A stretch of 64,000 bases of DNA, taken from the NCBI GenBank assembly GCA_007376185.1, contig VMFS01000001.1, forward strand, positions 94,206-158,205, in the 5' to 3' direction. Both the position numbers and the translations under genes were made by a program. Below are positions 1 to 64,000 of the stretch, piece after piece. The notes beneath the pieces are model-generated. The model did no database searches and was not told where the DNA came from. It saw only the letters and a program-made list of their open reading frames with translations. Every line of letters begins with the position of its first letter. Position 1 is the stretch's first letter. The DNA comes from Parcubacteria group bacterium Gr01-1014_30 (lineage in GTDB: Bacteria > Patescibacteriota > Minisyncoccia > Minisyncoccales > 2-12-FULL-40-12).

Positions 1-65
1 TTTTTCTAGACGCCTTTGATGACAACGACCCTCCCATTTTTAAGGTTTGCGCCAACCCTGTCCAG

Positions 66-404
66 ATGGCAAAATATATCCCCAACTTTATTGAGGAAAA
101 TGAGAAACGGGTTTCCAGAGGCATTAAAATGCACGCGATAAACCCAGCCTCTAAAGAAGTAATAGAGTTTAGTAAAGCCCACCCATTGCCAAAGGGGGAT
201 GAAATAAGGGTAATCCCAAAAGAGAAGTTTAATTTTCCGGCTAATATTGCGACGCGGGGTAGTAAAGTATCAATTATTTCCATGAAAGGCGACTTCGGCC
301 TCGTTATTGAAAATAAAGAGATCACTGAGAGTTTTAGTAATATTTTTGATTTAGCGTGGGAAATGGCTAAGATGTATGACAAAAAATTAAGAGGTAGTAT
401 TTAA
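66..404 (+). CDS. hypothetical 112-aa protein with no Cys; first gene of the 66-8570 operon
   Basis: Intact ORF ending 10 bp before the MIO-enzyme gene. No recognisable motif. Confidence 0.4.
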   Translation: MAKYIPNFIEENEKRVSRGIKMHAINPASKEVIEFSKAHPLPKGDEIRVIPKEKFNFPANIATRGSKVSIISMKGDFGLVIENKEITESFSNIFDLAWEMAKMYDKKLRGSI

Positions 405-414
405 ACATACAAAA

Positions 415-2094
415 ATGCCAGGTAGCCAAAACGGAGATCAATCACAGGATGGGTTGTTGCGTGCAAAATCAATTGCACAGGATACGTTCAATCTTCAAGA
501 GCAGCAGCGTTTGATGAAGCCAAAAGTTACTCTAGACGGCGACCATCTCGGGGTTCGCGATGTTGACTTATTTGTGCATAACCCCAGCATTGTTATCGAG
601 CTATCAGAAGCAAAGCTTCAAGAAGTTGACAAAAGCAGAAAATTCCTTGAGCGAGAACTTAATAACAGGATTATTTATGGGGTGAACACTGGATTTGGAC
701 CCATGGCTTCGCATATTATTAACCAAGACCAGTTAGAACGGCTGCAAGAAAATCTTGTCCGGAGCCATGCTGTTGGTATGGGGGCGCCTATTGATACAAA
801 ATATGTGCTGGCAGCAATGATTATCCGTTTAAATACTCTTACGAAAAGGTATTCTGGGGTAAGCCGAGGGCTTATAGAGCATCTGCAAAAAGTTCTTAAT
901 CACAGGATAGTGCCAGTGATACCAGAACACGGTGCAGTAGGAACCAGCGGAGATTTGGTTCAACTTGCTCATATTGCTTTAAGCTTGACCGGGCAAGGTT
1001 ACGTGTTTTACCAAGAGGGAAAACAACCTACTTCCAAAGTATTCCAAAGACTTCAGGTACAACCATACAAACTTAAAGCAAAAGAAGGCCTTTCACTTAT
1101 TAACGGCACATCGGCAATGTGCGGAGCGGGCACATTAAACTGTCTTCATGCTCATAGGTTGCTATCTTTGGCAATTCGTTTCGGGGCTTTTGCCTTGGAA
1201 CTTGTTCACGCATACGGCGATAGTATTTCTGAAAAACTTCAAAAGGTAAGGCCGCACCGAGGACAGGTTGCAGTTGCAAAAGCTATACGAGAAACGCTTG
1301 CTTCTTCTAGTATGCTGCACAGCAGGAAAGCTGAAGAACAGGTTGATATTCCAGACGAGGTAAAAGAAATCTCTGAAGTTGTGCAAGAAATTTACTCGTT
1401 CCGCTGTATTCCGCAAATTTTGGGTCCGGTGTACGACGCTTTGTATAAGGCACAAAAAGACATTGAGGTTGAAATTAATTCAAGCTCTGACAACCCAATC
1501 GTTGACCTCGAAGGAGATAACTTCTTACACGGAGGAAATTTCCACGGTGATTACATTGCCTTTGCCATGGACCAACTTAAATTAGCCATTATTAAACTTA
1601 CTATGTTGTCAGAGCGTAGAATAAACTTCTTTTTACACCAAAAACTCAACAACTTTTTCCCGCCATTTTTAAATCTCGGGCAGCCCGGGCTTACGCTTGG
1701 CCTCCAAGGACTGCAATTTGTGGCTACCTCTACCACTTCTCAAAGTCAAACCTTGGCTTTTCCACAATACATACATTCCATCCCAACCAATGCAGATAAT
1801 CAAGACGTAGTAAGCACGGGCATGGAGTCTGCTTTACTTGCGTCAAAAATTATGGAAAACGCCTATATTGTATTGGCCATAGAACTAATTACCCTTGCAC
1901 AAGCTACCGACTTTCGTGGGGTTTACGACAAGCTTTCTAATTCTTCCAAAGATCTATTCAAAGGAGTACGTTCCGTGTTTCCCAAGATAGTTGAAGACCG
2001 CATAATGGTGGACGAACTCCCTAGGGTAGTTGAATTCTTAAAATCCAATCAAACCATTAACCCCTATATAGCTTCAACGAATCATGACTGCTAA
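415..2094 (+). CDS. MIO-dependent aromatic amino-acid ammonia-lyase/aminomutase (HAL/PAL/TAL family)
   Basis: Family motifs GVNTGFGPMA and LVRSHAVGMG are present. The cofactor triad position reads AVGTSGDLVQLAH, i.e. Thr-Ser-Gly where Ala-Ser-Gly is usual. Length 559 aa is typical. Confidence 0.75.
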   Translation: MPGSQNGDQSQDGLLRAKSIAQDTFNLQEQQRLMKPKVTLDGDHLGVRDVDLFVHNPSIVIELSEAKLQEVDKSRKFLERELNNRIIYGVNTGFGPMASHIINQDQLERLQENLVRSHAVGMGAPIDTKYVLAAMIIRLNTLTKRYSGVSRGLIEHLQKVLNHRIVPVIPEHGAVGTSGDLVQLAHIALSLTGQGYVFYQEGKQPTSKVFQRLQVQPYKLKAKEGLSLINGTSAMCGAGTLNCLHAHRLLSLAIRFGAFALELVHAYGDSISEKLQKVRPHRGQVAVAKAIRETLASSSMLHSRKAEEQVDIPDEVKEISEVVQEIYSFRCIPQILGPVYDALYKAQKDIEVEINSSSDNPIVDLEGDNFLHGGNFHGDYIAFAMDQLKLAIIKLTMLSERRINFFLHQKLNNFFPPFLNLGQPGLTLGLQGLQFVATSTTSQSQTLAFPQYIHSIPTNADNQDVVSTGMESALLASKIMENAYIVLAIELITLAQATDFRGVYDKLSNSSKDLFKGVRSVFPKIVEDRIMVDELPRVVEFLKSNQTINPYIASTNHDC

Positions 2095-3598
2095 GTCCAT
2101 TGTTGCTGACTTTGATTTTACCAAACAACGAGATTGGACAACCAGCTTTCTTCATTTCGGCATTACCCAATTCGAAAAACTTCTTACAGATAAACCAGAA
2201 TCGTTTTGGCAGAAAGAAGGAGAGAAACGCGCCTTGAAACTCTTCCATGCAGTCTCCCAAAGAGTTCCTGCTTACAAGACATTCCTTAAAAAGCACAAAA
2301 TAAACCCAAAGAATATACGGACCCTCAAAGATTTTGCCCAGGTCCCTCCTACTGACAAGAAAACCTATATTCGCAAATACCCTTTAATACAGCGTTGCTG
2401 GGATGGGAAACTAGAGACTACAAAATTAGTTGCTATAAGCTCTGGCACTAGCGGGGAGCCAACGTTTTGGCCGCGTAGTAGTTTTCAAGAGTTCGAAGCA
2501 GCGATCATTCACGAACTCTTATATCGCTATCTTTTTGATATTCACAAATACCGCACCCTTCTTATCGTTGGTTTTCCTATGGGCACTTATGTTTCTGGTA
2601 TTGCTACCCTTTTGCCCAGTTGGCTTGTTGCTCAAAAGGGTTATAATCTTACAGTTGCAAGCGTGGGAACGAATAAGCAAGATATTCTAAAAGTGGCCAT
2701 GCTTCTCCAGAAGAATTATGAACAGATTATCTTAGTAGGGCACCCTTTCTTTATGAAAGATGTAGTGGAAACCGGAAGAGAAATTGGGCTTCAGTGGGGA
2801 AAGAAGCGGCTTAAATTTATGTTTTGCTCGGAAGGATTTAGCGAAGAGTGGCGGAGTTATGTATTGAAACAAGTTAAAGCCTCCGTACAGCCTGCCGATA
2901 TGATAAGCACATATGGTTCTTCTGAGTTGTTGCTTATAGCGTGGGAAACCCCAGCAAGTATTGCTTTGAAAGCAGCTATTGAAACAAGTAAAGGAGTAAA
3001 AGGAGAGCTTTTGCACCGTTGGTCTCCTTCGAATCTATTCCAATACAACCCTTTGTTTCGATATATTGAATCTGTTAAAGATGAATTGCTGTTTACTTCG
3101 GCAAGCGGTATCCCGTTAATTCGCTACAATCTCCACGATATGGGCAGAGTTATTTCTCTTGACCAGGCAAAACGAGTGACGTCCAAACTTAAAGTACGCT
3201 GGCAGTTTCCATTTCTTGCGTTAGGAGGCCGGAGTGATTATGCAGTGGTATTTTACGCTGCCAACATTTACCCGGAGCACATTCGTCAAGCCCTTGACTA
3301 TAAACCTTTTTTAACAAAACTCACGGGGAAATTTGTGATGCGTAAAGACTATACCAAAAAGCTGGAGGAGTTTTTGGAAATTAACGTTGAGCTGAAAAAC
3401 CGTGCTAGCCTTGACAAACCCTTTGAACGAGCAATTCAAAAGCGGGTAATCGACCACTTGCAGTCAGTGAACATGGAATATCTTTTCTTGCGCAATAACC
3501 TCAAGCAAGATCTCCGTCCGCGTATAAAGCTTTGGCCATACCAACACGAGAGGTATTTCAAATTAAGCCTTAAGCCTCGTTATATACTGTCTAATTAA
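2084..3598 (+). CDS. adenylate-forming ligase, PaaK / coenzyme F390 synthetase / GH3-like
   Basis: ISSGTSGEPTFWPRS matches the phosphate-binding loop of the PaaK/GH3 clade. 504 aa. Start overlaps the stop of the upstream gene. Confidence 0.55.
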   Translation: MTAKSIVADFDFTKQRDWTTSFLHFGITQFEKLLTDKPESFWQKEGEKRALKLFHAVSQRVPAYKTFLKKHKINPKNIRTLKDFAQVPPTDKKTYIRKYPLIQRCWDGKLETTKLVAISSGTSGEPTFWPRSSFQEFEAAIIHELLYRYLFDIHKYRTLLIVGFPMGTYVSGIATLLPSWLVAQKGYNLTVASVGTNKQDILKVAMLLQKNYEQIILVGHPFFMKDVVETGREIGLQWGKKRLKFMFCSEGFSEEWRSYVLKQVKASVQPADMISTYGSSELLLIAWETPASIALKAAIETSKGVKGELLHRWSPSNLFQYNPLFRYIESVKDELLFTSASGIPLIRYNLHDMGRVISLDQAKRVTSKLKVRWQFPFLALGGRSDYAVVFYAANIYPEHIRQALDYKPFLTKLTGKFVMRKDYTKKLEEFLEINVELKNRASLDKPFERAIQKRVIDHLQSVNMEYLFLRNNLKQDLRPRIKLWPYQHERYFKLSLKPRYILSN

Positions 3599-3600
3599 TT

Positions 3601-4755
3601 ATGCAACAAGCAAGACCACAAATTTTCCGTACCCAAAAAGATCAAGCAAAAATACTAGCTCTTAAGAGGAGAAGTAGTACTAATATTGTTGACGCACTTG
3701 AGCAGCAACTAAGGGAATTGTTTTTGGCTCGGCACCCAAAATTGAAACTAAGCCCAGAAAAAGCAAAACAAGAAACTGCAAAGTTTTTGAAATCGAAAAA
3801 GAAAAAACCATTAGAAAAACAAGGTAGTTGGGTATACTTTAAATGGAATAGAACACTTGTTCATATCTTGGATGAAGATGATTTCTTTGAACTGCGTACG
3901 GCAAGAAACAAAAATCTTATTACAAAAGGCGAGCAAGAAAAACTTCGCACTTTTCGCATTGGCATAGCCGGTTTGAGCGTAGGCAACAGCGCCGCCCTAG
4001 TTCTTGCGCTGGAAGGCGCAGAAACTATGCGGTTGGCAGATTTTGACGAACTTTCGCTTTCAAATCTCAATCGCATTCGAGGAAGTATTACCCAACTTGG
4101 TTTAAATAAAACAATAATGACCGCAAGGCAGGTGTATGAACTGAATCCTTATGCAAAACTAGAACTCTTTGAAAAAGGATTACATCAGGCAAGAGATCTG
4201 AAAAAGTTTGTCGCAGACCCGCCTAAGCTAGATGTATTAGTGGACGAAATAGATGATGTTATAATGAAAGTGCAGCTTCGACTAAAAGCAAGAAAACTAC
4301 GCATTCCTGTATTATCGGTTGCGGATAACGGCACCAACTCTATTGCTGACGTTGAGCGTTTTGACTTAGAGCCAAAACGTAAACTTTATCACGGACTTCT
4401 ACAGGACAGTAAAGCAAGCAAACTGCAGAGAGATATCTTGTCGAAAGAAAAAATGAGAATGATTGCAGATATAGTAGGAGTAGAGTATGTTACTTCACGA
4501 ATGAAGACATCATTCCTTGAGGTGGGCAACACGCTATACTCTTGGCCCCAGCTCGGAGGAGCCTCTATGTTAAGCGGTGCTACTCTTGCATATCTTGTGA
4601 AAAAAATCGCGTTTGGGGAAAACCTCGAAAGCGGGAAATACGATGTGAACTTCGACCGAATTTTCGAAAACCAGTACGACTCCTTAACGGCAAAACAACG
4701 TAGAAATAGAGAGAATAAAGAATTTCTCCACAAACAAAAGGAACTATTTTCTTAA
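3601..4755 (+). CDS. ThiF/MoeB/E1-like adenylyltransferase with a ~110-aa N-terminal extension
   Basis: RIGIAGLSVGNSAALVLALEG...LADFDELSLSNLNRI is the canonical ThiF Rossmann/SNLNRQ motif. The N-terminal extension could be a peptide-clamp/RRE-like domain (inference). Confidence 0.7.
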   Translation: MQQARPQIFRTQKDQAKILALKRRSSTNIVDALEQQLRELFLARHPKLKLSPEKAKQETAKFLKSKKKKPLEKQGSWVYFKWNRTLVHILDEDDFFELRTARNKNLITKGEQEKLRTFRIGIAGLSVGNSAALVLALEGAETMRLADFDELSLSNLNRIRGSITQLGLNKTIMTARQVYELNPYAKLELFEKGLHQARDLKKFVADPPKLDVLVDEIDDVIMKVQLRLKARKLRIPVLSVADNGTNSIADVERFDLEPKRKLYHGLLQDSKASKLQRDILSKEKMRMIADIVGVEYVTSRMKTSFLEVGNTLYSWPQLGGASMLSGATLAYLVKKIAFGENLESGKYDVNFDRIFENQYDSLTAKQRRNRENKEFLHKQKELFS

Positions 4756-4756
4756 T

Positions 4757-5812
4757 ATGGAAGACAAGATAAGACAAATACTCGAGCTTGCGATACGTGC
4801 TCCTTCTGGAGAAAACTGCCAGCCATGGAAGTTCCAGATTCAGGGAAATCAACTCACCATTTGGAATATGCCAGAACGCGATAGTTCTCTTTACAGTTGG
4901 GGGCAGCGACCATCGTATGTTGCACACGGTGCGTTTTTAGAAAGCGTTGCTATTGCAGCTCCCGCGTTTGGACTTTCTCCCCGTATAGAGCTTTTCCCTG
5001 ATTCTACAAAAACAGAGTGCGTGGCGCGAATCGTATTTGAAGAATCGCAGCAAAAAATTCATCCCTTGTATCAATTTATTACGGAGCGAGTGACAAACAG
5101 AAAGGTTTATAAAAAAATTGTCCTTACCAAAGAGCAAAAGGAAGAACTTTCTAGTATACACATAGGACTAGAGCGTGGCAAAATTATATTTGTAGAACAA
5201 GAACAAGACATAAAAACCATAGCTCAAGCTATAGCGGGAAACGAACGTATTATCTTTGAAAACCCGTACATGCATAAATTTTTCTATGACCATATCACGT
5301 GGACAGAACAAGAGGATCTCGGAAAAAAAATTGGGTTTTATGTTAAAACATTCGAATTGCCTATGCCAGCAGAAAAAATATTCAAACTTGCGAAGAGTAA
5401 AACTTTTGTCAAATTCGCTAACAAGATTGGCTTTTCGAAAATGATTGCAAAACAAAATGCAAAAGTCTATAGTTCGGCTTCTGCAGTAGGAGCAATTATA
5501 ATGTATAGTAACTCGTCAGTAGATTTTATTGTCGCAGGACGACTCATACAGCGAATCTGGCTTACTGTAACGAAGTTAGGTTTGAGCCTTCAACCTCTTA
5601 CAGGCATCCTATTCCTTTATCAACGCGTTTCTCAACAGCAAACAGACAAACTAAGTCCGGGACAAATAGACTTTATACAAGAACAGTACAAGCGAATTAA
5701 GGAAACTTTTGGGGTTGATAATGAAACTATTGCAATGCTTTTTCGGATCGGAGATGGGGGGAGCCCTACTGCGCGCTCTCTACGACTTCCACTTACGGTT
5801 CAAGAATTTTGA
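4757..5812 (+). CDS. nitroreductase-fold oxidoreductase (SagB/McbC-like or Acg-like, 351 aa)
   Basis: N-terminal LELAIRAPSGENCQPWKF is the nitroreductase-superfamily signature. The size suggests an extended or two-lobed member. Confidence 0.6.
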   Translation: MEDKIRQILELAIRAPSGENCQPWKFQIQGNQLTIWNMPERDSSLYSWGQRPSYVAHGAFLESVAIAAPAFGLSPRIELFPDSTKTECVARIVFEESQQKIHPLYQFITERVTNRKVYKKIVLTKEQKEELSSIHIGLERGKIIFVEQEQDIKTIAQAIAGNERIIFENPYMHKFFYDHITWTEQEDLGKKIGFYVKTFELPMPAEKIFKLAKSKTFVKFANKIGFSKMIAKQNAKVYSSASAVGAIIMYSNSSVDFIVAGRLIQRIWLTVTKLGLSLQPLTGILFLYQRVSQQQTDKLSPGQIDFIQEQYKRIKETFGVDNETIAMLFRIGDGGSPTARSLRLPLTVQEF

Positions 5813-5818
5813 GTACAT

Positions 5819-6538
5819 ATGTTTTTCTCCAACCGAATCCCCGAACCTAAAATAATGGAGAAAGAAGAAATGAAAGTGTTCGAAGAGTTGAGTAATCAGA
5901 ACTACAAAAGGTGGATACTTCCTTTTGTAGATGAAGCAATGCAAACACTGAATGTTGAATCAGGGAAAGTTCTTGACATAGGATGCGGGCCAGGATTACT
6001 TGTTAAGGAACTCGCTAAGCGATCAAAAAACCTCCGAGTCATTGGAGTTGACGTCTCACCCGAAGCCATCAAGCTTGCCAAGAAGAATTGTCGTTCTCTA
6101 AAAAACGTAAAATTTCTTCGCGGCGATGTTACAAGTTTGCCGTTTCCCAATGGCACCTTCGACCTTATTGTTTGCAAAGATAGCTTCCATGAATTCCCAA
6201 ATTTAAGAAAAGCTCTTCAAGAAGTGATGCGTGTTTTGAAACCCGGCGGGATTCTTTACGCGCAAGATTTACGAAGGGATCTCCCGATGTACTTGCTTCG
6301 TCGCGCAATACCCCCTGACACAACTGTAAAAAAACTTCAGTTCTACTCGGCAAGGGCTGCATACATAAAAACCGAGATTCGAGATATATTAAAACAATTA
6401 GATATTCAACACTTCTTTATTAAAACAAGAAAACTTACTGAAAACATTAGAAAAAATTATGGAAAGCAAGGCATCTCTTTAATTCAGCTAAAAGAAGGTT
6501 TTCAGGCTAGGTATATACTTGTAGTAAAAAATAAATGA
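5819..6538 (+). CDS. class I SAM-dependent methyltransferase
   Basis: Motif I VLDIGCGPGLL. A post-I acidic stretch and LKPGGIL are also present. Confidence 0.75.
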   Translation: MFFSNRIPEPKIMEKEEMKVFEELSNQNYKRWILPFVDEAMQTLNVESGKVLDIGCGPGLLVKELAKRSKNLRVIGVDVSPEAIKLAKKNCRSLKNVKFLRGDVTSLPFPNGTFDLIVCKDSFHEFPNLRKALQEVMRVLKPGGILYAQDLRRDLPMYLLRRAIPPDTTVKKLQFYSARAAYIKTEIRDILKQLDIQHFFIKTRKLTENIRKNYGKQGISLIQLKEGFQARYILVVKNK

Positions 6539-8193
6539 ACTTGCCTTTACAAATTTTTGCCCTGGAAAACTTAGATCTTTTAATCCTTGGTATAGCAAAC
6601 ACCGCTATAACCCTTTTAGGTGTGGTGGTATTTCTCCGCAATACACGCAGTATTACTTACAAAACTTTTTTACTCTTCGCATTGGTAGCCTCTGTCTATG
6701 CGACCGTGAATTACATGAGCTACCAATCTAGTTCTTCTATTCTAGTACTTTGGGCACTCCGTTTCGTTCTTTTCTCTGCTACCTGGTACTCTTTTCTACT
6801 GTTGCAGCTTTTTTATGTCTTCCCAAAAGAACGTATTACATTTCCAAAATTGTACAGATTCTTCCTACTTCCAACGGTCACACTTACCTCTTTATTAACC
6901 CTAACTCCATTTGTATTCTCGCGGATATCAGAACTAGCGCCGGTAGGTCAAGTTACTAATCCTGAAAGAGGCATGGGCATTGTGCTATTTGCAATCATAA
7001 GCATCTTTCTAGTAGCCTACGGACTTTTTACTCTATTTAAAAAGACTTTTAGGGCAAAAGGTGAAGAAAGAGATCAGCTTCTTTTTGTACTGATTGGTTC
7101 TCTTATTACCTATGTCTTCATTATTGTATTCAACCTTATACTACCCGTGTTTTTTAACAATACCGTACTCATTCCCTTAGCCCCGGTCTTTACCCTTCCT
7201 TTTATTTCCTTCACTGCATATGCAATCCTTCGATACAAGCTTCTGAATATCAAGGTAATAGCTACGGAAGTTCTTACGTTTATGTTGGCGGCGGTTACAC
7301 TTTTTGAGGTGCTGTTTGCGCGAGAGCTCGGAGTGCTTATTTTCAGAATTGCTATTTTTGTCGCGGTGCTTGGATTTGGTATTTTGCTTATTCGGAGTGT
7401 AAGAAAGGAGGTGGAGCAGAGAGAGAAACTGGAGAGGTTAAGCGAGCAGCTGAAAACAGCCAACGTCAGGTTAGACGCGGCTTTAAAGAAAGTTGAGAAA
7501 CTATCAAAAGCAAAGTCCGAGTTTATTTCCATTGCTTCCCATCAACTAAGAACCCCTTTGACCGCCATAAAGGGATATATCTCAATGATTTTGGAAGGGA
7601 CTTACGGGCGTTTGTCAAAGAAAGCAAGAAGACCTATGGGAAACGTTTATGAGTCAAACGAGCGATTGATTCGTTTGATCAACGACCTGCTAGAGGTTTC
7701 CAGGATTGAAGCTGGCAAAATAGAGCTTGAGCTAGAAGAAGCCCGCGTTGAAGAAATTATTGAGGGCGTAGTTGCGGAATTGGGAATCACGGCTCAGCAG
7801 AAAAAGCTTTATCTGAAATGGGAAAAGCCGGAAACGCCTGCCCCGAAATTATTGCTGGATAAGCAAAAGATAAGGCAGGTTATCTTGAATTTGGTGAACA
7901 ATGCCGTAAAATATACTAAGGAAGGAGGCATCACCATTAAATTGAAAATTGAAAACTTAAAATTGAAAATTGCGATAGCTGATACTGGCGAGGGTATGAC
8001 TAAAGAGGATTTGGGGAAGGTATTTCAAAGCTTTTCCAGAGGGACAACAGGCGTCCGACTTTCAGCCGAAGGAGCAGGCCTTGGTCTGTATATAGCCAAA
8101 AAGTTTGTTGAAATGCACAGGGGCAGAATATGGGCAGAATCAGAAGGAAAAGGTAAGGGGTCAACTTTTTACGTTGAGTTGCCCATAAAGTAG
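6535..8193 (+). CDS. sensor histidine kinase with multi-TM N-terminal domain
   Basis: About seven hydrophobic helices, a coiled coil, then the HisKA motif SHQLRTPLTAIKGY. The HATPase_c region contains GEGMT and GAGLGLYI. Start overlaps the methyltransferase stop. Confidence 0.8.
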   Translation: MNLPLQIFALENLDLLILGIANTAITLLGVVVFLRNTRSITYKTFLLFALVASVYATVNYMSYQSSSSILVLWALRFVLFSATWYSFLLLQLFYVFPKERITFPKLYRFFLLPTVTLTSLLTLTPFVFSRISELAPVGQVTNPERGMGIVLFAIISIFLVAYGLFTLFKKTFRAKGEERDQLLFVLIGSLITYVFIIVFNLILPVFFNNTVLIPLAPVFTLPFISFTAYAILRYKLLNIKVIATEVLTFMLAAVTLFEVLFARELGVLIFRIAIFVAVLGFGILLIRSVRKEVEQREKLERLSEQLKTANVRLDAALKKVEKLSKAKSEFISIASHQLRTPLTAIKGYISMILEGTYGRLSKKARRPMGNVYESNERLIRLINDLLEVSRIEAGKIELELEEARVEEIIEGVVAELGITAQQKKLYLKWEKPETPAPKLLLDKQKIRQVILNLVNNAVKYTKEGGITIKLKIENLKLKIAIADTGEGMTKEDLGKVFQSFSRGTTGVRLSAEGAGLGLYIAKKFVEMHRGRIWAESEGKGKGSTFYVELPIK

Positions 8194-8207
8194 TTGTAGA
8201 ATTAAGT

Positions 8208-8570
8208 ATGGCTAAGATTTTGATAGTAGAAGACGAAAAGCTTTTGGGGGAAATGTACAAAGATAAGCTTGAGGCCTTGGGCCATGAAGTTGTTTTGGTG
8301 CTTTCGTCTGAAGACGCACTTGATTACGTGAACAAAGAGACCCCCGATTTTATTTTATTGGACATAATTTTGCCCAAAGCGAGCGGCATAGATTTTTTAA
8401 GAGCTGCAATGAGAATCAAAAGTATTGCTAAAGTCCCGGTGGTTGTTTTTTCAAACTACGACGACCCCGCAACAAAAAAAGAGGCCTTGAAGCTTGGCGT
8501 CAAGGCCTATTTAATAAAATCGCAGTACACGCCTCAAGGAATGTTGGAAGAGGTTGAAAAGTTTCTTTAA
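8208..8570 (+). CDS. stand-alone response-regulator receiver domain (CheY-like)
   Basis: KILIVEDEK...LLDIILP...K fits the receiver fold. 120 aa with no output domain. Confidence 0.8.
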   Translation: MAKILIVEDEKLLGEMYKDKLEALGHEVVLVLSSEDALDYVNKETPDFILLDIILPKASGIDFLRAAMRIKSIAKVPVVVFSNYDDPATKKEALKLGVKAYLIKSQYTPQGMLEEVEKFL

Positions 8571-8573
8571 GGG

Positions 8574-10481
8574 TCAGCGGCTTAAAGCTTTCTCCATAAA
8601 GGTGCGCCATATAGGCCCGGCCAGCACTATGCCGGGCTCTTGGCGCATTGGCGTGTTGTCGTTGTTACCAACCCAAACGCCGGCAACAATAGAGGGCGTG
8701 TAGCCCAAAATCCAGCCGTCTTTGAAATCCTGGGTCGTGCCTGTTTTGGCGGATACCTTATAGTTTTCAAAGTACATCACTGACCTTGGGCCGAAAATCG
8801 GCGTCCTTGCTTCGTTGTCAGACAGTATGTCTGAAATAAGCTCCGTTGGCTCTCTTTCTATAACCCTTTTGGGAGTTCTCTGGTTTTGTTCAATAACGTT
8901 GCCTTGCGAGTCCTCAATTCTCAAGACGGCCAAAGGAGCCACCTGAAGGCCTGCGGTGGCAAAAACACCATAGGCTGAAACCATGTCTAACAGACGCACC
9001 TCGCCTCCTCCAAGAACAATCGACAAGCCGTAAAAAGAAGGTGGCTGAGTCAGGGTGGTTATGCCGAAGTTTTGAGCCATATTAATAGAGTCCTGTAAGC
9101 CAGCGAGATCTGCCAGAACCTTTACTGAAGGCACGTTTAAGGATTGAGCCAAACCTTGCCTTAGAGTTACAGGCCCCCTGAAGCGACCGTCGTAGTTTTT
9201 GGGGATATATGGTTTTCCGCCCCAAAGGCCGAAGTTAGTTTCTTCATCAACCACCTCGTAATCTGCGTCGTAGCCTTTTTGAAAAGCCGTAACGTAGACA
9301 AAGGGCTTGAAAGCCGAGCCCGGCTGGCGAGACCTTAAAACCACGTTTGGGTAGGGTTCAAACAAGCAGTTTTTGCCGGGGACGCATCCTTTGGGCCAAG
9401 GGTCGCCAAACCAATCCTTTGAGCCGACCATTGCCAAGACCTCTCCGCTGTTTGGGTCAGTTGCCACGATAGCCGCGTTGTAGGCGCCCAAAGACGTGTT
9501 TCTTTGGGCTGCATTAGCAACAGCTTTCTCTGCGGCTTCTTGCAATTCCCAGTCCAAGGAAGTATAAACTTTCAAACCTTTCTCTCTCAAGAAGGCCTCC
9601 CCGTATTTTTCTTCCAGCCAGTCTTTTACCCACAGAGTAAAGTGCGGAGCTTTTATGGGTTGAGACGCTTTAGCAAACTGCAGTTCTTCAGCTTTTGCTT
9701 GCTGTGCTTGGTTTTGCGTCAAGAATCCGACCCTTGCCATTCTGGCCAAAACCACGTTTTTCTTGGACACTAGCTCTTGAAGGTTTTGGCCGTAAGGCGA
9801 AAGAAAACTCGGCGCCTGTATCAAAGCGGCCAGCGTTGCGGCTTCAGACAGTGTGATTTCCCTGACCGATTTTTGAAAATAAGTTTGGCTGGCTGCCTCC
9901 ATGCCGTAGGCGTTCTGCCCCAGCGGAATCTGGTTGAGATACCATTCCAAAATTTGGTCCTTTGAATAACGCCTCTCCATCTCCAGGGTTAAAATAACCT
10001 CTCTAATTTTTCTTTCAGGCGTCTTTTCCAATGTTAGAAACGTTGAGCGAATAAGCTGCTGGGAAATTGTGGAGCCCCCGTATACAGGGCTGCCCAGGCG
10101 AATGTTAATGGGTATTGATCTTAGGATGCCTCTAAAATCAAGGCCAAAGTGCTTGTAAAAGTTAATATCCTCTGCGGCAATGACGGCTTCAATTAAGTGT
10201 TTGGGCATCTCAGACAGAGAAGCCCAGGTTCTTTTTTCTTCACCATATATTTCGTACAAAAGCACTTCGCCTGAGCGGTCGTAGATTTTCGTGGACTGGG
10301 CAAGGGTTCTTTCTGTAAATTTTTCTGGCCTGGGCAAGCTTCTGCCGTAGTAAACGAACAAAGCCAAAACCAAGACGGTAAAGAGTAGGAGTCCGGTTCT
10401 TGAAATTTTCAAAACAAAAACCGCCTTTTTATTCATTCTTTTTTGCGAGTAAGTTTTCCGGTAATATTTTCTTTCGGGCAT
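8574..10481 (-). CDS. mrcA: class A penicillin-binding protein (bifunctional transglycosylase/transpeptidase, PBP1A)
   Basis: N-terminal TM helix. EDINFYKHFG is the GT51 motif. SAFKP (SxxK) and KTGTT are transpeptidase motifs. Confidence 0.85.
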   Translation of the reverse strand: MPERKYYRKTYSQKRMNKKAVFVLKISRTGLLLFTVLVLALFVYYGRSLPRPEKFTERTLAQSTKIYDRSGEVLLYEIYGEEKRTWASLSEMPKHLIEAVIAAEDINFYKHFGLDFRGILRSIPINIRLGSPVYGGSTISQQLIRSTFLTLEKTPERKIREVILTLEMERRYSKDQILEWYLNQIPLGQNAYGMEAASQTYFQKSVREITLSEAATLAALIQAPSFLSPYGQNLQELVSKKNVVLARMARVGFLTQNQAQQAKAEELQFAKASQPIKAPHFTLWVKDWLEEKYGEAFLREKGLKVYTSLDWELQEAAEKAVANAAQRNTSLGAYNAAIVATDPNSGEVLAMVGSKDWFGDPWPKGCVPGKNCLFEPYPNVVLRSRQPGSAFKPFVYVTAFQKGYDADYEVVDEETNFGLWGGKPYIPKNYDGRFRGPVTLRQGLAQSLNVPSVKVLADLAGLQDSINMAQNFGITTLTQPPSFYGLSIVLGGGEVRLLDMVSAYGVFATAGLQVAPLAVLRIEDSQGNVIEQNQRTPKRVIEREPTELISDILSDNEARTPIFGPRSVMYFENYKVSAKTGTTQDFKDGWILGYTPSIVAGVWVGNNDNTPMRQEPGIVLAGPIWRTFMEKALSR

Positions 10482-10769
10482 AGAGGGGATAGGAGCATTC
10501 TACTAAATTTGAGGCGGTTTCGCAATAGTTTAACAAAAAACCCCGACTTTATCGGGGCCTTTTATGAGCTACTCCACGCTTTCTTTCCCCGTCTCCTCTT
10601 CACTTTCTTCTTCTTCGTCAGTGTTTTCTTCGTCTTCGCCGGTGACAGAAGTCAAAATTTCGTCTTCGAAAATCATATTTAACTTTTTTGGTTCAGATTA
10701 ACTTGGCCGACCTTTGGCTTCACAGGGATAGTATAATTGCCCCAAAATACTTGTCAAGTGGGAGATCTA

Positions 10770-11063
10770 TTACAGCCTTTCCTTTTTAAATCTCTTTTCT
10801 TTTTTTACCCAGTGCCAGATTTCCAAAGGCAGCTTTACCTTATTTTTTTTGAAAAAATCCAGAATCTTCTTGCGGCACCTCGCAACGTTCTTTGGCGTAG
10901 TCAACTGAATATGTCTAAGTTTTCTTCCTTTTAGAGCCAGCAGGTCAATGATGCCGAAAACGTCGTTTTGTTTGAAGCGCACTTTTGAGGGATACCAGGT
11001 TATCCACCCCCTTTGTGCAAGCTCGGCAACCGCCTTTTTTCTCGTTTCCGTTTCCTTAGCCAT
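10770..11063 (-). CDS. small basic protein, possible Hjc/VRR-NUC-like PD-(D/E)XK resolvase-fold protein
   Basis: AVAELAQRGW...DVFGIIDLLALKGRKLRHIQL resembles the Hjc core (E...D...ExK), but Q/T stand where E/K are expected. The gene overlaps the yebC stop, in the position ruvC usually occupies. Confidence 0.35.
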   Translation of the reverse strand: MAKETETRKKAVAELAQRGWITWYPSKVRFKQNDVFGIIDLLALKGRKLRHIQLTTPKNVARCRKKILDFFKKNKVKLPLEIWHWVKKEKRFKKERL

Positions 11064-11613
11064 TTTTTACGTTATCATATATCTCTTGTACGCTGTCTAG
11101 TTCGTCAAGCTCGTCAAAGAGCTTTTGTAACGAACCTTTTGTTTTTTCGTCAACCTCAATTTCCTGCAATGGCTGCCATTCTAAGGACCCGGGCTCTTTT
11201 ACTTTCCTTTCAAACATCCATTTCACGCCTCCTTCTCCCACCAGTTTGCCCCCATGCTGGGCCAAAATCCGCTTTACCTCGCCTAAAGCGCGGTTTTTGT
11301 TATCGGTAATGCCCTCAATTATGATGGCTACCCCGCCCGGACCGTATGCTTCAAACAAAACCTCTTCCAGTTTTTCGCCTTCCACTGGACCTGAGCCCCG
11401 CAAAATAGCCCTTTCAATGTTTTCTTTGGGCATATTGCAGGTTCTCGCGGTTTCAATGACAGCTTTTAGCTTGGGATTTGCTTCGGGATTTGGCCCCCCT
11501 TCTTTAACCGCAACCTGAATCAAACGGGCCATCTTTGAAAAGATTTGCCCTCTTTTTTTGTCGCTCGCTTCCTTAATCCTTTTTACTGTTTTGGCATGGC
11601 TATGGCCGCTCAT
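11056..11613 (-). CDS. yebC: YebC/PmpR-family probable transcriptional regulator (short form)
   Basis: MSGHSHAKTVKRIKEASDKKRGQIFSKMARLI is the conserved N-terminus of the family. Confidence 0.8.
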   Translation of the reverse strand: MSGHSHAKTVKRIKEASDKKRGQIFSKMARLIQVAVKEGGPNPEANPKLKAVIETARTCNMPKENIERAILRGSGPVEGEKLEEVLFEAYGPGGVAIIIEGITDNKNRALGEVKRILAQHGGKLVGEGGVKWMFERKVKEPGSLEWQPLQEIEVDEKTKGSLQKLFDELDELDSVQEIYDNVKNG

Positions 11614-12524
11614 ACGTCTTTATTGTGATTATGAGTATTTTTTAATTTGTTTTTGAATAGCAAAATTGCGGTACCCGAAACCCCTGCCAGCAAAAAGGCG
11701 ATGAGAAAAACCGGAAGCCTCTCTTTGGTTTCTTGGTTAGAGTATGGCAACTCGAAGGGTTGCGCAGCTTGGGCCAAGCCGGTTTCCGGTAAATCTTTCT
11801 CATTTTCTATTTTAGGAGGTTTCAGGGCAGGGTCAACCCAGGCCAAACCTTGGCTTTTAATGTCTTGCAGAGTTTTTTCGCCAATCCCCTGCACTTTGGC
11901 CAAGTCGTCCAAGGAGTAAAAAGGTCTAACGTCTATTATTCTTTGGGCTAAAACTTGACCCACGCCGGCCAACTTTTGAAGCTCCTCGGCAGATGCGGCG
12001 TTGATATCTACTCTAAGGGGCGCTGGCTCCTTAGATGGCTGGACGGGTTTCGTTGCCGTAGAGGAGGAGTTGGGTTGAGGCGGCGCGGGAGGGGGCGTGT
12101 TTTGTGTGGACTCCAAGGTTGTTTCTTGATTTGCAGTTGTGAAGGTTTCCTGTTCTGTTGCGGTTTGTGTTTGTGGTTTTGGTGGTGGAGGCGGCGGCGG
12201 AGGAGGTTCGGAAGGAGGTTGCATATTAGGATCTGCCCAAGCTAAGCCTTGTGCTTTAATATCTGCCAGCCGCTTTTCCCCTATACCATTTACCTTGATA
12301 AGCTCGTCTATCGAGTAAAACGGCCTCGCTTCTATTATCCTGTGAGCTATGACAGGACCAACCCATTTTATTTTCTGCAACTCTTCAGACGAAGCGGTGT
12401 TAATGTCTACTTTTTCCTCCTCCGCCGCCCCGATCCAAGCCAAGAGAAGCAAGAAAAGGCAAACAATGACTACTTTTGACCCCCACACCAAAGCGTTGGC
12501 GTGGGGGCTTGACAAAGTTCTCAT
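11610..12524 (-). CDS. comEA: competence protein ComEA with duplicated helix-hairpin-helix DNA-binding domain
   Basis: Two copies of VDINxASxEELQKxxGVGxVxAxRII. A poly-Pro linker separates them and there is a TM helix. Confidence 0.8.
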   Translation of the reverse strand: MRTLSSPHANALVWGSKVVIVCLFLLLLAWIGAAEEEKVDINTASSEELQKIKWVGPVIAHRIIEARPFYSIDELIKVNGIGEKRLADIKAQGLAWADPNMQPPSEPPPPPPPPPKPQTQTATEQETFTTANQETTLESTQNTPPPAPPQPNSSSTATKPVQPSKEPAPLRVDINAASAEELQKLAGVGQVLAQRIIDVRPFYSLDDLAKVQGIGEKTLQDIKSQGLAWVDPALKPPKIENEKDLPETGLAQAAQPFELPYSNQETKERLPVFLIAFLLAGVSGTAILLFKNKLKNTHNHNKDV

Positions 12525-12757
12525 AATATATTAGAATAGGAATGTTATACAGCCCCAAAGCTGAGGGCCGGGAGTTTTTCTTAGAATGGACGGTTTGGCT
12601 GAGGCGAAACCCATCCTCAAGAAAGTTCTAAACTTTGTGTTCCTAAAACCAAGTGGCCCTCAGCTTTGGGGCTTCCCCGTATATCATCTTTCGGTCGCCT
12701 GCGGCGATAATTGCGTTTTTCAAGAACGCACCGAAAGTTGTATTACGGGGCTGATTT

Positions 12758-14062
12758 TTATTCTCCGGTCACGCGCTCCACTTCTTCAATCGTCGTTATC
12801 CCCTCTAACACCTTTATCAGCCCGTCTTGATGCATCAGAACCATTCCTTTTTTGATTGCCAAATCTCTCATGTCAACAATGGAGGGCGACTTTAAAATAA
12901 ACCTTTCCATTTGGTCGTCAACCAAAAACGTTTCGTAAATGCCTATTCTGCCCCGGTATCCCGTGTTGTTGCACTCTGAACATCCCTTAGCCTGCGGAAT
13001 TTTAAAGTACTTGGCAAAAAACGCTTTTGGCAATATTTCTTTTTTAACTTTGGCCAACCCTTTCTTTATTTTTTCAAGATTCTCTTTTGAAGGAGACACA
13101 AACTCGGCACACTTTTGACACACTTTTCTGGGCAGGCGTTGGGCTACAACCATGTTGATGGAGGGCGCTATGGAAACTGGCCTTACCCCAAGGTCAATCA
13201 GCCGCGCCACTGCACCCGAGGAATCGTTGGTGTGCAAGGTTGAGAAAACCAGATGCCCGGTCAAGGCAGCTTGCAGGGCGATTTCAGCTGTTTCTTTGTC
13301 CCTAATTTCGCCCACCAAAATAACGTCAGGGTCCTGACGCATTATGGATCTTAAGCCGTTGGCAAAAGTGTAGCCCCTTGACGGGTCAACTTGGGTTTGG
13401 GAAAGGCCTTCCAAGTGATACTCAACAGGGTCTTCAATGGTAATGATTTTAATTTCTGGTTTGTTTATGCGTTTCAAAACCGCGTAGAGCGTGGTCGTTT
13501 TGCCAGAGCCCGTGGGCCCGGTAACCACTATCATGCCGTTTGGTTTTTTAATTTCTTTTTTGAAAATTTCCTCAATGTCTTTTCTCAACCCCAGCGCTTC
13601 TATTTCAATCAAGTTTTTGGGATTGAGCAAGCGCAAGACCGCAGTTTCTCCTCTTTCTGAAGGCAGGGTAGATATTCTTATTTCTATTGCAGTGTTTTCC
13701 ACCAAGATTGTGAAACGCCCATCTTGCGGCCTGGTGGTTATGTTCAGTTTGATGCCAGAGAGCAGTTTGACGCGGGAAAGAAGCATGTTGTAAGTTTTTA
13801 AATCAAAAAGCTTGGCGTCTTGCAGAATTCCGTCAATTCTTAAGCGCAGTTTTGCTTTTTCCTCCTCGGGCTCCAAGTGCACGTCAGACGCCCCCAAGTA
13901 AAGGGCTCCTGCCAGCACGGTTTCTAACAGCTCTGTTGCCGAGGCGCCGATGAGCTTTTCAATTTCTTTGCCGAGGCCGGCGATATTTTCGACTGTTTTC
14001 TGAATCTGGGCGGCTCTTTTGGAAGAAATTTCCACCTCTCCGGTAATTTTTTCCCGTTCCAT
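12758..14062 (-). CDS. type II/IV secretion ATPase of the GspE/PilB family (short paralogue lacking the N1 domain)
   Basis: Walker A VVTGPTGSGKTTTLYAVL. A C-terminal tetracysteine CQKC...CSEC is present. Confidence 0.8.
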   Translation of the reverse strand: MEREKITGEVEISSKRAAQIQKTVENIAGLGKEIEKLIGASATELLETVLAGALYLGASDVHLEPEEEKAKLRLRIDGILQDAKLFDLKTYNMLLSRVKLLSGIKLNITTRPQDGRFTILVENTAIEIRISTLPSERGETAVLRLLNPKNLIEIEALGLRKDIEEIFKKEIKKPNGMIVVTGPTGSGKTTTLYAVLKRINKPEIKIITIEDPVEYHLEGLSQTQVDPSRGYTFANGLRSIMRQDPDVILVGEIRDKETAEIALQAALTGHLVFSTLHTNDSSGAVARLIDLGVRPVSIAPSINMVVAQRLPRKVCQKCAEFVSPSKENLEKIKKGLAKVKKEILPKAFFAKYFKIPQAKGCSECNNTGYRGRIGIYETFLVDDQMERFILKSPSIVDMRDLAIKKGMVLMHQDGLIKVLEGITTIEEVERVTGE

Positions 14063-14100
14063 GGTAAAATACTAAAGGTTATTGTAGATTATATTATCCT

Positions 14101-14604
14101 ATGAGAGTAGTCAAACGCCGAGCTCTGCGAAGCAGAGTGAGGAGGGAGATGCGACGAAGTCGCAGCGAGTTTACAAATAAAGCAGCCTCTACAATAAAGT
14201 TTGGAGAAGGGTTTGCCAAAAAAATTATCAAAACTGGAGTTGCCAAGAGGGCAAAAGTTTTAGCCCTGCAAGGCGAGCTGGGCGCTGGAAAGACAACTTT
14301 CATCAAAGGATTTGCCAGAGGGCTAGGCATAAAGGGCAAAGTCCTCAGCCCAACATTTATTCTGATTAAAAAATTCGCAATCCGCAATCCGCAATTCTTC
14401 AATTTTTATCACATTGATTGCTACCGTTTAAAAAACCCAAAGGACCTTTTGGACCTGGGTTTCAAAAAAATTATTGCCGTCCCTCAAAATATCGTCGCAG
14501 TGGAATGGGCTGCCAGAGTAAAAAGCATATTGCCGCGAAAAATCATCAGAATAAAATTCAAGACCATTGATAAAAACAAAAGAGAAATTATAATAAGCAA
14601 GTAA
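14101..14604 (+). CDS. tsaE: tRNA threonylcarbamoyladenosine biosynthesis ATPase TsaE
   Basis: LQGELGAGKTTFIKGFARGLGI...YHIDCYRL. The Arg-rich N-terminus may be spurious; an alternative ATG at 14149 is preceded by GAGGAGG. Confidence 0.7.
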   Translation: MRVVKRRALRSRVRREMRRSRSEFTNKAASTIKFGEGFAKKIIKTGVAKRAKVLALQGELGAGKTTFIKGFARGLGIKGKVLSPTFILIKKFAIRNPQFFNFYHIDCYRLKNPKDLLDLGFKKIIAVPQNIVAVEWAARVKSILPRKIIRIKFKTIDKNKREIIISK

Positions 14605-14605
14605 A

Positions 14606-15481
14606 ATGCAAAAAAAGCGACTCTTGGTTATTATTGACGCAAACTCTGTTATTCACAGAGCGTTTCACGCTTTGCCGCCTTTCACCACCAAGAAAGGAGA
14701 GCCGGTAGGCGCGATTTACGGATTCTTGCTTGTCTTTTTCAAAGCCATTAAAGATTTTGAACCCGACTTTGTGGCGGCTTGTTTTGACGTACCGGGCCCA
14801 ACTTTCAGGCACGCCAAGTTCAAAGAATACAAAGCCAAAAGGCCGCCGGCTCCCGAAGACCTATATAACCAAATCCCAAAAGTTAAGGAAGTTTTGCGCT
14901 CGTTTAACGTTCCAGTGTTTGAAAAGGCAGGTTTTGAAGCAGATGATATCATTGGCACGATAGCCGATAAAGCCCCCAAAAAGCAAGCTTTTCCCGAATT
15001 GGAAACGATAATTCTAAGCGGCGACAAAGACGTGTTGCAGCTGGTTGACAAAAACACAAAAGTTTACGCTTTGAGCAAAGGGGTAAAAGACGTTGTTTTG
15101 TACGACGAAGAGTTAGTTAAAGAAAAATACGGACTGAGGCCAAAGCAGCTTCTTGACTATAAAGCCCTGAGGGGCGATCCATCTGATAACATACCAGGAG
15201 TAACGGGCGTTGGAGAAAAGACGGCAACAGATCTTTTGGCGCGCTTTAACACCTTAGACAAGATTTACGAAAATATATCTCAAGTGCCAGACAAGCTGAA
15301 AGAAAAATTGCTCGCTTATAAAGACCAGGCCCAGCTTTCCCGAGAGCTCGCCAGAATAAATAAAGCAGTCCCCATTGACTTTAACTTACAAGATTGCCAA
15401 TGGGGAGGGTATGACAGAGCAAAAGCAGGTCAAGCCGTAAAAGAGCTTGAGTTTAAAAGTTTAGCGGAAAAACTGCCTTAA
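14606..15481 (+). CDS. stand-alone 5'-3' exonuclease (Pol I N-terminal / FEN-like domain)
   Basis: IDANSVIHRAFHAL, GDKDVLQLV and GDPSDNIPGVTGVGEKTA (H3TH) motifs. Confidence 0.8.
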   Translation: MQKKRLLVIIDANSVIHRAFHALPPFTTKKGEPVGAIYGFLLVFFKAIKDFEPDFVAACFDVPGPTFRHAKFKEYKAKRPPAPEDLYNQIPKVKEVLRSFNVPVFEKAGFEADDIIGTIADKAPKKQAFPELETIILSGDKDVLQLVDKNTKVYALSKGVKDVVLYDEELVKEKYGLRPKQLLDYKALRGDPSDNIPGVTGVGEKTATDLLARFNTLDKIYENISQVPDKLKEKLLAYKDQAQLSRELARINKAVPIDFNLQDCQWGGYDRAKAGQAVKELEFKSLAEKLP

Positions 15482-15485
15482 AAAC

Positions 15486-16211
15486 GTGCCGGAACTTCCA
15501 GAAGTTGAAACAATCAAGCGTCAGCTTGCGCGAAAGATTATTGGCAAGCAGCTGAAAGGACAAAAGATTATAAGCGTCCGGCGCAGAGGCAAGCTTTTAA
15601 TAATTGACTTTCAGAATGGCTCAAGTTTGGTTTTTCACTTGAAAATGACCGGCCAACTGATTTTGAACGGCGCCCGCGCTTCACACACGCGCCGCATTTT
15701 TCGCCTTAGTGACGGCTCTCAACTGGTCTTTAATGACGTCAGAAAGTTCGGCTGGTGGAAAAGGTTAAAAAAGGCGGAAAAGGAGTTGGGCGCTTTGGGT
15801 CCAGAACCCCTTGAACTTAACCTAAAATCTTTTAAGGATATCTTAGGGCGGCACCCCAGATCCCGCATTAAATCTTTGCTGATGGACCAAAAAGCTATAG
15901 CAGGTATAGGCAACATTTACTCGGACGAGATTTTATACAAAGCTCGAGTTCGTCCTTTGCGCTGGATTGAAAGTTTGAAGAGAGACGAGTTTTTGCGAAT
16001 TTTTGAAAGTATGAAAAAAATTCTTAAAGCCGCAATCAGACACCATGGCTCTTCCGCGAGGAATTATCGCGACCTTTTCGGCAAAGAAGGCGGCTACCTG
16101 AAATACCACAAGGTTTATCAAAAGAAAGAGTGCGCCAGGTGCGGGTCAAAGTTAAAGAGAGTTAAACTGAACGGAAGAAGCGCGCATTATTGCGAAAATT
16201 GCCAAATATGA
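15486..16211 (+). CDS. mutM: formamidopyrimidine-DNA glycosylase (Fpg/MutM family)
   Basis: N-terminal MPELPEVET catalytic Pro. C-terminal zinc finger CARCG...CENCQ. Confidence 0.85.
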   Translation: MPELPEVETIKRQLARKIIGKQLKGQKIISVRRRGKLLIIDFQNGSSLVFHLKMTGQLILNGARASHTRRIFRLSDGSQLVFNDVRKFGWWKRLKKAEKELGALGPEPLELNLKSFKDILGRHPRSRIKSLLMDQKAIAGIGNIYSDEILYKARVRPLRWIESLKRDEFLRIFESMKKILKAAIRHHGSSARNYRDLFGKEGGYLKYHKVYQKKECARCGSKLKRVKLNGRSAHYCENCQI

Positions 16212-17107
16212 TAATTCTGTTACACGGGCCCGATACCTACAGGTCTCGCCAAAAGCTACAAGAGATAGTTGAGCGTTACAGAAAAGTTCACAAAAGCGGA
16301 CTTAGTTTGACCTACTATGATGCGCTTTCGGATTCTTTTGAAAAGTTTTTTGACGAGTTCAGACAATTCACAATGTTCAAGGAAAAAAAACTTGTTGTTT
16401 TGCAAAATGTTTTCCAGTCAGAGAGTTTCAAAGAGAAGTTTTTGCGGTCTCAAAAGAGCTTCTTTAAAACCGACAACATTATTGTGATTTTTGAACAAGG
16501 TAAAGTTTTAAAGGGAGACCGCCTTTTCAAGCAACTTTCAAAAGAAGCGAAAACACAAGAGTTCTCTATTTTGCAAGGAACTCCTTTAAGAAATTGGGTC
16601 AAAAAAGAGTTTGAGAAATACAGCGCAAGGCCTGAACCGCAAGCTGTTGAGAAATTAATAGAGTTTGTTGGCTTTGACTCTTGGAGGATTGCTTCAGAAG
16701 TAAAAAAACTGGCCGCATTCAATAAAAGCGTTGACGAAAGAACCGTTGAGCTTTTGGTGTCTCAAAAAATTGATACAGACATTTTTAAAACCATTGACGC
16801 CATAGGCGCTAAAAACAAAAAACAGGCAATAGCCCTTTTGAAAAAACACTTGCTGTCTGGCGACCCGCCCCTTTATCTTCTTTCAATGATTAACTATCAG
16901 TTCAGGAACTTGCTTTTGGTAAAGTCGGGTTCTAAGCACCCAAATATGCACCCTTTTGTGGCCAGAAAGTCAGCAGAGCAAGCCAGGCGCTTTTCTTTTG
17001 AAGAACTGAAAAGAATTTACCGCAAACTTCTTGAAACCGACCTAAACATAAAAACCGGCAAACTTGATGCAGAAACCGCTCTGGATTTGTTGGTCGCTGA
17101 GCTGTAA
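16208..17107 (+). CDS. holA: DNA polymerase III delta subunit (HolA-like)
   Basis: Call rests on size, the MIILLHGPDTY start and a helical C-terminal domain. The ATG at 16208 overlaps the mutM stop (ATGA). Confidence 0.55.
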   Translation: MIILLHGPDTYRSRQKLQEIVERYRKVHKSGLSLTYYDALSDSFEKFFDEFRQFTMFKEKKLVVLQNVFQSESFKEKFLRSQKSFFKTDNIIVIFEQGKVLKGDRLFKQLSKEAKTQEFSILQGTPLRNWVKKEFEKYSARPEPQAVEKLIEFVGFDSWRIASEVKKLAAFNKSVDERTVELLVSQKIDTDIFKTIDAIGAKNKKQAIALLKKHLLSGDPPLYLLSMINYQFRNLLLVKSGSKHPNMHPFVARKSAEQARRFSFEELKRIYRKLLETDLNIKTGKLDAETALDLLVAEL

Positions 17108-17110
17108 TTT

Positions 17111-17365
17111 TTATTTCAGCGATTTCGCCAGGCGAGATTTTTTCCTGGAGGCGGTGTTTTTTTTGATAACGCCGACTTTGGCGGCTTTGTCCAGAATTTT
17201 GTAGAGTTCTGGCAAAAGCTTTTTGGCTTCGTCAGTTTTTTTGGCCAAAATTAAGGTTCGCGTTTTCTTTAAGAGCGTTTTTATTTTGTTTTTGTAAACA
17301 AGGTTTTTGGATTTTCTTCTTTGGCTTTGCCTTAAAGCTTTTTTAGCGGATTTGGTGATTGCCAT
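17111..17365 (-). CDS. rpsT: 30S ribosomal protein S20
   Basis: MAITKSAKKALRQSQRRKSKN is a typical S20 N-terminus. Confidence 0.85.
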   Translation of the reverse strand: MAITKSAKKALRQSQRRKSKNLVYKNKIKTLLKKTRTLILAKKTDEAKKLLPELYKILDKAAKVGVIKKNTASRKKSRLAKSLK

Positions 17366-17395
17366 ATTTTCAAAACAAGGTAAAATGACTATAAC

Positions 17396-17794
17396 ATGGC
17401 TGAAGAGAAATATCCAGTCCCGGAAATGAAGCCGGGCGAGGAAATCAAGATTCTAAAAGAGCGTTTGGAAAAACTCGAGACCCAGCTTTCAAAAGAAACG
17501 GTTCCGGTCGAAAAGGAAGAAGCGGTGAAGCAAGAAATCAAGAGCTACCTCCAAGAGCTTCAGCAAACGCCGAGTTTCGCTCCGCCAGCTAAAACCAAAG
17601 ATGAAGTTAGCGAAATTTCCAAGTTTGAGCCGAGTCAACAGGTCGGCGCTCTGGTCAGCTTAGTTTTTCAGAAGGGGCTGACGCAGGCAATTTCAGTTGC
17701 CAGAGACTTGGACAACCCCGCCATTTTGGATGAGTTTCATGACACACTGGCCGATCATTATTATCAGCGGTTGGTTGAAGAGAAAATTGTTTAA
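17396..17794 (+). CDS. hypothetical acidic protein
   Basis: Intact ORF packed tightly against the next gene. Confidence 0.35.
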   Translation: MAEEKYPVPEMKPGEEIKILKERLEKLETQLSKETVPVEKEEAVKQEIKSYLQELQQTPSFAPPAKTKDEVSEISKFEPSQQVGALVSLVFQKGLTQAISVARDLDNPAILDEFHDTLADHYYQRLVEEKIV

Positions 17795-17797
17795 GGC

Positions 17798-20257
17798 ATG
17801 TCCCACTATTGGTTAATTCCACTTGCCATAGCGGTTTTTTTAGCGCTTTTTCTTTTACTTTTTTGGCGCCGCCAGAAAGAAAGAAAATTCCTGAAGCGGG
17901 GTATACAAACAGCCCTTTTCTTGGTGACCCTGCCTCAGGAAATTAAAAAAGAAGAGACCAAAGAAACGCCTTTGGAACAGTACTTGAAAATGGTTGAACA
18001 GTTTTACTCTTCTTTATCCGGAATCAAAGAGAGGAGTTTTTTTTCGAGGCTTTTTGAGGGCAACCCTGTCTTTGTTTTTGAGGTGGCCGTGCATCGCCTT
18101 GGAGAGGAGATATTTTTTTACTTGGCCGCCCCCCGTTCAATGGCGGGAGTCATTGAAAAACAAGTTCTGGCTTTTTGGCCCAAAGCCCAGGTTCAGCCCT
18201 CGGAAGATTACAATATTTTTAATCCCTCCGGTTTTTCTGTTGGCACAAACGCTTCTTTAAGAAGGGCGCCTGTTTTCCCTCTAAAGTCCTTTCATGAGTT
18301 TGGAGCAGATCCTTTGTCGGCTATAACCAGCGTTTTTACAAAACTTGCCAGAGAAGGCGAGGGCGCCTCTTGTCAGATTTTGCTGAGGCCAAGCAGGAGC
18401 AAAATTAAAAAAGCCGGGCAGAAAACCGTATACCTTATTGAAAAAGGAGCGAAACCAGAAGAACTTGTTTCAGGAACGCAAATTAAAGACATACTGAAAG
18501 GAGAACAGACAGTCGGTTACCGCACCAAAGAGCAAAAACAGGGCCAGCCGCTTTACCACGCGAGCAACGTGATGACTCCCACCCAGCAGGACGCGGTAAA
18601 ATTCATTTCAGAAAAAATCAGCCAGCCGCTTTTTGACGTCAATTTGAGGATTTTGGCTTCAGCAGGCACGCGCGAGAGAGCCGAACAAATCTTGGGCGAA
18701 CTGGAAGCCGCTTTTTCCCAGTTTAACACAACGGTTTTGAACCAGTTAAAGTTCAGGCGGCTTTCAGGACGCGCCTTAAAAAAACTTTTTTACCGTTTTT
18801 CGTTCCGCATATTTAATGAGCGAGAGACAATGACTCTTTCTTCAGGAGAGTTAGCGGGAATGTTTCATTTTCCATCGCCCCAGCTACTCACTCCTCACAT
18901 AAAGTGGTTGAAAGCCAAACAAGCTCCTCCCCCGCCAAACTTGGCCAAAGAAGGTGTAATACTTGGCAAGAACGTTTTTAGAGGAGAAGAAAGAACCGTG
19001 CCTATTTTGCCAGACGACAGACGACGGCATTTTTACATAATTGGACAGACAGGCACTGGTAAGTCGGTTTTGCTGCAGGAAATGATAAGGCAAGATATTG
19101 AAGCTGGCCAAGGCGTTGCTTTAATTGACCCTCACGGTGATATAGCTGAAAAAGTTTTGGAGCTGGTGCCGCCCGAAAGAGCCGAAGACGTCATTTACTT
19201 TAACCCCAGCGATTTTGAAAGGCCGTTGGGTTTGAATATGCTGGAATTTGACCAAAAATACCCCGAGGCAAAAACCTTTGTGGTGAATGAATTGCTGGAG
19301 ATTTTTGAAAAACTTTACAACTTGAAAGCCCAGGGTTTTGGGGGTCCTGTTTTTGAGCAGTATATGAGAAACTCGCTTTTGCTGGTTATGGAAGACCCGG
19401 AATCAGGCAACACTTTAATTGAAATACCTAAAGTGCTTTCTGACGTCAACTTTCGCAAATACAAGCTTTCAAAGTGCAAAAACATAGTGGTTAAGAACTT
19501 CTGGGAACTGGAAGCCGAAAAAGCTGGCGGGGAGGCAGCTTTAGCAAACATGGTGCCTTACATTACCAGCAAAATGAACGTTTTTATAGCCAATGACCTG
19601 GTTCGTCCGATTATCGCCCAGCAGAAGAGCGCGTTTAACTTTAGAGAAATAATGGACCAGGGCAAAATTCTGGTTATCAATCTTTCCAAAGGGAAGCTTG
19701 GCGACATCAACAGCCATTTGCTTGGTATGATTATTGTGGGCAAAATTTTAATAGCAGCTTTCTCTCGGGCGGATATTCCAGAGGAACAGCGCCGCGATTT
19801 TAACCTTTACATTGACGAGTTTCACAACGTTACCACCAAAACCATCACCACGGTTTTGGCTGAAGCCAGAAAATACCGCCTGAATATGATTTTCGGACAT
19901 CAGTTCATAGGCCAGCTTGAAGAAGACACGCAAAAAGCCATTTTCGGCAACGTCGGTTCCCTTTTGGCGTTTCGCATGGGGCCTGACGACGCCAAGTATT
20001 TAAAAACAGTTTTTGAACCGTCTTTTGACGAAAACGACCTTGTTAACTTTGACAACTACAACGCGGCGCTCAAACTTTTAATCAAGGGCGAAACGTCAAA
20101 ACCTTTCAACCTGATAACTTTTCCTCCGAGCAAAGGCAATCCTGAGGTAGCCCGTTTGATCAAAGAGTTTTCCCGCGCCAAATACGGCTCTGACAGAGCC
20201 AAAGTGGAACAGGAACTCTACGGACGGCTGTCCAAGACCTACGTACGACCGCTATAG
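17798..20257 (+). CDS. membrane-anchored P-loop ATPase, VirD4/TraG/TraD (type IV coupling protein, DUF87) family
   Basis: N-terminal TM helix. Walker A YIIGQTGTGKSV followed by LIDPHGD; Walker B LYIDEFHNV. Confidence 0.55.
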   Translation: MSHYWLIPLAIAVFLALFLLLFWRRQKERKFLKRGIQTALFLVTLPQEIKKEETKETPLEQYLKMVEQFYSSLSGIKERSFFSRLFEGNPVFVFEVAVHRLGEEIFFYLAAPRSMAGVIEKQVLAFWPKAQVQPSEDYNIFNPSGFSVGTNASLRRAPVFPLKSFHEFGADPLSAITSVFTKLAREGEGASCQILLRPSRSKIKKAGQKTVYLIEKGAKPEELVSGTQIKDILKGEQTVGYRTKEQKQGQPLYHASNVMTPTQQDAVKFISEKISQPLFDVNLRILASAGTRERAEQILGELEAAFSQFNTTVLNQLKFRRLSGRALKKLFYRFSFRIFNERETMTLSSGELAGMFHFPSPQLLTPHIKWLKAKQAPPPPNLAKEGVILGKNVFRGEERTVPILPDDRRRHFYIIGQTGTGKSVLLQEMIRQDIEAGQGVALIDPHGDIAEKVLELVPPERAEDVIYFNPSDFERPLGLNMLEFDQKYPEAKTFVVNELLEIFEKLYNLKAQGFGGPVFEQYMRNSLLLVMEDPESGNTLIEIPKVLSDVNFRKYKLSKCKNIVVKNFWELEAEKAGGEAALANMVPYITSKMNVFIANDLVRPIIAQQKSAFNFREIMDQGKILVINLSKGKLGDINSHLLGMIIVGKILIAAFSRADIPEEQRRDFNLYIDEFHNVTTKTITTVLAEARKYRLNMIFGHQFIGQLEEDTQKAIFGNVGSLLAFRMGPDDAKYLKTVFEPSFDENDLVNFDNYNAALKLLIKGETSKPFNLITFPPSKGNPEVARLIKEFSRAKYGSDRAKVEQELYGRLSKTYVRPL

Positions 20258-20531
20258 CGCGCGCGTTTTTTGAGCTAACTCCCATTTGGGGTATTGACAA
20301 ATTTAGGGAGAAGCGTATTTTAAAAATATGACAAATCAATTTGAAAAACCTCAAAAATCTGCTCAAGAGGCATCATCGCCGCCTTCGGCGGCGATGACCA
20401 AACCGCCACCTCTTCTGAAAATTCTGAATCGGATCTGCCGCTGGGATAAAAACTGCCAAAGAACCTGATAAAAATATCGGCTCGAACCATATAAATAAAA
20501 GAAACTTTTAATAAATTAATTTTATAAACAT

Positions 20532-21158
20532 ATGTCATTTGAACAACCATCTCCCGAACAAATAGGAGCACAATCAGAAGAACAGAGTTTAACGCCCGAA
20601 CAAAGAGAAGCAGAACGGGCAAAGTTTGAATCAGCATTTATTCCAGTGTTAAGAAAAGCTGTCGTTGAAACATATGAGGATGAAAATTATGCGCGTTCAC
20701 ATCATTTAAATCCTATTGATTTTGAAAGAAAGGGGATAGAGGCGGCAAAGGACGTTACTTTAGAAGTAAAATACAACGATGACGGTACTGTGAACGATAC
20801 TAATTATCGGCTTGGCGGTTATACGCCAGAACGTAATAAAACTTGGAATGCTTTTATGAAAGCTCAAAGTGAAAGTGGTTCTGACGAAGGAGCTAAAACT
20901 TTTAAGCGAGAAATGTTGCTTAAAGAAAAGGAACAAAATGAACAAAGTAGACAGTATGCCAAAGAACAAGTACGAGATTTAGAAAAGCGTTATGATGCCG
21001 TTGCTAGAGATCCTGAAAATCCAAATATTTTACGTTCATCTGAGGAGGGAAATAAATTATTGAGAGCCATTAATGAGTGGAAAGAAAAACTAGAAATGCA
21101 CAGGAATAGAAATGGTGGTTTATCTACAGAATTATCACGCCTAGAACTTTCAAGATAA
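20532..21158 (+). CDS. hypothetical acidic protein in an AT-rich inserted segment
   Basis: The ORF has lower GC than its neighbours. The segment is flanked by 18-bp direct repeats. Confidence 0.4.
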   Translation: MSFEQPSPEQIGAQSEEQSLTPEQREAERAKFESAFIPVLRKAVVETYEDENYARSHHLNPIDFERKGIEAAKDVTLEVKYNDDGTVNDTNYRLGGYTPERNKTWNAFMKAQSESGSDEGAKTFKREMLLKEKEQNEQSRQYAKEQVRDLEKRYDAVARDPENPNILRSSEEGNKLLRAINEWKEKLEMHRNRNGGLSTELSRLELSR

Positions 21159-21460
21159 ATTTTATTTCCACCTATTATTTTGTAAAAGAGTTTGCCGCCA
21201 GAGAAAAATTTATCTTTCGATGAGGCTCAGGACAATGGTGAGCTTGTCGAACCATTGAAATCGTCGCCTCGCTTTGCGAGGCGGCATCTGTGAATTTGAC
21301 CTTTTCCATTTGGCAGGGGAACTGCGGTTTGACTCTCAGAACGTGAACGACGATTTAAGTTATTTTACCAGGACTGGCGGTCTTAGAGGAAAAGTTCGTC
21401 AACTTTTGTTAGGTGAAGCTTTGTCTGGCGAATAATCTTTTGAGAAGCGCGTTTTTTGAG

Positions 21461-23476
21461 CTAAAGTTTCTTAATCAAGTCCCTTATTTCAGCCGCCCTT
21501 TCAAAGTCAAGATTGCGGGCGGCTTCTTTCATTTCTTTCTCCAGAAGTTTTTTATCCCGCACTTGCCAAAATTCAGCAGCCACTTGTTTTTCTTTGGAAG
21601 CGAACGGCCAATCCCTGATTGCCTTGACTATTGGTTTTGGTTCAATGCCGTGTTCTTTGTTGTATTCTTCCTGAATCTTTCTTCTTCTTTTGATTTCGGC
21701 AATGGCTTTTTTCATTGAATAAGTTTCTTTGTCGCCGTACAAAATCACGCGTCCTTCAGGGTGCCTCGCCGCCCTGCCCATCGTTTGAATGAGCGTTGTT
21801 TCGGAACGTAAGAAACCTTCTTTATCCGCGTCCAAAATGGCGACTAAAGCTACCTCAGGCAAGTCTAGACCCTCCCTAAGTAAGTTTATCCCAACCAGCA
21901 CTTGGTACTTTCCTTCTCTCAAGTCCTTCAGAATCTGCGGCCTTTCCAATGTCTTGACTTCAGAGTGCAGCCACTGGGCTTTAATTTTTTCTTCTGCCAG
22001 GTGGTCAGATAAAGCTTCTGCTAACCGCTTGGTTAAGGTTATGGCTAAAACGCGCTGATTGAGCATCCTTCTTTTTTTAATTTCGGCTATTAAGTCGCGA
22101 ACCTGGTTTTTGGTTGGCCTTACTTCAATTGACGGCTCCAAAAGACCGGTAGGCCTGATTAGCTGTTCAACCACATAATTGCCCGATTTTCTTCTTTCTT
22201 CCGTGGCTGGCGTGGCGGAAACATAGATTGTCTGTTTGACCTTTTTTTCAAATGCCGCGGCTGAAAGCCGAGGCGCTCGCAGAGAGCTTCGCTCTCTTCT
22301 CGCCTCCCCGAGAGTGAGAGGAAGTGGAGCTTCAGCGAACTCTTCAAAAGTCAAAGGCCGATTGTCAACAGCCGAAGGTAACCGAAACCCGTGTTCAACA
22401 AGAGTTTTTTTTCTAGCCCTGTCTTGCACGGCCATAGCATGGAGCTGGGGCAGCGTTTGGTGGGACTCGTCAATAAAAACCAAAAAATCTGTGGGAAAGT
22501 AGTCCAACAAAGTATAAGGCGCCTGTTCTGGTTTTCTGAATTCCAAATGGCGCGAGTAGTTTTCTATTCCGTGGCAATAGCCCTGTTCTTTAATCATTTC
22601 CAAATCGTAGTTGGTTCTTTGTCCTAAGCGTTGAGCTTCCAATAATTTTTTTTCTTTCTTCAGTTTTTTGAGTTGATCTTGCAACTCTGATTTTATGTTT
22701 TCAAGGGCGACATTTAGCTTATTTTGCGGCGTCACCCAGAAAGTGGCAGGGAAGATTAGTTTGTAGTTTGTAGTTTTTAGTTGGTAGTTAGGGATTAAGG
22801 CGTTTTCTGAAACGGAAATTTTGTCTACTTTGTCGCCGGAGAACTCAACCTGAATGATTTCTTTCCCGGTTACCAAAAATATTTCAACTAAATCACCTCT
22901 AACCCTAAAAGTGCCTGGTTTAAAATCAACGTCGTTTCTTTGATACTGCAAAGAGATAAGATGCGAAAGAAAATCTTTCCTCTTTATTTTTTGCCTTGTT
23001 TGCATTTGCAACGAAACTTCTTGATAAGCGTCTGGTGAGCCGATGTTGTAAATGCAAGAGACCGAAGCCACCACAATAACGTCGTTTCTCGTTAAAACGT
23101 CTTGGGTGGCTGCGTGGCGCAGTCGATCAATTTCTTCGTTAATCTTGGCGTCTTTTTCAATATATGTATCGGTTTGGGGAATGTAGGCCTCGGGCTGGTA
23201 GTAGTCATAATAAGAAACGAAAAAATGTACGCCGTTTTCTGGGAAGAATTCTTTGAACTCTTGGTAAAGTTGAGCCGCTAAAATTTTATTGGGCGATATG
23301 ACAAGAGTCGGCCTTTGCATTTTTTCAATCACGCAGGCCATTGTCATTGTTTTGCCAGAGCCCGTAACTCCCAAAAGCACCTGGTCTGCAACACCGGCTT
23401 TTAGGTTTTCCGCCAGCTGGCGGATGGCTTGGGGCTGGTCGCCCTTCGGCTTAAATGGAGAAACTAACTTAAACAT
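21461..23476 (-). CDS. uvrB: excinuclease ABC subunit B
   Basis: QLLGVTGSGKT Walker A, helicase motifs, and a C-terminal UVR motif AEIRDLIKKL. Confidence 0.9.
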   Translation of the reverse strand: MFKLVSPFKPKGDQPQAIRQLAENLKAGVADQVLLGVTGSGKTMTMACVIEKMQRPTLVISPNKILAAQLYQEFKEFFPENGVHFFVSYYDYYQPEAYIPQTDTYIEKDAKINEEIDRLRHAATQDVLTRNDVIVVASVSCIYNIGSPDAYQEVSLQMQTRQKIKRKDFLSHLISLQYQRNDVDFKPGTFRVRGDLVEIFLVTGKEIIQVEFSGDKVDKISVSENALIPNYQLKTTNYKLIFPATFWVTPQNKLNVALENIKSELQDQLKKLKKEKKLLEAQRLGQRTNYDLEMIKEQGYCHGIENYSRHLEFRKPEQAPYTLLDYFPTDFLVFIDESHQTLPQLHAMAVQDRARKKTLVEHGFRLPSAVDNRPLTFEEFAEAPLPLTLGEARRERSSLRAPRLSAAAFEKKVKQTIYVSATPATEERRKSGNYVVEQLIRPTGLLEPSIEVRPTKNQVRDLIAEIKKRRMLNQRVLAITLTKRLAEALSDHLAEEKIKAQWLHSEVKTLERPQILKDLREGKYQVLVGINLLREGLDLPEVALVAILDADKEGFLRSETTLIQTMGRAARHPEGRVILYGDKETYSMKKAIAEIKRRRKIQEEYNKEHGIEPKPIVKAIRDWPFASKEKQVAAEFWQVRDKKLLEKEMKEAARNLDFERAAEIRDLIKKL

Positions 23477-23495
23477 GGTAAAGTGGAGAGTAATA

Positions 23496-24710
23496 ATGCA
23501 GGCAAAAGAACTTATTAAAAAAATTATCCCTCCCTTTTTGTTGAGCTGGTATCATTTTATTTTAGCATTTTTGGGAGCTATTTTGTATGGGTTTCCATCG
23601 CGCAAGCTAAAGGTCATCGGGGTGACCGGAACCAACGGCAAAACCACGACAACCGAGATGACTGCTCGCATTTTGGAAGAAGCCGGCTACAAAGTGGCTT
23701 TGGTCAACTCAATCCGCTTTAAAATCGGAGAGTCAGAGGAGCCGAATATGTTTAAGATGACAATGCCCGGTCGCTTTTTTATTCAAAAGTTTTTGCGCCA
23801 TGCGGTAAAAAATGGCGCAAAGTACGCGGTTTTGGAAGTTACCTCTGAAGGCATAAAACAGCATCGCCACAGATTTATTCATTTTGACACGGCGGTTTTA
23901 ACCAATTTGAATCCGGAACACATTGAGTCGCACGGCTCTTTTGAAAAATACCGAGAGGCCAAAGAAGAGCTTTTTCGCTCGTGCAGAAATATTCATGTAA
24001 TAAACGAAGACGACCCCAACGCCAACTACTTTTTGAGTTTTTCCAGCGCCAAAAAATTTACTTTTGGCAAAGAAGACAAAAATTTACTGCTATATAGCAG
24101 TAAACTTTTTGGAGAATTTAACGCTTGGAACGCGGCAGCCGCTTGTAAAGTCGGCTTGTCGCAGGGTATTGATTGGGATATTTGCAAAAAAGCCATAGAA
24201 AAAGTTGATAAAATCCCGGGCAGAATGGAACAAGTTATTGCAGAACCTTTCAAAGTTTTTGTTGACTACGTTTTTATTCCCAACGCGCTTGAAAAAGTTT
24301 ACCAAACCATAAAGTCATTAGTTATTAGTCATCAGTCAAAAGTTATTTGCGTTTTGGGAGCGGCTGGCGGGGGCAGAGATAAATGGAAAAGGCCGGTTTT
24401 GGGCGAGCTGGCGTCAAAGTACTGCCAAGAAATAATTGTTACCAACGAAGATCCTTATGACGAACCCCCCATGGAAATCATAGAACAGGTAGCTAAAGGA
24501 GCCGGAGAGAAAGCGCAAAAAATACTGGATAGAAGAGAGGCGATAAGGCGGGCTTTAGAACTGGCGAAACCGGGCGACACGGTGGTGATTACAGGGAAAG
24601 GTTCAGAGCCGTGGATATGCGTTGCCAATGGGCGAAAGATTCCATGGGACGACAGAAAAGTTGTTTTTGAGGAATATGAGGAATTACGAAATTCTAGAAC
24701 ACAAAGCTGA
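23496..24710 (+). CDS. Mur ligase family protein (MurE/MurT-like central and C-terminal domains)
   Basis: VIGVTGTNGKTTTTEM is the Mur ligase P-loop. Start placed at the ATG at 23496, which follows GGAGAG, rather than at the ORF-track start that overlaps uvrB. Confidence 0.6.
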   Translation: MQAKELIKKIIPPFLLSWYHFILAFLGAILYGFPSRKLKVIGVTGTNGKTTTTEMTARILEEAGYKVALVNSIRFKIGESEEPNMFKMTMPGRFFIQKFLRHAVKNGAKYAVLEVTSEGIKQHRHRFIHFDTAVLTNLNPEHIESHGSFEKYREAKEELFRSCRNIHVINEDDPNANYFLSFSSAKKFTFGKEDKNLLLYSSKLFGEFNAWNAAAACKVGLSQGIDWDICKKAIEKVDKIPGRMEQVIAEPFKVFVDYVFIPNALEKVYQTIKSLVISHQSKVICVLGAAGGGRDKWKRPVLGELASKYCQEIIVTNEDPYDEPPMEIIEQVAKGAGEKAQKILDRREAIRRALELAKPGDTVVITGKGSEPWICVANGRKIPWDDRKVVFEEYEELRNSRTQS

Positions 24711-25083
24711 TTTGAAAATCAGGGTTTGGGGGGAAACGAAAGAGGAACTGTTTTTGAACGCGGTTTTAGCGATGCAAAGCTCCTTGTTTGCTGAAAAGCG
24801 CAAAGCTAAAAGCGCAAAGCGAAAAATGAGCGCAAGTTCCCCAGACGTAAGCGCTCTACTGGTTGATTTTTTGAGCGAGGTTTTGTACCTTATTCAAACA
24901 AAAAAAGAGATATACAGTAAGGTTAATTTCACTAAGTTTTCAGATACGGAAGTTGCAGTTGAACTTGCAGGCCAGAAAGTCGCGAGGTTTAACCAAGAGA
25001 TAAAAGCCGTTACCCACCACGGTTTAAAAGTGCGCCAAAGAAAAGATGGTTTCTGGGAAACAACAATAATTTTTGATGTATGA
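24676..25083 (+). CDS. archease (RtcB activator)
   Basis: YEILEHKADLKIRVWGETKEELFLNAVLAM and a C-terminal TTIIFDV match the archease family. It lies immediately upstream of rtcB. Confidence 0.75.
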   Translation: MRNYEILEHKADLKIRVWGETKEELFLNAVLAMQSSLFAEKRKAKSAKRKMSASSPDVSALLVDFLSEVLYLIQTKKEIYSKVNFTKFSDTEVAVELAGQKVARFNQEIKAVTHHGLKVRQRKDGFWETTIIFDV

Positions 25084-26495
25084 ATTCCAAAAAGGACTTA
25101 GTGAAAATTTCAGATTGGCTTTGGGAGTTGCCAAAAAGTTTTCGCAAAGACATGCGGGTTCCCTCGCACATTTATGCGACAGAGAAACTACTTGAGAAAA
25201 TAGAGCCAGAAGCCATAACGCAGGTTGTTAATGTTGCCACTCTGCCAGGGATAGTTGACTACTCTTTTGCCATGCCGGATATCCACACTGGATACGGTTT
25301 TGTCATTGGCGGAGTGGCTGCGATGTCAGCTGAAAGCGGAGTTATATCACCTGGTGGCGTGGGCTATGACATTGCTTGCTCTGTGCGTCTGTTGAGGTCT
25401 TATCTAAGCGCAAAAGAGATCTCTCCTTACATAGACGCTCTGGCAACAGAGATTCAAAAAGAAGTGCCTTCTGGATTAGGTCGTGGCAGACAGGTTAAGC
25501 TTTCAAGGACCGAGATTGACAAAATCTTAGAAGGCGGCGCGTCTTATCTTGTTGAGCAGGGTTATGGCACAAAAGAAGACATTGAATATTGCGAAGAACG
25601 AGGCAGGATGGAAGGAGTCGATCCTACACTTGTTTCAGACCACGCCAAGCAAAGAGGCCGAGACCAGGTCGGCACCTTGGGTTCTGGCAACCATTTCATG
25701 GAAATACAGGTTGTTGATGAAATTTTTGATAAAGAAGCTGCCGAGGCCTTTGGGCTTCTTGATGGCCAGATTGTATTAATGATTCACTGCGGATCCCGCG
25801 GCTTGGGACATCAAATCGCCACCGACTATATTAAGATTATGATACGCGCGATGGAAAAGTACGACATTAAGCTACCTGACAGAGAGCTTACTTGCGCGCC
25901 TTTTAATTCGCCTGAAGGGCAAAATTATTTCGCTGCAATGAAAGCAGGTGCCAACTTTTCCTGGGCAAACAGACATATGATAACTCATTATATCAGACAG
26001 GCGTGGCAAAAGATTCTAGGAGAAGACGCTAGACTGGAATTGGTCTACGACGTTTCGCACAACACCGCCAAGCTTGAGCAAGGCAGGGTCGTTCACAGAA
26101 AGGGGGCAACCAGGGCTTTTCCGCCGGGGCACCCTGAACTTCCGGAAAAGTATCGCGAAGTCGGCCAGCCGGTTTTGATTCCAGGGTCAATGGGCACCGC
26201 TTCTTGGGTTTTGGTCGGGCAAAAAGAAGGCGAGCAAGCATTCTTTAGTTCTTGTCACGGGGCCGGGCGCGCCATGTCAAGAAAAGAAGCAACAAGGCGG
26301 GTGTCTGGACAAAAAGTGATAAATGAGCTAAAATCAAAAGGAATTCTGGTTAAGTGCTTTTCTTCTCGCGGCATTGCAGAGGAAGCGCCGCTGGCTTATA
26401 AAAACGTAGACGAGGTGGTGGAGGTTGTGAAAGAAGCCGGGCTTTCAAAGAAGGTGGCGCGACTTTTACCCTTAGCCGTAATAAAGGGAGAATAA
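25080..26495 (+). CDS. rtcB: RNA-splicing ligase RtcB
   Basis: Metal-binding His/Cys motifs HNTAKLE...HRKGATRA and GSMGTASW. 471 aa. Confidence 0.85.
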   Translation: MNSKKDLVKISDWLWELPKSFRKDMRVPSHIYATEKLLEKIEPEAITQVVNVATLPGIVDYSFAMPDIHTGYGFVIGGVAAMSAESGVISPGGVGYDIACSVRLLRSYLSAKEISPYIDALATEIQKEVPSGLGRGRQVKLSRTEIDKILEGGASYLVEQGYGTKEDIEYCEERGRMEGVDPTLVSDHAKQRGRDQVGTLGSGNHFMEIQVVDEIFDKEAAEAFGLLDGQIVLMIHCGSRGLGHQIATDYIKIMIRAMEKYDIKLPDRELTCAPFNSPEGQNYFAAMKAGANFSWANRHMITHYIRQAWQKILGEDARLELVYDVSHNTAKLEQGRVVHRKGATRAFPPGHPELPEKYREVGQPVLIPGSMGTASWVLVGQKEGEQAFFSSCHGAGRAMSRKEATRRVSGQKVINELKSKGILVKCFSSRGIAEEAPLAYKNVDEVVEVVKEAGLSKKVARLLPLAVIKGE

Positions 26496-26804
26496 ACTTT
26501 AAATCCGAAGCACGAAGCACGAAGTCCGAAACAATGTTTAAATAACCAAAGTTCAAATGAGCAAAGCAGGTTTTAAGAATTTGAACATTATAATTTTGAA
26601 TTTGTTTCGAATTTCGATATTCGAATTTAGAATTTTAAACCAACCCATTGTTTCTCCGCAATTTAATCATGAAGAAGCTTCCCAGAGGAATCAGAAAATA
26701 TATCAGACGAGAGAAAGCCCGGATCCGCCGGGAGGTTTTGGGTTCCAAGGAGCAGGAAAGGTTGATCAGCGAGCTGTATCAGAAGTTTTTGCCACGAAAA
26801 CAAA

Positions 26805-27764
26805 ATGACAGTAAATGAAATATACAACCTCGCTTTGCAAATGGGTATTGACTCTGATTTTCGCGGCAGAGATACGATTCAGAAACTGCTTAAGCGGAGA
26901 AAAGAAAAATACGAGAAACTATCTGACGAGGAAAAAAAAGAGTTTGACTTGGAGTCACTCACTAATCCGTATTCAGACACCAGAGTTTTGCACGTGGCTA
27001 AAGACCAGCAAATCAAGAAGGTTTTGGCTGGCATTGACATTGAACCAGCTGAAATCCTTTTGGCAAAAGAAATCGGAGGTGTTGATTTAATAATCGCTCA
27101 CCACCCAGTGGGCAAAGGACTTGCCAACCTGCACGACGTAATGGAACTTCAATGCGACGTTCTTTCGCAGTACGGAGTTCCAATAAACGTTGCCGAAGGA
27201 CTGATGAAGCCGCGGATTGACGAGGTGGCGCGAGGCATCAACGCAAAAAATCACGAAAGAACCGTGGACGCGGCTCGTCTTTTAGGTTTTAATTTGATGT
27301 GCGCCCACACTGTTACCGATAACTTAGCCGCCAAGTTCTTAAAGGAAAAAGTTGAGAGATCAGACGGCGCATTGCTCCGTCTTGAAGATTTGATGAAGAT
27401 GTTAAAAGAAGTTCCGGAGTACCGGGTAGCTACGAAAATCGGAGCAGGCCCGAGAATTTTTGTTGGAGACCCCGAAAGAAGGTGCGGCAAAATCGCTTTG
27501 TCTGAAATAACCGGGGGCACGGAGGGCTCTCCAAAACTCTACGAAAAAATGGCAATCGCGGGCATTGGCACCACAGTTGGCATGCACGTTTCCGAAGAGC
27601 ACAAAAAGGAAGCAGAAGCCGCCCACTTAAACGTGGTGATAGCAGGCCACATGAGTTCTGACTCAATAGGAATGAACCTTTTTTTGGACGAACTTGAAAA
27701 GAAAGGCATTGAAATAGTTGCTTGCTCTGGTTTAATCAGGGTTTCCAGGGAAGCGAAGAGCTAA
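26805..27764 (+). CDS. Nif3-like dinuclear-metal-centre protein (DUF34/YqfO family)
   Basis: DLIIAHHPVG matches the family motif. Size and C-terminal GxHxxxD are consistent. Confidence 0.5.
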   Translation: MTVNEIYNLALQMGIDSDFRGRDTIQKLLKRRKEKYEKLSDEEKKEFDLESLTNPYSDTRVLHVAKDQQIKKVLAGIDIEPAEILLAKEIGGVDLIIAHHPVGKGLANLHDVMELQCDVLSQYGVPINVAEGLMKPRIDEVARGINAKNHERTVDAARLLGFNLMCAHTVTDNLAAKFLKEKVERSDGALLRLEDLMKMLKEVPEYRVATKIGAGPRIFVGDPERRCGKIALSEITGGTEGSPKLYEKMAIAGIGTTVGMHVSEEHKKEAEAAHLNVVIAGHMSSDSIGMNLFLDELEKKGIEIVACSGLIRVSREAKS

Positions 27765-27766
27765 AA

Positions 27767-28915
27767 ATGGCAAAAGCGGTCCAAGAGGTTCTCGTGCGCT
27801 ATGGCGAGATTTTTTTGAAGTCACCGTTTGTTTTCAGGCAGTTTGAAAAAAAGCTTGTAGAAAACGTAGCCAGAGTTTTCAAAAGAAGGGGCGTAAAGTT
27901 TAAAATAAGAAAAGAAAGGGGCCGCATTTTTGTTGAGGCGCCAGTTTCAGAAGCCCGTGAGCTCCAAAATGTCTTCGGAGTTGTTTCTTTTTCGCCTGTT
28001 TGGCGGCTTGGTTCGGTAAAACTCAAGGATATAAAAAATTTTTGCAAAGATAAATTTAAGGGATTTGTCAAAAAGGGAGAAACGTTTGCAGTCAGGGCTA
28101 AGAGGGTGGGCAACCACAACTTTTCCAGTAAGGATTTGGAGGTAGAAGTGGGTAAAGTCGTTAGGGGAAAAGTTGACTTATCAAGGCCGCAAAAAGAGAT
28201 TTTCGTTGAGGTAAGAGAAAATGAGGCCTATATTTTTACGGAGGTTTTTCAGGGGCCGGGAGGGTTGCCGGTTTCAAGTTCCGGCAAAGTCGTTTCTTTC
28301 ATTTCCGGGGGCATTGATTCGGCTGTTTCTTCCTGGCTTGCCATGAAAAGGGGCTGCCAAGTCGTTTTTCTGCATTTTCACAGCTTCCCGCTTGTTTCTC
28401 AAAAAAGCATTGAGAAAACTAAAACCATTGTTGAAAAGTTAAACGATTATCAGTTCAACGGCAAGCTCATTTTGATCCCTTTCCAGAAAGTTCAGCAGTT
28501 ATTGAAACTTGGAGCGCCGGCCAAGTATTTAGTTGTTTTGTACAGGCGCTCGATGGTTCGGGTTGGTCAAAACTTGGCCGAGGAAGAAAAAGCCAAAGCT
28601 TTGTTCACGGGCGAGTCCTTGGGACAGGTTTCCTCTCAAACTTTGCCGAACTTAGCAGTTATTGACGAAGCCGCCAAGCTTCCCGTTTTCAGGCCTTTGA
28701 TAGGTATGGACAAAGCGGAAATTATTGACATTGCCCGAAAAATAGGTACTTTTGAAACGTCAATTTTGCCACAGGAGGACTGCTGCCAGCTTTTTGTGCC
28801 AAAACACCCTGCCACACAAGCCAACGTGGCGCTGATAAAAGATATTGAAAAGAAAGTAGGCGTTCAAAAACTGGAAAGGGAAATCTTAAAAGAGAAGCGG
28901 GAGATTTTTGTTTAA
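27767..28915 (+). CDS. thiI: tRNA 4-thiouridine synthase ThiI
   Basis: THUMP-like N-terminus. PP-loop SGGIDSAVS. The ATG at 27767 follows the Nif3 stop. Confidence 0.8.
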   Translation: MAKAVQEVLVRYGEIFLKSPFVFRQFEKKLVENVARVFKRRGVKFKIRKERGRIFVEAPVSEARELQNVFGVVSFSPVWRLGSVKLKDIKNFCKDKFKGFVKKGETFAVRAKRVGNHNFSSKDLEVEVGKVVRGKVDLSRPQKEIFVEVRENEAYIFTEVFQGPGGLPVSSSGKVVSFISGGIDSAVSSWLAMKRGCQVVFLHFHSFPLVSQKSIEKTKTIVEKLNDYQFNGKLILIPFQKVQQLLKLGAPAKYLVVLYRRSMVRVGQNLAEEEKAKALFTGESLGQVSSQTLPNLAVIDEAAKLPVFRPLIGMDKAEIIDIARKIGTFETSILPQEDCCQLFVPKHPATQANVALIKDIEKKVGVQKLEREILKEKREIFV

Positions 28916-28963
28916 TGTTGCAGTGGCTTTCGGCGTTGCCGCTTTTGAAGTAAGCAAGTCCAG

Positions 28964-29035
28964 GTCCCTATAGCTCAGTGGATAGAGCGCCGGCCTCCGG
29001 AGCCGGAAACAGAGGTTCAAATCCTCTTAGGGACA
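28964..29035 (+). tRNA. tRNA-Arg (anticodon CCG)
   Basis: Cloverleaf folded by hand: acceptor GTCCCTA/TAGGGAC, D arm GCTC-AGTGGATA-GAGC, anticodon loop CTCCGGA, T arm AGAGG-TTCAAAT-CCTCT. Confidence 0.75.
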
Positions 29036-29045
29036 CAAACCTTTA

Positions 29046-29118
29046 TGCGCCCGGCAGGACTCGAACCTGCAGTCTCTTCCTCCGCAGGGAAACGCTTTAT
29101 CCATTAAGCTACGGGCGC
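29046..29118 (-). tRNA. tRNA-Arg (anticodon GCG as read, unusual)
   Basis: The reverse complement folds as acceptor GCGCCCG/CGGGCGC, D arm GCTT-AATGGATA-AAGC, anticodon loop CTGCGGA, T arm GCAGG-TTCGAGT-CCTGC. Confidence 0.65.
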
Positions 29119-29279
29119 AACCTGTTTTATGATACCGCCAAGGCCGCTTTACTTCAAGCCCCGTATATCATCTTCGACAGGATTTTCTTTTAGAAAATCC
29201 TGTAATCGCGAAGCGAGTCGAAGTTGTATTACGGGGCAAGGTTGACTTAGTTTATTTTAATAGGTAAGATATAGCCATT

Positions 29280-29368
29280 GGAGGAGTGCGTGAGTGGTTC
29301 AAACGAGCGGCTTGCTAAGCCGTGGCGGCCTAATAAGTCGCCCGTGGGTTCAAATCCCACCTCCTCCG
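29280..29368 (+). tRNA. tRNA-Ser (anticodon GCT), type II with long variable arm
   Basis: Acceptor GGAGGAG/CTCCTCC. Anticodon stem-loop GCGGC-TTGCTAA-GCCGT. Long variable arm. T arm GTGGG-TTCAAAT-CCCAC. Confidence 0.75.
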
Positions 29369-29414
29369 CACTTCGGAAGCTCAGTGCAAGCATTTGTTTT
29401 AAGAGTATAAATTA

Positions 29415-29576
29415 ATGAGTATGTGGTACACGTATGTGCTTCTTTGCGATCAGAAAACTTTTTATGTAGGAGTTACAGATAACCCTGTAGCGAGGATAGG
29501 TCAACATAGAAATAGAAAACCACTTTTTACTAAAAAGTTTTTCCCACCTCCTCCGCTTTCTGGAGGGTTCGCCTAA
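29415..29576 (+). pseudogene. truncated GIY-YIG nuclease gene remnant running into tRNA-Ser(TGA)
   Basis: Translation MSMWYTYVLLCDQKTFYVGVTDNPVARIGQHRN is the GIY-YIG N-terminal motif. Compare the intact paralogue at 48518-48775. The ORF stops after 54 aa inside the tRNA. Confidence 0.6.
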
Positions 29577-29646
29577 TGGTATGGCACCGCTCTTGAAAAG
29601 CGGCGGACGAAAGTCCTTAGAGGTTCGAGTCCTCTACCCTCCGCCA
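29562..29646 (+). tRNA. tRNA-Ser (anticodon TGA) with encoded CCA
   Basis: Acceptor GGAGGGT/ACCCTCC. Anticodon stem-loop CCGCT-CTTGAAA-AGCGG. Long variable arm. Ends GCCA. Confidence 0.75.
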
Positions 29647-29776
29647 GTTATCAACCATTGTCTTCTTGCACTAGAATAACCGAAATAATAAAATGAAATC
29701 AGGACATTTCTGCCGGACTTGTTGGGGAGTCCAGGTCTATTTGAAGCATCATAATAAGAATTTTAACTTTTTTATT

Positions 29777-30715
29777 ATGAAAAAATTACTGCTAACTTTT
29801 TTATTGATAGTTTTTGTATTTCTATTTTTACTCGCATTTCAAGCCAATGCCGTAACCACGCTCTTTATTAAGGGTGACAGTTCAGAAATAAGTGGAGTAA
29901 CCAATGGTTCAATTTTAACACCCAATGTACGTCCGGCTTTATTAGTAGGAACAGTTATTGTTAAAGGTACAGGATCAGTCAACTTTGCTCCAGCTAATAC
30001 TGGAGATGGTGTATTTTTTAAGTTTGGAGGAGCGCAAAATGTAAATTCGGCTTTCTACAGACTGGTTGGAAACGGCGTTGGCGATGTATTTAATTCTAAT
30101 CAAGGTGATATAATTTTTTATTTAAAATCTAATTATAGCTTTGCCGAAAGAAAAGCCCTAACTGACCCCCCTCCTATAGGTAGTTATGTCTTTGATGTTG
30201 TTGATGGAAATAATATAAAATTTTATAAATTTTATGTTTTAACAAGCGAGGTTGGAAAATTATCTTTTGTTTATCAGGTAAATGGTTCGTCTGATATTAC
30301 TTACGAAGTGCCAGCTGGTCAAGAAGATGTATTTTTTGGAAAAGACGTAATTTTAAAAATCCACATAAGCTGGATTGGGAATACAGTCTCTTTGTATTTA
30401 AACCAAAACCTCGTTAATGCCACTAATTACACACCTCAAACTCCCAATTGGACAAGTATTTCCGGAATAATTATAGGAGCTGCTCAGGGCGGTTTTTTTG
30501 CTTCACCTGATATTATAGATGATTTTTTTGTTGGAGAACCAACTCCTACACCTACTCCTACGCCAACTCCTACGCCAACTCCAATACCAAGAATATATAG
30601 CCAGACCTCAGATTTTTTCGACGCCACTACTGTTCATCCAGAAGCCAAGGGATTTCAATTAGCCGACTATGACCCCGTAAGTAAAAAGGTTGTCTTTTAT
30701 CCATGGGGGGGGTGA
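29777..30715 (+). CDS. N-terminal part of a large secreted surface protein (signal peptide, lectin-like region, PT-repeat linker); frame broken at a G8 tract
   Basis: The internal ATG at 29777 gives MKKLLLTFLLIVFVFLFLLAFQANA. A (PT)n linker follows. The ORF ends at a TGA created by the G8 run at 30705-30712. Confidence 0.6.
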   Translation: MKKLLLTFLLIVFVFLFLLAFQANAVTTLFIKGDSSEISGVTNGSILTPNVRPALLVGTVIVKGTGSVNFAPANTGDGVFFKFGGAQNVNSAFYRLVGNGVGDVFNSNQGDIIFYLKSNYSFAERKALTDPPPIGSYVFDVVDGNNIKFYKFYVLTSEVGKLSFVYQVNGSSDITYEVPAGQEDVFFGKDVILKIHISWIGNTVSLYLNQNLVNATNYTPQTPNWTSISGIIIGAAQGGFFASPDIIDDFFVGEPTPTPTPTPTPTPTPIPRIYSQTSDFFDATTVHPEAKGFQLADYDPVSKKVVFYPWGG

Positions 30716-33659
30716 AGGCGATAATCCCCGTGGTGTTATATTATCTTATCAAACCGATAAAAACTTTTTAGATAAAACAAGCTACGAAGCTTCTGACCTC
30801 ACCCAGTTAATCGCCCCAGAAGCTGAGGGCTTTGGCGCCGGCTGCCTAGGTACAAATGGGTGGTTTTATCTCCCAGCCAATAGAAAAGATGTAGGAAGCG
30901 GAATCCAGGCCAATACCTTAATGGTCCGCTATCTAGGAACTAGGTCAGTCACCGACCGCTCTGCCTATGAGACCTTTGATGTAGCAGTATTAGGTATGCC
31001 TAGCACCGGTTGGGCGCCTTGCATCTACCTTAACGGCTTCATCTATTACAGCCCGATTCTCCAGAAAGGAAGCACTAAAGTTCTCCACGGTATCTTCCTA
31101 AGGTATAACACCAGCCTTGCCTTTGATAATCCCTTAGCTTGGAGTTGGTATGACATTAAAACAAATGTTAATTCCAGAGCTCACGCTTTTCAATCAATGG
31201 CTGCGAAATATCCTTATGTTTATCTGATTCCTTTTGGTGTAGGTGAAAGCTTAATAGTTCGCTATGACGTCACAAAACCCTTTAACTCCCCTTCTTCTTA
31301 CGAAACTTTTGACATTGCCACCCTCAATCCTAATGTAAAAGGTCCGACAGGAGGAATAGTAGTTGGCAATACTCTCGTCCTCGTTCCCTGGAGAAATCTT
31401 TCCAAGCCATCTGGCACTCAACAAATCATGAGCACGTCTGCTGCTTATGACACTACTAAATCATTATCTGATTCAACTGCCTGGAAATTTTTCGATACCA
31501 CCACCATCGACCCTAATGCTAAAGGCTACCAATTCGGCTGGGCTGATAAGAATAGCTTTGTTCACTTTGTTCCCCAGCAGAGAGGTCATGGCCGCGTTCC
31601 GCCGTTTATTGTTTGGGATGGAGAGGGGATTTTCGATAACGCTTCATTCTGGAAAACCTATAGTAGTTCGGGTGTAAAGCCATCTACTGGTGCTGCCTAT
31701 GACGGTGAGAGTACCGCTTGGCTTGCTCCTTATGGCAGCGATGGAGATAGCGGTCTTATTACCCGCGTAAATATGGCGTATTCTGTAACTCCACCGCCTG
31801 GAGGCGGAGGCGGTGGAGGAGGAGGAGGCGGAGGAAGCGAAATTCCAGATATTACACCGCCATCGCAGGTTAGCAATTTTCAGGCCGAAGGTGCATATTC
31901 TCAGGTTTCTCTTTCTTGGACTAATCCCTCTTCTACGGACTATGCTGGAATTATAATTGTAAGAAAAGATGGTTCCACTGCTTCAAATATTAATGACGGA
32001 ACCAAGATATATGAAGGAACTGGTCAATCTTTTGTTGATACAGGTATTGTTGGCGGGCGCACCTATTACTATTCAGCCTTTACATTTGATAGTATCCCTA
32101 ACTACTCTTTTCCAGTGACTATCGTAAGTACTGCCTCCGATATTTCTGATATTCAAGTCAAAAATATTACTGACACAACGGCTATTATAACTTGGATAAG
32201 CAGTAATCCATCATCATCTAAAGTTAACTATGGGTTAACTTCAGCCTATTCATTTTCGACATTAAAGGATAATAATTTGATTACTAATCATTTAGTAATC
32301 CTAGGCAACTTAAATCCATCGACTAGTTATCATTTTCAGGTTGAATTCGCGGACTCTTTAAATCAGACGTCTATCTCCGATGATTATATTTTCACTACTG
32401 AAGCATTAACTATCCTACCCAAAATAAGTAATCTTAAAGTTTTAGAAATAACTAAAAATTCCGCTAAAATAACTTGGGATACAGACAAAGCATCCGATTC
32501 ACAAGTTGAATATGGTTTGTTCCCTACTTATGGATTAATTACTTCTTTAGACACTAATTTAGTGACTAATCATGGCATTATCCTGGCCAGTCTTTCCGAG
32601 GGCACTACTTATCATTTCAGAGTTAAATCAGGGGGAAGCGTGTCTATAAACAATACTTTTGAAACCAATCAATCTATCTCGACAGATATTACTTCGCCTT
32701 CAAAGATAACAGATCTTAAAGTTGAAGATTCAACAGAAACTTCTGTAACTTTGAGTTGGATTAGCCCAGGAGATGATGGTGTAATAGGGGTTGCCTATAG
32801 CTACGATATGCGTTGGAGTAATTCTGAAATTACTGATTTTAATTGGCAATTTGCAAAAAAGCTTGATGGATTGCCAATGCCTCTGACTTCGGGCAGAAAA
32901 CAAATTTATGATGCTATTTTTTTGAATCCCGACACAACATACTATTTTGCCATCCAGGTAAAAGATGAGGCTAATAATATATCTTTATTGTCTGAATATG
33001 TACAGGCAAAGACAAAACCAAAACAAGAAATCAGCGATTTAACTCCTGCTGGTCAGGTTAAAATTGAAAAATCAATAGGGGCTGACAGACAGGTAATTAT
33101 TGAATGGATAAATCCCTCTGACAGCGATTTTGCCAGAGTAATAATTGTATTTAAACCGGACAAAGCACCGAATAGTATAGCTGATGGCAATAATGTCTTT
33201 AATGGCAAAGATACAAAATATACCCAAATTAATTTAGAAAACGGAAAGACATACTTTTTTGCCCTTTATACCGTAGATCTTGCCGGGAATTATTCTCCTC
33301 CAGTTATCTTTAAGGTTGTTCCTAAGGCAGAAGTTACTTACTTTTCAGAAGTTAAACCGACAAATTTTGATCAAGTTACGCCATTTACTCCTCCTTCTCC
33401 AAAAACAGCAATCGCCATAACTAAAAGCCTAAGCTTTGGTTCAAGAGGAGATGAAGTTAAAAGGCTTCAAGAATTACTCTCTTTAGACTCTTCTATTTAT
33501 CCCCAAAAACTAGTGACTGGCTACTTTGGTTCTCTTACCAAGGCTGCGGTTCAAAAGTTCCAGTGCAGCCAGAAAATTGTTTGTTCAGGCACAGAAACAA
33601 CTACTGGTTATGGCCGAGTCGGTCCCAAGACCAGAACTAAATTAGATGAGGTTTTTTAA
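30690..33659 (+). CDS. C-terminal part of the same surface protein: Gly13 linker, FN3-like repeats, C-terminal peptidoglycan-binding domain
   Basis: Repeated ITWxSxxPSSSxVxYG...TxYHFxV modules are FN3-like. The C-terminal GDEVKRLQELL...GYFGSLTKAAVQKFQ is PG_binding_1-like. The ORF has no ATG and begins inside the G-run overlap. Confidence 0.6.
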   Translation: MSFIHGGGEGDNPRGVILSYQTDKNFLDKTSYEASDLTQLIAPEAEGFGAGCLGTNGWFYLPANRKDVGSGIQANTLMVRYLGTRSVTDRSAYETFDVAVLGMPSTGWAPCIYLNGFIYYSPILQKGSTKVLHGIFLRYNTSLAFDNPLAWSWYDIKTNVNSRAHAFQSMAAKYPYVYLIPFGVGESLIVRYDVTKPFNSPSSYETFDIATLNPNVKGPTGGIVVGNTLVLVPWRNLSKPSGTQQIMSTSAAYDTTKSLSDSTAWKFFDTTTIDPNAKGYQFGWADKNSFVHFVPQQRGHGRVPPFIVWDGEGIFDNASFWKTYSSSGVKPSTGAAYDGESTAWLAPYGSDGDSGLITRVNMAYSVTPPPGGGGGGGGGGGGSEIPDITPPSQVSNFQAEGAYSQVSLSWTNPSSTDYAGIIIVRKDGSTASNINDGTKIYEGTGQSFVDTGIVGGRTYYYSAFTFDSIPNYSFPVTIVSTASDISDIQVKNITDTTAIITWISSNPSSSKVNYGLTSAYSFSTLKDNNLITNHLVILGNLNPSTSYHFQVEFADSLNQTSISDDYIFTTEALTILPKISNLKVLEITKNSAKITWDTDKASDSQVEYGLFPTYGLITSLDTNLVTNHGIILASLSEGTTYHFRVKSGGSVSINNTFETNQSISTDITSPSKITDLKVEDSTETSVTLSWISPGDDGVIGVAYSYDMRWSNSEITDFNWQFAKKLDGLPMPLTSGRKQIYDAIFLNPDTTYYFAIQVKDEANNISLLSEYVQAKTKPKQEISDLTPAGQVKIEKSIGADRQVIIEWINPSDSDFARVIIVFKPDKAPNSIADGNNVFNGKDTKYTQINLENGKTYFFALYTVDLAGNYSPPVIFKVVPKAEVTYFSEVKPTNFDQVTPFTPPSPKTAIAITKSLSFGSRGDEVKRLQELLSLDSSIYPQKLVTGYFGSLTKAAVQKFQCSQKIVCSGTETTTGYGRVGPKTRTKLDEVF

Positions 33660-33763
33660 AATAGAGCACTAAATAAACACTGCTATTTATCAACACTCAT
33701 TTTTATCTTTGAAGATTTGCTGTCTTATTAAAACTTAATTATATTTAAATCAATCAATTTTTA

Positions 33764-34921
33764 ATGTTAAAGCAAAAGGGTATAACAACTACTCAAACTA
33801 TATTGATTATTGCAGTAATATTGCTATTGATTTTAATTATTAGCAGAGCTAATCGCAGACAAGACTTACAAGAAGGAGTTCCCGAAGAGATAGATATCGA
33901 TATTCCCGGAAGCATGGTTAAGAAAATTTCACTATTGGCAACGAGTTCATATGCCGGCAGAGTGGACTGGTCGCATGCAAATAACCTTATCGCATTTTCT
34001 AAAGTCGGCGACGACGGCTATGCAGATATCTATACTATGAATTCGGATGGTTCAAATAAAACCTGTTTGACTTGCGGCGCAGTCGGTGTTCCGCAGTTTT
34101 ATAACGACCAGCCGGTGTGGCACCCATCCGGAGACTATATTATCTTTCAAGCCCAGGATCCCAATTTAAGTTCTCTGTCTACGTATTTGGTGCAAGGCGG
34201 CGCAGGACTTAATAATAATTTATGGGCCATAAGTAAAGACGGACAGCGGTCCTGGCAGTTGACGCACATTGAGGATAGGGAAGCAACACTTCATTCGCAT
34301 TTTTCTCATGACGGTAAAAAGTTGCTTTGGGCGGCTCGAGAATTGCAAGACGGCAAGAAAGCCCAGTGGATGCTTAAAATCGCTGATTTTATCGTGGATG
34401 GCGGCGGCCCTCGTTTAGCCAATGAAAAAACCTATCAGCCAATGGGCGAAAATGTATTCTACGAAAGCCATAGTTTTACTCATGATGGTCAAAAGATTAT
34501 TTTTTCGGCCAGTTACACTGCCCCGGCTTTTGATTTGGATATTTATATTTTGGATCTTCGAACCAATAAGCTCACCAACCTGACCAATTCTCCCGGAGAG
34601 TGGGATGAACATTCTATTCTTTCTCCCAACAACAGATTAGCTTGGATATCAAGCAAAGGATACTCATTCACCCCCTCCGCGAATTGGGGCGCAACTCTTA
34701 AAACCGATCTCTGGCTTATGAATCTGGACGGAAGCAATAAAACAAAGGTTACTCACTTTAATGAGCCGGGCTATCCGGAATATGAGAGCGGGAAAAGGGT
34801 GATTGCTGCTGATAATTCTTGGAACAAAACCGGAGATAAGCTAGTATTAACTCTTGGCGTAATAAAAGGTAAAACCGTTGGCAGTAGGGTAGTATTAGTG
34901 GAATTTAACAGTCCTCAATGA
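33764..34921 (+). CDS. TolB-like beta-propeller (PD40 repeat) secreted/membrane-anchored protein
   Basis: N-terminal TM helix. Repeated xDGSNKTxLT/WHPSGD PD40-like blades. Paralogue of 38778-40019. Confidence 0.55.
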   Translation: MLKQKGITTTQTILIIAVILLLILIISRANRRQDLQEGVPEEIDIDIPGSMVKKISLLATSSYAGRVDWSHANNLIAFSKVGDDGYADIYTMNSDGSNKTCLTCGAVGVPQFYNDQPVWHPSGDYIIFQAQDPNLSSLSTYLVQGGAGLNNNLWAISKDGQRSWQLTHIEDREATLHSHFSHDGKKLLWAARELQDGKKAQWMLKIADFIVDGGGPRLANEKTYQPMGENVFYESHSFTHDGQKIIFSASYTAPAFDLDIYILDLRTNKLTNLTNSPGEWDEHSILSPNNRLAWISSKGYSFTPSANWGATLKTDLWLMNLDGSNKTKVTHFNEPGYPEYESGKRVIAADNSWNKTGDKLVLTLGVIKGKTVGSRVVLVEFNSPQ

Positions 34922-35049
34922 TTAAAACTGGTTGCCGTCGCCGCCCTGCCCGCCGAAGTCTACCTACTCCGCCGAAGTAGCTTCAGCTACGAAGGCCGGG
35001 CAACGCAGGCGGGGCCCAGCCAGTTCTGTTCGGATATTTTCAAACAGAC

Positions 35050-35227
35050 ACCGCCAGTTGGGAAATGAAGCACTTGGCTCGCCCGCTCCCACTTCGCCCT
35101 TCGGGCTACGAGGGACAAGTACGCGGGCTCGCCATCCGTTTTTCGGGGAAATTTCAAGCCGTTTTGCCTGCCCGCCGAAGCCTTGGCGCAGGCGGGAATT
35201 CAGTAAGGCCAGAAGCGGGCTTTTCTT
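35050..35227. repeat. GC-rich structured element, copy 1 (about 180 bp; UUCG-capped and GC-stem hairpins)
   Basis: Near-identical to 36230-36375 apart from a 33-bp indel. Much higher GC than the surroundings. Confidence 0.6.
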
Positions 35228-35244
35228 TACGGAATGGAAATTTT

Positions 35245-35292
35245 TTGATATCATAAATTTGAAATCATAATCCGTGATTTGATGATATCAAA
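35245..35292. promoter_or_regulatory. palindromic operator-like site upstream of the XRE regulator gene
   Basis: Inverted repeat TTTGATATCAT...ATGATATCAAA ends 12 bp before the ATG at 35304. Confidence 0.45.
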
Positions 35293-35303
35293 GTTTTGAA
35301 ACT

Positions 35304-35501
35304 ATGGCAACAATAGGTGAAAATATCAAAAAATACCGCAACAAACTTAGCATGACACAAGACGATCTAGTGAGAAAGTCCGGTGTGAAGCACACGACCC
35401 TTACGAAAATCGAAGGCGATTTTGTAAAAAAGCCAAGTGTTCAAGTGATAGCAAAAATCTCTAAAGCGTTGGGCGTACCAATGGAAGATTTGATAAAATA
35501 A
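35304..35501 (+). CDS. XRE-family (Cro/C1-type) helix-turn-helix transcriptional regulator
   Basis: IKKYRNKLSMTQDDLVRKSGVKHTTLTKIE is the canonical HTH_XRE. Confidence 0.8.
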   Translation: MATIGENIKKYRNKLSMTQDDLVRKSGVKHTTLTKIEGDFVKKPSVQVIAKISKALGVPMEDLIK

Positions 35502-35507
35502 AAAGGT

Positions 35508-36095
35508 ATGCAGAAAAATCTCGAAAACAACAAAATTATTATCATTACTCTTTCACTTTTAGCTGTACTTGGTGTTTTTTACTTTTATTGGAAATCTGGA
35601 AAGTCTTCAAGTATCAACGAGAATGTTGTGACTGAAAAAATAGTATTTGAGGCGGTTCCTAAAAATTATTTAGAATGTATGGAAACCGAAAATAAATATA
35701 ATTTTCGAAACAGAAATCGGTCAATGCTATCCTGTTCATATACAGTTTTTCCTGAAGAGATACCGAACATCGATCCCCAAGCGGTAGATAAAAACAAATA
35801 TGATGAATGTGTAAAAGAAAAAGGTCATCCAATTTCTTTTGCTGGAGATTGCTCATTTTTATTTTACAACCCAGATTATACATTTCCACAAAGTTTTAGA
35901 GAATGTGTCGATGAGAAAAAAGGAGAATTTACTACTTCCGTTAGACCTCGCTGTATGATTAATATTACTGTTTTAGGTGCCGCAAATGTTGATGTAGCCA
36001 ACAACTTAATCAATAAATGCGTAGCTTTGGGAGGGATGTATAGCGAAGAATTTGGTCGTCAATGCTACATAGAATTCGATGAAAGTAATCTATAG
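35508..36095 (+). CDS. Cys-rich secreted/membrane-anchored hypothetical protein
   Basis: N-terminal TM/signal helix and about 10 Cys. Co-transcribed with the XRE gene. Confidence 0.45.
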   Translation: MQKNLENNKIIIITLSLLAVLGVFYFYWKSGKSSSINENVVTEKIVFEAVPKNYLECMETENKYNFRNRNRSMLSCSYTVFPEEIPNIDPQAVDKNKYDECVKEKGHPISFAGDCSFLFYNPDYTFPQSFRECVDEKKGEFTTSVRPRCMINITVLGAANVDVANNLINKCVALGGMYSEEFGRQCYIEFDESNL

Positions 36096-36229
36096 GTCTG
36101 TTGTTAATAAGAATTTGCCGCCAAAGAAAAACTTGAAATTGTTAATGTTCGCGGCTTCGCAGCGCGGATTTCTGCCCGCCACCCACGCCGCCTTCGGCGG
36201 CGAATTCCGTTCGAGCTATTTTTAGAATA

Positions 36230-36375
36230 CACCGCCAGTTGGGAAATGAAGTCATTGGCTCGCCCGCTACGCGGGCTCGCCAGCCGTTTTTCGGGGAAAT
36301 TTCAAGCCGTTTTGCCTGCCCGCCGAAGCCTTGGCGCAGGCGGGAATTCAGTAAGGCCAGAAGCGGGCTTTTCTT
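36230..36375. repeat. GC-rich structured element, copy 2
   Basis: See copy 1. Lies about 175 bp upstream of the gene at 36550. Confidence 0.6.
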
Positions 36376-36549
36376 GAAAGAATTAAGATTTTTTGATATC
36401 GTAATCTTGAAAGCATCTTATGACAAGTTATTGCTAAAATTGCAAAGGCATTAGGTGTTGATATAGAATAGAAGATATGATAAAAAAGGTTTATACTGTG
36501 GATGAAGTCGACTCTACAATGAAATTAATAAGACCATTAAATAAAAAGT

Positions 36550-37665
36550 ATGTCAGAAGTAAATAACAATAATCGTATGAAGCAGACTTCTAACGGGGTG
36601 AAGTTTTTTGTAACACTGTTTATTATTACATCGTTCATTTTCGTCGGAGGAAGTGCCATAGCCCAGGATCAGCAAGTGGCGTTGCCTTCAGCTGGTCTTA
36701 CCCCCGAAAGCTCCTTTTATTTTATTGACAGATTCGGAGAAGCACTGCGTGAGTTTTTCACTTTTAATCCAGATGGTAAAGCCCGCCTTCAGATCACTTT
36801 TGCCGCCGAACGAGTTGCCGAGATAAAAGTTATTCTTGAAACAAAGGGCGTTCAAGCGCCGGGCCTCGAAGTTGCCCAAAGCCGCCTGCAAGCGCATCTT
36901 GCTAATGCCGCCACCATCGTTACTGAACAAAAAGCAAAAGGAAAAGATGTGAGCCAACTTGCCAAAGAGCTGAACGATGAGTTTGGAAGTTCCAAAACCG
37001 CTCTTCGGCAAAGTTTCAAAGCAAAAGAGCGAGCATTAGAAACTCAAGAAAAAGATTTGAAAGCAAAAATCCGTGAAGCACGGATTGCCGGCGACGCCGC
37101 CCAAGTTGAGGCGTTAGTTAAGCAATTAGGAGAAGTCAAAGCGCAAAAAGACCTTTTGGAACTTAGAGAAAAGGAGCAGGAAGAAGCGTTAGAGCGGGAA
37201 GAAGAAAAGATTGAGCGGGAGATGGATAAAAAAGAGGATGCCCAAAAAGCCATAAAAGAAGCTGAAGAAGAAAAGCAGGAAGTATTGGATGAGGCCGCCG
37301 AGGAGGGTGTTGATGTTCCTGCAGAAGCGTTTGAAAAATTTGACCGCCTCCTTACTCAAGCCAAAGAACTCTTTGCCAAAGAGAACTATGTCGGCGCGAA
37401 ACAATTAGCCAAGCAGGCAGAAAAAAGCCTTGAAAAAGTAGAGGAGGCAATTGAAGATTTGGAAGAAGCAAAAGAGAAAGAGGAAGAATTAAAAGAGGAA
37501 CAAGAGGAGAAAGAGCGCGAGGCTAAAGAAGAGCAGGAAGAAAAAATAAAGGAAGAGGCGGAAAAGGAAGCCGAACGATTAGAAAAAGAAAGAGAAAAAG
37601 CCGAAGAGGATGCGCGTAAAGCCGAAGAGAGATTGCGTGAAGCAGGAAATGAAGACGAAGATTAA
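36550..37665 (+). CDS. secreted E/K-rich coiled-coil protein
   Basis: Signal/TM helix followed by about 250 aa of EK-rich heptad-like sequence. Confidence 0.5.
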   Translation: MSEVNNNNRMKQTSNGVKFFVTLFIITSFIFVGGSAIAQDQQVALPSAGLTPESSFYFIDRFGEALREFFTFNPDGKARLQITFAAERVAEIKVILETKGVQAPGLEVAQSRLQAHLANAATIVTEQKAKGKDVSQLAKELNDEFGSSKTALRQSFKAKERALETQEKDLKAKIREARIAGDAAQVEALVKQLGEVKAQKDLLELREKEQEEALEREEEKIEREMDKKEDAQKAIKEAEEEKQEVLDEAAEEGVDVPAEAFEKFDRLLTQAKELFAKENYVGAKQLAKQAEKSLEKVEEAIEDLEEAKEKEEELKEEQEEKEREAKEEQEEKIKEEAEKEAERLEKEREKAEEDARKAEERLREAGNEDED

Positions 37666-37725
37666 TTTTTAGAGATATTTTCAAACAGACATCGCCCTTG
37701 ACAGCGTTATACCAGAGTATATACT

Positions 37726-38010
37726 ATGGTTAGTATGGAGAAAACAATACTTAACGTTAAAACCGATAAAAAATTGAAGGAAGCTGCGCAAAAAGCCGCA
37801 CAGGAGCTTGGCTTGCCTCTTGGCACCATAGTTAACGCCTACCTTCGTGAGTTGGCGCGCGAAAAAAGAATACTATTTTCCGTTCCTCCCGTGCCAAATC
37901 TGCGATTACAAAGGCTCTTAAAAAAGGTTAGAAAAGAAACGAGTAAAAGCAGGAGACGCGCGAAGCCATTTACTTACGAGGAGGCAGTTAAATATCTGGA
38001 TAGATTATGA
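37726..38010 (+). CDS. type II antitoxin, RelB/DinJ (ribbon-helix-helix) family
   Basis: LNVKTDKKLKEAAQKAAQELGLPLGTIVNAYL is RHH-like. Stop overlaps the toxin start. Confidence 0.7.
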   Translation: MVSMEKTILNVKTDKKLKEAAQKAAQELGLPLGTIVNAYLRELAREKRILFSVPPVPNLRLQRLLKKVRKETSKSRRRAKPFTYEEAVKYLDRL

Positions 38011-38267
38011 AAGTTAGCTTTCATAACCGTTTCAATAAAAGTTATAAGAGATGTCCCGCAAAAGTTCAGAAACAATTTAAGAAACGGCTCAAGTCATTCC
38101 TTGAAAACCCGTATAATCCTTTATTAGAAAACCATGCGCTCGGAGGCGACTGGCAGGATTTTCGCAGCATCAACGTAACCGGGGATTATCGCGCCCTCTA
38201 TTATCATTTGGTAGACGACACTGTAGAATTTTTTATAATTGATACGCACAGCAATTTGTACGGGTAG
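38007..38267 (+). CDS. type II toxin, RelE/ParE/YafQ family mRNA interferase
   Basis: LGGDWQDFRSINVTGDYRALYY...FFIIDTHSNLY matches the RelE-fold motifs. Confidence 0.7.
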   Translation: MKVSFHNRFNKSYKRCPAKVQKQFKKRLKSFLENPYNPLLENHALGGDWQDFRSINVTGDYRALYYHLVDDTVEFFIIDTHSNLYG

Positions 38268-38471
38268 AAGGTTAAAGGAATAAAAAATTCCTTCACCCAA
38301 ATTTTTGCTCCATTTCATTCCGCAAAAACTTCGCATACTCTTAAACGTTATATCAAAAAGAATTTGCCGCCAAAGAAAAACTTGTGGTTCGACAAGCTCA
38401 CCATCCTGAACGAAGTTGAAGGAAAATTGTTAATGTCCGCCTCTGGTTGTTATGGTATACTTTAAAATAAT

Positions 38472-38771
38472 ATGATTCAATCATACCAAAACAGCGCAAG
38501 AAAAGCAGGATTCACATTCCTGCTCTTAAACTTAATTGCACTTATTTTAGCTCGCCAGCATATATGGCTTTGGCTTAGGATCAATCCTCTGGGTAAAGTA
38601 TTTTTGGCCGCAATAATTATTAGTGCTTTTGTTTGGTATTATAACTTTGCAAAAGCCAAAGGATACTCCGGTTGGCTTTCGCTCTTAGGCTTGTTGCACC
38701 TAGTAGGTTTTATTATTATTTTGTTATTACCCGATAAAACCAAACAATTAAATTCTACTGTCAAGCAATAA
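38472..38771 (+). CDS. small integral membrane protein
   Basis: Three predicted TM helices. Confidence 0.4.
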   Translation: MIQSYQNSARKAGFTFLLLNLIALILARQHIWLWLRINPLGKVFLAAIIISAFVWYYNFAKAKGYSGWLSLLGLLHLVGFIIILLLPDKTKQLNSTVKQ

Positions 38772-38777
38772 GTTCCT

Positions 38778-40019
38778 ATGAAAAAAGTTTTAATTATCGG
38801 CGTTTTTGTCATTTTAGCCCTTGTCGCATTGGGTTTGATTGGCAACATAAGAAAGGGGGAAGAACTTACTCCTGAACCGACACCTTCTCCAACACCAACA
38901 CCAGCTGATAGTTCCGTACCGACTCCAACCCCAACTCCTATTAAAGGAGCCCAGAACGACAGAATAGAAAGTATGAGAGTTATTCTTGAGGAAGGCGCCC
39001 GGCCAAGATTTTCGCCTGATGGCCAGTATTTTCTCTTTGACCGCAGGAATAGTAACGACCTTTATGCCGATCTTTATGTTTCTGATTTAAACGGCGGGAT
39101 AGTTACCAGATTAACTGAAGGGCGGGAAGGAGTAAACCAGCGCAATAACGGCAATGGTGTATATCATTCAAGTAAGAATTATATTATCTTTATTTCTGAA
39201 GAATCAGGCCACTACTTGGATGACGACAAGTGGTTGGCTGATCCCGGAATTGGTCTTTTTTCTAACCTTTACGCCACCGATTTTTCTGGAAGCAGATTCT
39301 GGAAGCTTACCGATATTCCGATCAAGAAAGCATTAGGAGATGGGATTCCGGCTACGGCCACAGTCAACCCTCATTTCCTGAAAAACGGAACTCTAATCTG
39401 GACTGAACGCTACGCAGAAGGCGGAAATTTAAATTGGGGAAAATGGCGGCTAAAGGCGGCTGATTTTGTTGAAGAAAATGGAGTTCCCAAATTAATAAAC
39501 ACGCGGGTAGTATACACCCCGGCTAATGGAAATTATGTAACTTTCATGGGCGAGCTTGATTCGGACAACTGGGTTGTTTCCGGCAACCTTAACGGCCAGC
39601 ACGAATATGGAATGGACCAGTATGTCCTTAATATCAGAAATGGCTCGCTTAAAAATCTTACCAACACGCCCGAATACTGGGAAGAAGATTCAAGTCTTAC
39701 TCCAAGCGGCAAGATCGTCTATATGAGCAACATTGATTCGCAGTATAAGTTTGATTTTACCAAAGACTGGGTTATCCAGAAAGTGGAAAGGGATTACTAC
39801 ATAACCGACAGGAACGGCGGGCAAAAAGAAAGATTGACTTTCTTTAACGAGCCGGGTGCGGTGGAGAAATCAGAATATGCCATTCTATCCGTGGCTGCTG
39901 ATATCAGCCCTGACGGCAAGTATATGGCCGGAACAGTCGGAGTGCAATTCGGTGCAGGGAAAGATCGAGGGAGAATAGTCTTGAAAATAGTATTGATTAA
40001 GTTTAAAAATCCGTTTTAA
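38778..40019 (+). CDS. TolB-like beta-propeller (PD40 repeat) protein, paralogue 2, with PT-rich linker
   Basis: TM helix, PTPSPTPTP linker, and PD40-like blades (YVSDLNGGIVTRLTEG; YITDRNGGQKERLTFFNEPG). Confidence 0.55.
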   Translation: MKKVLIIGVFVILALVALGLIGNIRKGEELTPEPTPSPTPTPADSSVPTPTPTPIKGAQNDRIESMRVILEEGARPRFSPDGQYFLFDRRNSNDLYADLYVSDLNGGIVTRLTEGREGVNQRNNGNGVYHSSKNYIIFISEESGHYLDDDKWLADPGIGLFSNLYATDFSGSRFWKLTDIPIKKALGDGIPATATVNPHFLKNGTLIWTERYAEGGNLNWGKWRLKAADFVEENGVPKLINTRVVYTPANGNYVTFMGELDSDNWVVSGNLNGQHEYGMDQYVLNIRNGSLKNLTNTPEYWEEDSSLTPSGKIVYMSNIDSQYKFDFTKDWVIQKVERDYYITDRNGGQKERLTFFNEPGAVEKSEYAILSVAADISPDGKYMAGTVGVQFGAGKDRGRIVLKIVLIKFKNPF

Positions 40020-40024
40020 AATAA

Positions 40025-40654
40025 ATGCGCCTTCTAAAATCACAATTTGGATTAACATTCTCGCTTCTATACATTTTTGGGAGTGTATACCTAATAGCTA
40101 CACAAGGGCTATTCGGGGAAAGTTTTATCGCTGTTACTCTTGGATTGCCCTGGAGTTTTATTTTGGTCTTATCTCGCATTAGTGTTCCTGTATATATTTA
40201 TGTCCTTGCGCCCATAGTTTTAAATATAATTCTTCTGTACTATCTTGGCGTTGGCATTCAGAAGTTACTTCCCATAAAGTACAAAGTAGCGGGAATAATA
40301 GTCGCTGGTTTCATATTTGGTTCAATCATCTTATCTTTTGTTGTTTCCCTTGGATTTAAGGGTGTGCCAATCTTCGAAAGTCTAGCGCCGTTAGGTGCGC
40401 CTGGAATGTTTGTTTCCGAACAGTTGATTACGACGAAAGAGGGTTCTAACACTCGACTGATAATTAATCCGGGCAATGACGCAGCGAAATCAATCCAAGA
40501 CTTGATACAACAGAGACAAGGAAAGCCAACCCCTCTTGCTTGGATCGTAATAACGATTATCAATGGAATAGTCTACTCATTTCTATTCTGGCTCTTTTAT
40601 CTTTTAGCGGGCAGAATGGTTAGTAATGCGTATATCGGTGCTGAAGGTGTATAG
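40025..40654 (+). CDS. polytopic membrane protein, hypothetical
   Basis: Five to six TM helices. Confidence 0.4.
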   Translation: MRLLKSQFGLTFSLLYIFGSVYLIATQGLFGESFIAVTLGLPWSFILVLSRISVPVYIYVLAPIVLNIILLYYLGVGIQKLLPIKYKVAGIIVAGFIFGSIILSFVVSLGFKGVPIFESLAPLGAPGMFVSEQLITTKEGSNTRLIINPGNDAAKSIQDLIQQRQGKPTPLAWIVITIINGIVYSFLFWLFYLLAGRMVSNAYIGAEGV

Positions 40655-40738
40655 AATATTCGATGATAAAAACAAAAAGCAATAAGTATAAATTTGCCGC
40701 CAAAGCACAAAATTTGAGCAATTTCAAGAATACACCGC

Positions 40739-41404
40739 TTATTCTCTTGCTACAGTTATTCCCCAAACCTCTTTGGCGCCGCTTTCTTTTAAAACACGGG
40801 CGGCTTCTTCCATGGTTGAGCCGGTTGTGAAAACGTCGTCAACCAGAAGAACAGTTTTCTTTTTTATTGCCTCGGCATTTTCGCAAAAGAAAACGTCCTT
40901 GACGTTTTGAATTCTTTCCTGTTTTGATAACTCTACTTGCGGCATAGTTTCTTTTGTTTTTAGCAAAACGTTATTTACTAGAGGCACTTTCAATTGTTTG
41001 GACAATTCTCTGCCGATTTCTTCTGCTTGGTTGAAACCTCGCTGTCTTAACCGTTTTCGAGTCAAAGGAATTGGTATGATTAGGATTTGCCCCCCACCGC
41101 TTTTGGCCAAAAGCGGTGGGGGGTATTCGGTTTGTTCAAACTGATGTATAATTAAACCGGCCAGAGTTGAAGCCAGATCCTTGACAAACGGGTTGTACTT
41201 AAATTGCGCGATTAGTTTTTTTACTATAAAATTATTGTAAGGCGAGGCGGAGATTAGCAATTTCAGGTTTTTGGATTTATAATGAGAGCGGGGGAGAAAT
41301 TCAATCATTGCAAAACAATCCTCGCACAAATAGCTTCTTTCTTTCTGACAATTTTGGCAGAACTTTGGAAAGAATAAATCCGCAAGAAAGGTTTTGAGCG
41401 ACAT
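40739..41404 (-). CDS. comFC: ComF-family protein (ComFC, phosphoribosyltransferase-like)
   Basis: N-terminal CxxC...CxxC zinc ribbon. C-terminal PRTase motif LLVDDVFTTGST. Confidence 0.8.
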   Translation of the reverse strand: MSLKTFLADLFFPKFCQNCQKERSYLCEDCFAMIEFLPRSHYKSKNLKLLISASPYNNFIVKKLIAQFKYNPFVKDLASTLAGLIIHQFEQTEYPPPLLAKSGGGQILIIPIPLTRKRLRQRGFNQAEEIGRELSKQLKVPLVNNVLLKTKETMPQVELSKQERIQNVKDVFFCENAEAIKKKTVLLVDDVFTTGSTMEEAARVLKESGAKEVWGITVARE

Positions 41405-41455
41405 TGAAATATCTTAACATTTAGCTTTCGAGTTCGGAATGGTATAATGTAATCT

Positions 41456-42538
41456 ATGGCATGGTTTTCTTTTAAAAAGAAGCGGAGAAGTTTTTTGGGC
41501 GTAGATTTTGGAACTTCCTCGGTAAGGGTTGTTGAATTGGCAAGAAGAGGGCAATCAGTGCACCTGCAAAACTACGGAGAGGTTGCGGCATCGGATATTC
41601 AAAAGTCGCCCCCTGGAACCATCACAAGCGATTCCTTGCTGTTTTCAAGCCGAGAAATGGCGGGAGCGGCCGAAGCGATCATAAGAGAAGCAGGAATTGC
41701 AACGAGAGAGGTTAACTTTCCCATACCGGATTTTTCAAGCTTTTTCACCAGTTTTGAGTTGCCCTCTATGAGTCCTAAAGAGTTAGAGCAGGCGATTTTC
41801 TACGAAGCAAGGAGCTACATTCCTCTTCCTCTATCTGAAGTAACCCTTGACTGGCAGGTTGAAGGAGGAGTTGTTGGGAAAAGAAGTCCTTTAATAAAGG
41901 TCCTGGTGGCGGCAGTACCGAACGACGTGATCGAACAGTACCAGCAAATTGCCGCCTTGTCTGGTTTGCAGATGAAGTCGCTGGAAGTAGAAGTGTTCGC
42001 TTTGCAAAGAGCGCTTGCCAGAGGAGAAAGCGGAACAATAGCGATCCTTGACATAGGGGCGAGGAGCACAACCTGCAACATCTTTGAGAATGGAGAGTTG
42101 AAAACTAGTCACAGCTTTAATGTATCTGGAAACGATTTAACAGAAATTTTAAGCAGGGCTCTCAAAATAGGTTATCAGGATGCCGAAAATATCAAAAAAG
42201 AGCAAGGAATTACTGGTTTTCAGGGGGCCGAAAAAGAAGCCAGAGAAATTTTGCTTCCCGTTGTTGATTCAATTTTGGAAGAAACGAAAAAAATTTTCCG
42301 AACTTTTAACAACAATCAGAAGAAAGGTGTAGAAAAGGTAATCTTGGCCGGCGCCACGGCTGTAATGCCGGGTTTGAAGGAATATTTTCTTGAGGAGTTA
42401 AACCCGCAAAAAATAGAGGTCCAAATTGCCGACCCCTTTAAAAAAGTATCCTGTCCCCAGATTTTAGAAGATATGCTAAAGGAGATGGGGCCTGTCTACG
42501 CGGTAGCCGTGGGTTCTGCCCTAAAAGGACTGGAATAA
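41456..42538 (+). CDS. pilM: type IV pilus assembly protein PilM (actin-like ATPase)
   Basis: FLGVDFGTSSVRVVEL is the actin-fold phosphate-1 motif. Confidence 0.8.
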   Translation: MAWFSFKKKRRSFLGVDFGTSSVRVVELARRGQSVHLQNYGEVAASDIQKSPPGTITSDSLLFSSREMAGAAEAIIREAGIATREVNFPIPDFSSFFTSFELPSMSPKELEQAIFYEARSYIPLPLSEVTLDWQVEGGVVGKRSPLIKVLVAAVPNDVIEQYQQIAALSGLQMKSLEVEVFALQRALARGESGTIAILDIGARSTTCNIFENGELKTSHSFNVSGNDLTEILSRALKIGYQDAENIKKEQGITGFQGAEKEAREILLPVVDSILEETKKIFRTFNNNQKKGVEKVILAGATAVMPGLKEYFLEELNPQKIEVQIADPFKKVSCPQILEDMLKEMGPVYAVAVGSALKGLE

Positions 42539-42563
42539 AAAATCCCATACTTGAACTACCAAT

Positions 42564-43088
42564 ATGGCTATAGAGGCATTTCCAAAATCAAAAATTAGAG
42601 AAGTTCACTGGCCGAAAACTTTTTCATATATTCTTACGGGCGCATTTTTGATTCTTCTTTCAAGCTACTTCATTTTGATTTTTCTTCAAGCACGCCTGAC
42701 CGATGAGCTGTCGGTGTTGGAAAGGAAACTCGAAAGGACGCAAGATGAGACAGAGTTGGAGAAAAACGTGCTTGACGCCAAGAAACGCATTGAGGACTGG
42801 AAGTTTCTGATAACGCATCACACCATGCCCTTTAACGTCTTTGAACTTTTGCAGTCAAGGACTCATCCTGAAGTTTGGTTTACCGATTTTATGCTGGACA
42901 CAGGGAATTCTTTGATGTCGCTTGGAGGCAGAGCGGAGAGCTTTGAAGTTTTGAGCCAGCAGCTCAAAATTTTTGAAAGCGAGGAGTCATTTCGCGGCAT
43001 GAATTTATCAAACATTACGGTTGTTAAAGGAGGGGAAGTAATGTTTGATCTGCAGCTTCAACTTGACCCAAGCGTTTTTAAACAATGA
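42564..43088 (+). CDS. pilN: PilN-like bitopic pilus assembly protein
   Basis: Single TM helix followed by a coiled coil. Lies next in the pil operon. Confidence 0.6.
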   Translation: MAIEAFPKSKIREVHWPKTFSYILTGAFLILLSSYFILIFLQARLTDELSVLERKLERTQDETELEKNVLDAKKRIEDWKFLITHHTMPFNVFELLQSRTHPEVWFTDFMLDTGNSLMSLGGRAESFEVLSQQLKIFESEESFRGMNLSNITVVKGGEVMFDLQLQLDPSVFKQ

Positions 43089-43621
43089 ACAGACCCATTC
43101 TTTACATTGCTCTTATGTCTTTGCTGCTTGTTTTGGGAGTGATATTTTTTTGGCAGCCAAAGTACAGAGACTTTACAGGGCTGCGGCTTCAAGTAAGCGC
43201 CAAAGCGCAGGAACTGTCCAGCAAAGTAGAGTACTTTTCGCGACTAGAGGATTCATTTGCCAGGATTTTGAAGTTTGACTCGGAGGTTGCTAAAGTTGAA
43301 TCGGCTCTTCCCGAGTCCCAAGACATCCCCGAGACAATCAACTTCATTTCCAGCGTCAGTTTTACTTCGGGCTTGTTGCTGCAAGCTTTGGACATTGGCA
43401 AGACGGCTCCCTTGACCGAGGATTCCTCAATTCTGAAAACCGAGATTACTTTTTCGCTTTTAGGGACTTACTCCGCATTCAAGGGTTTTCTGTCGGAACT
43501 TCAAAACAGCGCCAGGTTGATTGCGGTCCAAGAGGCGTCTTTTAAGCAACAGGGCGGAGAGGCAACCGAGATTTTCTTATTCAATCTAAAAGTAAGGACG
43601 CAGTCGTACCAAGGTTTATAA
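43085..43621 (+). CDS. pilO: PilO-like bitopic pilus assembly protein
   Basis: Single TM helix followed by a coiled coil. Overlaps the pilN stop. Confidence 0.55.
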   Translation: MNRPILYIALMSLLLVLGVIFFWQPKYRDFTGLRLQVSAKAQELSSKVEYFSRLEDSFARILKFDSEVAKVESALPESQDIPETINFISSVSFTSGLLLQALDIGKTAPLTEDSSILKTEITFSLLGTYSAFKGFLSELQNSARLIAVQEASFKQQGGEATEIFLFNLKVRTQSYQGL

Positions 43622-43624
43622 GCT

Positions 43625-43900
43625 ATGGCCACTTTTATTGAAGAAAAGAAAAAACAACGACGACTTGTTTACATTTTGATAGCGTTGACTACGATTACGG
43701 CTTTTGTTTTGTGGTACGGTTTTATCCGCAGGCCTCTGAGTCAGCCCTTGGAGATAGCCGTATTTCCTGCTCTTTTGGGGGTGGCGCAGATTGACTTTTC
43801 CGTTTTGGAAAACCCAATTTTGCAGCAACTTCGCCCTTTTGAAGAAGTGACTCCTTTTGATGGCGTTTTGGGAAGAGAAAACCCGTTTATACCATATTAG
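43625..43900 (+). CDS. small bitopic membrane protein (PilP-position)
   Basis: One TM helix. Operon position only. Confidence 0.35.
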   Translation: MATFIEEKKKQRRLVYILIALTTITAFVLWYGFIRRPLSQPLEIAVFPALLGVAQIDFSVLENPILQQLRPFEEVTPFDGVLGRENPFIPY

Positions 43901-43965
43901 AATTTCATCATTTCATCATGGCATCGTGATTAAATGTTGAAATGATTAAATGTTGATATGTTTCC

Positions 43966-45696
43966 ATGACTTTAGTTCAGCAATTAGTCAAAAAAGGGTT
44001 GCTGGAAAAAGACAAAGCTGTTCCTCTTGAATACGAAATTAAAAATTCCGGCAAAAAAGAAGAGGAGGTAATTTTGGAAAAAAGAGTAGTGTCAGAAGCC
44101 TTTCTCTTCGGTTTGAAAAGCGAAAACCTTAAAATCCCTCTGAGAAAAGTTGACCCAGAAACTGTTCCTTTAAGAGTGCTGGAAGTAATACCCGAGGATT
44201 CGGCCCGTTTTTACCGCTTCATACCCATTGCCAAAAAGGACAATGCCCTTCAAGTGGGCATGGTTTATCCCGAAGACATAAAAGCGCAAGAAGCGCTTGA
44301 GTTTTTGGCTAGACGGCAAAAACTCTCGTATCAAGTCTTTTTAATAACTTTATCCAACTTCAACGACCTTTTAAAAAAATACCGCACCCTCAAAGGGGAA
44401 GTAACCAAGGTTCTTGAGGAACTGGAAACGGAATTCAAAGAAGAGAAAGCTGGAGAAAAACCAGTTGCCGTTTCGGAGTTTGAAAGAATGGCCGAAGAAG
44501 CGCCCATTTCAAAAGTCGTGGCGGTGCTCTTGCGCAACGCGGTTGACGGGGAGGCCTCCGACATCCACATTGAGGCGACCAAAGAGAAAATAAGAGTCCG
44601 CTTTCGTTTGGACGGCATTCTGCATGCCTCAATTTTTCTGCCCTTGAGAATTCTGCCGGCCGTGGTGTCAAGAGTTAAAATCTTGTCAAACTTGAAAATA
44701 GACGAAACCAGGGTTCCTCAAGACGGCAGATTTACCGCAAGGATAGCCGGCAGAGACATTGACTTCAGGGTGTCAACTTTCCCGACTATCGTCGGAGAAA
44801 AAGTTGTTATGCGCATTCTTGACTCGGCAAAAGCCATCGTTAACATAAGAGACCTTGGGCTGTCGGAAAGAAACTTGAAAACCATTAATAAGGCTATAAA
44901 AAAACCGTACGGCATGATTCTGACGACTGGGCCCACGGGAAGCGGGAAAACCACTACCCTTTATTCCATTTTGAGGATTTTAAATAAAGAAGGCATCAAC
45001 ATTACAACCCTGGAAGACCCCGTAGAATACTTTATTGAGGGCGTGAACCAGTCGCAGGTGAGGCCTGAGATAGGGTATGAGTTTGCCACCGGATTGCGGC
45101 ACATAGTGAGGCAGGATCCGGACGTCATTATGGTTGGCGAAATTCGTGACGAAGAAACTGCTTCTTTAGCCATCCACGCCGCGTTAACAGGCCATATTTT
45201 GTTGTCCACGCTTCACACAAACAGCGCCATCGGAATAATTCCAAGGTTGGTTGACATAGGAATAAAGCCCTACCTCATACCTCCTACTTTCAGTTTAGGT
45301 ATCGCTCAGCGCTTGGTTAGGGTTTTATGCTCAAAGTGCAAAGAGAAAACTGTACCGAAAAAAGACATCAAGAATTTAATCTCGAAAGAAATTGAAAGCT
45401 TGCCTCAAGCAGTAAAGCAGGACCTTAAACTTCCAAAAGCCATTTATATTTATGAACCGGTTGGCTGTAAAAAATGCGCAGATACAGGTTATTCGGGGAG
45501 AATCGGGGTTTACGAGGCCATGGAGATGACCGATGAACTTGCCGAGATAGCTTTGCACGAACCCTCTGAAGTCAAGCTTGAACAAGAGGCGAAACGCCAG
45601 GGTATGGTAACCATGAAGCAAGACGGAATTTTAAAGGTTGTTGTAGACGGAATAACTTCCGTTTCGGAAGTGCTTAGAATGGCGGAAGAAAAGTAG
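43966..45696 (+). CDS. pilB: type IV pilus assembly ATPase PilB (GspE family, full length)
   Basis: Walker A LTTGPTGSGKTTT. Tetracysteine CSKC...CKKC. 576 aa. Confidence 0.85.
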   Translation: MTLVQQLVKKGLLEKDKAVPLEYEIKNSGKKEEEVILEKRVVSEAFLFGLKSENLKIPLRKVDPETVPLRVLEVIPEDSARFYRFIPIAKKDNALQVGMVYPEDIKAQEALEFLARRQKLSYQVFLITLSNFNDLLKKYRTLKGEVTKVLEELETEFKEEKAGEKPVAVSEFERMAEEAPISKVVAVLLRNAVDGEASDIHIEATKEKIRVRFRLDGILHASIFLPLRILPAVVSRVKILSNLKIDETRVPQDGRFTARIAGRDIDFRVSTFPTIVGEKVVMRILDSAKAIVNIRDLGLSERNLKTINKAIKKPYGMILTTGPTGSGKTTTLYSILRILNKEGINITTLEDPVEYFIEGVNQSQVRPEIGYEFATGLRHIVRQDPDVIMVGEIRDEETASLAIHAALTGHILLSTLHTNSAIGIIPRLVDIGIKPYLIPPTFSLGIAQRLVRVLCSKCKEKTVPKKDIKNLISKEIESLPQAVKQDLKLPKAIYIYEPVGCKKCADTGYSGRIGVYEAMEMTDELAEIALHEPSEVKLEQEAKRQGMVTMKQDGILKVVVDGITSVSEVLRMAEEK

Positions 45697-45764
45697 ATTT
45701 TCTTCCTTAACTCTGCGCTTCGCTTGAGTGGCGGAAGAAAAGTAAATAACGCGATGCCAAATTC

Positions 45765-46130
45765 ATGAAAAGCATTTTGTTAGTAGAAGACGATCCATTT
45801 TTGATAGACATCTACAGCACCAAGCTGAAAGAGGCCGGTTTTTCAGTTGACGTGGCTCCCTCTGGCAAGGAGTGTTTGCAAAAACTCAAGCAAGAACTTC
45901 CCGACCTCTTGCTTTTAGACATAGTTTTGCCCGAAGTTGACGGCTGGGAAATTATAAGAAAAATCAAGGAAGACGCCAAACTCAAGGACTTAAAAGTCGT
46001 TGTTCTGTCAAATCTCGGGCAAAAGGACGAAGTTGAGAAAGGACTGGCCTTTGGCGCCGTAAAATACCTTATCAAAGCCCACTACACGCCGTCTGAAGTA
46101 GTTAACGCGATAAAAGAGATAACTGTATGA
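45765..46130 (+). CDS. stand-alone receiver domain protein within the pil operon
   Basis: ILLVEDD...LLDIVLPEVDGWEI...K receiver fold. Paralogous to 8208-8570 and 59222-59608. Confidence 0.75.
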   Translation: MKSILLVEDDPFLIDIYSTKLKEAGFSVDVAPSGKECLQKLKQELPDLLLLDIVLPEVDGWEIIRKIKEDAKLKDLKVVVLSNLGQKDEVEKGLAFGAVKYLIKAHYTPSEVVNAIKEITV

Positions 46131-47194
46131 ATTACCAAGACCAGATAAAAAAGTTATTAGAACACGCCGTTAAAGAGCAGGCTTCAGACCTTCACTTGTC
46201 TGTCGGTCACCCGCCTACTTTGAGGATAGCCGGCCGACTTTTCCCTTTGGCGAAAGTAATGAAAGAGTTGTCTCCAGCTGACACTCAAGGGCTTGCTTTT
46301 GCTTTATTGCAAGAGGAGCAAAAGCAAAGGTTGTTGTCGGTGAAAGAACTGGACTTTTCCTACGAGCTTCAAGAGAAATCAAGGTTCAGGGTAAATATCT
46401 TTTTGCAAAGAGGAAACTTTGCGGCCGCTTTAAGACAAGTGCCAAGCCGCATTCCGACGATTGAAGAGCTGAATCTGCCGCCGCTTTTGCATAAATTCAC
46501 CACGCCGAAACAGGGTTTTATCCTCATTACGGGACCTTCAAGCCAAGGTAAGTCAACCACCTTGGCCGCCCTGCTTGACGAGATAAATCACACGAGAACC
46601 GACCACATCATCACCATTGAAGACCCTATTGAGTATATTTTTGAGGCTGACCGCTGCATCATTGACCAAAGAGAGGTTTACCAAGACACGCTTTCTTTTG
46701 ATAGGGCCCTGAGGTCAACCTTCCGTCAAGACCCCGACGTCATTATGGTGGGTGAAATGCGCGACGCTGAAACCATGGCCATTGCTTTGCAGGCCGCAGA
46801 AACAGGGCATTTGGTTTTTTCCACTCTGCACACCAACTCGGCCCCTCAAAGCATACACAGAATTGTGGGGGCGTTTCCTCCAGAATATCAGATCCAGATT
46901 AGGGCTCAGTTGTCAGGGGCTCTTTTAGGCGTAGTTTCTCAGCGGCTGGTTCCCAGAATAAAGGGCGGTCTTATCCCGGCTTGCGAGGTAATGATTACCA
47001 CCCCGGCTGTCGCCAACCTTATCCGCGAAAATAAAATTCACGAACTGCCCTTAGTTATAGAGACGTCGGCTGAAGCGGGAATGACGTCTTTAAACAAGTA
47101 CTTGGCGAACTTGATAAGGACTAAAGAAGTAGCTTTGGAAAACGCCCTGAGTTATTCTCTGGACCCGGTAGAACTAAGGACTTTGGCAAGATGA
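46127..47194 (+). CDS. pilT: twitching-motility/retraction ATPase PilT
   Basis: Walker A ILITGPSSQGKSTT. 355 aa with no zinc motif. Confidence 0.8.
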   Translation: MNYQDQIKKLLEHAVKEQASDLHLSVGHPPTLRIAGRLFPLAKVMKELSPADTQGLAFALLQEEQKQRLLSVKELDFSYELQEKSRFRVNIFLQRGNFAAALRQVPSRIPTIEELNLPPLLHKFTTPKQGFILITGPSSQGKSTTLAALLDEINHTRTDHIITIEDPIEYIFEADRCIIDQREVYQDTLSFDRALRSTFRQDPDVIMVGEMRDAETMAIALQAAETGHLVFSTLHTNSAPQSIHRIVGAFPPEYQIQIRAQLSGALLGVVSQRLVPRIKGGLIPACEVMITTPAVANLIRENKIHELPLVIETSAEAGMTSLNKYLANLIRTKEVALENALSYSLDPVELRTLAR

Positions 47195-47280
47195 TTACGA
47201 AATTACGAATTTTCTACGAAAGTACGAAAATTCTTAATTTTTTTTCGTATTTTCGTATTTTTTTCGTAATTTCGTAAGGC
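47195..47280. repeat. imperfect 86-bp palindrome made of 'tacgaaa' heptads; same sequence as the inverted repeats flanking the GxxExxY gene at 61.6 kb
   Basis: Left arm TTACGAAATTACGAA..TACGAAAGTACGAAAA; right arm is its reverse complement. Fills the pilT-pilC intergenic space exactly. Confidence 0.7.
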
Positions 47281-47281
47281 T

Positions 47282-48487
47282 ATGAAATTCAACTACCAAG
47301 CCCGAACAAAGACTGGAGAAATTCAATCAGGCCAGGTAGAAGCGGTTTCTCGGGATTCGGCTCTTAATCTTTTGAGGTCGCACAAGCTTTTCATTACCGC
47401 CTTGGAAGAGGTCGCCGCCCCTTTTTACGCGAGACGTCTAAAATTCTTTGACAGGATTCCGGCCAAAGAAATCGTTATTTTCTCCAGTCAGCTGGCCGTT
47501 ATGTTTAAATCGGAAATATCTCCGGTTGAAGTTTTGGGCACGCTTGCCAAGCAAGTTAAAAATGAACAGCTCCGAGAAAAAATTCTTGACATGGTTGAAA
47601 AAGTGGAAGGAGGAAGCCCTCTCTCAAATACGTTCGCTCTTTATCCTGAGGTTTTCAGCCCATTTTACGTTAATATGGTTAAAAGCGGGGAAGCAACGGG
47701 AAAGCTGTCAGAAATCTTCTCATACCTGGCCGATTATCTGGAGAAGGAATACGAGTTTAACAGAAAGGTTAAGGGAACGATGATTTACCCCGTTTTTCTT
47801 TTGGCCGTTTTCCTGGCCGTAATAGGCATAATAATATTTTTCGTGGTGCCCCAGCTCTCTCAGTTTTTAGCCGAAGCGGAGATAGAGCTTTCTCTTCTCA
47901 CCAGGTTTCTGCTCGGCGCTTCTAAGTTTTTAAGACAATGGTGGTTTCTTTTACTTTTACTTCCTTTGGGGCTGGCCGTTTTTCTACGTTTTTATTTAAA
48001 AACCAAAGAAGGCAAGGCCTTTTTTGATAAAATGATGCTCAAGGTGCCTGTCTTGGGAGGTTTCTTAAAAAGTATTTATCTTTCTCGCGTATCTCTTAAC
48101 CTTTCAACCTTGATATCAGGGGGTTTGCCCATTGTGCAGGCGCTGCAGGTTACCAGCAACGTTGTCGGCAACGAAGTTTACAAATCAATTATTACGGAAA
48201 CCGCGAAAGAGGTGAGGACTGGCGAGTCTATAAGCGCGACCTTGGCAAAGTATCCTGAAGAGTTTTTCGCCCTCTTCGTTCAGATGGTGGCAGTGGGTGA
48301 AAAAACCGGCCGGCTAGATTCTTCTTTAAGAAGTACGGTTGATTTTTACCAAAAGGAGGTTGAGCGGGAACTAGATAACTTTATGAGAGTTTTGGAGCCG
48401 GCTTTGATTGTTTTTTTCGGCCTTTTGGTTGGCGCTTTGATGACTGCGGTGATTATTCCAGTTTACCAGATAATAACCAGTTTTTGA
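47282..48487 (+). CDS. pilC: type IV pilus inner-membrane platform protein PilC (GspF family)
   Basis: Duplicated T2SF domain layout with three TM segments. 401 aa. Confidence 0.8.
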   Translation: MKFNYQARTKTGEIQSGQVEAVSRDSALNLLRSHKLFITALEEVAAPFYARRLKFFDRIPAKEIVIFSSQLAVMFKSEISPVEVLGTLAKQVKNEQLREKILDMVEKVEGGSPLSNTFALYPEVFSPFYVNMVKSGEATGKLSEIFSYLADYLEKEYEFNRKVKGTMIYPVFLLAVFLAVIGIIIFFVVPQLSQFLAEAEIELSLLTRFLLGASKFLRQWWFLLLLLPLGLAVFLRFYLKTKEGKAFFDKMMLKVPVLGGFLKSIYLSRVSLNLSTLISGGLPIVQALQVTSNVVGNEVYKSIITETAKEVRTGESISATLAKYPEEFFALFVQMVAVGEKTGRLDSSLRSTVDFYQKEVERELDNFMRVLEPALIVFFGLLVGALMTAVIIPVYQIITSF

Positions 48488-48915
48488 CCCCGCACCTTTT
48501 CAGGACTTATTAACTTAATGTACTGGGTCTATATCATAAAAAGCGAGCTCCACAGTAAGTTATACATTGGCCGTACCAATGACTTATCTAAGAGATTAAA
48601 AGATCATAACTCAGGAAGATCCCCATCTACAAAAAAATACATACCATGGAAACCAGTTTATATTGAAGGCTACGCCGTTGAACAAGACGCTAAAGACCGA
48701 GAAGAAAAAATGAAATACTTTGGTAAGGTTTATAGCCAACTTAAAATAAGGATCAGGCGTAGCCTTCGGTCCTGAAAAGGTGCGGGGTTTTGATTGACAA
48801 AGGAGTTTGCTGTATAATAATAGAAGTAGCAGGAAATATACAAACCCCGCACCTTTTTTGTGCTCCTTTCAGTAATTTTGATGCCGTAGGCATCAAGCAC
48901 ACAAAAGGTGCGGGG
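48488..48915. repeat. four copies of a 13-bp palindromic unit CCCCGCACCTTTT in alternating orientation
   Basis: Copies at 48488-48500 (+), 48775-48787 (-), 48845-48857 (+) and 48903-48915 (-). The first pair brackets the GIY-YIG gene and the second a 45-bp hairpin. Confidence 0.7.
48518..48775 (+). CDS. stand-alone GIY-YIG nuclease-domain protein (YhbQ/UPF0213-like)
   Basis: MYWVYIIKSELHSKLYIGRTNDLSKRLKDHN is the GIY-YIG motif. Flanked by inverted CCCCGCACCTTTT repeats. Confidence 0.75.
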   Translation: MYWVYIIKSELHSKLYIGRTNDLSKRLKDHNSGRSPSTKKYIPWKPVYIEGYAVEQDAKDREEKMKYFGKVYSQLKIRIRRSLRS

Positions 48916-48962
48916 AAAGGTCGAGCATCAATCATAGATCAAAAATTTAAACTATAATAATT

Positions 48963-49379
48963 ATGAAAAGAAATAAAGGTTTTACCCTAATTGAACTTTT
49001 GGTGGTCATTGCCATTATCGGCATTTTGGCCTCCATTGTATTGGTTTCTTTGGCCGGAGCCAGGAACAGGGCTAGGGACGCGAGAGTTACTGCGGATATG
49101 GGGCAGATAAGAACAGTCGCCACGGTTTATGAAGGAAATAACGGCAACTACGTCGGATTGTGTGCTAACGCAGACATGGACACGCTTGAAGCAGATATAG
49201 ACGCTCAAAATGGGACATTGGGGGTTCCGGAATGCCAAGTGGACGCTGGTGGTGCCGCCTTCTGCGTTGTAGCTGCGCTAAATAACGGGCAATTCTGGTG
49301 TGTGGACTCTACCTTGAGGTCGCAGTCGTATGCCGCTGACCCGGCAACTTGCAGTGGGACTGCATGGACCTGTCAGTAA
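48963..49379 (+). CDS. type IV pilin (major pilin candidate)
   Basis: Prepilin leader MKRNKG|FTLIELLVVIAIIGILASIV with Glu+5. Four C-terminal Cys. Confidence 0.8.
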   Translation: MKRNKGFTLIELLVVIAIIGILASIVLVSLAGARNRARDARVTADMGQIRTVATVYEGNNGNYVGLCANADMDTLEADIDAQNGTLGVPECQVDAGGAAFCVVAALNNGQFWCVDSTLRSQSYAADPATCSGTAWTCQ

Positions 49380-49410
49380 AATACTGATAATCGGTTATTT
49401 CAGTTTTGGA

Positions 49411-49438
49411 GCCATTCTGTTAATATTAACAGAATGGC
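49411..49438 (+). terminator. perfect 28-bp palindrome followed by T-run after the pilin gene
   Basis: GCCATTCTGTTAATATTAACAGAATGGC then TTATTTTTTATTT. Overlaps the pilD start, so probably a partial terminator. Confidence 0.5.
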
Positions 49439-50252
49439 TTATTTTTTATTTCATTTTTTTGTTTTTATCTTAGGTCTGGTTGTCGGCTCATTTTTAAACT
49501 CGGTTATCTATCGTTTAGAGTCAAGAGGCAGCTTTTTGAAAGGCCGTTCTTTTTGCCCGCATTGTAAACACATTTTAACTTGGCAGGATTTAGTTCCTTT
49601 TGTCAGTTTTTTCGTTCTTGGGGGCAAATGTCGCTACTGCCAGCAAAAAATCTCCTGGCAATACCCAGCAGTAGAAGTATCAACTGCGCTGCTGTTTCTG
49701 CTAATTTTCAATCAACAATTTATCTCCACTTTATCTCAATTTACTACTACTTTATATCTATTTCTTGTTTCCTCCTTCTTGATAGTGATTTTCGTCTATG
49801 ATCTGAAACACTATATTATTCCCGATAAAATAGTTTACCCCGCCATCGTCATCGCCTTTTTATACCAGCTGTCTGTTATAATTTGGAATTTGCCTGCCCC
49901 GTATCATTCCGAAGGAATTGGTGCGGGGTTTAGGATTTGGAGTTTAGGATTTGGAATTTTGCCTTCTTTGTTCTTTTTAGGGATTATTTTATTGTCTCAA
50001 GGCCGCTTGATGGGCATGGGCGACTTTAAGTTAGCCATATTGATGGGCTTGATTCTTGGCTGGCCCAACATTTCGGTGGCTCTATTTTTAGCTTTCCTCA
50101 TCGGTGCTATAATGGGGGCAGGATTGATACTTTCTGGCAGGAAGTCCTTAAAATCAGAGGTGCCTTTCGGCCCTTTTCTGGTTGGCGGCACATTTTTGGC
50201 CTTTTTCTGGGGAGATAAAATAATTAATTGGTATTTTAATTTCCTATTATGA
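49434..50252 (+). CDS. pilD: prepilin peptidase PilD (A24 family)
   Basis: Cytoplasmic zinc tetracysteine CPHC...CRYC. Catalytic loops GMGDFKL. Confidence 0.85.
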   Translation: MAYFLFHFFVFILGLVVGSFLNSVIYRLESRGSFLKGRSFCPHCKHILTWQDLVPFVSFFVLGGKCRYCQQKISWQYPAVEVSTALLFLLIFNQQFISTLSQFTTTLYLFLVSSFLIVIFVYDLKHYIIPDKIVYPAIVIAFLYQLSVIIWNLPAPYHSEGIGAGFRIWSLGFGILPSLFFLGIILLSQGRLMGMGDFKLAILMGLILGWPNISVALFLAFLIGAIMGAGLILSGRKSLKSEVPFGPFLVGGTFLAFFWGDKIINWYFNFLL

Positions 50253-50761
50253 GTCAAAAAGGATTTACCCTTGTAGAACTTGTTGTCGTCACCGGCATAA
50301 TTATTTTTTTGTCCGCGATGCTTTTAGTCAACTGGCGACCGGCGGCCGAGGAGTTTGCCCTTCAGCGTTCAGCTCACAAGCTGGCTCAAGACATCAGAAG
50401 AGCCAGCGAGATGGCAATGTCGGCAAGGGAATTTCAAGGGAGCGTGCCTCAAGGCGGCTACGGGTTTCACGTTCGTTTTCCCTCAGAAACAGAATCTTAT
50501 GTGCTGTATGCGGACACCAACGGCAACCAAAGATACGACGCAGCCGACGGCATAGTGGAAACGGTTTACTTAGAACAGGAAGTTATTGTGCACAGCGTTT
50601 CCAAGAACAACTTAAGCATAAATTTCAAGCCGCCCAACCCAACGGTTAGTATTACCCCCATTTCAACCGTGGCAGACATAACTCTTGCCCTTAAATCAGA
50701 CCCCACGAAAATAAGATCAGTCATAATTCATATCTCGGGGTTAATAGAAATAGAGGAATAA
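50249..50761 (+). CDS. minor pilin / pseudopilin
   Basis: MSQKG|FTLVELVVV prepilin N-terminus. Confidence 0.7.
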   Translation: MSQKGFTLVELVVVTGIIIFLSAMLLVNWRPAAEEFALQRSAHKLAQDIRRASEMAMSAREFQGSVPQGGYGFHVRFPSETESYVLYADTNGNQRYDAADGIVETVYLEQEVIVHSVSKNNLSINFKPPNPTVSITPISTVADITLALKSDPTKIRSVIIHISGLIEIEE

Positions 50762-51265
50762 ATGCTTAAATGCTTAAGTGTTAAAGTGAAAGGTGGGGGG
50801 TTCACGCTGTTGGAGATGATGTTTGCCGTGTTTGTGGTTGCCGTAGGATTGACGGGGGTAATTTCTTTAATACATAGGGCGTCTTTTGGCGCGCAAATAG
50901 CCGCCTCGCGCTTAACAGCAGCTTACTTGGCGCAAGAAGGCGTTGAGATAGTCAGAAACATACGCGACTCAAACTGGCTGGCGCAAAGAGACGACCCCGC
51001 CATTGCTTGGAACCAAAACCTTGGGAATGGGGACTGGGAAGCCGATTATGACGATTTCACTTTAACCCCTTTTCAAAACCGCAACCTGAAAATTAACGGC
51101 GGTTTTTACAACTATGCCTTCGGTACAGACACCAAGTTCAAAAGAAAAATTACCATTACCCAAACAAGCGCGGGTACTTTGGCGGTTGCGGTTGATGTTG
51201 CCTGGCAGGAAGGGGGAAGGTCTTGGTCGGTTTTTGTTCACGAGAATTTATATAACTGGAGATAA
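50762..51265 (+). CDS. minor pilin / pseudopilin
   Basis: GG|FTLLEMMFAVFVVAVGL prepilin-like N-terminus. The true start may be an internal alternative codon. Confidence 0.6.
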   Translation: MLKCLSVKVKGGGFTLLEMMFAVFVVAVGLTGVISLIHRASFGAQIAASRLTAAYLAQEGVEIVRNIRDSNWLAQRDDPAIAWNQNLGNGDWEADYDDFTLTPFQNRNLKINGGFYNYAFGTDTKFKRKITITQTSAGTLAVAVDVAWQEGGRSWSVFVHENLYNWR

Positions 51266-51269
51266 TTTT

Positions 51270-51812
51270 ATGGGACACAAGGGATTCACACTAATTGAAC
51301 TGCTGGTTGCCGTAGCCGTGCTTTCCATTATAATTGGAGCCATAGTGGGCATTTTTATTGCCGGAGTAAGGCAGCAAAGTATCGCGTTGAAAGTCCAGAC
51401 GATTTTGGACCAAACAAGCTTCGTGGCGGAGTTTATGAGCAGGGCTCTAAGGCTGGCGCAAAAAGAACTCGGCCAGGGGTGTCTTTCAGAGCTGGGCTTG
51501 AACTACGAGATAACCAGAGGAGGCGAGGGAATAAAGTTTATAAACTCTTTGGAAAACCAAGACTGCCAGGAATTTTTCTTTGACCCTAATTTTAGGCAGG
51601 TGATGTATTCTAGAATGGGGCAGGAGCTTGAAATTACTTCCATAAGGAATCCGGTGCTTTCCTTTAGCGTTAACTTAACCGGCGAGTCCCAAGACGACAA
51701 CGTTCAGCCGCGTATAACCTTCTTTTTAGCGGTTCAAGGAGAAACTGCAGGTGTGCCGAGGGTGCGTATTCAAACCACAGTATCTCAGCGAAACTTAGAT
51801 GCCAGACGCTAA
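51270..51812 (+). CDS. minor pilin / pseudopilin
   Basis: Internal ATG at 51270 gives MGHKG|FTLIELLVAVAVL. The upstream part of the ORF-track entry overlaps the previous gene. Confidence 0.65.
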   Translation: MGHKGFTLIELLVAVAVLSIIIGAIVGIFIAGVRQQSIALKVQTILDQTSFVAEFMSRALRLAQKELGQGCLSELGLNYEITRGGEGIKFINSLENQDCQEFFFDPNFRQVMYSRMGQELEITSIRNPVLSFSVNLTGESQDDNVQPRITFFLAVQGETAGVPRVRIQTTVSQRNLDARR

Positions 51813-52146
51813 TGCTAAAATGAATAAAGGGGCGGCTCTTTTCCTGTCGATTATGGTTTTGGCAACTCTTTTGGCAATCGCTTTGGGTATTTCCACGATT
51901 TCCGTCAGACAGGTCGATACCCTGCAGCGCATGGTAAGTTCGGTGCAGGCGTTTTTTGCCGCCGACACCGGAATTGAAAGAGCTTTATTTGAAGGACAGT
52001 CGGTTTCTGGAACCCTTCCTAACGGCGCCTCATACTCGGTTCAGCTCATATCGCCTGGTTCTTCCGGATGCCTAGGAGCGAATTACTGCTTAAGAGGAAT
52101 AGGAATTTTCCGAAGCGTAAGAAGGGCTCTGGAGATCACGAGATAA
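51799..52146 (+). CDS. PilX-like minor pilin
   Basis: NKGAALFLSIMVLATLLAIALG resembles the PilX N-terminal domain. A likely start at the M at 51820. Confidence 0.5.
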   Translation: MPDANAKMNKGAALFLSIMVLATLLAIALGISTISVRQVDTLQRMVSSVQAFFAADTGIERALFEGQSVSGTLPNGASYSVQLISPGSSGCLGANYCLRGIGIFRSVRRALEITR

Positions 52147-52183
52147 ATTTCATTTTAGCATTTAAACATGTTTTTATGTTTGA

Positions 52184-55328
<3,145 letters not shown>

Positions 55329-55329
<1 letters not shown>

Positions 55330-55360
55330 CCCCCACACCAAATTTTGGTGTGGGGGTTAA
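55329..55360. terminator. bidirectional hairpin terminator between the rodA/ftsW-family gene and atpC
   Basis: AACCCCCACACC-aaaatt-GGTGTGGGGGTT, a perfect 12-bp stem flanked by A/T. Confidence 0.65.
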
Positions 55361-55620
55361 AGCCCTAAAAAGATATTAACTCTGTTTTCGCTTGTCTCCA
55401 AGAGTCCTCTTTCAAATTGGTAAGTGAGTTTTTTTTTATCAGAGATGTGAATTGTTAAATTATCAAAAATAAGGGTAATGAAATTGGTGTGCTCTGGCAG
55501 AACATCAAATTTTCCCAATCTATTTTGGGAAGAAACAGCTTGGGCCGTTCCTCGAAATTGTTCTTTTTCAATAATTGCCGAAAATAACACTTTTACATCA
55601 AGCGCGGTAGTTTTTTCCAT
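55357..55620 (-). CDS. atpC: F-type ATP synthase epsilon subunit, beta-sandwich domain only
   Basis: GKFDVLPEHTNFITLI matches the epsilon consensus. Only 87 aa. Confidence 0.7.
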   Translation of the reverse strand: MEKTTALDVKVLFSAIIEKEQFRGTAQAVSSQNRLGKFDVLPEHTNFITLIFDNLTIHISDKKKLTYQFERGLLETSENRVNIFLGL

Positions 55621-55623
55621 GGT

Positions 55624-57818
<2,195 letters not shown>

Positions 57819-57821
57819 AGG

Positions 57822-59210
57822 TTATCCTGACCCCTTAATTGGTAGTTCAATCCAGAAAGTTGTTCCTTTACCCCAGCCTTCAGATTCGGCCCAGGTTCTG
57901 CCTCCGTGGGCTTTGACAAATTCAAAGACAATACTTAAACCAATTCCCCGTCCCGGGCCGTAAAGTTTTTTTGCCGCCGCTGACCTTTCAAAGAGTTTCC
58001 CCCGCAAAAAATAATCTATTTCTTCTTTTTCCATTCCAATACCCGTGTCAGTAACCCCAATTTTTAACCACCGCCCTTTTCCAGAAGGGCGGGGCCCAGC
58101 CCATTTAGAAATGGGCTGTGGTTCTTCATTTTCCACTTTTAATTTAACAGTCACGCCTCCCCGATTCGTGTATTTAACGGCATTATTAACCAAATTCCAA
58201 ATTGCCTCTTTTATCATGCTTTTGTTCAACATTAAGGTTGGGAGTTTTTCGCCAGTACCGGCAGCTAGCTCATACTTTAAATAGATATTTTTTTGCTCTG
58301 CTTCAAGTTTCAATTCTTCAATTACGTTTTTAATGAGAGCTTCAATTTGGCAATCTTCTAAATCCAAAGATTTTTTCCCCACCCTCAGTTCCTGGATGTA
58401 TAATAAGTTTTCCATTAAAGAATAGAGATTATCAACTAATTTTTTTATTTCAATAAGTTTCTCCTTGATAACCGGATTTTCCTCTCTGCCGTAAGTTCCT
58501 TCTAAAATTCTTTCCAAATATCCTTTAATTGGGCCAATTGGAGTTCTTAGGTGATGCTGGAGAGATAACAAGAGTTGGTCTTTTGCCGATGCCAATTTTC
58601 CCCATTCTTCAGCCAAACTTTCGGCTTCCTTTCTCTTAGCTTTCTCTTTGGTTAAAGAATGACCAAAAATAAAGGACACTAAAAATAAAAAAGCAAGTAC
58701 GGGACCCAGCCACAAATATTCACTTTGCCCGGTTATTATTGGTAAGAAGACGTACAAAACCGTAATGGCAACAACTAACAACGCAAAACTAACCAAAGTA
58801 TAAAGAGCCCGCGAGTGGCTTAGCAAGGAACTTTTAAGTGATTTTTCAAATAAAATTGCCGTTCCCAACCCGGCATAGATAAAAAGCAGCATAAAAAAGA
58901 TTGCTTCTTGAGGATGCATCCTCGTTAAAAAGTTTTTTTCATCTTCAATAATGAAAATGCCCACAATGAGAGCTAGACCCAAAATGGAGGAGGCAATTAA
59001 CGGGACTTTAATTTTTGGAGAGACACTATTGGAAATAGCGACAATGAAATAAAAAAGCTCCAAGATAACAATAATTGTTAGCGAAGCAGTTATTTTCATC
59101 CATTCTGGACCTGCCAGCAAGAGGGGGTTTGAGTAAAAATATAAAGAGCCCGACCATGAGATGATAATAATAGCGAAGATGAGAAAATGGAGATTGCTAA
59201 TAAAGTTCAT
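57822..59210 (-). CDS. multi-TM sensor histidine kinase inserted in the atp operon
   Basis: HisKA HHLRTPIGPIKGY. ILEGTYGR is shared with the kinase at 6535-8193. HATPase_c GIGMEKEE...GRGIGL. Confidence 0.8.
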   Translation of the reverse strand: MNFISNLHFLIFAIIIISWSGSLYFYSNPLLLAGPEWMKITASLTIIVILELFYFIVAISNSVSPKIKVPLIASSILGLALIVGIFIIEDEKNFLTRMHPQEAIFFMLLFIYAGLGTAILFEKSLKSSLLSHSRALYTLVSFALLVVAITVLYVFLPIITGQSEYLWLGPVLAFLFLVSFIFGHSLTKEKAKRKEAESLAEEWGKLASAKDQLLLSLQHHLRTPIGPIKGYLERILEGTYGREENPVIKEKLIEIKKLVDNLYSLMENLLYIQELRVGKKSLDLEDCQIEALIKNVIEELKLEAEQKNIYLKYELAAGTGEKLPTLMLNKSMIKEAIWNLVNNAVKYTNRGGVTVKLKVENEEPQPISKWAGPRPSGKGRWLKIGVTDTGIGMEKEEIDYFLRGKLFERSAAAKKLYGPGRGIGLSIVFEFVKAHGGRTWAESEGWGKGTTFWIELPIKGSG

Positions 59211-59221
59211 TTAGACAGAGT

Positions 59222-59608
59222 TTATTTTAGCCCTTCTCGCATTATTTCGGTTAGTTCCTTTAGTGAGTATTGAGCTTTAACCAAGATTTTGTCAATTCCT
59301 TCTTTGTTAAGCTCTTCGTTTGATTCAGCGCTACTGTAGTTGGTTAAGGCATAAATTTTAAGAGTTTTCGTTTCAGGGTATTTTCTGACTTCTTTTAAAA
59401 TCTCAATGCCGTTGATATCTGGCAGAATTAAATCCAATAAAATTAAATCTGGTTTCTCTTTTTTACCCTCTCTGATTTCTTGCACCATTGCAATTGCCTT
59501 CTTTCCCAAGTCCAAAATTTCAATTTCAAATCCGGCCATTGGAAAGGTCTCTTTAAAAAGTTTAATGGTTGGAACATCGTCTTCGATTATGAGAATTTTC
59601 GGTTTCAT
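59222..59608 (-). CDS. stand-alone receiver domain protein
   Basis: ILIIEDD...LLDLILPDINGIEI...K receiver fold. Confidence 0.8.
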   Translation of the reverse strand: MKPKILIIEDDVPTIKLFKETFPMAGFEIEILDLGKKAIAMVQEIREGKKEKPDLILLDLILPDINGIEILKEVRKYPETKTLKIYALTNYSSAESNEELNKEGIDKILVKAQYSLKELTEIMREGLK

Positions 59609-59665
59609 AGAGATAGAAAATTTTCATCAAGATAAGCTTGAACAAAATGAAAGCTTATCGCTATT

Positions 59666-59705
59666 AAAATTTTTGGCTTTGGCATAAAATTTTTGGCTTT
59701 GGCAT
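59666..59705. repeat. perfect tandem 20-bp direct repeat AAAATTTTTGGCTTTGGCAT x2 upstream of the receiver/kinase genes (minus strand)
   Basis: Read directly from the sequence. Candidate regulator-binding site. Confidence 0.5.
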
Positions 59706-59712
59706 TTAGAAT

Positions 59713-61200
59713 CTAGAAGGGGCGGTATAAAATTTCTTTGACTGTTGGAGTAATCTCTTTGATAAAATCTTTAAGTTCGTCTAAATTTTTTATTTTTTCT
59801 ACCTCTGCTTCTATTTGCATAAAAACCTCTTTATAGCTTTTCAAAATTGTATCAATCTCTACTTTCATTATATTTTCGGGTTTATCATCCCAAAAACCAG
59901 AAATCAGCAGTCCAAAAAGAAACAATTGCAGGGCTCTGGGAATTGTTGCTTTCGGCCCTTGGTTAAAAAGAATCTCCACTTTCCTGCCCAGCTCTAAAAT
60001 TTTTTGAGTCTCCAGAGATAATTCTCCGCCAAACTGAGCGATTTCCGTTACTCTTTGATATTCAACCATTTTTTTTCTTATCCAACCGGCTAAAGCCTTG
60101 TCTAATGGCTCTTTGGTTTGATTGCCCACACGAGAAACCGAAAGGAAAGCGTTGATGGCCGGCAGTTTTCCTTTTCTGAAGTCATTAATATCAAAAAAAA
60201 TGTGGCCGTCGGTCATTGCCATCAGATTTGTTTGGATGAATCCAGAGATGTCGTTTTCCAGGGTTTCGGCAACTGGCAGTGCGGTAATGCTTACCCCTTC
60301 CTGCCCATCCAAATTTTTAGTGGGGGATTTGATATTTCCTGCTCTTTCCAGTAAGGCAGCTTGGATGTGAAAGATATCTCCGGGATAGGCGCTTCTCCCG
60401 GGCAGCCTTTTTATTAATAGAGAGATTTCCCGGTAAAATTTTGCATGACTGGTTAGGTCGTCGAGAATAATTAATACATTTTCTCCCTTGTCGCGGAAGT
60501 ATTCGGCAATTGCCATTCCAGAAAAGGGGGCAAGGTAGTTTATGGTTGACGGTTTTTCCGAGGTGGCAACGACCATCACTGTTTTGTCAAAAACGCCCAT
60601 TTCTTTTAGATAATCCTCCACGGCTTTTATTGCCGAAATTTCTTTTCCAATTCCGACATAAACGGAAACTACCCCCCTTTTTGCCTGATTGGAGATGGTT
60701 TGCAAAAGAAGAGTGGTTTTGCCTGTTTTGGCGTCTCCAATAACCATCTCTCTTTGGCCATAACCAATGGGCACCAATAAATCCACCACCATTACGCCGG
60801 TCTCCAGAGGTTTTCCCACCCTTACCCTTTGAGTAATACCGGCAGCCTCTATTTTTATCGGCAAATATTTTTTCTCTCCCAATATTGGTCCCAACCCGTC
60901 TATCGATTCACCGAGAGGGTTGATTATTCTGCCCAAGAGCTTCTGGGAAGCCGGAATTCTAAAAGGATTTTTAGTCCTGGATACCCCTGTCCCGACTTTT
61001 AATTTTGTAACATCAAACATTAAAATTTCGGCTACCTCTCTGTCCAAACCATGTACCACGCCTCTTTCCTCGTTTTCGGTAATGACCATTTCTCCCAATC
61101 TTAAGGAGGGGAGGCCTGAGATGTGAGCTAAATAATGGTTCAATCCTACGACCCGACCTATTTCTGCTGTTTTTTCTAAATGTTCTCTAAAATTCGCCAT
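59713..61200 (-). CDS. atpA: F-type ATP synthase alpha subunit
   Basis: P-loop GDAKTGKT. 495 aa. Confidence 0.9.
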   Translation of the reverse strand: MANFREHLEKTAEIGRVVGLNHYLAHISGLPSLRLGEMVITENEERGVVHGLDREVAEILMFDVTKLKVGTGVSRTKNPFRIPASQKLLGRIINPLGESIDGLGPILGEKKYLPIKIEAAGITQRVRVGKPLETGVMVVDLLVPIGYGQREMVIGDAKTGKTTLLLQTISNQAKRGVVSVYVGIGKEISAIKAVEDYLKEMGVFDKTVMVVATSEKPSTINYLAPFSGMAIAEYFRDKGENVLIILDDLTSHAKFYREISLLIKRLPGRSAYPGDIFHIQAALLERAGNIKSPTKNLDGQEGVSITALPVAETLENDISGFIQTNLMAMTDGHIFFDINDFRKGKLPAINAFLSVSRVGNQTKEPLDKALAGWIRKKMVEYQRVTEIAQFGGELSLETQKILELGRKVEILFNQGPKATIPRALQLFLFGLLISGFWDDKPENIMKVEIDTILKSYKEVFMQIEAEVEKIKNLDELKDFIKEITPTVKEILYRPF

Positions 61201-61543
61201 GATTTGAAAGAAAGAACTTGTCTATTTCTCCTGCCAATGAGAAATCGCGCCAATTCCCCTGGTATTCTATTATGGCGCCAGCAACAATTTTCGGATTTAT
61301 GGTAAGATTTAAAATAACTTTCTGACCCGATTCTTTCTCAAGCCATTCACTAATTTTATTAAGAAAATTGTCTTTAGGAGAAAACGCAATTTCCAACTTA
61401 ATCTCAGGCAGAGACTTGAGCTTTTTTTCCAGCTTGAGGTCGACCTCATTTTTTAATTTTTTTTGAGCAATTTCATCTAAAACCAATATTAAATCTTCTC
61501 TCGTCCTTATTTTTTTTACAAAATCTCCAGAGACCTTTTTCAT
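61187..61543 (-). CDS. atpH: F-type ATP synthase delta (OSCP) subunit, C-terminal domain only (118 aa)
   Basis: LNLTINPKIVAGAIIEYQGNWRDFSLAGEI matches the delta C-terminal consensus. Confidence 0.6.
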   Translation of the reverse strand: MKKVSGDFVKKIRTREDLILVLDEIAQKKLKNEVDLKLEKKLKSLPEIKLEIAFSPKDNFLNKISEWLEKESGQKVILNLTINPKIVAGAIIEYQGNWRDFSLAGEIDKFFLSNHGEF

Positions 61544-61550
61544 ACACTCC

Positions 61551-62058
61551 TACGAAATTACGAAAATAATACTAAAGTACGAAACTCACTTATTTTTTAT
61601 ATTAAATTTACTACCCTTTTGAATTTTACGCCCTCTTTTGTAAAATTTACCATTATTCCTAGTTTGGATCCGCTTGCTTTTAGATAAGCATATACTTGCT
61701 CAATATGTCTTCGGGGAAATTTGTTACCCTTTTTAAACTCCAATACCACTTGATTTTCTATAACAAAATCTAAGAAGTAACCTCCAATCCCCTTTCTTTT
61801 ATAAATCAGTGGAGCGGCAACTTGTTCCTTATATCTTAACCCACAATTTTTAAGTTCTACGGCAACAGCTCTTTGATAATATTTTTCCTGGTAATCACTA
61901 CCTAATTGCCTATATATCTCAAAAAGAATGCCAATAATTTGATAACATAACTTAGGATAAATTAAATCATTTCTTTTAAGATAAGGTTTATTTTCCATTT
62001 TTTATAGTGGAAACCTAAATTTTCGTACTTTCGTAAAAAATTTCGTAATTTCGTAACC
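61551..62058. mobile_element. about 510-bp mini-element: GxxExxY gene bounded by 40-bp terminal inverted repeats of 'tacgaaa' heptads
   Basis: Inverted repeats at 61551-61587 and 62017-62058 are reverse complements of each other. They match the palindrome at 47195-47280. Confidence 0.65.
61597..61998 (-). CDS. GxxExxY-family protein (PD-(D/E)XK nuclease-like)
   Basis: IIGILFEIYRQLGSDYQEKYYQRAVAVEL...GYFLDFVIENQVVLEFK...KLGIMVNF follows the GxxExxY family pattern. Confidence 0.7.
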   Translation of the reverse strand: MENKPYLKRNDLIYPKLCYQIIGILFEIYRQLGSDYQEKYYQRAVAVELKNCGLRYKEQVAAPLIYKRKGIGGYFLDFVIENQVVLEFKKGNKFPRRHIEQVYAYLKASGSKLGIMVNFTKEGVKFKRVVNLI

Positions 62059-62696
62059 TTAGAAGATTTCCCTTTTTGCTTTTTCCAGGGCTTCCATTAC
62101 CAATTTCTCGTGGTCAGAAAGGTCAATCGCTTTACCTATTGTTTTTTTAGCCACCTTCGAAAGTATCTGATAAATTTTTTGGTCTATTTCTCCAATCTCC
62201 TTTTTTTTATAATCTTCAATCTCTCCTTGTACTTCTTCAACCTTTTTGTTAATGGCTTCTCTGGTTGATTGCAAGGTCTGAGCCGACGTTTTTAAATACG
62301 CCTCTTGGATTTTAACAAATTTTTCTTCAGCCGCCCGATTTAATCCCAAAATTTTATTTTCCGTCCCTTCTAAAATTATATTTTGCACGTCTTGAGCAGA
62401 TTTTGATAGATTAGCAGCTTCCTTAGTTATGCGTTCTGCGAATTCTCCAAGCACTTTTTGAATCTCCTGATTTCCGTCTGCAAATTTGCTTTTGTAGCTT
62501 TTTATGATTTCTTGGGTAGCTTCCTGGAACGCATCTCTGAACTCCCTGACGTTTTTTTGCAACTCTTTTTCATTTCTTCTTGACGGTCTTCTTGTCAAGA
62601 AGAAGAAGAGTCCAAGTAAAGCCACAGCCTCGGCGGCTCCAAGAAAGAAAATAATGAAGGTTAGAAGGTCTGAACATTCAACTAACAACTCAAACA

Positions 62697-62697
<1 letters not shown>
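62059..62697 (-). CDS. atpF: F-type ATP synthase b subunit (long form)
   Basis: N-terminal TM helix followed by about 170 aa of charged helix. Confidence 0.6.
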
Positions 62698-63476
<779 letters not shown>

Positions 63477-63494
63477 TTATGCAGGAAAATAAAA

Positions 63495-63850
63495 ATGCAA
63501 TTCAAGATTAACAAACAATTCGGTTTTTTGCCAGAGCCACACACCAACTTTATTTTTGCCGCGATTGTCGAAGAGTTTGGGTTAGTTGGAGTGGTGGTTT
63601 TGCTTTTTTACTTTTAGCTCTGTTTTGGCGAACGCTGAAAATAGCGCTGGATGCCGCAAACAATTTTCCACGACTCTTCGCGACTGGCTTTGCTATTGTC
63701 TTAATATCCAAAGCATTTATCAATATCGGAATGAATATCGGCATATTTTAGATTGTTGGGTTTCTTTTGCCTCTGGCGAATTAAGGCGTTCATCATTAAC
63801 TGCAACTTTCGTTGCTTTAGGTTTTCTGCAGAGCTTAAGAATCGGATAAG
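63495..63850 (+). pseudogene. degenerate duplicate of the 3' third of the RodA/FtsW-family gene
   Basis: About 85% nucleotide identity to 54998-55329. Translation MQFKINKQFGFLPEPHTNFIFAAIVEEFGLVGVVVLLFYF stops; downstream frames are broken. Confidence 0.65.
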
Positions 63851-63945
63851 ATTTCAGATAACCGATACATCTGAAGGTTATCCACTCCATGCCTATTGAC
63901 AGGATTTTTTGTATATTGGACAATTGAGTAATAGTTATGCCAGAG

Positions 63946-64000
63946 GATTTTATTTCACTTCAAGCAGCTACTCAATTCTGCAATTACACACAGGAGTATT
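63946..64000 (+). CDS. 5' end of an unidentified gene running off the window
   Basis: ATG preceded by TTGACAGG-N17-TATATT. Open to the window end. Confidence 0.25.

Follow-up and report, generated by a model that had tools for sequence, protein, structure and literature searches.

We identified an eight-gene operon in a Patescibacteria genome that probably encodes a variant oxazolone (azlactone) pathway hard-wired to a two-component sensor. We infer that its product is most likely an oxazolone-type small molecule derived from amino acids. The window, the whole stretch of 64,000 nucleotides analysed here (contig VMFS01000001.1 of Parcubacteria group bacterium Gr01-1014_30), is numbered so that the window position equals the position on the parent contig (L001) minus 6400. 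The genes of the operon are as follows:

1..404, + strand, 3' part of a TrmB-family transcriptional regulator gene (PF01978 TrmB, E = 2e-18)
415..2094, + strand, MIO-dependent aromatic amino-acid ammonia-lyase (PF00221, 507 bits)
2084..3598, + strand, PaaK-fold (ANL superfamily) adenylate-forming ligase, 504 aa (TIGR02155, E = 1.5e-14)
3601..4755, + strand, predicted ThiF/E1-like ATP-dependent cyclase (PF00899; NF005901, E = 4.5e-105)
4757..5812, + strand, Acg-like flavin-dependent oxidase, nitroreductase superfamily (PF00881; NF011424, NF005901)
5819..6538, + strand, class I SAM-dependent methyltransferase (Methyltransf_31/11/25, about 103 bits)
6535..8193, + strand, membrane sensor histidine kinase with N-terminal HisKA_7TM (PF16927, 46.9 bits; PF00512; PF02518)
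8208..8570, + strand, receiver-only, CheY-like response regulator (PF00072, 70 bits)

The operon is real and comprises eight genes. The ORF listing of the window gives eight same-strand ORFs, the first at 66-404 and the other seven at the coordinates above, with spacings of +10, -11, +2, +1, +6, -4 and +14 nt in order (the -4 reflects an overlap between the methyltransferase and kinase genes). A first-pass annotation of this DNA had counted nine genes, one too many, but its gap range of -10 to +15 bp was close to the measured -11 to +14 nt, and its single transcription unit agrees with the tight packing of same-strand genes. The enzyme families it named were also right according to the Pfam and NCBIfam profile searches.

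Two surveys covered 32 evaluable ligase-seeded GTDB species loci and 31 evaluable ThiF-seeded metagenome loci, which belong to Patescibacteria nearly throughout. The core of ligase, ThiF, oxidase and 7TM kinase was complete in 25/32 ligase-seeded species loci, and the ligase, oxidase and kinase were present in 26/31 ThiF-seeded metagenome loci. Start/stop overlaps between cassette genes are frequent, and the gene order recurs in dozens of distinct species-level genomes, indicating more than the chance juxtaposition that the first-pass annotation had allowed for.

The ThiF protein matched the NCBIfam model NF005901 ('Rv1355c family') with 352.5 bits, its residues 4-374 corresponding to model positions 11-358, and the oxidase matched positions 374-715 of the same model (202 bits, E = 1.5e-59). 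The oxidase also scored 210 bits against NF011424 and 143 bits against the Acg family, and matched the Acg structure 2ymv in the PDB (E = 2e-5). Its RAPSxxNxQPW flavin-binding motif is conserved, and we propose that it would act as a C-alpha/C-beta desaturase. In the ThiF protein (AF2 model pLDDT 91), the catalytic Asp, D218, aligns with D127 of E. coli ThiF, and D218, D147, D149, N155, R158 and K170 are invariant in 27 homologues. In three sister cassettes (L022, L039, L040), ThiF and oxidase are fused into one protein of 726-747 aa that occupies the place of the two genes in the cassette. Against the NF005901 cut-off of 476, the L039 fusion scored 500 bits and the L022 fusion 474. The pair is thus a predicted homologue, split over two genes, of oxazolone synthetase (OxzB; TyzB/TyzC; TrzS = Rv1355c), a comparison that is made through the NCBIfam model built around Rv1355c. 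ThiF appears homologous to TyzB and to the N-terminal half of TrzS/OxzB, and the oxidase to TyzC and to the C-terminal half of TrzS/OxzB.

The substrates of oxazolone synthetase are N-acyl aromatic amino acids, in which it closes a ring and introduces a double bond (bioRxiv 10.1101/2020.06.11.147165; PMC10404671; PMC12856293). In vitro, TrzS cyclises N-acyl-Trp in an ATP-dependent step and then desaturates it in an O2-dependent step (PMC12856293), and the split TyzB/TyzC (PMC10404671) and the fused OxzB (bioRxiv 10.1101/2020.06.11.147165) do likewise on N-acyl-Tyr. The first-pass annotation had found no canonical pathway using this combination of enzymes, but the NF005901 matches place the ThiF and nitroreductase pair in this known module.

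The tryptazolone pathway TrzA/TrzS (Rv1356c/Rv1355c) occurs in Mycobacterium tuberculosis, M. smegmatis and Rhodococcus (PMC12856293). Like TrzS, the cassette pairs a ThiF-like cyclase with an Acg-like oxidase in NF005901, keeps the adenylation Asp, and has fused versions in sister cassettes, one of them past the cut-off. Unlike TrzA/TrzS of Actinomycetota, it is hosted by Patescibacteria, has two separate genes, and includes a 7TM histidine kinase together with a receiver in the unit; it has no TrzA-type N-acyltransferase, and its acyl group probably derives from an amino acid (as aryl-acrylate or 2-oxo acid) instead of coming from fatty acyl-CoA. The tyrazolone pathway TyzA/TyzB/TyzC is encoded by Rv2336-2338c (PMC10404671), and OxzA/OxzB are from Pseudoalteromonas rubra (bioRxiv 10.1101/2020.06.11.147165). 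The split ThiF and oxidase pair within one operon resembles TyzB/TyzC, and the cassette would follow the same Tyz/Oxz logic, from N-acyl aromatic amino acid through ATP-dependent cyclisation and desaturation to a 4-arylidene-oxazolone. In those pathways, however, the N-acyl amino acid is made from acyl-CoA via an N-acyl amino acid synthase. The stieleriacine, the thalassotalic acid and the kyonggic acid (N-acyl-dehydrotyrosine) clusters have products that affect microbial interactions and biofilms (PMC12479983). As here, the Stieleria clusters contain a methyltransferase, ThiF and a nitroreductase, but clusters of this type rely on NasY as acyltransferase, take long fatty acyl chains, and contain no MIO lyase, ligase or kinase.

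The N-acyltransferase of all described oxazolone clusters is absent here, its place being taken by the MIO lyase and PaaK-fold ligase, and across 44 + 80 loci no conserved acyltransferase family lies within 8-10 kb. The ligase was present in 31/31 evaluable ThiF-seeded loci. It gave no match in the Pfam profile search. Its AF2 model (pLDDT 87) matched PaaK1 (2y27) in Foldseek (E = 3e-21, TM 0.65/0.75) and also the ClxA adenylating enzyme (9s45). The ANL motifs S119-S120-G121, Y277-G278, E281, D352, R383 and K497 are invariant, and the protein extends beyond PaaK at both its N and C termini. Because the acyltransferase is missing and there is a ClxA-type precedent for amide formation, we propose that the ligase would couple a deaminated acid with an amino acid and so take over from the acyltransferase that known oxazolone clusters use. 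It counts against this amide-forming role that most members of the PaaK family are CoA ligases.

The position upstream of the ligase is occupied by a MIO lyase in 17 metagenome loci and by an ELFV dehydrogenase (PF00208/PF02812) in 17 loci; the other option is a class I/II or class IV aminotransferase. In related cassettes, the lyase is swapped for a Leu/Phe/Val-type dehydrogenase or an aminotransferase, and each of these interchangeable deaminating enzymes yields a carboxylic acid from an amino acid. The ligase subtype appears to track the deaminating partner in most cases: ligases directly downstream of MIO are 46-71% identical to the window ligase, and those with a dehydrogenase or aminotransferases 29-38%. 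This co-variation is imperfect, as four loci combine MIO with a type-2-like ligase and are ordered MIO-ThiF-ligase.

The MIO enzyme scored under every NCBIfam equivalog cut-off, with the tyrosine ammonia-lyase (TAL) FlxA as its top match (622.6 bits; cut-off 700) and 448 bits for histidine ammonia-lyase (HAL). Its residues Y88, H118, T177-S178-G179, N230, Y327 and R330 are kept in 41-42 of 42 cassette homologues, and its NQDVVS motif lacks the Glu typical of HAL. The enzyme appears closest to tyrosine ammonia-lyases, and we propose it as the source of an aryl-acrylic acid (p-coumarate). Since its nearest solved structure is an aminomutase (SgcC4 tyrosine aminomutase, 313 bits), it may instead form beta-tyrosine.

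In the pathway that we propose, the MIO lyase would convert L-tyrosine to p-coumarate, and the dehydrogenase or aminotransferase of sister cassettes would yield a 2-oxo acid. The PaaK-fold ligase would adenylate this acid and then use it to acylate an amino acid at its amino group, so that an N-acyl amino acid results and the N-acyltransferase OxzA/TyzA/TrzA is functionally replaced. By the chemistry described in the literature for homologues, the ThiF-like enzyme would then adenylate the amino-acid carboxylate, attack by the amide oxygen would close the 5(4H)-oxazolone ring, and the Acg-like flavin oxidase would desaturate C-alpha/C-beta to a conjugated 4-ylidene-oxazolone. Where present, the methyltransferase would tailor the product. 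Finally, the 7TM kinase and receiver would sense this hydrophobic, hydrolytically labile compound or, alternatively, link its synthesis to a cue from outside. One point against the oxazolone reading is that characterised oxidases need O2, and many Patescibacteria live in low-oxygen groundwater. Two further points against the proposal are a response regulator that lacks an output domain and the absence of a conserved exporter.

As in the flexirubin starter pair FlxA/FlxY (tyrosine ammonia-lyase and PaaK-like ligase), the ligase lies directly downstream of the lyase. The two enzymes could make p-coumaroyl-CoA, as in flexirubin, PYP chromophore and p-coumaroyl-HSL synthesis, with an unlinked acyltransferase or other acceptor using the CoA ester and ThiF and the oxidase acting on that product. 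We consider this unlikely, although the FlxA match of the lyase, the weak ligase matches to PaaK (E = 1.5e-14) and FlxY (E = 4.8e-6), the fold closest to the PaaK1 CoA ligase, and a Bryobacteraceae contig (L013) with MIO and ligase and no ThiF, oxidase or kinase are consistent with it. The FlxY match spans only about 80 N-terminal residues, scores are under the FlxA (700) and FlxY (520) cut-offs, and there is no polyketide/aryl-polyene machinery. Moreover, the ligase invariably adjoins ThiF, and the neighbourhoods of about 120 loci contain no conserved gene for an acyltransferase or ketosynthase, nor one of LuxI or PYP type. Patescibacteria commonly lack CoA biosynthesis, which also counts against this route.

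The kinase, with HisKA_7TM, HisKA and HATPase_c domains, was found in 28/32 and 27/31 evaluable loci of the two surveys and is almost always the constant partner of the enzyme module. In the literature, oxazolones are already suspected to be signals, and their role is described as a major unresolved question; like trzAS, which lies beside c-di-GMP turnover genes (PMC12856293), the cassette lies beside a signalling gene, here a kinase. No sensor kinase is reported with oxazolone clusters in the OxzB paper, which lacks the word 'kinase', or in the TrzS paper, which lacks 'histidine kinase'. The near-constant kinase hints that oxazolone-type molecules act as signals, and the earlier suggestion of a specialised-metabolite or signalling system tied to the kinase stands. 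Adjacency to the enzymes alone does not establish product binding, and the sensing role is one that we infer. If true, poorly understood oxazolones of tiny-genome CPR/Patescibacteria bacteria would act as signals.

The product might also be a ligand or chromophore bound or covalently attached to the 7TM kinase, a cofactor and not a diffusible signal; examples would be a light- or redox-sensitive 4-ylidene-oxazolone, or a nucleophile acylated by an electrophilic azlactone. Between cassettes, the 7TM part shows 25-56% identity and has the invariant polar residues N59, R76 and K240. These residues may be generic to PF16927, however, K240 lies by hydropathy in a loop after the 7TM domain, outside the helices, and photoreception fits poorly with the dark groundwater that makes up many of the source samples. 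We regard this explanation as improbable.

A RiPP-like system, with an E1-like enzyme that either activates the C-terminus of a peptide in the manner of MccB/PaaA or helps form an azoline, and with the nitroreductase as a SagB-type dehydrogenase, is very unlikely. YcaO is absent, the NCBIfam search gave no SagB/TOMM match, no ORF of at least 60 aa is conserved near the cassettes beyond the named families, and the cassette genes are spaced by only -11 to +14 nt, so the TOMM/azoline and MccB analogies of the first-pass annotation are not supported. Only the E1 core of roughly 200-250 residues aligns to MccB/PaaA; the N-terminal 100 aa of ThiF are unmatched by their peptide clamps and fall within the Rv1355c-family model, whose characterised members (Rv1355c/OxzB) are experimentally small-molecule enzymes. 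A chance set of housekeeping genes (HutH histidine catabolism, MoeB/ThiF sulfur-carrier activation for Moco/thiamine and an unrelated two-component system), as the public annotations 'histidine ammonia-lyase', 'molybdopterin/thiamine biosynthesis adenylyltransferase' and 'phenylacetate-CoA ligase' would have it, has a negligible probability given the gene order kept across dozens of species, HAL, MoeB and ThiF equivalog scores far under cut-offs, and a cassette without hutU/hutI, ThiS/MoaD or rhodanese partners.

The remaining genes of the operon are more variable. A receiver gene adjoins the cassette in 10/32 GTDB loci, where it lies downstream or, in divergent orientation, upstream. A methyltransferase gene lies between oxidase and kinase in 3/32 and 3/31 evaluable loci (e.g. 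L018, L044, L091), and we propose it as an optional tailoring step. The 112-aa first ORF, earlier considered a substrate or carrier protein, is the C-terminal part of a TrmB regulator cut by the window edge: its frame runs without a stop as far back as window base 3, and the full gene on the parent contig (L001 6025-6804) starts 376 nt before the window and encodes 259 aa with a TrmB wHTH domain. The gene upstream of TrmB sits on the opposite strand, indicating that the unit begins with TrmB. TrmB was found in only 3/32 evaluable GTDB loci and is an optional cassette member.

We found eight ORFs, all on one strand, at window positions 66-8570, with spacings of +10, -11, +2, +1, +6, -4, and +14 nt. 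They encode a TrmB regulator, a MIO lyase, a PaaK-fold ligase, a ThiF protein, an oxidase, a methyltransferase, a 7TM histidine kinase, and a receiver. The enzyme and kinase/receiver families named in the first-pass annotation held when checked by Pfam and NCBIfam profile searches. Its description of the region as an operon was also largely right, except that nine genes were claimed where the ORF listing gives eight, and that the first ORF, taken for a 112-aa gene, is truncated. The reading frame of this ORF is open up to the window edge, and in the parent contig (L001, in which coordinates are those of the window plus 6400) it is the tail of a 259-aa TrmB gene. This rules it out as a carrier or precursor protein. 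The gene 5' of TrmB lies on the opposite strand and the gene downstream of the unit is convergent, indicating that the unit runs from TrmB to the receiver gene.

Features at the borders of the unit
L001 6025-6804, same strand as the unit: TrmB regulator (259 aa), winged-helix TrmB domain
window 8574-10481, convergent: PBP1-type transglycosylase/transpeptidase, after the receiver gene

The window proteins are 100% identical to those of Parcubacteria group bacterium Gr01-1014_30, and the methyltransferase is a generic class I SAM enzyme. A promoter and terminator scan gave counts like those of shuffled sequence; one TTGCCC-17-TATAAT site is located 25 nt 5' of the TrmB start. Just 5' of the window, at L001 2076-5882 (-), a gene transcribed divergently from TrmB encodes a 1268-aa protein with GreA_GreB, NosD/beta-helix, and LCAT/PGAP1 lipase-type Pfam matches.

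The ThiF and oxidase genes, separated by 1 nt, gave the clearest indication of function. The ThiF protein matches PF00899, and it also matches the NCBIfam model NF005901 ('Rv1355c family protein') with E = 4.5e-105 and 352.5 bits, residues 4-374 aligning with model positions 11-358. MoeB/ThiF models score at most 64 bits on the same protein, far below this value. The match to NF005901 covers the whole length of the protein including its N-terminal 100 residues, so that the region earlier described as an extra N-terminal domain belongs to the Rv1355c-family model. The 351-aa oxidase, in which Pfam detects only an N-terminal nitroreductase motif and NCBIfam an Acg-like flavin oxidase, matches model positions 374-715 of NF005901 (E = 1.5e-59, 202 bits); its scores for NF011424 (210 bits) and NF005901 both exceed that for the Acg family (143 bits). 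Since the two proteins match complementary parts of one model, the adjacent genes correspond to a known fusion protein split in two. Natural ThiF-oxidase fusions of 726-747 aa were found in three sister cassettes (L022, L039, and L040), with NF005901 scores of 500.1 bits for L039 and 474.2 bits for L022 against a cut-off of 476 bits.

Rv1355c is TrzS, which was shown in December 2025 to cyclise N-acyl-tryptophan in an ATP-dependent step and then to desaturate it in an O2-dependent step, giving an oxazolone (PMC12856293). N-acyl-tyrosine undergoes the same chemistry in M. tuberculosis, through the separate proteins TyzB (ThiF) and TyzC (oxidase) (PMC10404671), and in Pseudoalteromonas rubra, through the fusion protein OxzB (bioRxiv 10.1101/2020.06.11.147165; review PMC12596934). 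Cyclisation requires TrzS D217, the counterpart of ThiF D127 (PMC12856293). In the window ThiF, the residue aligned with D127 of E. coli ThiF is D218, and its equivalence to TrzS D217 is drawn through ThiF rather than by direct alignment. D147, D149, N155, R158, K170, and D218 are invariant among 27 ThiF homologues, and the predicted structure has a pLDDT of 91. Across 35 cassette oxidases, the RAPSxxNxQPW flavin motif near the N-terminus is kept, as are Arg/Asn residues at several positions; in TrzS-Msmeg, the oxidase residues R540 and Q651 are required for FMN binding and desaturation. The first-pass annotation saw an orphan combination matching no canonical pathway, and this view is superseded by the identification of the ThiF-oxidase pair as the Rv1355c-family module.

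The MIO enzyme (PF00221, 507 bits) has as its top NCBIfam match the flexirubin tyrosine ammonia-lyase FlxA (NF053541), at 622.6 bits, below the cut-off of 700. Histidine ammonia-lyase (HAL) models give about 445 bits, below their cut-offs of 524-539 (TIGR01225: 443 against 539). Seven more MIO homologues, six from cassettes and one from the Bryobacteraceae locus L013, rank the models in the same way, with FlxA scores of 537-619 bits. The closest solved relative is the SgcC4 tyrosine aminomutase. The MIO triad T177-S178-G179, a Thr variant of Ala-Ser-Gly, is conserved together with Y88 and H118 in 41-42 of the 42 homologues, and these residues align with the IYG...LVRSH segment of SgTAM. Y88 and H118 are presumably the catalytic Tyr and the substrate-switch His, roles that we carry over from RsTAL (H89), SgTAM (Y63/H93), and PpHAL. 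The motif NQDVVS, present in 42 of 42 homologues, lacks the Glu of the NQED motif that we take to be a mark of HAL-type enzymes. The sub-cut-off score and this motif argue against a HutH (histidine ammonia-lyase) identity. The cassette MIO enzymes are nearest to FlxA, yet form a distinct subfamily by these scores. The FlxA ranking, the conserved MIO residues, and the NQDVVS motif make it likely that the enzyme acts on tyrosine and forms p-coumarate, and an aminomutase activity is possible.

No Pfam family matched the ligase, and its match to the PaaK model TIGR02155 is far from the cut-off (E = 1.5e-14, 53.4 bits; cut-off 646). In a Foldseek search, its AlphaFold model (pLDDT 87) superposed on PaaK1 (2y27) with E = 3e-21 and TM 0.65/0.75, at 16-18% identity to PaaK structures; the adenylate-forming ClxA also superposes, lower in the list. 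The core motifs of the ANL family (P-loop SSGTSGEP, YGSSE, and the C-terminal Lys) are all invariant in 16 ligase homologues. The ligase therefore has a PaaK fold and an ANL core without equivalog-level similarity to PaaK.

Two seeded searches showed that the gene set recurs in other genomes. The ligase-seeded search of GTDB species genomes returned 45 loci, nearly all from Patescibacteria (Doudna-, Kaiser-, Lloyd-, Paceibacteria, and others) and one from Bryobacteraceae; 32 had sufficient flanking DNA for counts. An independent ThiF-seeded search of metagenome contigs gave 31 evaluable loci.

Cassette components at evaluable loci (GTDB, ligase-seeded; metagenome, ThiF-seeded)
MIO lyase: 31/32 GTDB, 11/31 metagenome
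PaaK-fold ligase: 31/31 metagenome
ThiF: 30/32 GTDB
Oxidase: 30/32 GTDB, 27/31 metagenome
7TM kinase: 28/32 GTDB, 27/31 metagenome
MIO, ThiF, oxidase, and kinase with the seed ligase: 25/32 GTDB
Ligase, oxidase, and kinase: 26/31 metagenome
Receiver: 10/32 GTDB
Methyltransferase: 3/32 GTDB
TrmB: 3/32 GTDB

The cassette is a conserved specialised-metabolite or signalling unit, and this conserved synteny bears out the part of the earlier interpretation that proposed such a unit. In cassettes that lack the MIO lyase, the slot 5' of the ligase holds a Glu/Leu/Phe/Val-type dehydrogenase (17 loci; PF00208 and PF02812), or alternatively a class I/II or class IV aminotransferase. All of these slot enzymes, like the MIO lyase, turn an amino acid into a carboxylic acid. 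Ligases directly 3' of a MIO gene are 46-71% identical to the window ligase, and those beside a dehydrogenase or aminotransferase are 29-38% identical. The ligase subtype mostly, not always, tracks the slot partner, the exception being four loci ordered MIO-ThiF-ligase with a type-2-like ligase. ThiF (38-52%), oxidase, and kinase do not split by slot partner. This pattern is expected if the ligase activates an acid supplied by the slot enzyme, and if the ligase product enters a common ThiF/oxidase step.

Some loci showed additional arrangements. One Patescibacteria genome (L030) carries tandem cassettes at 8354-12624 and 15239-17476, a MIO-ligase-ThiF set and then a pair of a second ligase (35% identity) and ThiF. 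An MvdD-like ATP-grasp ligase (PF21068 and RimK) adjoins dehydrogenase-type cassettes at L062 9986-10975 and in L087. Outside CPR, ligases of about 50% identity occur on a TARA scaffold (L002) and in Bryobacteraceae (L013), where the common neighbours are PEP mutase together with an aminotransferase (phosphonate-type), a GT4 glycosyltransferase, PanB, and PanC. L002 also has a TPP decarboxylase, a peptidase S58, ABC exporters, a radical-SAM enzyme, and, about 6 kb away, a distant MIO gene (26% identity); in L013 a FlxA-like MIO gene is directly 5' of the ligase.

The most likely pathway is as follows. The MIO lyase would convert Tyr to p-coumarate, and the ligase would adenylate this acid and then attach it to an amino acid through the latter's amino group. 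By analogy with the characterised homologues, ThiF would then adenylate the carboxylate, with closure to a 5(4H)-oxazolone, and the flavin oxidase would desaturate the C-alpha/C-beta bond. The product may optionally be methylated. With an aromatic acceptor, it would be a highly conjugated 2-styryl-4-arylidene-oxazolone. Judged from gene content, the cassette is a new architectural variant, found mainly in Patescibacteria, of the recently discovered oxazolone pathway. It shares its enzyme module with OxzB, TyzB/TyzC, and TrzS but not the canonical cluster architecture: every oxazolone cluster described so far encodes an acyl-CoA-dependent N-acyl amino acid synthase (OxzA, TyzA, TrzA, or NasY), which the window cassette lacks. 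No such synthase was conserved within 8-10 kb of the cassettes in 44 species-level genomes and 80 metagenome contigs, and the PaaK-fold ligase is always present where the acyltransferase is missing.

The main alternative is that the ligase makes a CoA ester, which an acyltransferase encoded elsewhere would use. The PaaK fold, the resemblance to FlxA/FlxY, and the occurrence of MIO and ligase without ThiF, oxidase, and kinase in the non-CPR contigs L013 and L002 fit this route, which however leaves the universal absence of the acyltransferase unexplained. On the pathway proposed above, the design would differ from known clusters in two respects, namely that the acyl donor derives from an amino acid via a lyase, dehydrogenase, or aminotransferase, and that an ATP-dependent ligase, not an acyl-CoA transferase, attaches it.

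A third difference is the 7TM sensor kinase to which the module is nearly always joined; among the non-enzymatic partners in the cassettes, none is as constant. PF16927 (HisKA_7TM), PF00512 (HisKA), and PF02518 (HATPase_c) in the kinase and PF00072 in the receiver all score above cut-offs; the last gene product is a receiver domain only, without an output domain. The kinase gene and the one before it share 4 nt in the window, with similar overlaps elsewhere, and the two are often translationally coupled. The 7TM domain is 25-56% identical across cassettes whichever acid-supplying enzyme is present, with N59, R76, G188, and K240 invariant in the 7TM region. No exporter was conserved near the cassettes. 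Papers on oxazolones suggest a signalling role, on the grounds that the molecules are labile and resemble acyl-homoserine lactones and that trzAS has c-di-GMP genes next to it. This suspected role and the constancy of the kinase make the kinase linkage the most interesting feature of the cassette, and suggest a possible producer-sensor circuit. Gene adjacency makes product binding by the kinase a candidate link and is no proof of it.

The discovery of oxazolone natural products dates only from 2020-2025, and their physiological role has been called a major unresolved question (PMC12856293). The sensor-kinase linkage bears on this question of purpose and provides a concrete, testable lead for oxazolones as signals. 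No HisKA_7TM ligand is known from the literature, and our search on such ligands and AclA found nothing relevant; oxazolones are a candidate ligand class for this uncharacterised sensor domain. A more specific reading, which we regard as tentative and rather unlikely, is that the 7TM histidine kinase is the cognate receptor for an amino-acid-derived oxazolone and the cassette a self-contained producer-receptor pair. Oxazolone natural products would then have their first receptor and a first defined role in physiology, and ultra-small CPR bacteria a native circuit of the quorum-sensing-like or host-sensing kind, in which the amino-acid-deaminating enzyme plugged in would set the variable part of the signal. 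A further, unsupported possibility is that the kinase carries the product as a cofactor, either bound or covalently attached.

Missing partners, sub-threshold scores, and conserved synteny contradict any reading of the cassette as RiPP/TOMM/MccB-like, housekeeping, or defence genes. The likeness to TOMM/azoline machinery proposed earlier fails for lack of a YcaO and of any conserved ORF of at least 60 aa (the screened size) in or near the cassettes, and no TOMM or SagB model was among the NCBIfam matches of the cassette proteins. The suggested MccB-like peptide adenylation fares no better, as the same ORF screen turned up no cognate peptide gene and fold searches with the ThiF model aligned the E1 core alone to MccB/PaaA, giving no support for an N-terminal peptide clamp or RRE. 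We also rejected a PYP-type chromophore (no PYP-like protein; no Cys in the first ORF) and anti-phage defence, for which PADLOC gave generic matches alone (E1 core at most 30 bits, methyltransferase domain, and HATPase/receiver domains).

We found no paper on Patescibacteria/CPR that describes this cassette. Conserved cassettes for specialised metabolites are few in Patescibacteria, and this would be one of them. About 1% of the genome is given over to it in bacteria stripped of most biosynthesis, which suggests that it matters for the episymbiotic lifestyle.

Further genes were observed in or beside cassettes. A multi-TM family of about 248 aa without a Pfam match lies inside or beside the metagenome cassettes L076, L091, L094, L113, and L123, sometimes duplicated, and in L113 occupies the kinase position. 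This protein (c8) was rejected as a stand-alone kinase 7TM domain (no hmmsearch match; hhalign probability 0.7%). At L054 7069-10020, an intein-interrupted RtcB gene is directly 3' of the cassette kinase. Elsewhere in the window, a four-tRNA cluster is located at 28964-29646, with Arg-CCG (+), Arg-GCG (-), Ser-GCT (+), and Ser-TGA (+). GC content is 0.40-0.48 except for minima of 0.358 at 58001-60000 and 0.353 at 32001-34000, the latter falling within a 989-aa ORF (30690-33659, +).

Follow-up and report, generated by a model that had tools for sequence, protein, structure and literature searches.

Free-standing GIY-YIG homing endonuclease genes of T4-like phages (PMC2988022, PMC13096335) are among the closest described counterparts of the locus examined here. 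Genes of the Seg family, such as SegB in the T4 tRNA gene cluster, are lone GIY-YIG nuclease genes that lie outside any intron, sit among or next to tRNA genes, are thought to spread by cutting alleles that lack them, and pass through cycles of gain, decay, and loss. GIY-YIG homing enzymes typically cut some distance from the insertion point, and homing co-converts the flanks and leaves no target duplication and no inverted-repeat ends. Seg and I-TevI enzymes have a DNA-binding domain and an I-TevI-like catalytic domain. Other GIY-YIG nucleases include Slx1, which works with Slx4 in eukaryotic repair and cuts branched DNA (flaps, junctions), and the bacterial UPF0213 proteins (YhbQ-like, COG2827), for which our literature searches found no known function or tRNA linkage and for which no mobile-element role is known.

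Several other systems share parts of this architecture. Integrase-borne genomic islands and prophages insert into tRNA and tmRNA 3' ends from the T-loop onward (e.g., Williams 2002), leaving an intact tRNA upstream and a displaced 3' fragment downstream as a direct repeat. Casposons (PMC4046053, PMC5137440) are Cas1-driven transposons of 8 to 20 kb that also carry a polymerase; they have terminal inverted repeats, an unusually long target duplication (about 14 to 15 bp), and a preference for tRNA 3' ends. IS200/IS605 insertion sequences are small, have hairpin-forming ends rather than simple TIRs, and use short internal guide segments that base-pair with the cleavage or target sites; they rely on an HUH (Y1) transposase, make no target duplication, and target tetra- or pentanucleotides. 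GIY-YIG ORFs occur in non-intron insertion sequences of rRNA genes in the CPR (PMC11270868), and fungal mitochondrial GIY-YIG ORFs, such as that of Allomyces atp6, are fused in frame to a protein-coding host gene and keep it intact by supplying a duplicate of its 3' end, the original 3' end remaining downstream as a fragment.

We examined a 64,000-nucleotide stretch of the Parcubacteria bacterium Gr01-1014_30 genome (here the window), in which the original prediction noted that the last 15 nucleotides of tRNA-Ser(GCT) recur downstream, with a truncated GIY-YIG ORF between the copies whose frame runs into tRNA-Ser(TGA). This observation is confirmed. The 15-mer TCCCACCTCCTCCGC occurs exactly twice, at 29355 to 29369 and 29542 to 29556 on the + strand, and these are the only two matches in 64 kb even with two mismatches allowed; the chance expectation is 0.05, and 0 of 100 shuffles gave two matches. 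The first copy covers the last T-loop base, the T-stem 3' strand, the acceptor 3' strand, the discriminator G29368, and one further base of tRNA-Ser(GCT), while the second ends 5 nt before tRNA-Ser(TGA). The possibility that the second copy belongs to a functional third tRNA had been set beforehand as a ground for refutation, but neither ARAGORN nor Rfam (E-value threshold of 10) finds a tRNA or tRNA fragment over it or elsewhere in 29467 to 29556. The ORF at 29415 to 29576 (53 aa) matches positions 1 to 40 of 78 in the Pfam GIY-YIG profile (PF01541; E value of 2.8e-7, above the curated cutoff), with the pattern WYTYV...FYVG...R...H. The features of the locus are as follows.

29280 to 29368 (+): complete tRNA-Ser(GCT), the host gene, whose 3' end is the insertion target (Rfam tRNA model, 55.4 bits over the full model; ARAGORN places the gene at 29280 to 29369).
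29352 to 29369 (+): left copy of the target duplication, tRNA nt 57 to 74, AAATCCCACCTCCTCCGC, of which only the last 15 nt (29355 to 29369) are still repeated downstream.
29370 to 29391 (+): left end (LE) of the cassette, ACTTCGG-AAGCTCAGTGCAAGC, directly after C29369; this is the family 23-mer with one C deleted.
29392 to 29420 (+): 5' untranslated spacer; in an alignment with 10 relatives, the relatives start at the ATG aligned with 29421, so the ATG at 29415 is probably not the native start.
29421 to 29541 (+): surviving N-terminal part of the GIY-YIG gene (MWYTYVLLCDQKTFYVGVTDNPVARIGQHRNRKPLFTKKF), lacking the half with the catalytic Glu and Asn.
29451 to 29542 (+): conserved internal hairpin H3, in which CAGAAAACTTTTT (29451 to 29463) pairs with AAAAAGTTTTT (29532 to 29542), detected as an inverted repeat in the window and in the family consensus structure; the 5' strand of helix H2 (TGCTTCTTTGC, 29437 to 29447) also survives.
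29541 to 29542 (no strand): deletion junction, where the window aligns with relatives up to ...ACTAAAAAGTTTTT and then jumps to the sequence that follows the right end (RE) in relatives; about 230 bp are missing, comprising the rest of the ORF, the 3' strands of H2 and H1, RE, and 0 to 3 nt of the right repeat.
29542 to 29556 (+): right copy of the target duplication, the displaced original 3' end of tRNA-Ser(GCT), of which 15 nt remain, followed by TTTCT and the next tRNA.
29562 to 29646 (+): tRNA-Ser(TGA) (ARAGORN, Rfam), the original downstream neighbor and not part of the cassette.

A word-indexed protein search with the 53-aa remnant gave no candidates, and an exact lookup of the ORF found no record. 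Synteny around ThiI did not recover the locus in relatives: the closest ThiI (72%) has only tRNA-Arg(CCG) downstream, others have no tRNAs there, and one related locus (L003; L numbers denote individual related loci) ends before the tRNA-Ser genes. The tRNA 3' end (a 21-mer), used to scan a genome collection, is shared by many phyla; the Patescibacteria loci that it gave include L053, L116, and L051, which provided the first hint of tRNA-linked GIY-YIG genes.

A metagenome scan seeded only with peptides of the remnant, and not with tRNA sequence, returned 49 loci, in which 39 ORFs are at least 83 aa and end inside the locus; most full-length genes are 94 to 105 aa and lie directly 3' of a tRNA. 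The remnant has up to 73% identity to full-length relatives (over residues 2 to 42), with matches never extending beyond residue 48 and mostly ending at residues 42 to 43. LE is carried by 38 distinct loci; its consensus, ACTTCGGCAAGCTCAGTGCAAGC, is exact in 21 and one edit away in 9 of them. In 21 of the 38, LE abuts a tRNA on the same strand, of which 19 were found by ARAGORN and 2 (L138 and L152) have a separate group I intron within the tRNA. Nine tRNA species are involved: Ser-GCT, Ser-GGA, Ser-CGA, Ser-TGA, Asn, Gln-CTG, Gln-TTG, Glu, and Tyr. About 17 LE loci have no tRNA directly upstream, and only two of these are explained: L157 and L159 have cargo DNA between the tRNA and LE and retain the exact 18-nt repeat.

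In 15 distinct intact loci the cassette is 353 to 409 nt long and has the same anatomy. LE is joined directly to tRNA position C74 and is followed by a single ORF of the WYVYLLLCDQKTFYVG... family on the tRNA's strand, then by RE (..CTGAGYTTRCCGAAGG), an inverted repeat of LE, and then by a 16- to 19-nt copy of that host tRNA's own 3' end, from T-loop position 57 to 59 to C74, with 0 to 3 mismatches; the left copy touches LE and the right copy touches RE. The upstream tRNA therefore stays complete, and the original 3' end is displaced downstream. For example, L147 lies behind a tRNA-Ser(GCT) with the same 3' end as in the window, and its complete 359-nt cassette is flanked by GAATCCCACCTCCTCCGC on both sides. 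L147, L190, and L178 to L185 come from groundwater and sediment metagenomes. L198 (GCA_021786945.1) shows the same architecture, with the same TTCAAAT loop as in the window and an 18-nt repeat starting AAATCC, together with a second, truncated LE after the right repeat, and a sister group linked to tmRNA has a 16-nt repeat of the tmRNA 3' end. A comparison of L188 and L190, which diverge 12 nt past the right repeat, was not informative about the element boundary. In the window itself no RE was found with three mismatches allowed, consistent with its position in the deleted segment, and no further copies of LE were found. LE is absent from 120 non-family loci, its two matches in viral contigs are chance matches inside unrelated coding sequence, and phage records yielded only homologues at 35% identity or less, of which the one whose context was checked (in a Rhizobium phage) is not next to a tRNA.

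The full-length relatives belong to the Slx1/UPF0213 branch of the superfamily. The PDB sequence hits are the UPF0213 proteins 1YWL and 1ZG2 (E value of about 4e-6), and a predicted structure (pLDDT of 86) is closest to UPF0213 and Slx1 in Foldseek (probability of 1.0; rmsd of 1.9 Å to 6SEH over 71 residues), with I-TevI (0.28) and UvrC (0.23) far weaker. Across 37 members E61 is invariant and R25 and N83 are at least 90% conserved, and the median dN/dS of 0.16 at a dS of 0.5 to 1.5 indicates purifying selection. The window copy lacks the C-terminal half and cannot be an active enzyme. The cassettes also contain three nested helices totaling 42 bp, with 95% of cells paired, compared to 41 to 53% when slid, and the minimum free energy fold has a z score of -3.0. 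Synonymous sites are nearly invariant inside the helices only. A covariation test was not significant because the columns hardly vary; the case for the helices thus rests on complementarity and frozen synonymous sites, which do not separate an RNA role from a DNA role. LE and RE pair over about 15 nt, with duplex energies of -17 to -34 kcal/mol, and show compensatory changes in both ends in L162. A segment of the cassette is complementary to its own target repeat (0 of 20,000 permutations were as good).

We interpret the locus as a dead, internally deleted copy of a small insertion cassette that targets the 3' end of tRNA genes in CPR/Patescibacteria (probability of roughly 0.8). In this reading tRNA-Ser(GCT) originally lay about 6 nt upstream of tRNA-Ser(TGA), and after insertion the cassette lost about 230 bp, from codon 43 through RE into the first bases of the right repeat, leaving LE, 42 codons, and 15 nt of the repeat; the frame running into tRNA-Ser(TGA) is an accident of the deletion. 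Comparison with relatives demonstrates the anatomy of the cassette, whereas recognition, cleavage, excision, and insertion are inferred from that comparative anatomy alone. The nuclease would recognize the T-arm/acceptor end common to tRNA and tmRNA genes and cut in the T-loop (56/57) and after C74, and the cassette would be joined or copied in so that the interval between the cuts is duplicated. The gene would have no promoter of its own and be read through from the tRNA, and the helices, together with the hairpin pairing the cassette with its target repeat, would either regulate the transcript or form the branched substrate that an Slx1-like enzyme needs. A 96-aa protein without a DNA-binding domain is, however, a thin basis for site-specific insertion. 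In L053 a tRNA-Ser(GCT) with the same 3' end is followed after 20 nt by tRNA-Ser(TGA) without this cassette, but L053 is a distant relative, and no pair of near-identical genomes with a filled and an empty site was found. Copies are old and partly cluster by tRNA type, such that much of the distribution could be vertical with only rare moves. Other loci are also truncated or disrupted (L161, L165, L168, L174, L176, and L140).

The original interpretation, that the duplication is the classic scar of integration into a tRNA gene and seems to record a decayed element of the same gene family as the intact GIY-YIG gene at 48.5 kb, is partly supported. Its core, that the two copies of the tRNA 3' end bracket a decayed GIY-YIG-carrying insertion, is right. 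The gene at 48518 to 48775, however, shares only the superfamily with the remnant (26% identity over 47 residues), belongs to another subfamily with different terminal repeats, and lies in a pilus operon rather than at a tRNA, ruling out a recent copy. An integrase-mediated island decayed to the present 187 bp is also very unlikely: although a direct repeat of a tRNA 3' end is typical of such islands, no recombinase lies between or near the repeats in any of the intact loci, and the repeats differ with each host tRNA while the cassette ends stay the same, unlike an attP that matches one attB.

Among the alternatives, the one that remains possible, if less likely, differs only in how the truncation arose: a break in the T-loop of tRNA-Ser(GCT) may have been repaired by copying from a cassette-bearing allele, with synthesis starting in the tRNA, running through LE and 42 codons, and then aborting and being end-joined to the other side of the break, which still carried nt ~60 to 74. 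One-directional copying from the tRNA side predicts that relics keep the LE side and lack the distal side, as seen in the window, L140, L161, L168, L174, L176, and the second LE of L198, and the right junction of the window lies 3 nt from the T-loop position (56/57) where the repeat starts in intact copies. On the other hand, most other relics have lost the right repeat as well, which fits ordinary deletions extending into the flank, and the one-base deletion in the window's LE, unique among the LE copies seen, suggests decay after inactivation; there is no clear microhomology at the junction, and for the window itself a later deletion and an incomplete original copying event cannot be told apart. 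It is unlikely that the cassette is instead a host module, a tRNA-linked nuclease acting on DNA or RNA and co-transcribed with tRNAs, with the repeats and hairpins as processing or regulatory signals and the window having lost one dispensable copy. Strong purifying selection on the protein over long divergence, the strictly same-strand position 30 to 100 nt behind tRNAs, structured RNA-like helices with G:U/G:C alternation, and a published note that a prokaryotic Slx1-like domain is fused to a tRNA methyltransferase, hinting at RNA metabolism (PMC1564403), would fit this view. However, duplication of each host tRNA's own last 16 to 19 nt is the signature of insertion rather than of a processing signal, and the range of tRNA species and tmRNA, the tandem and reinvaded sites, the frequent dead copies, and the absence of the cassette from L053 at the same tRNA pair also argue against it.

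We regard as improbable an ancestral tandem of tRNA-Ser(GCT), GIY-YIG, tRNA-Ser(GCT), and tRNA-Ser(TGA) that lost the 3' half of the gene and most of the second tRNA in one deletion. The second 15-mer does lie where a tRNA-Ser(GCT) would sit next to tRNA-Ser(TGA), and in L053 a GIY-YIG gene of another subfamily lies between a 78-nt partial copy and a complete copy of tRNA-Ser(GCT), but in 15 intact relatives the downstream copy is never a whole tRNA and starts right after RE at the same T-loop position, a pattern that the window fits to within 3 nt. A chance match or an unrecognized third tRNA has nothing in its favor beyond the tRNA-like sequence itself and is refuted by the tests above and by the GIY-YIG coding sequence upstream of the second copy.

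Relative to the Seg genes, the cassettes share a lone nuclease gene near tRNA genes, and distant cutting would fit the 18-nt interval, but the protein is ~96 aa and Slx1/UPF0213-like, and a target duplication and inverted-repeat ends are constant features. The branched-DNA activity of Slx1 would suit a cassette whose ends can form hairpins or cruciforms. In contrast to integrase-borne islands, the unit is about 0.4 kb rather than kilobases, has no tyrosine or serine recombinase, and has the same ends with nine different tRNA repeats. Casposons carry Cas1, whereas the only ORF here is GIY-YIG, and no transposase of a known class (DDE, HUH, Ser, Tyr, Cas1) was found. The segment complementary to the target repeat is reminiscent of the guides of IS200/IS605. 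The rRNA insertion sequences share the bacterial radiation, small GIY-YIG ORFs in structural RNA genes, and the lack of an intron ribozyme, but that paper mentions neither tRNA genes nor direct repeats (PMC11270868). The Allomyces atp6 type differs in its protein-coding host, organellar setting, and lack of inverted-repeat ends. The cassette is also not a group I intron with a GIY-YIG gene, as Rfam gave no intron hit in it and insertion is at the 3' end rather than in the anticodon loop.

A more speculative reading, which we hold only tentatively, is that these cassettes are a new class of prokaryotic mobile element whose only enzyme is an Slx1-like, structure-specific GIY-YIG nuclease. The element's own folded ends would provide the substrate, an internal 8- to 11-nt segment complementary to nt ~59 to 69 of the target tRNA would help choose or hold the target (nucleic acid-assisted targeting), and two cuts 18 nt apart would produce the long target duplication that keeps the tRNA alive.

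For the window, these findings turn an odd 15-base repeat into an explained structure, the displaced 3' end of tRNA-Ser(GCT) left by a small cassette that has since died. More broadly, they expose a widespread family with at least 249 protein clusters in Parcubacteria, Pacebacteria, and Woesebacteria, with a strict architecture at tRNA and tmRNA 3' ends, for which we found no description in the full-text library searched or in Rfam. If they move as inferred, they would be the smallest protein-coding insertion elements known to us (~0.4 kb) and the first driven by an Slx1/UPF0213-type nuclease, giving that large bacterial family of unknown function a role, and the target-complementary segment would merit consideration as a retargetable specificity determinant. 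They would also show a way to insert into an essential gene without harming it and would explain why genes annotated as GIY-YIG nuclease family proteins and orphan tRNA 3' fragments sit next to tRNAs in CPR genomes.

The 15-mer TCCCACCTCCTCCGC occurs twice in the window and nowhere else within it, even with two mismatches allowed; the chance expectation is 0.05 matches, and no shuffle gave two. The observation of a repeated tRNA-Ser 3' end in the original prediction is therefore confirmed. The features of the window that bear on it are as follows.

29280-29368, tRNA-Ser(GCT)
29355-29369, first copy of the 15-mer, at the end of tRNA-Ser(GCT)
29370-29391, left end of the cassette (LE), with one C missing
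29415-29576, ORF matching the GIY-YIG family
29542-29556, second copy of the 15-mer
29562-29646, tRNA-Ser(TGA)
48518-48775, intact 85-aa GIY-YIG gene

The first copy covers the last T-loop base, the T-stem 3' strand, the acceptor 3' strand, the discriminator, and one more base of tRNA-Ser(GCT), while the second copy ends 5 nt before tRNA-Ser(TGA). Neither ARAGORN nor an Rfam search with a permissive threshold found a tRNA or tRNA fragment over the second copy. The ORF matches the first 40 of 78 positions of the Pfam GIY-YIG model, but it is only 26% identical to the intact GIY-YIG gene at 48518-48775, which lies between pilC and a pilin gene. That intact gene is itself bracketed by a perfect ∼19-nt inverted repeat, with CCCCGCACCTTTTCAGGAC at 48488-48506 and its complement ending at about 48787-48790; a second pair of the same arms (48845-48857 and 48903-48915) encloses ∼45 nt with no ORF, and all four arm copies in the window are at this locus (48488-48917). 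It looks like another inverted-repeat-bounded GIY-YIG mini-element plus an ORF-less derivative, inserted between the two pilus genes, and near-identical contigs carry it too. A long imperfect hairpin between tRNA-Arg(GCG) and tRNA-Ser(GCT) (29158-29237), with 21-nt arms at 81% complementarity plus a perfect inner 12-nt pair, has no match in Rfam.

We sought relatives of the locus in Parcubacteria group bacterium Gr01-1014_30 by several routes. Synteny through ThiI (27767-28915), which is 100% identical to the ThiI of that bacterium, was uninformative, although many of the named homologs of this Parcubacteria ThiI, at 49 to 57% identity, are from DPANN archaea (Aenigmatarchaeota, Parvarchaeota, and Nanoarchaeia), and in related contigs (L125 to L128; loci carry the prefix L throughout) ThiI follows Archease and RtcB, which are RNA-ligase genes; this may reflect gene exchange between CPR bacteria and DPANN archaea. 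A genome scan with the tRNA 3' end was too unspecific, but it did show that small GIY-YIG genes in Patescibacteria sit inside partial duplications of tRNA genes in two loci, L053 (a Patescibacteria single-cell genome) and L116. These belong to a different GIY-YIG subfamily that lies upstream of tRNAs, inside duplications of the tRNA 5' part. In L053 (4200-4900, minus strand) a copy of tRNA-Ser(GCT), from 5 nt upstream of the gene to nt 56 (78 nt in all), ends at the same T-loop position (C56) and is followed by the GIY-YIG gene and then by the complete tRNA and tRNA-Ser(TGA), while in L116 (6530-6920) the first 11 nt of tRNA-Ser(GGA) (GGAGGAGTCGC) are repeated on both sides of an 86-aa GIY-YIG gene. 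The productive step was a metagenome scan seeded only with peptides of the remnant, which returned 49 loci with up to 73% identity over remnant residues 2 to 42. Nearly all matches stop at residue 42-43, which places the end of homology exactly at the start of the second 15-mer.

Full-length proteins of these relatives are mostly 94 to 105 aa, with the consensus MW.VY.LLCDQKTFYVGITDNP..RL.EHR.K.S.FTKKFSDI.FVYCE.Y..KH.AALREKQIKGWS.AKKQMLIDGKLGYN.CTELVEVL. Of 38 distinct loci that carry the upstream motif ACTTCGGCAAGCTCAGTGCAAGC (LE), 21 have it exactly and 9 have it with one edit. In 21 loci LE directly abuts the 3' end of a tRNA on the same strand, the tRNAs being Ser(GCT), Ser(GGA), Ser(CGA), Ser(TGA), Asn, Gln(CTG), Gln(TTG), Glu, and Tyr. 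Two of the host tRNAs were missed by ARAGORN because they contain group I introns (Rfam RF00028; 86.8 bits for L138, 2698-2892, and 63.3 bits for L152, 7-198), and these tRNA genes therefore carry two different insertions. After the stop codon comes a right end (RE), ..CTGAGYTTRCCGAAGG, which is an inverted repeat of LE, and immediately after RE comes a 16- to 19-nt copy of the host tRNA's own 3' end, running from T-loop position 57-59 to C74 with 0 to 3 mismatches in 15 distinct loci. The LE-to-RE unit is 353 to 409 nt. In five loci the right copy continues with the rest of an encoded CCA, while the left copy reads G-C-ACTTCGG; the right copy is therefore the original end, and the insertion point is after C74.

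Some loci without an adjacent tRNA have it further upstream. In L157 and L159 a tRNA-Asn lies 1.8 and 0.85 kb upstream, respectively, and its last 18 nt equal the right repeat after RE exactly, with other DNA between the tRNA and LE (1176-2948 in L157 and 794-1636 in L159); in L159 this DNA includes a 228-aa ORF that, on appearance only, looks like a methyltransferase. The tRNA end next to these cassettes may be a hotspot for capturing other DNA. In L198, from an NCBI genome (GCA_021786945.1), the host is tRNA-Ser(GGA), with the window's TTCAAAT loop and an 18-nt repeat AAATCCTGTACCCTCCGC, and a second LE plus 5' UTR, truncated at the start codon, follows the right repeat. We read this as an occupied site that was invaded again, which suggests that the target need not extend beyond C74. 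LE is tandemly triplicated in several loci (L143, L153, and L135, upstream of the ORF), and solo LE copies follow the right repeat in L153 and L198 (2834-2880 in L198). Two contigs, L188 and L190, carry the identical cassette and upstream flank but diverge completely 12 nt after the right repeat (from about 1843 onward), reflecting either a rearrangement or an assembly chimera next to the element. A sister subfamily with different ends sits behind tmRNA, and in one of its loci, L166, two tandem genes are followed by a 16-nt repeat of the tmRNA 3' end.

Aligned with ten relatives, the window matches from the tRNA T-arm through LE, the 5' spacer, and 42 codons, up to ...ACTAAAAAGTTTTT, and then continues with the sequence that in relatives follows RE. 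About 230 bp are missing, comprising the rest of the ORF including the catalytic Glu and Asn, RE, and up to 3 nt of the right repeat. The best comparator is the metagenomic locus L147, whose tRNA-Ser(GCT) has the same 3' end and carries a complete 359-nt cassette flanked by GAATCCCACCTCCTCCGC. Removing 29370-29556 from the window restores tRNA-Ser(GCT) about 6 nt upstream of tRNA-Ser(TGA), the arrangement seen, with a 20-nt spacer and no cassette, in L053. Similar relics that keep the LE side and lack the distal side were found in five loci of the family (L140, L161, L168, L174, and L176).

A sequence search of solved structures recovered the UPF0213 proteins 1YWL and 1ZG2, followed by Slx1. 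An AlphaFold model built from 37 family members has a mean pLDDT of 86, and the nearest folds to this predicted structure are UPF0213 and the Slx1 nuclease domain (rmsd of 1.9 Å over 71 residues), whereas I-TevI and UvrC are weak matches. The catalytic Glu is invariant, and the conserved Arg and Asn are kept in at least 90% of members. Pairwise dN/dS has a median of 0.16 at dS of 0.5 to 1.5, indicating that the protein has been kept functional over long divergence.

RNAalifold on 15 units predicts three nested long-range helices: H1 (18 bp) pairs LE with the codons for CTELVEV, H2 (11 bp) pairs the LLLC codons with the AKKQ codons, and H3 (13 bp) pairs the DQKTFY codons with the TKKFSD codons. 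In these helices 95% of cells are paired, against 41 to 53% when partners are slid, although covariation is not significant because the columns hardly vary. Independent support comes from synonymous sites; inside the helices the commonest codon is used by 81 to 100% of sequences (for example, Leu CTT 100%, Ser TCT 96%, Ala GCA 100%, and Thr ACT 100%), while at equally conserved four- to six-fold degenerate residues elsewhere the figure is 28 to 52%. The MFE fold of L147 reproduces the helices, with z = -3.0. RE offers an alternative partner for LE, and in the locus L162 both ends carry matching changes. The stretch between the stop codon and RE is complementary to the cassette's own right repeat and changes with the host tRNA, as in GGGGGTGGGAT/ATCCCACCCC in the locus L143, GGAGGGAT/ATCCCTCC in the locus L137, and GTACAGGAT/ATCCTGTAC in L198. 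Own pairs average -15.8 kcal/mol against -11.7 kcal/mol for cross-locus pairs, and no permutation out of 20,000 did as well. This stretch is not a copy of the tRNA's T-stem 5' strand, because the neighboring bases differ from the tRNA. Nothing in the cassette matches Rfam. The window keeps LE, the H2 5' strand, and both H3 arms, and the deletion starts at the foot of H3.

The comparisons establish the architecture, the target duplication specific to each host tRNA, the range of targets, the tandem sites and those we read as re-invaded, the relics, and the selection on protein and ends; how the cassette arrives and is expressed is our inference. In this view, the nuclease would recognize the T-arm/acceptor end shared by tRNA and tmRNA genes, and breaks would fall at the two edges of the duplicated interval (T-loop 56/57 and after C74). 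Two routes can be envisaged, one through staggered cuts with fill-in and the other through a T-loop break repaired by copying a donor, with the 18-nt repeat serving as the second homology arm; either specific cutting-and-joining route remains tentative at best. The gene has no recognizable promoter space and always follows the tRNA on the same strand, so read-through expression is likely. Insertion after C74 destroys an encoded CCA, and since CCA acts as an anti-determinant, this would by analogy allow RNase Z-type cleavage after the discriminator to separate tRNA and mRNA. The cassette tree clusters partly by tRNA type, but Tyr and Asn each appear twice and Ser and Tyr are interleaved, which fits mostly like-to-like spread with occasional target switches. 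We place a probability of 0.9 on the window being a relic of this family, and we consider it very likely, if slightly less so, that the family is an insertion element.

The cassette resembles several known systems but fails a defining feature of each. It resembles free-standing GIY-YIG homing genes, but it has a target duplication, inverted-repeat ends, and a different nuclease branch. It has no recombinase, as tRNA-integrating islands would; no known transposase, as IS elements and casposons would; and no ribozyme, as group I intron genes would. Literature searches found GIY-YIG ORFs in CPR rRNA insertions (PMC11270868) and general GIY-YIG surveys (PMC1564403), but none described tRNA-end cassettes, although the literature covered was incomplete and a prior description cannot be excluded. 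We regard the cassette as a selfish nuclease-gene cassette, a kind of element already known, with a real chance that it is a new class of element.

The interpretation in the original prediction is partly supported: the repeat was read essentially correctly as the scar of a decayed GIY-YIG element, but the further claim that the remnant and the intact gene at 48.5 kb are of the same gene family did not hold, as the element is not a sibling of that gene, and neither is it an integrase island. It is instead a member of a structured, tRNA-end-specific cassette family, one that merits experimental attention in its own right.

Follow-up and report, generated by a model that had tools for sequence, protein, structure and literature searches.

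Phase-variable surface genes with poly-G or poly-C tracts, the contingency loci, are known from Campylobacter jejuni, Neisseria and Haemophilus. In such loci, an intragenic poly-G of about eight bases lies in a surface gene, and a change of one base by slipped-strand mispairing toggles between full-length and truncated product. Their tracts are heterogeneous in length in cultures, are found in many surface genes and are kept between strains. Homopolymers also break genes in reduced or symbiotic genomes such as those of Buchnera and Blochmannia, in which some of the frameshift pseudogenes are partly rescued by transcriptional slippage on long poly-A/T tracts. A different use of frame is made by prfB, the gene for RF2, where an in-frame UGA comes directly after a slippery codon and the functional protein is made when the ribosome shifts by +1. 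Bacteria at large share the prfB site, and a Shine-Dalgarno-like stimulator lies at a fixed spacing from it. Within the Candidate Phyla Radiation (CPR), slipped-strand mispairing has been discussed as a source of cell-to-cell variation in a hypervariable surface protein of a Gracilibacterium, which contains PTD repeats (PMC6851277). That variation is in-frame (9-nt repeats), and it alters the length of the protein, not its expression.

A gene of a Parcubacteria (CPR) genome, located within the 64,000-nt stretch of DNA that was analyzed here (the window), can be compared with each of these systems. As in the Campylobacter-type loci, a run of eight G is placed inside a surface gene, and one base separates the full-length from the truncated product. 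However, the tract has a single length in three assemblies, is missing from five homologue loci, and belongs to a sequence without an excess of G8 tracts. As in Buchnera and Blochmannia, the bacterium has a small genome and is probably host-dependent, and a single-base homopolymer indel is the only lesion of the gene, but the tract is poly-G. The order of a slippery codon and an in-frame UGA recalls prfB, and a +1 shift would again lead to a functional protein, whereas no homologue shares the frameshift and the search for a stimulator turned up none. The Gracilibacterium protein is similar in being a CPR surface protein with simple-repeat linkers; its PTD repeats have their analogues here in a Pro-Thr linker and a Gly12 linker, not in the G8 tract.

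The tract occupies positions 30705-30712 of the window and consists of exactly eight G in the context TATCCATGGGGGGGGTGAAGG, which is read in codons as …TAT CCA TGG GGG GGG TGA AGG…. In an earlier note on this DNA, it was claimed that the tract splits a protein of more than 1300 aa, that reading it with seven G gives one continuous frame, and that the downstream ORF has no ATG start. All three statements proved correct. Deletion of one G opens a frame of 1,321 aa that reads ...VVFYPWGGEGDNPRGVILSY..., with the junction peptide ...VVFYPWGGEGDNPR, and neither fragment contains any other stop, the G7 reading being open over all 1,321 codons. For the downstream frame, the sole upstream start is a TTG, and the first ATG comes only at 30921, 77 codons into the ORF. 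The real start of the upstream frame is likely the ATG at 29777 (MKKLLL...); gene callers on the Logan and ENA contigs described below gave a 340/324-aa product there. The features of the region are as follows.

29693-30715, plus strand: ORF1, 340 aa from an ATG, with a TGA stop at 30713-30715 directly 3' of the G8; the 5' fragment of the broken gene
29777-29851, plus strand: predicted Sec-type signal peptide MKKLLLTFLLIVFVFLFLLAFQANA, read from the sequence; the sole export signal of the whole gene
29852-30538, plus strand: N-terminal domain of about 230 aa, common to the relative P0002
30539-30580, plus strand: (Pro-Thr)7 linker with mixed synonymous codons
30590-31790, plus strand: seven-bladed beta-propeller according to an AlphaFold2 model, with 400 aa when seven G are read; its family has no Pfam model
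30690-33659, plus strand: ORF2, 989 aa in the +1 frame; the 3' fragment of the gene
30705-30712, plus strand: G8 homopolymer, one G more than in the in-frame G7 state (TGG GGG GGT GAA = W G G E)
31800-31835, plus strand: Gly12 linker, 36 nt, in a mixture of GGA, GGC and GGT
31836-33323, plus strand: about five FN3-like modules (Pfam fn3, Pur_ac_phosph_N, DUF4959)
33444-33578, plus strand: C-terminal peptidoglycan-binding domain PG_binding_1 (Pfam PF01471)

It is strongly supported that ORF1 and ORF2 are one ancestral gene and that G7 is its intact state, by the alignment of homologues, by the structure model and by a relative that has both end domains. With a junction-spanning query of 400 aa that did not include the linker, 43 homologues were found, about 30 of which cover at least 94% of it in one polypeptide; a search with the N-terminal domain plus the Pro-Thr linker gave at least two matches. 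In the alignments, F36, P38, W39 and G40 on the ORF1 side and P46, V49, L51 and Y53 on the ORF2 side are invariant or nearly so. Reading seven G brings back the motif that is invariant in the homologues, FYPWGG....P.GV.L.Y, along with the majority loop length. The closest homologue, P0001 (72% identity), reads FYPWGGIDDDPLGVILSY. Another relative, P0002 (1,138 aa), joins the N-terminal domain of ORF1 and the C-terminal domain of ORF2 in a single protein, with 43% identity over residues 28-285 for the former (BLASTP, E=4e-57) and 55% over residues 1239-1321 for the latter. In the annotation, the two 'hypothetical proteins' of 340 and 989 aa should be joined and marked as a single gene with a frameshift. 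What P0002 has in common with this gene is limited to the N-terminal domain, together with its Pro-Thr linker, and the peptidoglycan-binding domain; its middle part of about 750 aa is quite different. As far as the two sequences can tell, the architecture may be of a 'bookend' type, with middle modules that would be swapped between relatives.

Judged from its predicted domains, the product of the intact gene would be a large secreted, peptidoglycan-anchored surface protein. The N-terminal domain may be concanavalin-A/LamG-like, a weak hint from Pfam Laminin_G_3, whose matches here (E=0.18) and in P0002 (E=0.0056) both stay below the cut-off. The earlier note had listed a PT linker, a Gly13 linker, several FN3-like modules and a C-terminal peptidoglycan-binding domain. 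Apart from the number of glycines, which is twelve (36 nt), these were recovered. The linker is (PT)7, and the FN3 region matches fn3 in 4 stretches (E=1.4e-23), Pur_ac_phosph_N (E=6.8e-22) and DUF4959 (33.1 bits), on DNA repeats that have diverged to 65-76% identity. With the C-terminal 607-aa fragment as query, PF01471 scores 25.3 bits and exceeds the Pfam gathering threshold of 23, whereas the full-length protein gives 22.2 bits; the match of P0002 itself reaches 34.1 bits (E=3e-8). The glycine tract had also been called slippage-prone. Slippage there would occur in units of 3 nt, so that the length of the linker would change and the frame would not.

The break falls into the propeller. For the approximately 400 residues after the Pro-Thr linker, AlphaFold2 gave a model with seven repeats of 4 strands (pLDDT 94.1, pTM 0.92), and its best Foldseek matches in the PDB are kelch and WD40 propellers (E about 1e-9, TM 0.45-0.57). 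A Pfam search of the same stretch returned no match, including none to kelch or WD40, and the propeller is thus not assigned to a sequence family. In the model, the break site is flanked by two strands of blade 1, residues 33-38 and 49-54. Therefore, residues 1-40 of the propeller are encoded in ORF1 and the other 360 in ORF2. The middle domain belongs to an undescribed family of 7-bladed propellers of about 400 aa that is spread over several phyla. Members were found in MAGs of Parcubacteria, Dehalococcoidia, Myxococcota, Planctomycetota and Nitrospirota. The homologues (P0001, P0004-P0031; loci L001, L006-L009) are mostly stand-alone secreted or lipoprotein-like proteins of 370-700 aa, and none of the database homologues found has the propeller built into a protein longer than 1,000 aa, as is the case here. 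The gene of P0001 is directly downstream of two T2SSF/PilC-type genes (L001, 50-3136). In the window, a type IV pilus-like cluster (PilM, PilO, MshEN/T2SSE) is located about 10 kb downstream of the broken gene, at about 41500-45000. From these neighbors, the propeller may be linked to pilus or surface machinery.

How the gene came to carry eight G can be explained in several ways. The explanation ranked first, at even chances in our estimate, is a genuine and recent slipped-strand +1 insertion at an accidental G7 run, by which the protein is truncated in the dominant genotype. This is a third and the simplest option, absent from the earlier note, in which a sequencing or assembly error and a contingency switch were considered. 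The G7 run would exist only since the conserved Trp-Gly-Gly is encoded here as TGG GGG GGT. Slipped-strand mispairing in replication would then have added one G. From this point in blade 1 the propeller would be out of frame, and the ribosome would meet a stop, TGA, at the very next codon. What remains would be a secreted stump of 312-340 aa with the N-terminal domain, the linker and about 40 residues of the propeller, and the downstream 989 codons would be left without an export signal and without a credible start. Because of the frame shift and the immediate stop, the gene should be off in the genotype that dominates the population sampled. The lesion should also be recent, because no second defect is found in 3.9 kb. 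Compared with about 30 continuous homologues the frame is disrupted, as in a pseudogene, and further decay in the form of additional stops or indels is absent. We infer from this pattern that the lesion arose by mutation, that function is lost and that the event is recent. The G8 could revert like any other G8 tract, and nothing shows its selective upkeep as a switch. As it stands, this is an ordinary frameshift at a homopolymer, one more example of an event that is well known.

A second, doubtful explanation is that of a selected contingency locus, in which the poly-G is kept as a slipped-strand switch (G7 on, G8 off) of an adhesin-like surface protein, resulting in a mixture of expressing and non-expressing cells. 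The G8 does set the frame within the coding region of a secreted, wall-anchored multi-domain protein, and a surface protein of a likely episymbiont is the gene class typical for contingency loci. A single step is enough to return to the exact conserved motif. Outside the tract, the 3.9-kb gene is intact, and the absence of a second lesion fits a maintained, reversible switch equally well. The population is also heterogeneous elsewhere, as judged from eight SNPs in 61 bp between assemblies (37218-37278). However, the tract itself is not conserved. In all five homologue loci for which DNA was available, Trp-Gly-Gly is encoded by interrupted runs, namely TGGGGAGGG, TGGGGTGGT, TGGGGTGGA, TGGGGCACG and TGGGGCGGG. 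GGG makes up 15.5% of the Gly codons in the window, and the first Gly of the motif happens to be GGG in this gene. Moreover, G8 tracts occur at chance frequency, with two in the 64-kb window against 1.48 expected from dinucleotide shuffles (at least two in 45 of 100 shuffles), and the sole other one is in the essential atpD. Since one synonymous choice of GGG makes the G7 run and G tracts are not enriched, the tract needs no selective explanation. Its position, 26% into the gene and within a folded domain rather than in a 5' leader, also speaks against a switch.

The tract is G8 in all three assemblies, consensus sequences in which minority alleles are hidden. A scan of JGI metagenomes for the exact pattern around the tract, allowing G6 to G9, gave no match, and a protein-guided scan of the same resource gave 45 pattern matches with no relative among them. 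Among the GTDB species representatives, a scan with alignment A2 found only four distant loci, from Dehalococcoidia, Myxococcota, Planctomycetota and Nitrospirota; the source MAG was not one of them, and close relatives with which synteny could be compared were absent. An exact match to the hypothetical G7 fusion protein is missing from a collection of 15 billion proteins, a weak negative since the 340-aa product is also missing from that collection. No report of homopolymer phase variation in CPR or Patescibacteria was found in the literature, the nearest being that on the Gracilibacterium protein with its in-frame repeats. A frame-setting tract and a surface-exposed product are both present, and neither the five homologue loci nor the 64 kb examined hold a sign that the tract is kept by selection. 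The contingency switch that the earlier note had offered gained no positive support, given five of five homologue loci without the tract, the chance rate of G8 and the uniform length. That the tract is a working on/off switch for a giant wall-anchored propeller/FN3 adhesin of a Parcubacteria episymbiont is likewise doubtful. If it were true, no homopolymer phase-variable gene would have been described in the CPR before this one. Members of the CPR presumably rely on attaching to hosts; such a switch would possibly control host-cell attachment. The finding has biological weight only if the tract is length-variable in the population, in which case a stochastic surface-protein switch would be a new facet of the CPR lifestyle.

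The extra G is probably real. The alternative, rather improbable by now, is a consensus error, in which the true sequence is G7 and the additional base is a sequencing or library artefact at the homopolymer. As would be expected of such an error, the frame is lost exactly where the region has its longest G run, and removal of one base restores a perfectly conserved protein with no other defect. The homopolymer indel rate of the HiSeq 2500 is, however, far too low to flip a consensus. The sequence stems from BioProject PRJNA512237, a study of Ohio groundwater (Greene County among the sites) with Illumina HiSeq 2500 reads assembled by idba_ud (PMC11549363, PMC6730927). Run SRR8863434 of this BioProject yields a contig identical to the window, and the product of the gene next to the broken one (33764-34921) is identical to TSC75955.1, encoded on a 163-kb contig of Parcubacteria group bacterium Gr01-1014_30. 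Besides the idba_ud MAG, the G8 is present in the Logan contig SRR8863434_2215, 100% identical to the window over 5.4 kb, and in the 79-kb ENA MEGAHIT contig k139_162769 (ERZ27284378), 100% identical over 14.6 kb. In the 27 kb covered by ENA contigs there are 23 homopolymers of at least 7 bases, none of which disagrees in length. A second ENA contig, k139_33118, differs from the window at eight positions within 37218-37278 (61 bp, in a DUF5667-family gene) and is otherwise identical over 12.7 kb, with no indels. Because of these differences, it is an independent consensus and not a copy of the window; the 61 bp are a local strain-variable patch. Since they belong to one BioProject, the three assemblies probably rest on identical or sibling sets of reads. 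They exclude an artefact of the assembler, whereas a systematic error in the reads, or a population in which G7 and G8 are mixed, would be compatible with them.

Other homopolymers of the window also speak against a consensus error. There are 237 of at least 6 bases, and a change of one base in either direction gives a real gene fusion only at the G8 of 30705-30712; no other one breaks a gene. Two further sites flagged in this indel census, T6 at 11063 and T7 at 62789, turned out to be ordinary junctions of adjacent genes. The only other G8/C8 (56648-56655) is read in-frame, as Pro-Pro-Pro, in atpD, the ATP synthase beta-subunit gene on the minus strand (55624-56988). This tract is a useful internal control for homopolymer read error and slippage. 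The error suggested in the earlier note has therefore become less likely, with the G8 in three assemblies and an in-frame G8 in atpD, and keeps a small share of the probability. Both ENA MEGAHIT contigs end or start at 32220-32358, inside the FN3 region of the gene, with an overlap of 139 nt (= k). Since only diverged repeats (65-76%) are present there, this contig break may reflect a strain variant or a drop in coverage rather than an exact repeat.

With the extra G taken as real, full-length protein could still be made from the G8 template by recoding, if ribosomes slipped by +1 (or -2) on GGG GGG UGA or if RNA polymerase slipped on the G run, and the gene would be attenuated rather than off. 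This seems very improbable to us, although the identical Gly codons followed by an in-frame UGA are laid out like the 'shifty stop' of prfB and a +1 shift gives exactly the conserved WGGEGDNP. At about 20% of the positions in the gene, a +1 insertion would be followed by a stop at once, so that the stop seen here is not unusual. The 100 nt downstream carry no structure signal (z = -0.06), and the frameshift is conserved in no homologue, whereas a programmed site of the prfB type would be shared among orthologues. Efficient transcriptional slippage is known mainly for A/T runs. Read-through by code 25 (UGA = Gly) was rejected, as ORF1 would end three codons later at a TAA.

The remaining possibility, a secreted 340-aa protein and a 989-aa FN3/peptidoglycan-binding protein that are genuinely and separately translated, follows the two products given by the gene callers on the Logan and ENA contigs, but it is effectively refuted by a boundary that cuts propeller blade 1 (40 residues against 360) at a site split in no homologue, and by an ORF2 with neither ATG, signal peptide nor convincing ribosome-binding site, preceded by no promoter or terminator signal beyond chance between the two ORFs.

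Two observations concern the neighborhood of the broken gene. At 34930-35220, between a PD40/Tricorn_N gene and a small HTH gene, there is a GC-rich intergenic island of about 290 bp (56-63% GC vs 42% overall). Rfam contains no match to it (lowest E=0.78), its folding signals are not significant (z = -0.7 and -1.1), and a GCCCGCCGAAG-like motif recurs in it. Just upstream of the broken gene, at 28964-29646, four tRNA genes are clustered: Arg-CCG, Arg-GCG (minus strand), Ser-GCT and Ser-TGA.

Follow-up and report, generated by a model that had tools for sequence, protein, structure and literature searches.

Since tRNA-Ser(UGA) and comF lie 11.1 kb apart (29647-40738) in the stretch analyzed here, a 64,000-nt window of mostly core genes from Parcubacteria group bacterium Gr01-1014_30, the island at this locus is larger than first noted. 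The region first described is the distal part of an insertion that runs from the 3' end of tRNA-Ser(UGA) to the stop codon of a comF-like gene; its actual start is the tRNA, at 29646, and not 34920, where the initial annotation had placed it. The insertion holds at least four recombinase-less cargo modules, all in the orientation of the tRNA (Table 1), and the earlier description of a modular accessory island with recurring, non-random joints between units was borne out. Unit 0 lies within the insertion yet outside the coordinates first given.

Table 1. Features of the insertion (29562-41404) and of a second, solitary module (20330-21283), in window coordinates
Feature	Coordinates	Strand	Details
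tRNA-Ser(UGA), attachment tRNA	29562..29646	+	ARAGORN, Rfam; 3' end ...CCCTCCGCCA, then GTT
Unit 0 cargo: ORF340, ORF989, ORF385	29647..34921	+	Pfam; ORF989, fn3 + PG-binding surface protein; ORF385, PD40 beta-propeller
GC-rich body, then Rend copy R1, GTTCGGATATTTTCAAACAGACACCGCCA	34922..35056	+	5' motif, exact match
IR' copy 1, then GC hairpin, leader Ld1 (35196-35227)	35057..35227	+	blastn
Unit 1 cargo	35304..36095	+	XRE/HTH_3 regulator 35304-35501 (Pfam HTH_3, E 1e-12); Cys-rich ORF195 35508-36095
Complete spacer, 5' half	36111..36237	+	A at 36111 (3' motif, LSR nt 88-111); B (GAAATTGT); GC-rich body; Rend copy R2, terminating in CCGCCA
IR' copy 2 (36238-36314), then leader Ld1 (36344-36375)	36238..36375	+	sequence match
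Unit 2	36420..37665	+	XRE remnant 36420-36473, 5'-deleted, reading ...IAKIAKALGVDIE*; DUF5667 coiled-coil ORF 36550-37665 (Pfam, E 3e-13)
Rend copy R3 (5' motif), truncated	37674..37696	+	exact match
Unit 3 cargo: relB-like antitoxin, ParE/YafQ/RelE-family toxin	37726..38267	+	Pfam; ParE_toxin E 8e-8, YafQ_toxin E 5e-7; RelB 20.6 bits, under the 22.4 cut-off
Truncated spacer	38360..38442	+	A; 38-nt GC-rich palindromic insert 38385-38422; B; body start
Further cargo: ORF99 (membrane), PD40 protein (413 aa), ORF209 (membrane)	38472..40654	+	
Terminal minimal spacer	40691..40738	+	A first half (AATTTGCCGCCAAAG); Rend copy R4 (..AGAATACACCGC)
comF-like gene	40739..41404	-	convergent; stop codon abutted by the terminal spacer
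Solitary cargo module	20330..21283	+	between VirD4-like gene and uvrB
Degenerate inverted body/Rend	20330-20447		
D-E	20449-20489		equals LSR nt 138-157 plus 1333-1352
ORF208			between D-E and A
A of solitary module	21188-21211		then 45-nt insert
B + hairpin of solitary module	21257-21282		

Comparison of the island content among relatives revealed that the locus varies and that empty sites exist. In 36 of 53 comF relatives, comF and tRNA-Ser(UGA) are at most 130 nt apart, with only a terminator hairpin between them, while the other 17 carry inserts of 165 nt to 9.6 kb. The genes of unit 0 are missing between tRNA-Ser(UGA) and comF in relatives with an empty site. The collections searched contained no close relative (best PilM identity 62%, best ComF 58%, no exact protein match) and yielded neither a circular junction nor a near-identical empty/occupied pair.

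The boundary motifs occur far above chance. An exact 24-mer of the 3' motif is found at 36112-36135 and 38361-38384, and any such match was seen in 0 of 100 shuffles; its 13-nt core, TTTGCCGCCARAG, is expected 0.36 times in the window and is present in four copies, all on the + strand, at 21191, 36114, 38363 and 40693 (four copies reached in 0/100 shuffles). Of the less exact copies, that at 40691 matches in its first 15 nt only and that at 21188 has 3 mismatches. The 3' motif had been placed directly after four stop codons; this placement is approximate, the distances from the stop codons being 29, 15, 92 and 36 nt. The 5' motif is exact at both positions reported (35033-35055 and 37674-37696), and the variants annotated near 36225 and 40726 correspond to exact copies of AGAATACACCGC at 36224 and 40727. 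A third motif, AAATTGTTAATGTYCGC, does follow the 3' motif immediately at 36136, but its second copy (38424) is set off by a 38-nt GC-rich insert, which is found at the same spacer point in three other genomes (L054, L035 and L051). Longer repeats, absent from the initial annotation, pair 35120-35268 with 36268-36416 (149 nt, 93%) and 35019-35087 with 36200-36268.

The sequence of the 3' motif, GAATTTGCCGCCAAAGAAAAACTT, is that of codons 30-37 (EFAAKEKL) in the gene for a large serine recombinase (LSR). The motif-bearing ORF contains the Pfam domains Resolvase, Recombinase and Zn_ribbon_recom, matches PHROG 95 'integrase' with an E value of 1e-78, and has the SPbeta LSR as its nearest solved structure. 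A 21-mer, TTTGCCGCCARAGAAAAAYTT, matches at least 120 genome stretches, the listed titles being mostly Patescibacteria of many classes; about 1 match in 596 Gb would be expected by chance, uniform base composition being assumed. Across these stretches the motif occupies two contexts, inside the LSR gene or just 3' of the stop codons of unrelated cargo genes: among 139 copies of the 13-nt core (120 genome stretches and the window), 33 are internal to a long ORF that reads ...SIEAQLAELKEFAAKEKLEIV..., and of the remaining 106, 78 follow a co-oriented ORF (50 aa or longer) at a distance of no more than 80 nt. Since these genome-contig loci were picked by the motif, it looks more conserved in them than it would otherwise; A was also intact in 4/4 LSR genes fetched independently of the motif (L125, L140, L191, L196).

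A cognate recombinase is present in related genomes, and the statement that the window has no integrase was upheld: tblastn found no intact LSR in it, and no recombinase domain was detected among the 38 ORFs scanned of 48 ORFs of at least 140 aa. Because the window is without an LSR, no recombinase can be assigned to its modules. It does contain LSR fragments, namely nt 88-119 at 36111, nt 88-111 at 38360, nt 121-137 at 21266, and nt 138-157 joined to nt 1333-1352 at 20448-20489. In intact LSR genes, third-codon-position identity is 0.7-1.0 over nt 89-184 and 0.72-0.87 over nt 1325-1360, versus about 0.3-0.5 over most of the ORF, revealing a DNA-level constraint within the ORF over A-D and E. 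The hairpin after B forms at least 6 pairs in 88% of 34 distinct variants versus 5.5% of shuffles, with compensatory changes such as GCCTCGC/GCGAGGC, GCTTCC/GGAAGC and GCCTCTT/AAGAGGC.

A generic promoter, terminator or regulator-binding consensus of the host, which the initial annotation had named as a refutation of its reading, has only a very slight probability. Promoter-like sites do follow each leader (35226-35254 and 36374-36402), and a near-consensus promoter, TTGACA-16-TATACT, lies behind R3 at 37698-37725. The motifs themselves, however, fit neither a promoter nor a terminator consensus and match no Rfam family; their copies in the 64 kb number 4 and 2 (+2), at accessory genes only, and the 3' motif is recombinase coding sequence in relatives, which contradicts the generic reading.

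The 3' and 5' motifs, taken initially as separate cassette ends, instead open and close a single composite spacer. Judged by sequence comparison, this spacer is laid out as A-B-body-Rend / IR'-leader and made from pieces of the LSR gene. A-B-body-Rend is a copy, now diverged, of the LSR gene from nt 88 to about nt 200, beginning with the 3' motif and ending with the 5' motif plus CCGCCA, which is also the terminal hexamer of tRNA-Ser. IR' repeats the final ~100 nt of the LSR ORF in inverted orientation, and the third piece is the LSR leader, after which comes a promoter serving the first cargo gene, which often encodes an XRE regulator. In the window, 34922-35056 aligns collinearly with sequence that precedes the LSR genes of L042 and L108; in the same two, the ~150 nt before the LSR start codon are collinear with 35022-35226 and with 36229-36374. 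Identities of 91-100% (blastn) link 35057-35227 to LSR 3' ends and upstream regions of L042, L108 and L091; its IR' copy 1 is an inverted LSR 3' end carrying a 32-nt insert (35088-35119). IR' copy 2 is 98.8% identical over 83 nt (36232-36314) to the last 83 nt of the L091 LSR ORF, inverted. The preceding spacer half (36111-36237) matches L008 (Yanofskybacteria) at 95% identity over 127 nt and L094 at 94%. Unit 0 has no IR'/leader or A, and units 3 and 4 have truncated spacers. The distal boundary of the island is the terminal spacer; L163, L176 and L194 likewise have Rend 60-110 nt beyond the stop codon of comF. The order of the solitary module matches that of an LSR-adjoining cargo module in L079.

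Rend as a displaced 3' end of the host tRNA was ruled out, only GTTCGR and CCGCCA being in common. Part of Rend may derive from LSR nt ~180-215, and because of this its role as an att arm is a matter of inference.

The initial annotation likened the array to integron, phage moron or shufflon modules; it is a member of none of these. We regard a chromosomal integron, or an integrase-less attC cluster (CALIN) with a tyrosine IntI encoded elsewhere, as extremely improbable. As in integrons, mostly promoter-poor single genes or small operons are co-oriented and each is immediately followed by a structured repeat (100-300 nt between ORFs), the recombinase is divergent from the array in some genomes, and toxin-antitoxin cargo, typical of sedentary integrons, is present. 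However, the recombinase adjoining the arrays in relatives is a serine recombinase and not a tyrosine IntI; there is no attC architecture, the spacer ends being GAATTTGCC... and ...ACACCGCCA rather than RYYYAAC/GTTRRRY inverse core sites; the repeat shares homology with the recombinase ORF, and the array is tRNA-anchored.

It is also improbable that the spacers are MITE-like, non-autonomous LSR-derived repeats spreading by themselves, with ordinary chromosomal genes between them. Small GC-rich palindromic inserts are nested at fixed spacer points, many copies are degenerate or partial, and many matches lie at contig ends, like multicopy repeats. Such spreading would not account for the A copies of the window lying 4/4 on the strand of the upstream gene, the co-orientation of the 78/106 non-LSR copies, arrays anchored at tRNA genes and LSRs, the lack of genes between comF and tRNA-Ser in 36/53 relatives, or the confinement of modules, in 64 kb of mostly core genes, to the island and one solitary cargo gene.

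In related genomes, the intact LSR gene lies against a tRNA 3' end, with near-perfect inverted repeats of ~100 nt on each side and cargo modules beside it. The LSR 3' end overlaps a convergent tRNA gene in 20 of 28 cases (Ser 8, Arg 4, Leu 3, Gln 2, and Ala, Phe and Lys 1 each), and 18 of 25 LSRs have an inverted copy of their own 3' end (71-101 nt, 92-100% identical) 27-102 nt upstream of the ATG. The order inverted cargo module, Rend and leader, then LSR abutting a convergent tRNA was found in L004, L032, L039, L083, L115 and L125, the convergent-tRNA part being scored only where the sequence flank was present; the same upstream grammar occurs in L026, L042, L058, L076, L079, L080, L082, L108, L119, L140, L191 and L196. 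Arrays begin at tRNA-Ser in L117, L105, L100, L120, L054, L008 and L086, and L117 has the leader-XRE arrangement of unit 1 after the real tRNA-Ser. L125 carries an intact LSR and two XRE-headed modules between comF and tRNA-Ser(UGA); an XRE homologue adjoins the LSR in L108, L042, L076, L026 and L125. Cargo is found in either orientation with respect to the LSR body, A being the breakpoint (L091/L111 versus L108/L125). Clustering of the 67 ORFs located immediately 5' of A gave 56 unrelated clusters, and 38 of these 67 ORFs have their stop codon at most 10 nt from A; among the cargo are methyltransferases, an MFS transporter, a P-type ATPase, NAD(P)HX dehydratase and toxin-antitoxin genes. This design appears to be shared by more than 100 species of ultra-small CPR/Patescibacteria.

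Based on directly established sequence identities, module grammar across many genomes, tRNA anchoring and empty sites in relatives, we consider it likely that the island is a tandem stack of recombinase-less cargo modules at a tRNA-Ser attachment site, and that an LSR mobilized or rearranged them by acting at spacers that stem from the LSR gene itself. Junctions of the type (tRNA or Rend)...CCGCCA/IR' flank the intact LSR on both sides in related genomes; at R1 the alignment reads CCGCCA, then GTTGGG. The sequence GTTGGGAAATGAAG... immediately follows CCGCCA in real tRNA-Ser ends (L042, L091, L117, L114, L086) and in Rend copies (twice in the window, and in L042, L108 and L196). This pattern is as expected of serine integrase attL/attR, with IR/IR' as attP arms and the tRNA 3' end as attB arm. 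An LSR would have inserted elements at the tRNA end, and later recombination among repeated arms (Rend/IR' x Rend/IR', A x A, D x D, leader x leader) would have stacked, inverted, duplicated and trimmed modules; the LSR would since have been lost from the locus, or be encoded elsewhere in the genome. We infer that the LSR catalyzed the joints, and likewise the crossover position; the modules in this genome may still be mobile. The joints within the array are all of one hybrid type, Rend/IR' in direct orientation, and to our knowledge canonical serine integrases do not recombine such same-type hybrid pairs without a directionality factor; homologous recombination or duplication could give the same joint pattern.

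Less probably, the LSR unit (IR'-leader-LSR-IR) is an IS-like element at tRNA CCA ends that moves only itself, the spacers being LSR scars; the array would then stem from ordinary duplication, homologous recombination between LSR relics and deletion, its cargo never having been LSR-mobilized. The minimal LSR unit is indeed cargo-free and bounded by the near-perfect inverted repeats. Units 1 and 2, with their 149 nt in common at 93%, resemble the product of a partial tandem duplication, given that the second copy of the XRE gene is truncated; a whole XRE-ATPase-MFS module is tandemly duplicated in L125, and LSR relics with the same internal D/E deletion sit at the native tRNA-side position in L057 and L022. 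Scars would, however, leave unexplained why 56 unrelated cargo ORF families end a few nt from the same A nucleotide, why synonymous sites of A-D and E are frozen in intact LSR genes, and why cargo modules of distant classes have the same ordered arms.

The same design was not found in the literature searched, and the preferred reading, LSR-mobilized cargo modules, has partial likenesses to several known systems. Staphylococcal and enterococcal SCC (CcrAB/CcrC) also involves a large serine recombinase, integration at the very 3' end of a conserved gene, and tandem composite arrays of diverse cargo with recombinase-less units between short repeated integration-site sequences. CcrB was the best or second-best NCBIfam match for two CPR LSRs tested, at 92 bits against an equivalog cut-off of 900. 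SCC differs in targeting rlmH rather than a tRNA CCA end and in its ~20-bp direct repeats, in contrast to the 130-300 nt recombinase-gene mosaics found here, where the recombinase gene lies between 100-nt inverted repeats and the host range is Patescibacteria. Islander-type genomic islands likewise start at a tRNA 3' end, have empty sites in relatives and an integrase adjoining the tRNA (here, in relatives), and show tRNA-3'-end-like sequences between successive units. Their enzyme is a tyrosine integrase, whereas here it is a serine enzyme, insertion follows CCA and leaves the tRNA unsplit, and Rend is element-borne and only partly tRNA-like.

Hin/Gin-type segments have inverted sites on both sides of the recombinase gene, whose 5' coding region contains a cis-acting enhancer. 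Inverted repeats flanking the recombinase gene, a conserved candidate cis-element in the 5' part of the ORF, and cargo in both orientations around A are similar, although Hin/Gin combine a small invertase with 26-bp inverted repeats and the present system a large serine recombinase with ~100-nt inverted repeats; no inversion within a single population was seen. Finally, the spacers carry palindromic insertions of 20-57 nt at fixed points, and one such palindrome lies in frame within the intact LSR ORF of L196. They resemble Rickettsia palindromic elements and similar small palindromic repeats, but those seen here are GC-rich in an AT-rich genome, at only two target points.

The island that the initial annotation had proposed at 34920-40740 was drawn around two short motifs, and their positions were borne out by exact-match searching of the window. 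The 24-nt 3' motif, hereafter A, has exact copies at 36112-36135 and 38361-38384, and its 13-nt core occurs four times, always on the + strand (21191, 36114, 38363 and 40693), against an expectation of 0.36 and with no shuffle reaching this count; the copy at 40691 has only 15 nt in common with the full motif. The 5' motif, hereafter Rend, is exact at 35033 and 37674 and occurs as a variant, AGAATACACCGC, at 36224 and 40727, while a third motif, B, lies at 36136 and 38424. The copies of A do lie downstream of stop codons, but the gaps measure 29, 15, 92 and 36 nt, so that their earlier placing "directly after the stop" is loose. Two longer repeats had not been listed, 35120-35268 against 36268-36416 (93% identity) and 35019-35087 against 36200-36268. 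The window (GC ~0.42) belongs to a Patescibacteria (CPR) genome and includes DUF5667, a comF-like gene, type IV pilus genes and RtcB; no large serine recombinase (LSR) was found within its 64 kb, nor any recombinase domain in the 38 scanned of its 48 ORFs of at least 140 aa, in agreement with the previous statement that it holds no integrase.

When TTTGCCGCCARAGAAAAAYTT was scanned against one genome per species, it matched at least 120 genome stretches, with ~1 expected by chance on our own estimate. The matches listed are mostly Patescibacteria of many classes; the isolate or proteobacterial matches (L005, L017, L068) have no further similarity and resemble chance background. Among the matches listed, 33 of the 139 copies of the core lie in frame within a long ORF (...SIEAQLAELKEFAAKEKLEIVASLCEAKTAKEPGR...) and the other 106 are intergenic, 78 of these following a co-oriented ORF at a distance of at most 80 nt. 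The long ORF that contains A encodes an LSR (~494 aa) in which Resolvase, Recombinase and zinc-ribbon domains were identified (Pfam PF00239, PF07508 and PF13408 in L038, L196 and L125), and their order, an N-terminal resolvase catalytic domain followed by the Recombinase and zinc-ribbon domains, is that of the LSR family. The protein matches PHROG 95 "integrase" (E 1e-78), its closest PDB chain is the SPbeta LSR, and its best NCBIfam matches, CcrB and XisF, are both far under the cut-offs. That the motifs are a generic regulatory consensus, the case which the initial annotation had itself named against a cassette island, is contradicted by this coding context, by a consensus scan that put neither motif in a promoter or terminator, and by the Rfam null. 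A structured RNA was also considered and set aside, with no Rfam matches at gathering or E<=1 thresholds and with folding of two spacers not clearly better than that of shuffles (z -2.4 and +0.3). A phage origin was likewise dropped: among 2.9 M viral contigs the scanned 21-mer is matched once, by chance, with neither LSR nor other module alongside.

The genome-contig loci among the relatives compared here (L-numbers) were chosen by A itself, and modules were named by nucleotide position in the LSR gene with L038 as the reference (see table). For 20 of 28 LSR genes, the 3' end runs into that of a convergent tRNA gene, the tRNAs being Ser, Arg, Leu, Gln, Ala, Phe and Lys. In 18 of 25 loci the LSR ATG is preceded, at a distance of 27-102 nt, by an inverted copy of IR, termed IR', which measures 71-101 nt and is 92-100% identical to IR; Rend (GTTCGRNYWWTTTYNRANAYACCGCCA) sits upstream of IR'. 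CCGCCA ends both the real tRNA-Ser 3' ends and the Rend copies, with the start of IR' (GTTGGGAAATGAAG...) directly after, and the Arg/Leu-targeting subfamily has a common joint, ..ACCA/GTACGG or ..ACCA/CCGAG. Given the repeats and these junctions, the LSR unit is therefore flanked by a tRNA-like end joined to IR' on one side, (tRNA or Rend)..CCGCCA/IR', and, in inverted orientation, by IR joined to a tRNA end on the other, IR/TGGCGG..(tRNA). The attL and attR sites of serine integrases are hybrid sites, and on this basis the flanks look like attL and attR if IR and IR' serve as attP arms and the tRNA end as an attB arm. At sequence level the locus matches what LSR-mediated integration would leave, an element between hybrid flanks B-P' and P-B' whose P/P' and B/B' pairs form imperfect inverted repeats, IR and IR' being 92-100% complementary. 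A tRNA-gene island would have a direct repeat of the tRNA 3' segment at its distal boundary; Rend has GTTCGR and CCGCCA in common with tRNA-Ser, but its stems are replaced by AT-rich sequence and its spacing is 5 nt longer. The GC-rich body plus Rend was rejected as a pseudo-tRNA, being undetected by ARAGORN and Rfam and having no T-arm pairing.

Features of the LSR locus (nucleotides of the LSR gene, L038) and of the reread window (window positions)
Sequence	Feature	Position	Content or neighbours
LSR locus	Leader (Ld)		
LSR locus	N	1-87	catalytic Ser in YARKST
LSR locus	A	88-111	3' motif
LSR locus	B		GAAATYGTC, after A
LSR locus	Hairpin	121-137	
LSR locus	D	138-157	
LSR locus	Second hairpin, then ORF core		after D
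LSR locus	E	1333-1360	
LSR locus	IR		last ~100 nt of the ORF
Window	tRNA-Ser(UGA)	29562-29646	island begins just after it, at 29647
Window	Unit 0		ORF340, ORF989, ORF385; after tRNA-Ser(UGA)
Window	GC-rich body + Rend R1	to 35056	then IR' 35057-35166, Ld1 35196-35227
Window	Unit 1 cargo		XRE + Cys-rich ORF
Window	A-B-body-Rend R2	36111-36237	then IR' 36238-36314, Ld1 36344-36375
Window	Unit 2		truncated XRE + DUF5667 ORF
Window	Rend R3	37674-37696	then promoter, relBE
Window	A	38360	then 38-nt insert, B
Window	ORF99, PD40 protein, ORF209		after B at the 38-nt-insert spacer
Window	Half of A	40691	then Rend R4 40712-40738, comF stop codon 40739
Window	Solitary second module	20330-21283	inverted body/Rend, D-E, ORF208, A, insert, B, hairpin; between VirD4-like gene and uvrB

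Across most of the ORF, third-codon-position identity among 18 aligned LSR units is ~0.3-0.5. It rises to 0.97-1.0 at nt 89-112, a stretch selected by our own query, and to 0.7-0.75 at nt 137-160, 0.6-0.7 at nt 161-184 and 0.72-0.87 at nt 1325-1360, stretches that the query did not select. A is also intact in 4 of 4 LSR genes fetched through comF without use of the motif. Of 34 distinct variants of the hairpin after B, 88% retain at least 6 pairs, a level reached by 5.5% of shuffles, and compensatory changes are seen. This conservation must reflect selection on DNA or RNA, or else continual homogenisation with the spacer copies. The A-B-hairpin-D segment may serve as an accessory binding site, as a site of crossover or of autoregulation within the ORF, or as all three. 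Candidates for a single crossover point (before A, in A at CCAAA/G, between A and B, the hairpin, and CCGCCA) were discarded, several recurrent breakpoints being found instead. Elevated third-position identity (0.7-0.94 vs ~0.3-0.5) was also seen at LSR nt 737-748, 965-988 and 1241-1252 (L038 numbering), which match no spacer module recognised.

Of 150 A sites, 16 carry a GC-rich palindromic insert of 30-57 nt, always at one fixed point where A (..AAAAACTT) meets B (GAAAT..), and these inserts form a few sequence families. Those in the window, 38385-38422 and 21212-21256, share a 20-mer in opposite orientations; others are found in L054, L035, L051, L020, L078, L030, L097, L067, L072, L110, L001, L027 and L037. 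A second fixed breakpoint lies within A (GCCGCCAAA/GAAAAAC). At this point a 21-nt palindrome, CCTGCCTGCCGGCCAGGCAGG, stands in frame in the intact LSR ORF of L196 (10574-10594) and likewise in L191, the Rend of which is interrupted by a near-identical 20-nt palindrome; L125 carries there a 270-nt piece with an 83-aa membrane ORF (5690-5965), and the window copy of A at 40691 is truncated there (40705/40706).

Reread with these modules, the window contains cargo units between tRNA-Ser(UGA) and the convergent comF-like gene, with composite spacers of the form A-B-body-Rend/IR'-leader. Positions 36232-36314 match the 3' end of the L091 LSR, inverted, at 98.8% identity, and 35022-35226 align collinearly with the 150 nt that precede the LSR start codon in L042 and L108. 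Unit 3 is a type II toxin-antitoxin pair of the RelBE/ParDE kind, in which a small antitoxin gene overlaps by 4 nt that of a RelE/ParE-fold toxin; the toxin matches ParE_toxin at 33.2 bits (cut-off 23) and YafQ_toxin at 30.3 bits (cut-off 30), and the antitoxin matches RelB at 20.6 bits, under the 22.4 cut-off. From the leader to the first cargo gene (35226-35330), promoter-like sites and short palindromes such as TGATATCATAAATTTGAAATCATAATCCGTGATTTGATGATATCA are present, as they are in L038 at 3356-3385/4350-4379 (e.g., CAGAAATTCTGGAGAATTTCTG); these could be operators for the XRE regulator.

The insertion site was compared across 80 fetched loci with ComF proteins 44-58% identical to that of the window, 53 of which were used to count the gap between comF and tRNA-Ser. 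No close relative was found, exact-protein matching giving nothing and the best homologues being 62% (PilM) and 58% (ComF) identical. The usual order, PilM-ComF followed by convergent tRNA-Ser(UGA), tRNA-Ser(GCU) and tRNA-Arg(GCG), is also that of the window. In 36 of the 53 loci the gap is at most 130 nt and holds a terminator hairpin only; in the other 17 it ranges from 165 nt to 9.6 kb with differing content. The window gap is 11.1 kb and relatives have the empty site, as in tRNA-gene islands; the island therefore begins at 29647, and the locus is a recurrent insertion site. In L125 an intact LSR lies against tRNA-Ser(UGA), with two XRE-headed modules between the tRNA and comF, and in L140, L175, L191 and L196 it is the neighbouring tRNA-Ser that carries the platform.

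A cargo module of the form D-E-leader-(XRE)-cargo ORFs-A-B- lies next to the LSR in many genomes and continues either with hairpin-D-E-leader (type 1) or with the GC-rich body and Rend (type 2). Arrays of modules start at tRNA-Ser in L117, L105, L100, L120, L054, L008 and L086. The 67 ORFs directly upstream of A form 56 unrelated clusters, with the stop codon at most 10 nt from A in 38 of them, and among the cargo sampled are methyltransferases, an MFS transporter, a P-type ATPase and an NAD(P)HX dehydratase. An LSR without N directly follows a cargo stop codon at A in L091, L111 and L060, while N-A-B-hairpin-D is joined to E in L022, L057 and L033; relative to the LSR body, cargo is therefore found pointing either way, the breakpoint lying inside A-B. 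The D/E joint itself may stem from an internal LSR deletion or from a deletion between neighbouring modules. L125 also holds a whole D-E-leader-XRE-P-type ATPase-MFS transporter module twice in tandem between comF and the LSR (2101-9414), and modules can therefore be duplicated as units. A MITE-like spread of the spacers would be an improbable further reading, MITEs being short non-coding elements with terminal inverted repeats and target-site duplications, scattered in many copies; the L079 cargo module has inverted ends of 89 nt with 98% identity, but the elements here are gene-carrying, polarised and tRNA-linked.

Alongside the observed homology of the spacers to the LSR, the module order, the anchoring at tRNA genes, the variable site occupancy and the cargo diversity, we propose a mechanism in which the LSR would integrate DNA at the CCA end of the tRNA via sites composed of a tRNA-like arm and an IR arm, and arrays would then grow and be reshaped as the repeated arms recombine with one another. 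Within arrays, every joint is of the direct type Rend/IR', and either the LSR or homologous recombination may have made it. Alternatively, and less probably, the LSR may be IS-like and the spacers passive scars. A more far-reaching version of the proposed mechanism, which we consider conceivable and rather improbable, is that Patescibacteria carry a serine-recombinase gene-capture platform, integron-like in function, with a switch at A and flipping inverted repeats. Under this gene-capture reading, the joint after each cargo module (A-B-hairpin-D) would also be encoded, with its frozen synonymous sites and covarying hairpin, within the LSR ORF just past the catalytic N-terminus, and A-to-A inversion or deletion would swap the DNA upstream of A. 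Such a swap would load cargo behind the leader and promoter and would detach the LSR from its catalytic N-terminus, as in the three N-less loci, making a self-limiting switch, and the near-identical 100-nt inverted repeats would let the LSR gene flip beside the tRNA. In invertible switches of the Hin/Gin kind, the recombinase gene lies between inverted recombination sites and a single population has both orientations; here the inverted repeats surround the LSR gene in 18 of 25 loci, and differing arrangements were seen only between different genomes.

The likeness to an integron suggested by the initial annotation holds for the layout only. Membership fails on both counts: there is no IntI with attI at the array head, the window having no recombinase and the relatives a serine enzyme, and the spacers lack the attC architecture (an imperfect palindrome with inverse core sites, RYYYAAC ... 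GTTRRRY). They begin with GAATTTGCCGCC... and end with ...ACACCGCCA, ends that are not inverse to each other, and are homologous to the LSR ORF. An integron is thus contradicted by the serine-type recombinase linked to the arrays in relatives. The closest systems in working are SCC elements and tRNA-gene islands with tandem accretion. As in SCC, units including recombinase-less ones are bounded by repeated integration-site sequences at a conserved gene 3' end, with four direct Rend copies between tRNA-Ser and comF in the window; however, the SCC target gene is rlmH and here it is a tRNA, and the LSR is not a Ccr-family recombinase (NCBIfam CcrB 91.6 bits against a cut-off of 900, CcrA 65.6 against 700).

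No earlier description was found in open-access full text on Patescibacteria, CPR or Saccharibacteria serine recombinases, cassettes, islands or tRNA. As far as this literature shows, it is unusual that spacers are built from the recombinase gene itself, that cis-elements with frozen synonymous sites lie within a recombinase ORF, that near-identical 100-nt inverted repeats surround the recombinase gene with one encoding its C-terminus, and that conservation at the nucleotide level extends over many CPR classes. Much of bacterial diversity belongs to CPR/Patescibacteria, whose genomes are tiny, and the searchable literature holds little on how they acquire genes. One module that is conserved to the nucleotide in many CPR classes and goes with one recombinase family and with tRNA ends would serve as a practical marker of accessory islands, and it would account for many of the breaks in assemblies of CPR genome bins. 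CPR bacteria have almost no genetic tools, and a serine integrase with defined arms and a defined natural target, the tRNA CCA end, could be tried as one; a cis-element in a recombinase ORF is an unusual overlap of protein and DNA codes.

Other features of the window were observed near the island and beyond it. Between tRNA-Ser(GCU) and tRNA-Ser(UGA), positions 29415-29576 hold a 53-aa GIY-YIG nuclease fragment (Pfam E 2.8e-7), the end of which carries CCCACCTCCTCCGC, a copy of the tRNA-Ser(GCU) 3' end; the fragment resembles a further small insertion of the kind found at tRNA 3' ends. At 28964-29119, tRNA-Arg(CCG) (+) and tRNA-Arg(GCG) (-) are convergent with 3' ends 8 nt apart, a natural palindromic pair of tRNA ends, and such a pair flanks a decayed LSR unit in L046. 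Finally, a direct repeat with 83-87% identity (54994-55267 and 63516-63788) reads like an FtsW/RodA-type conserved motif, and the two copies therefore probably belong to two paralogous genes.
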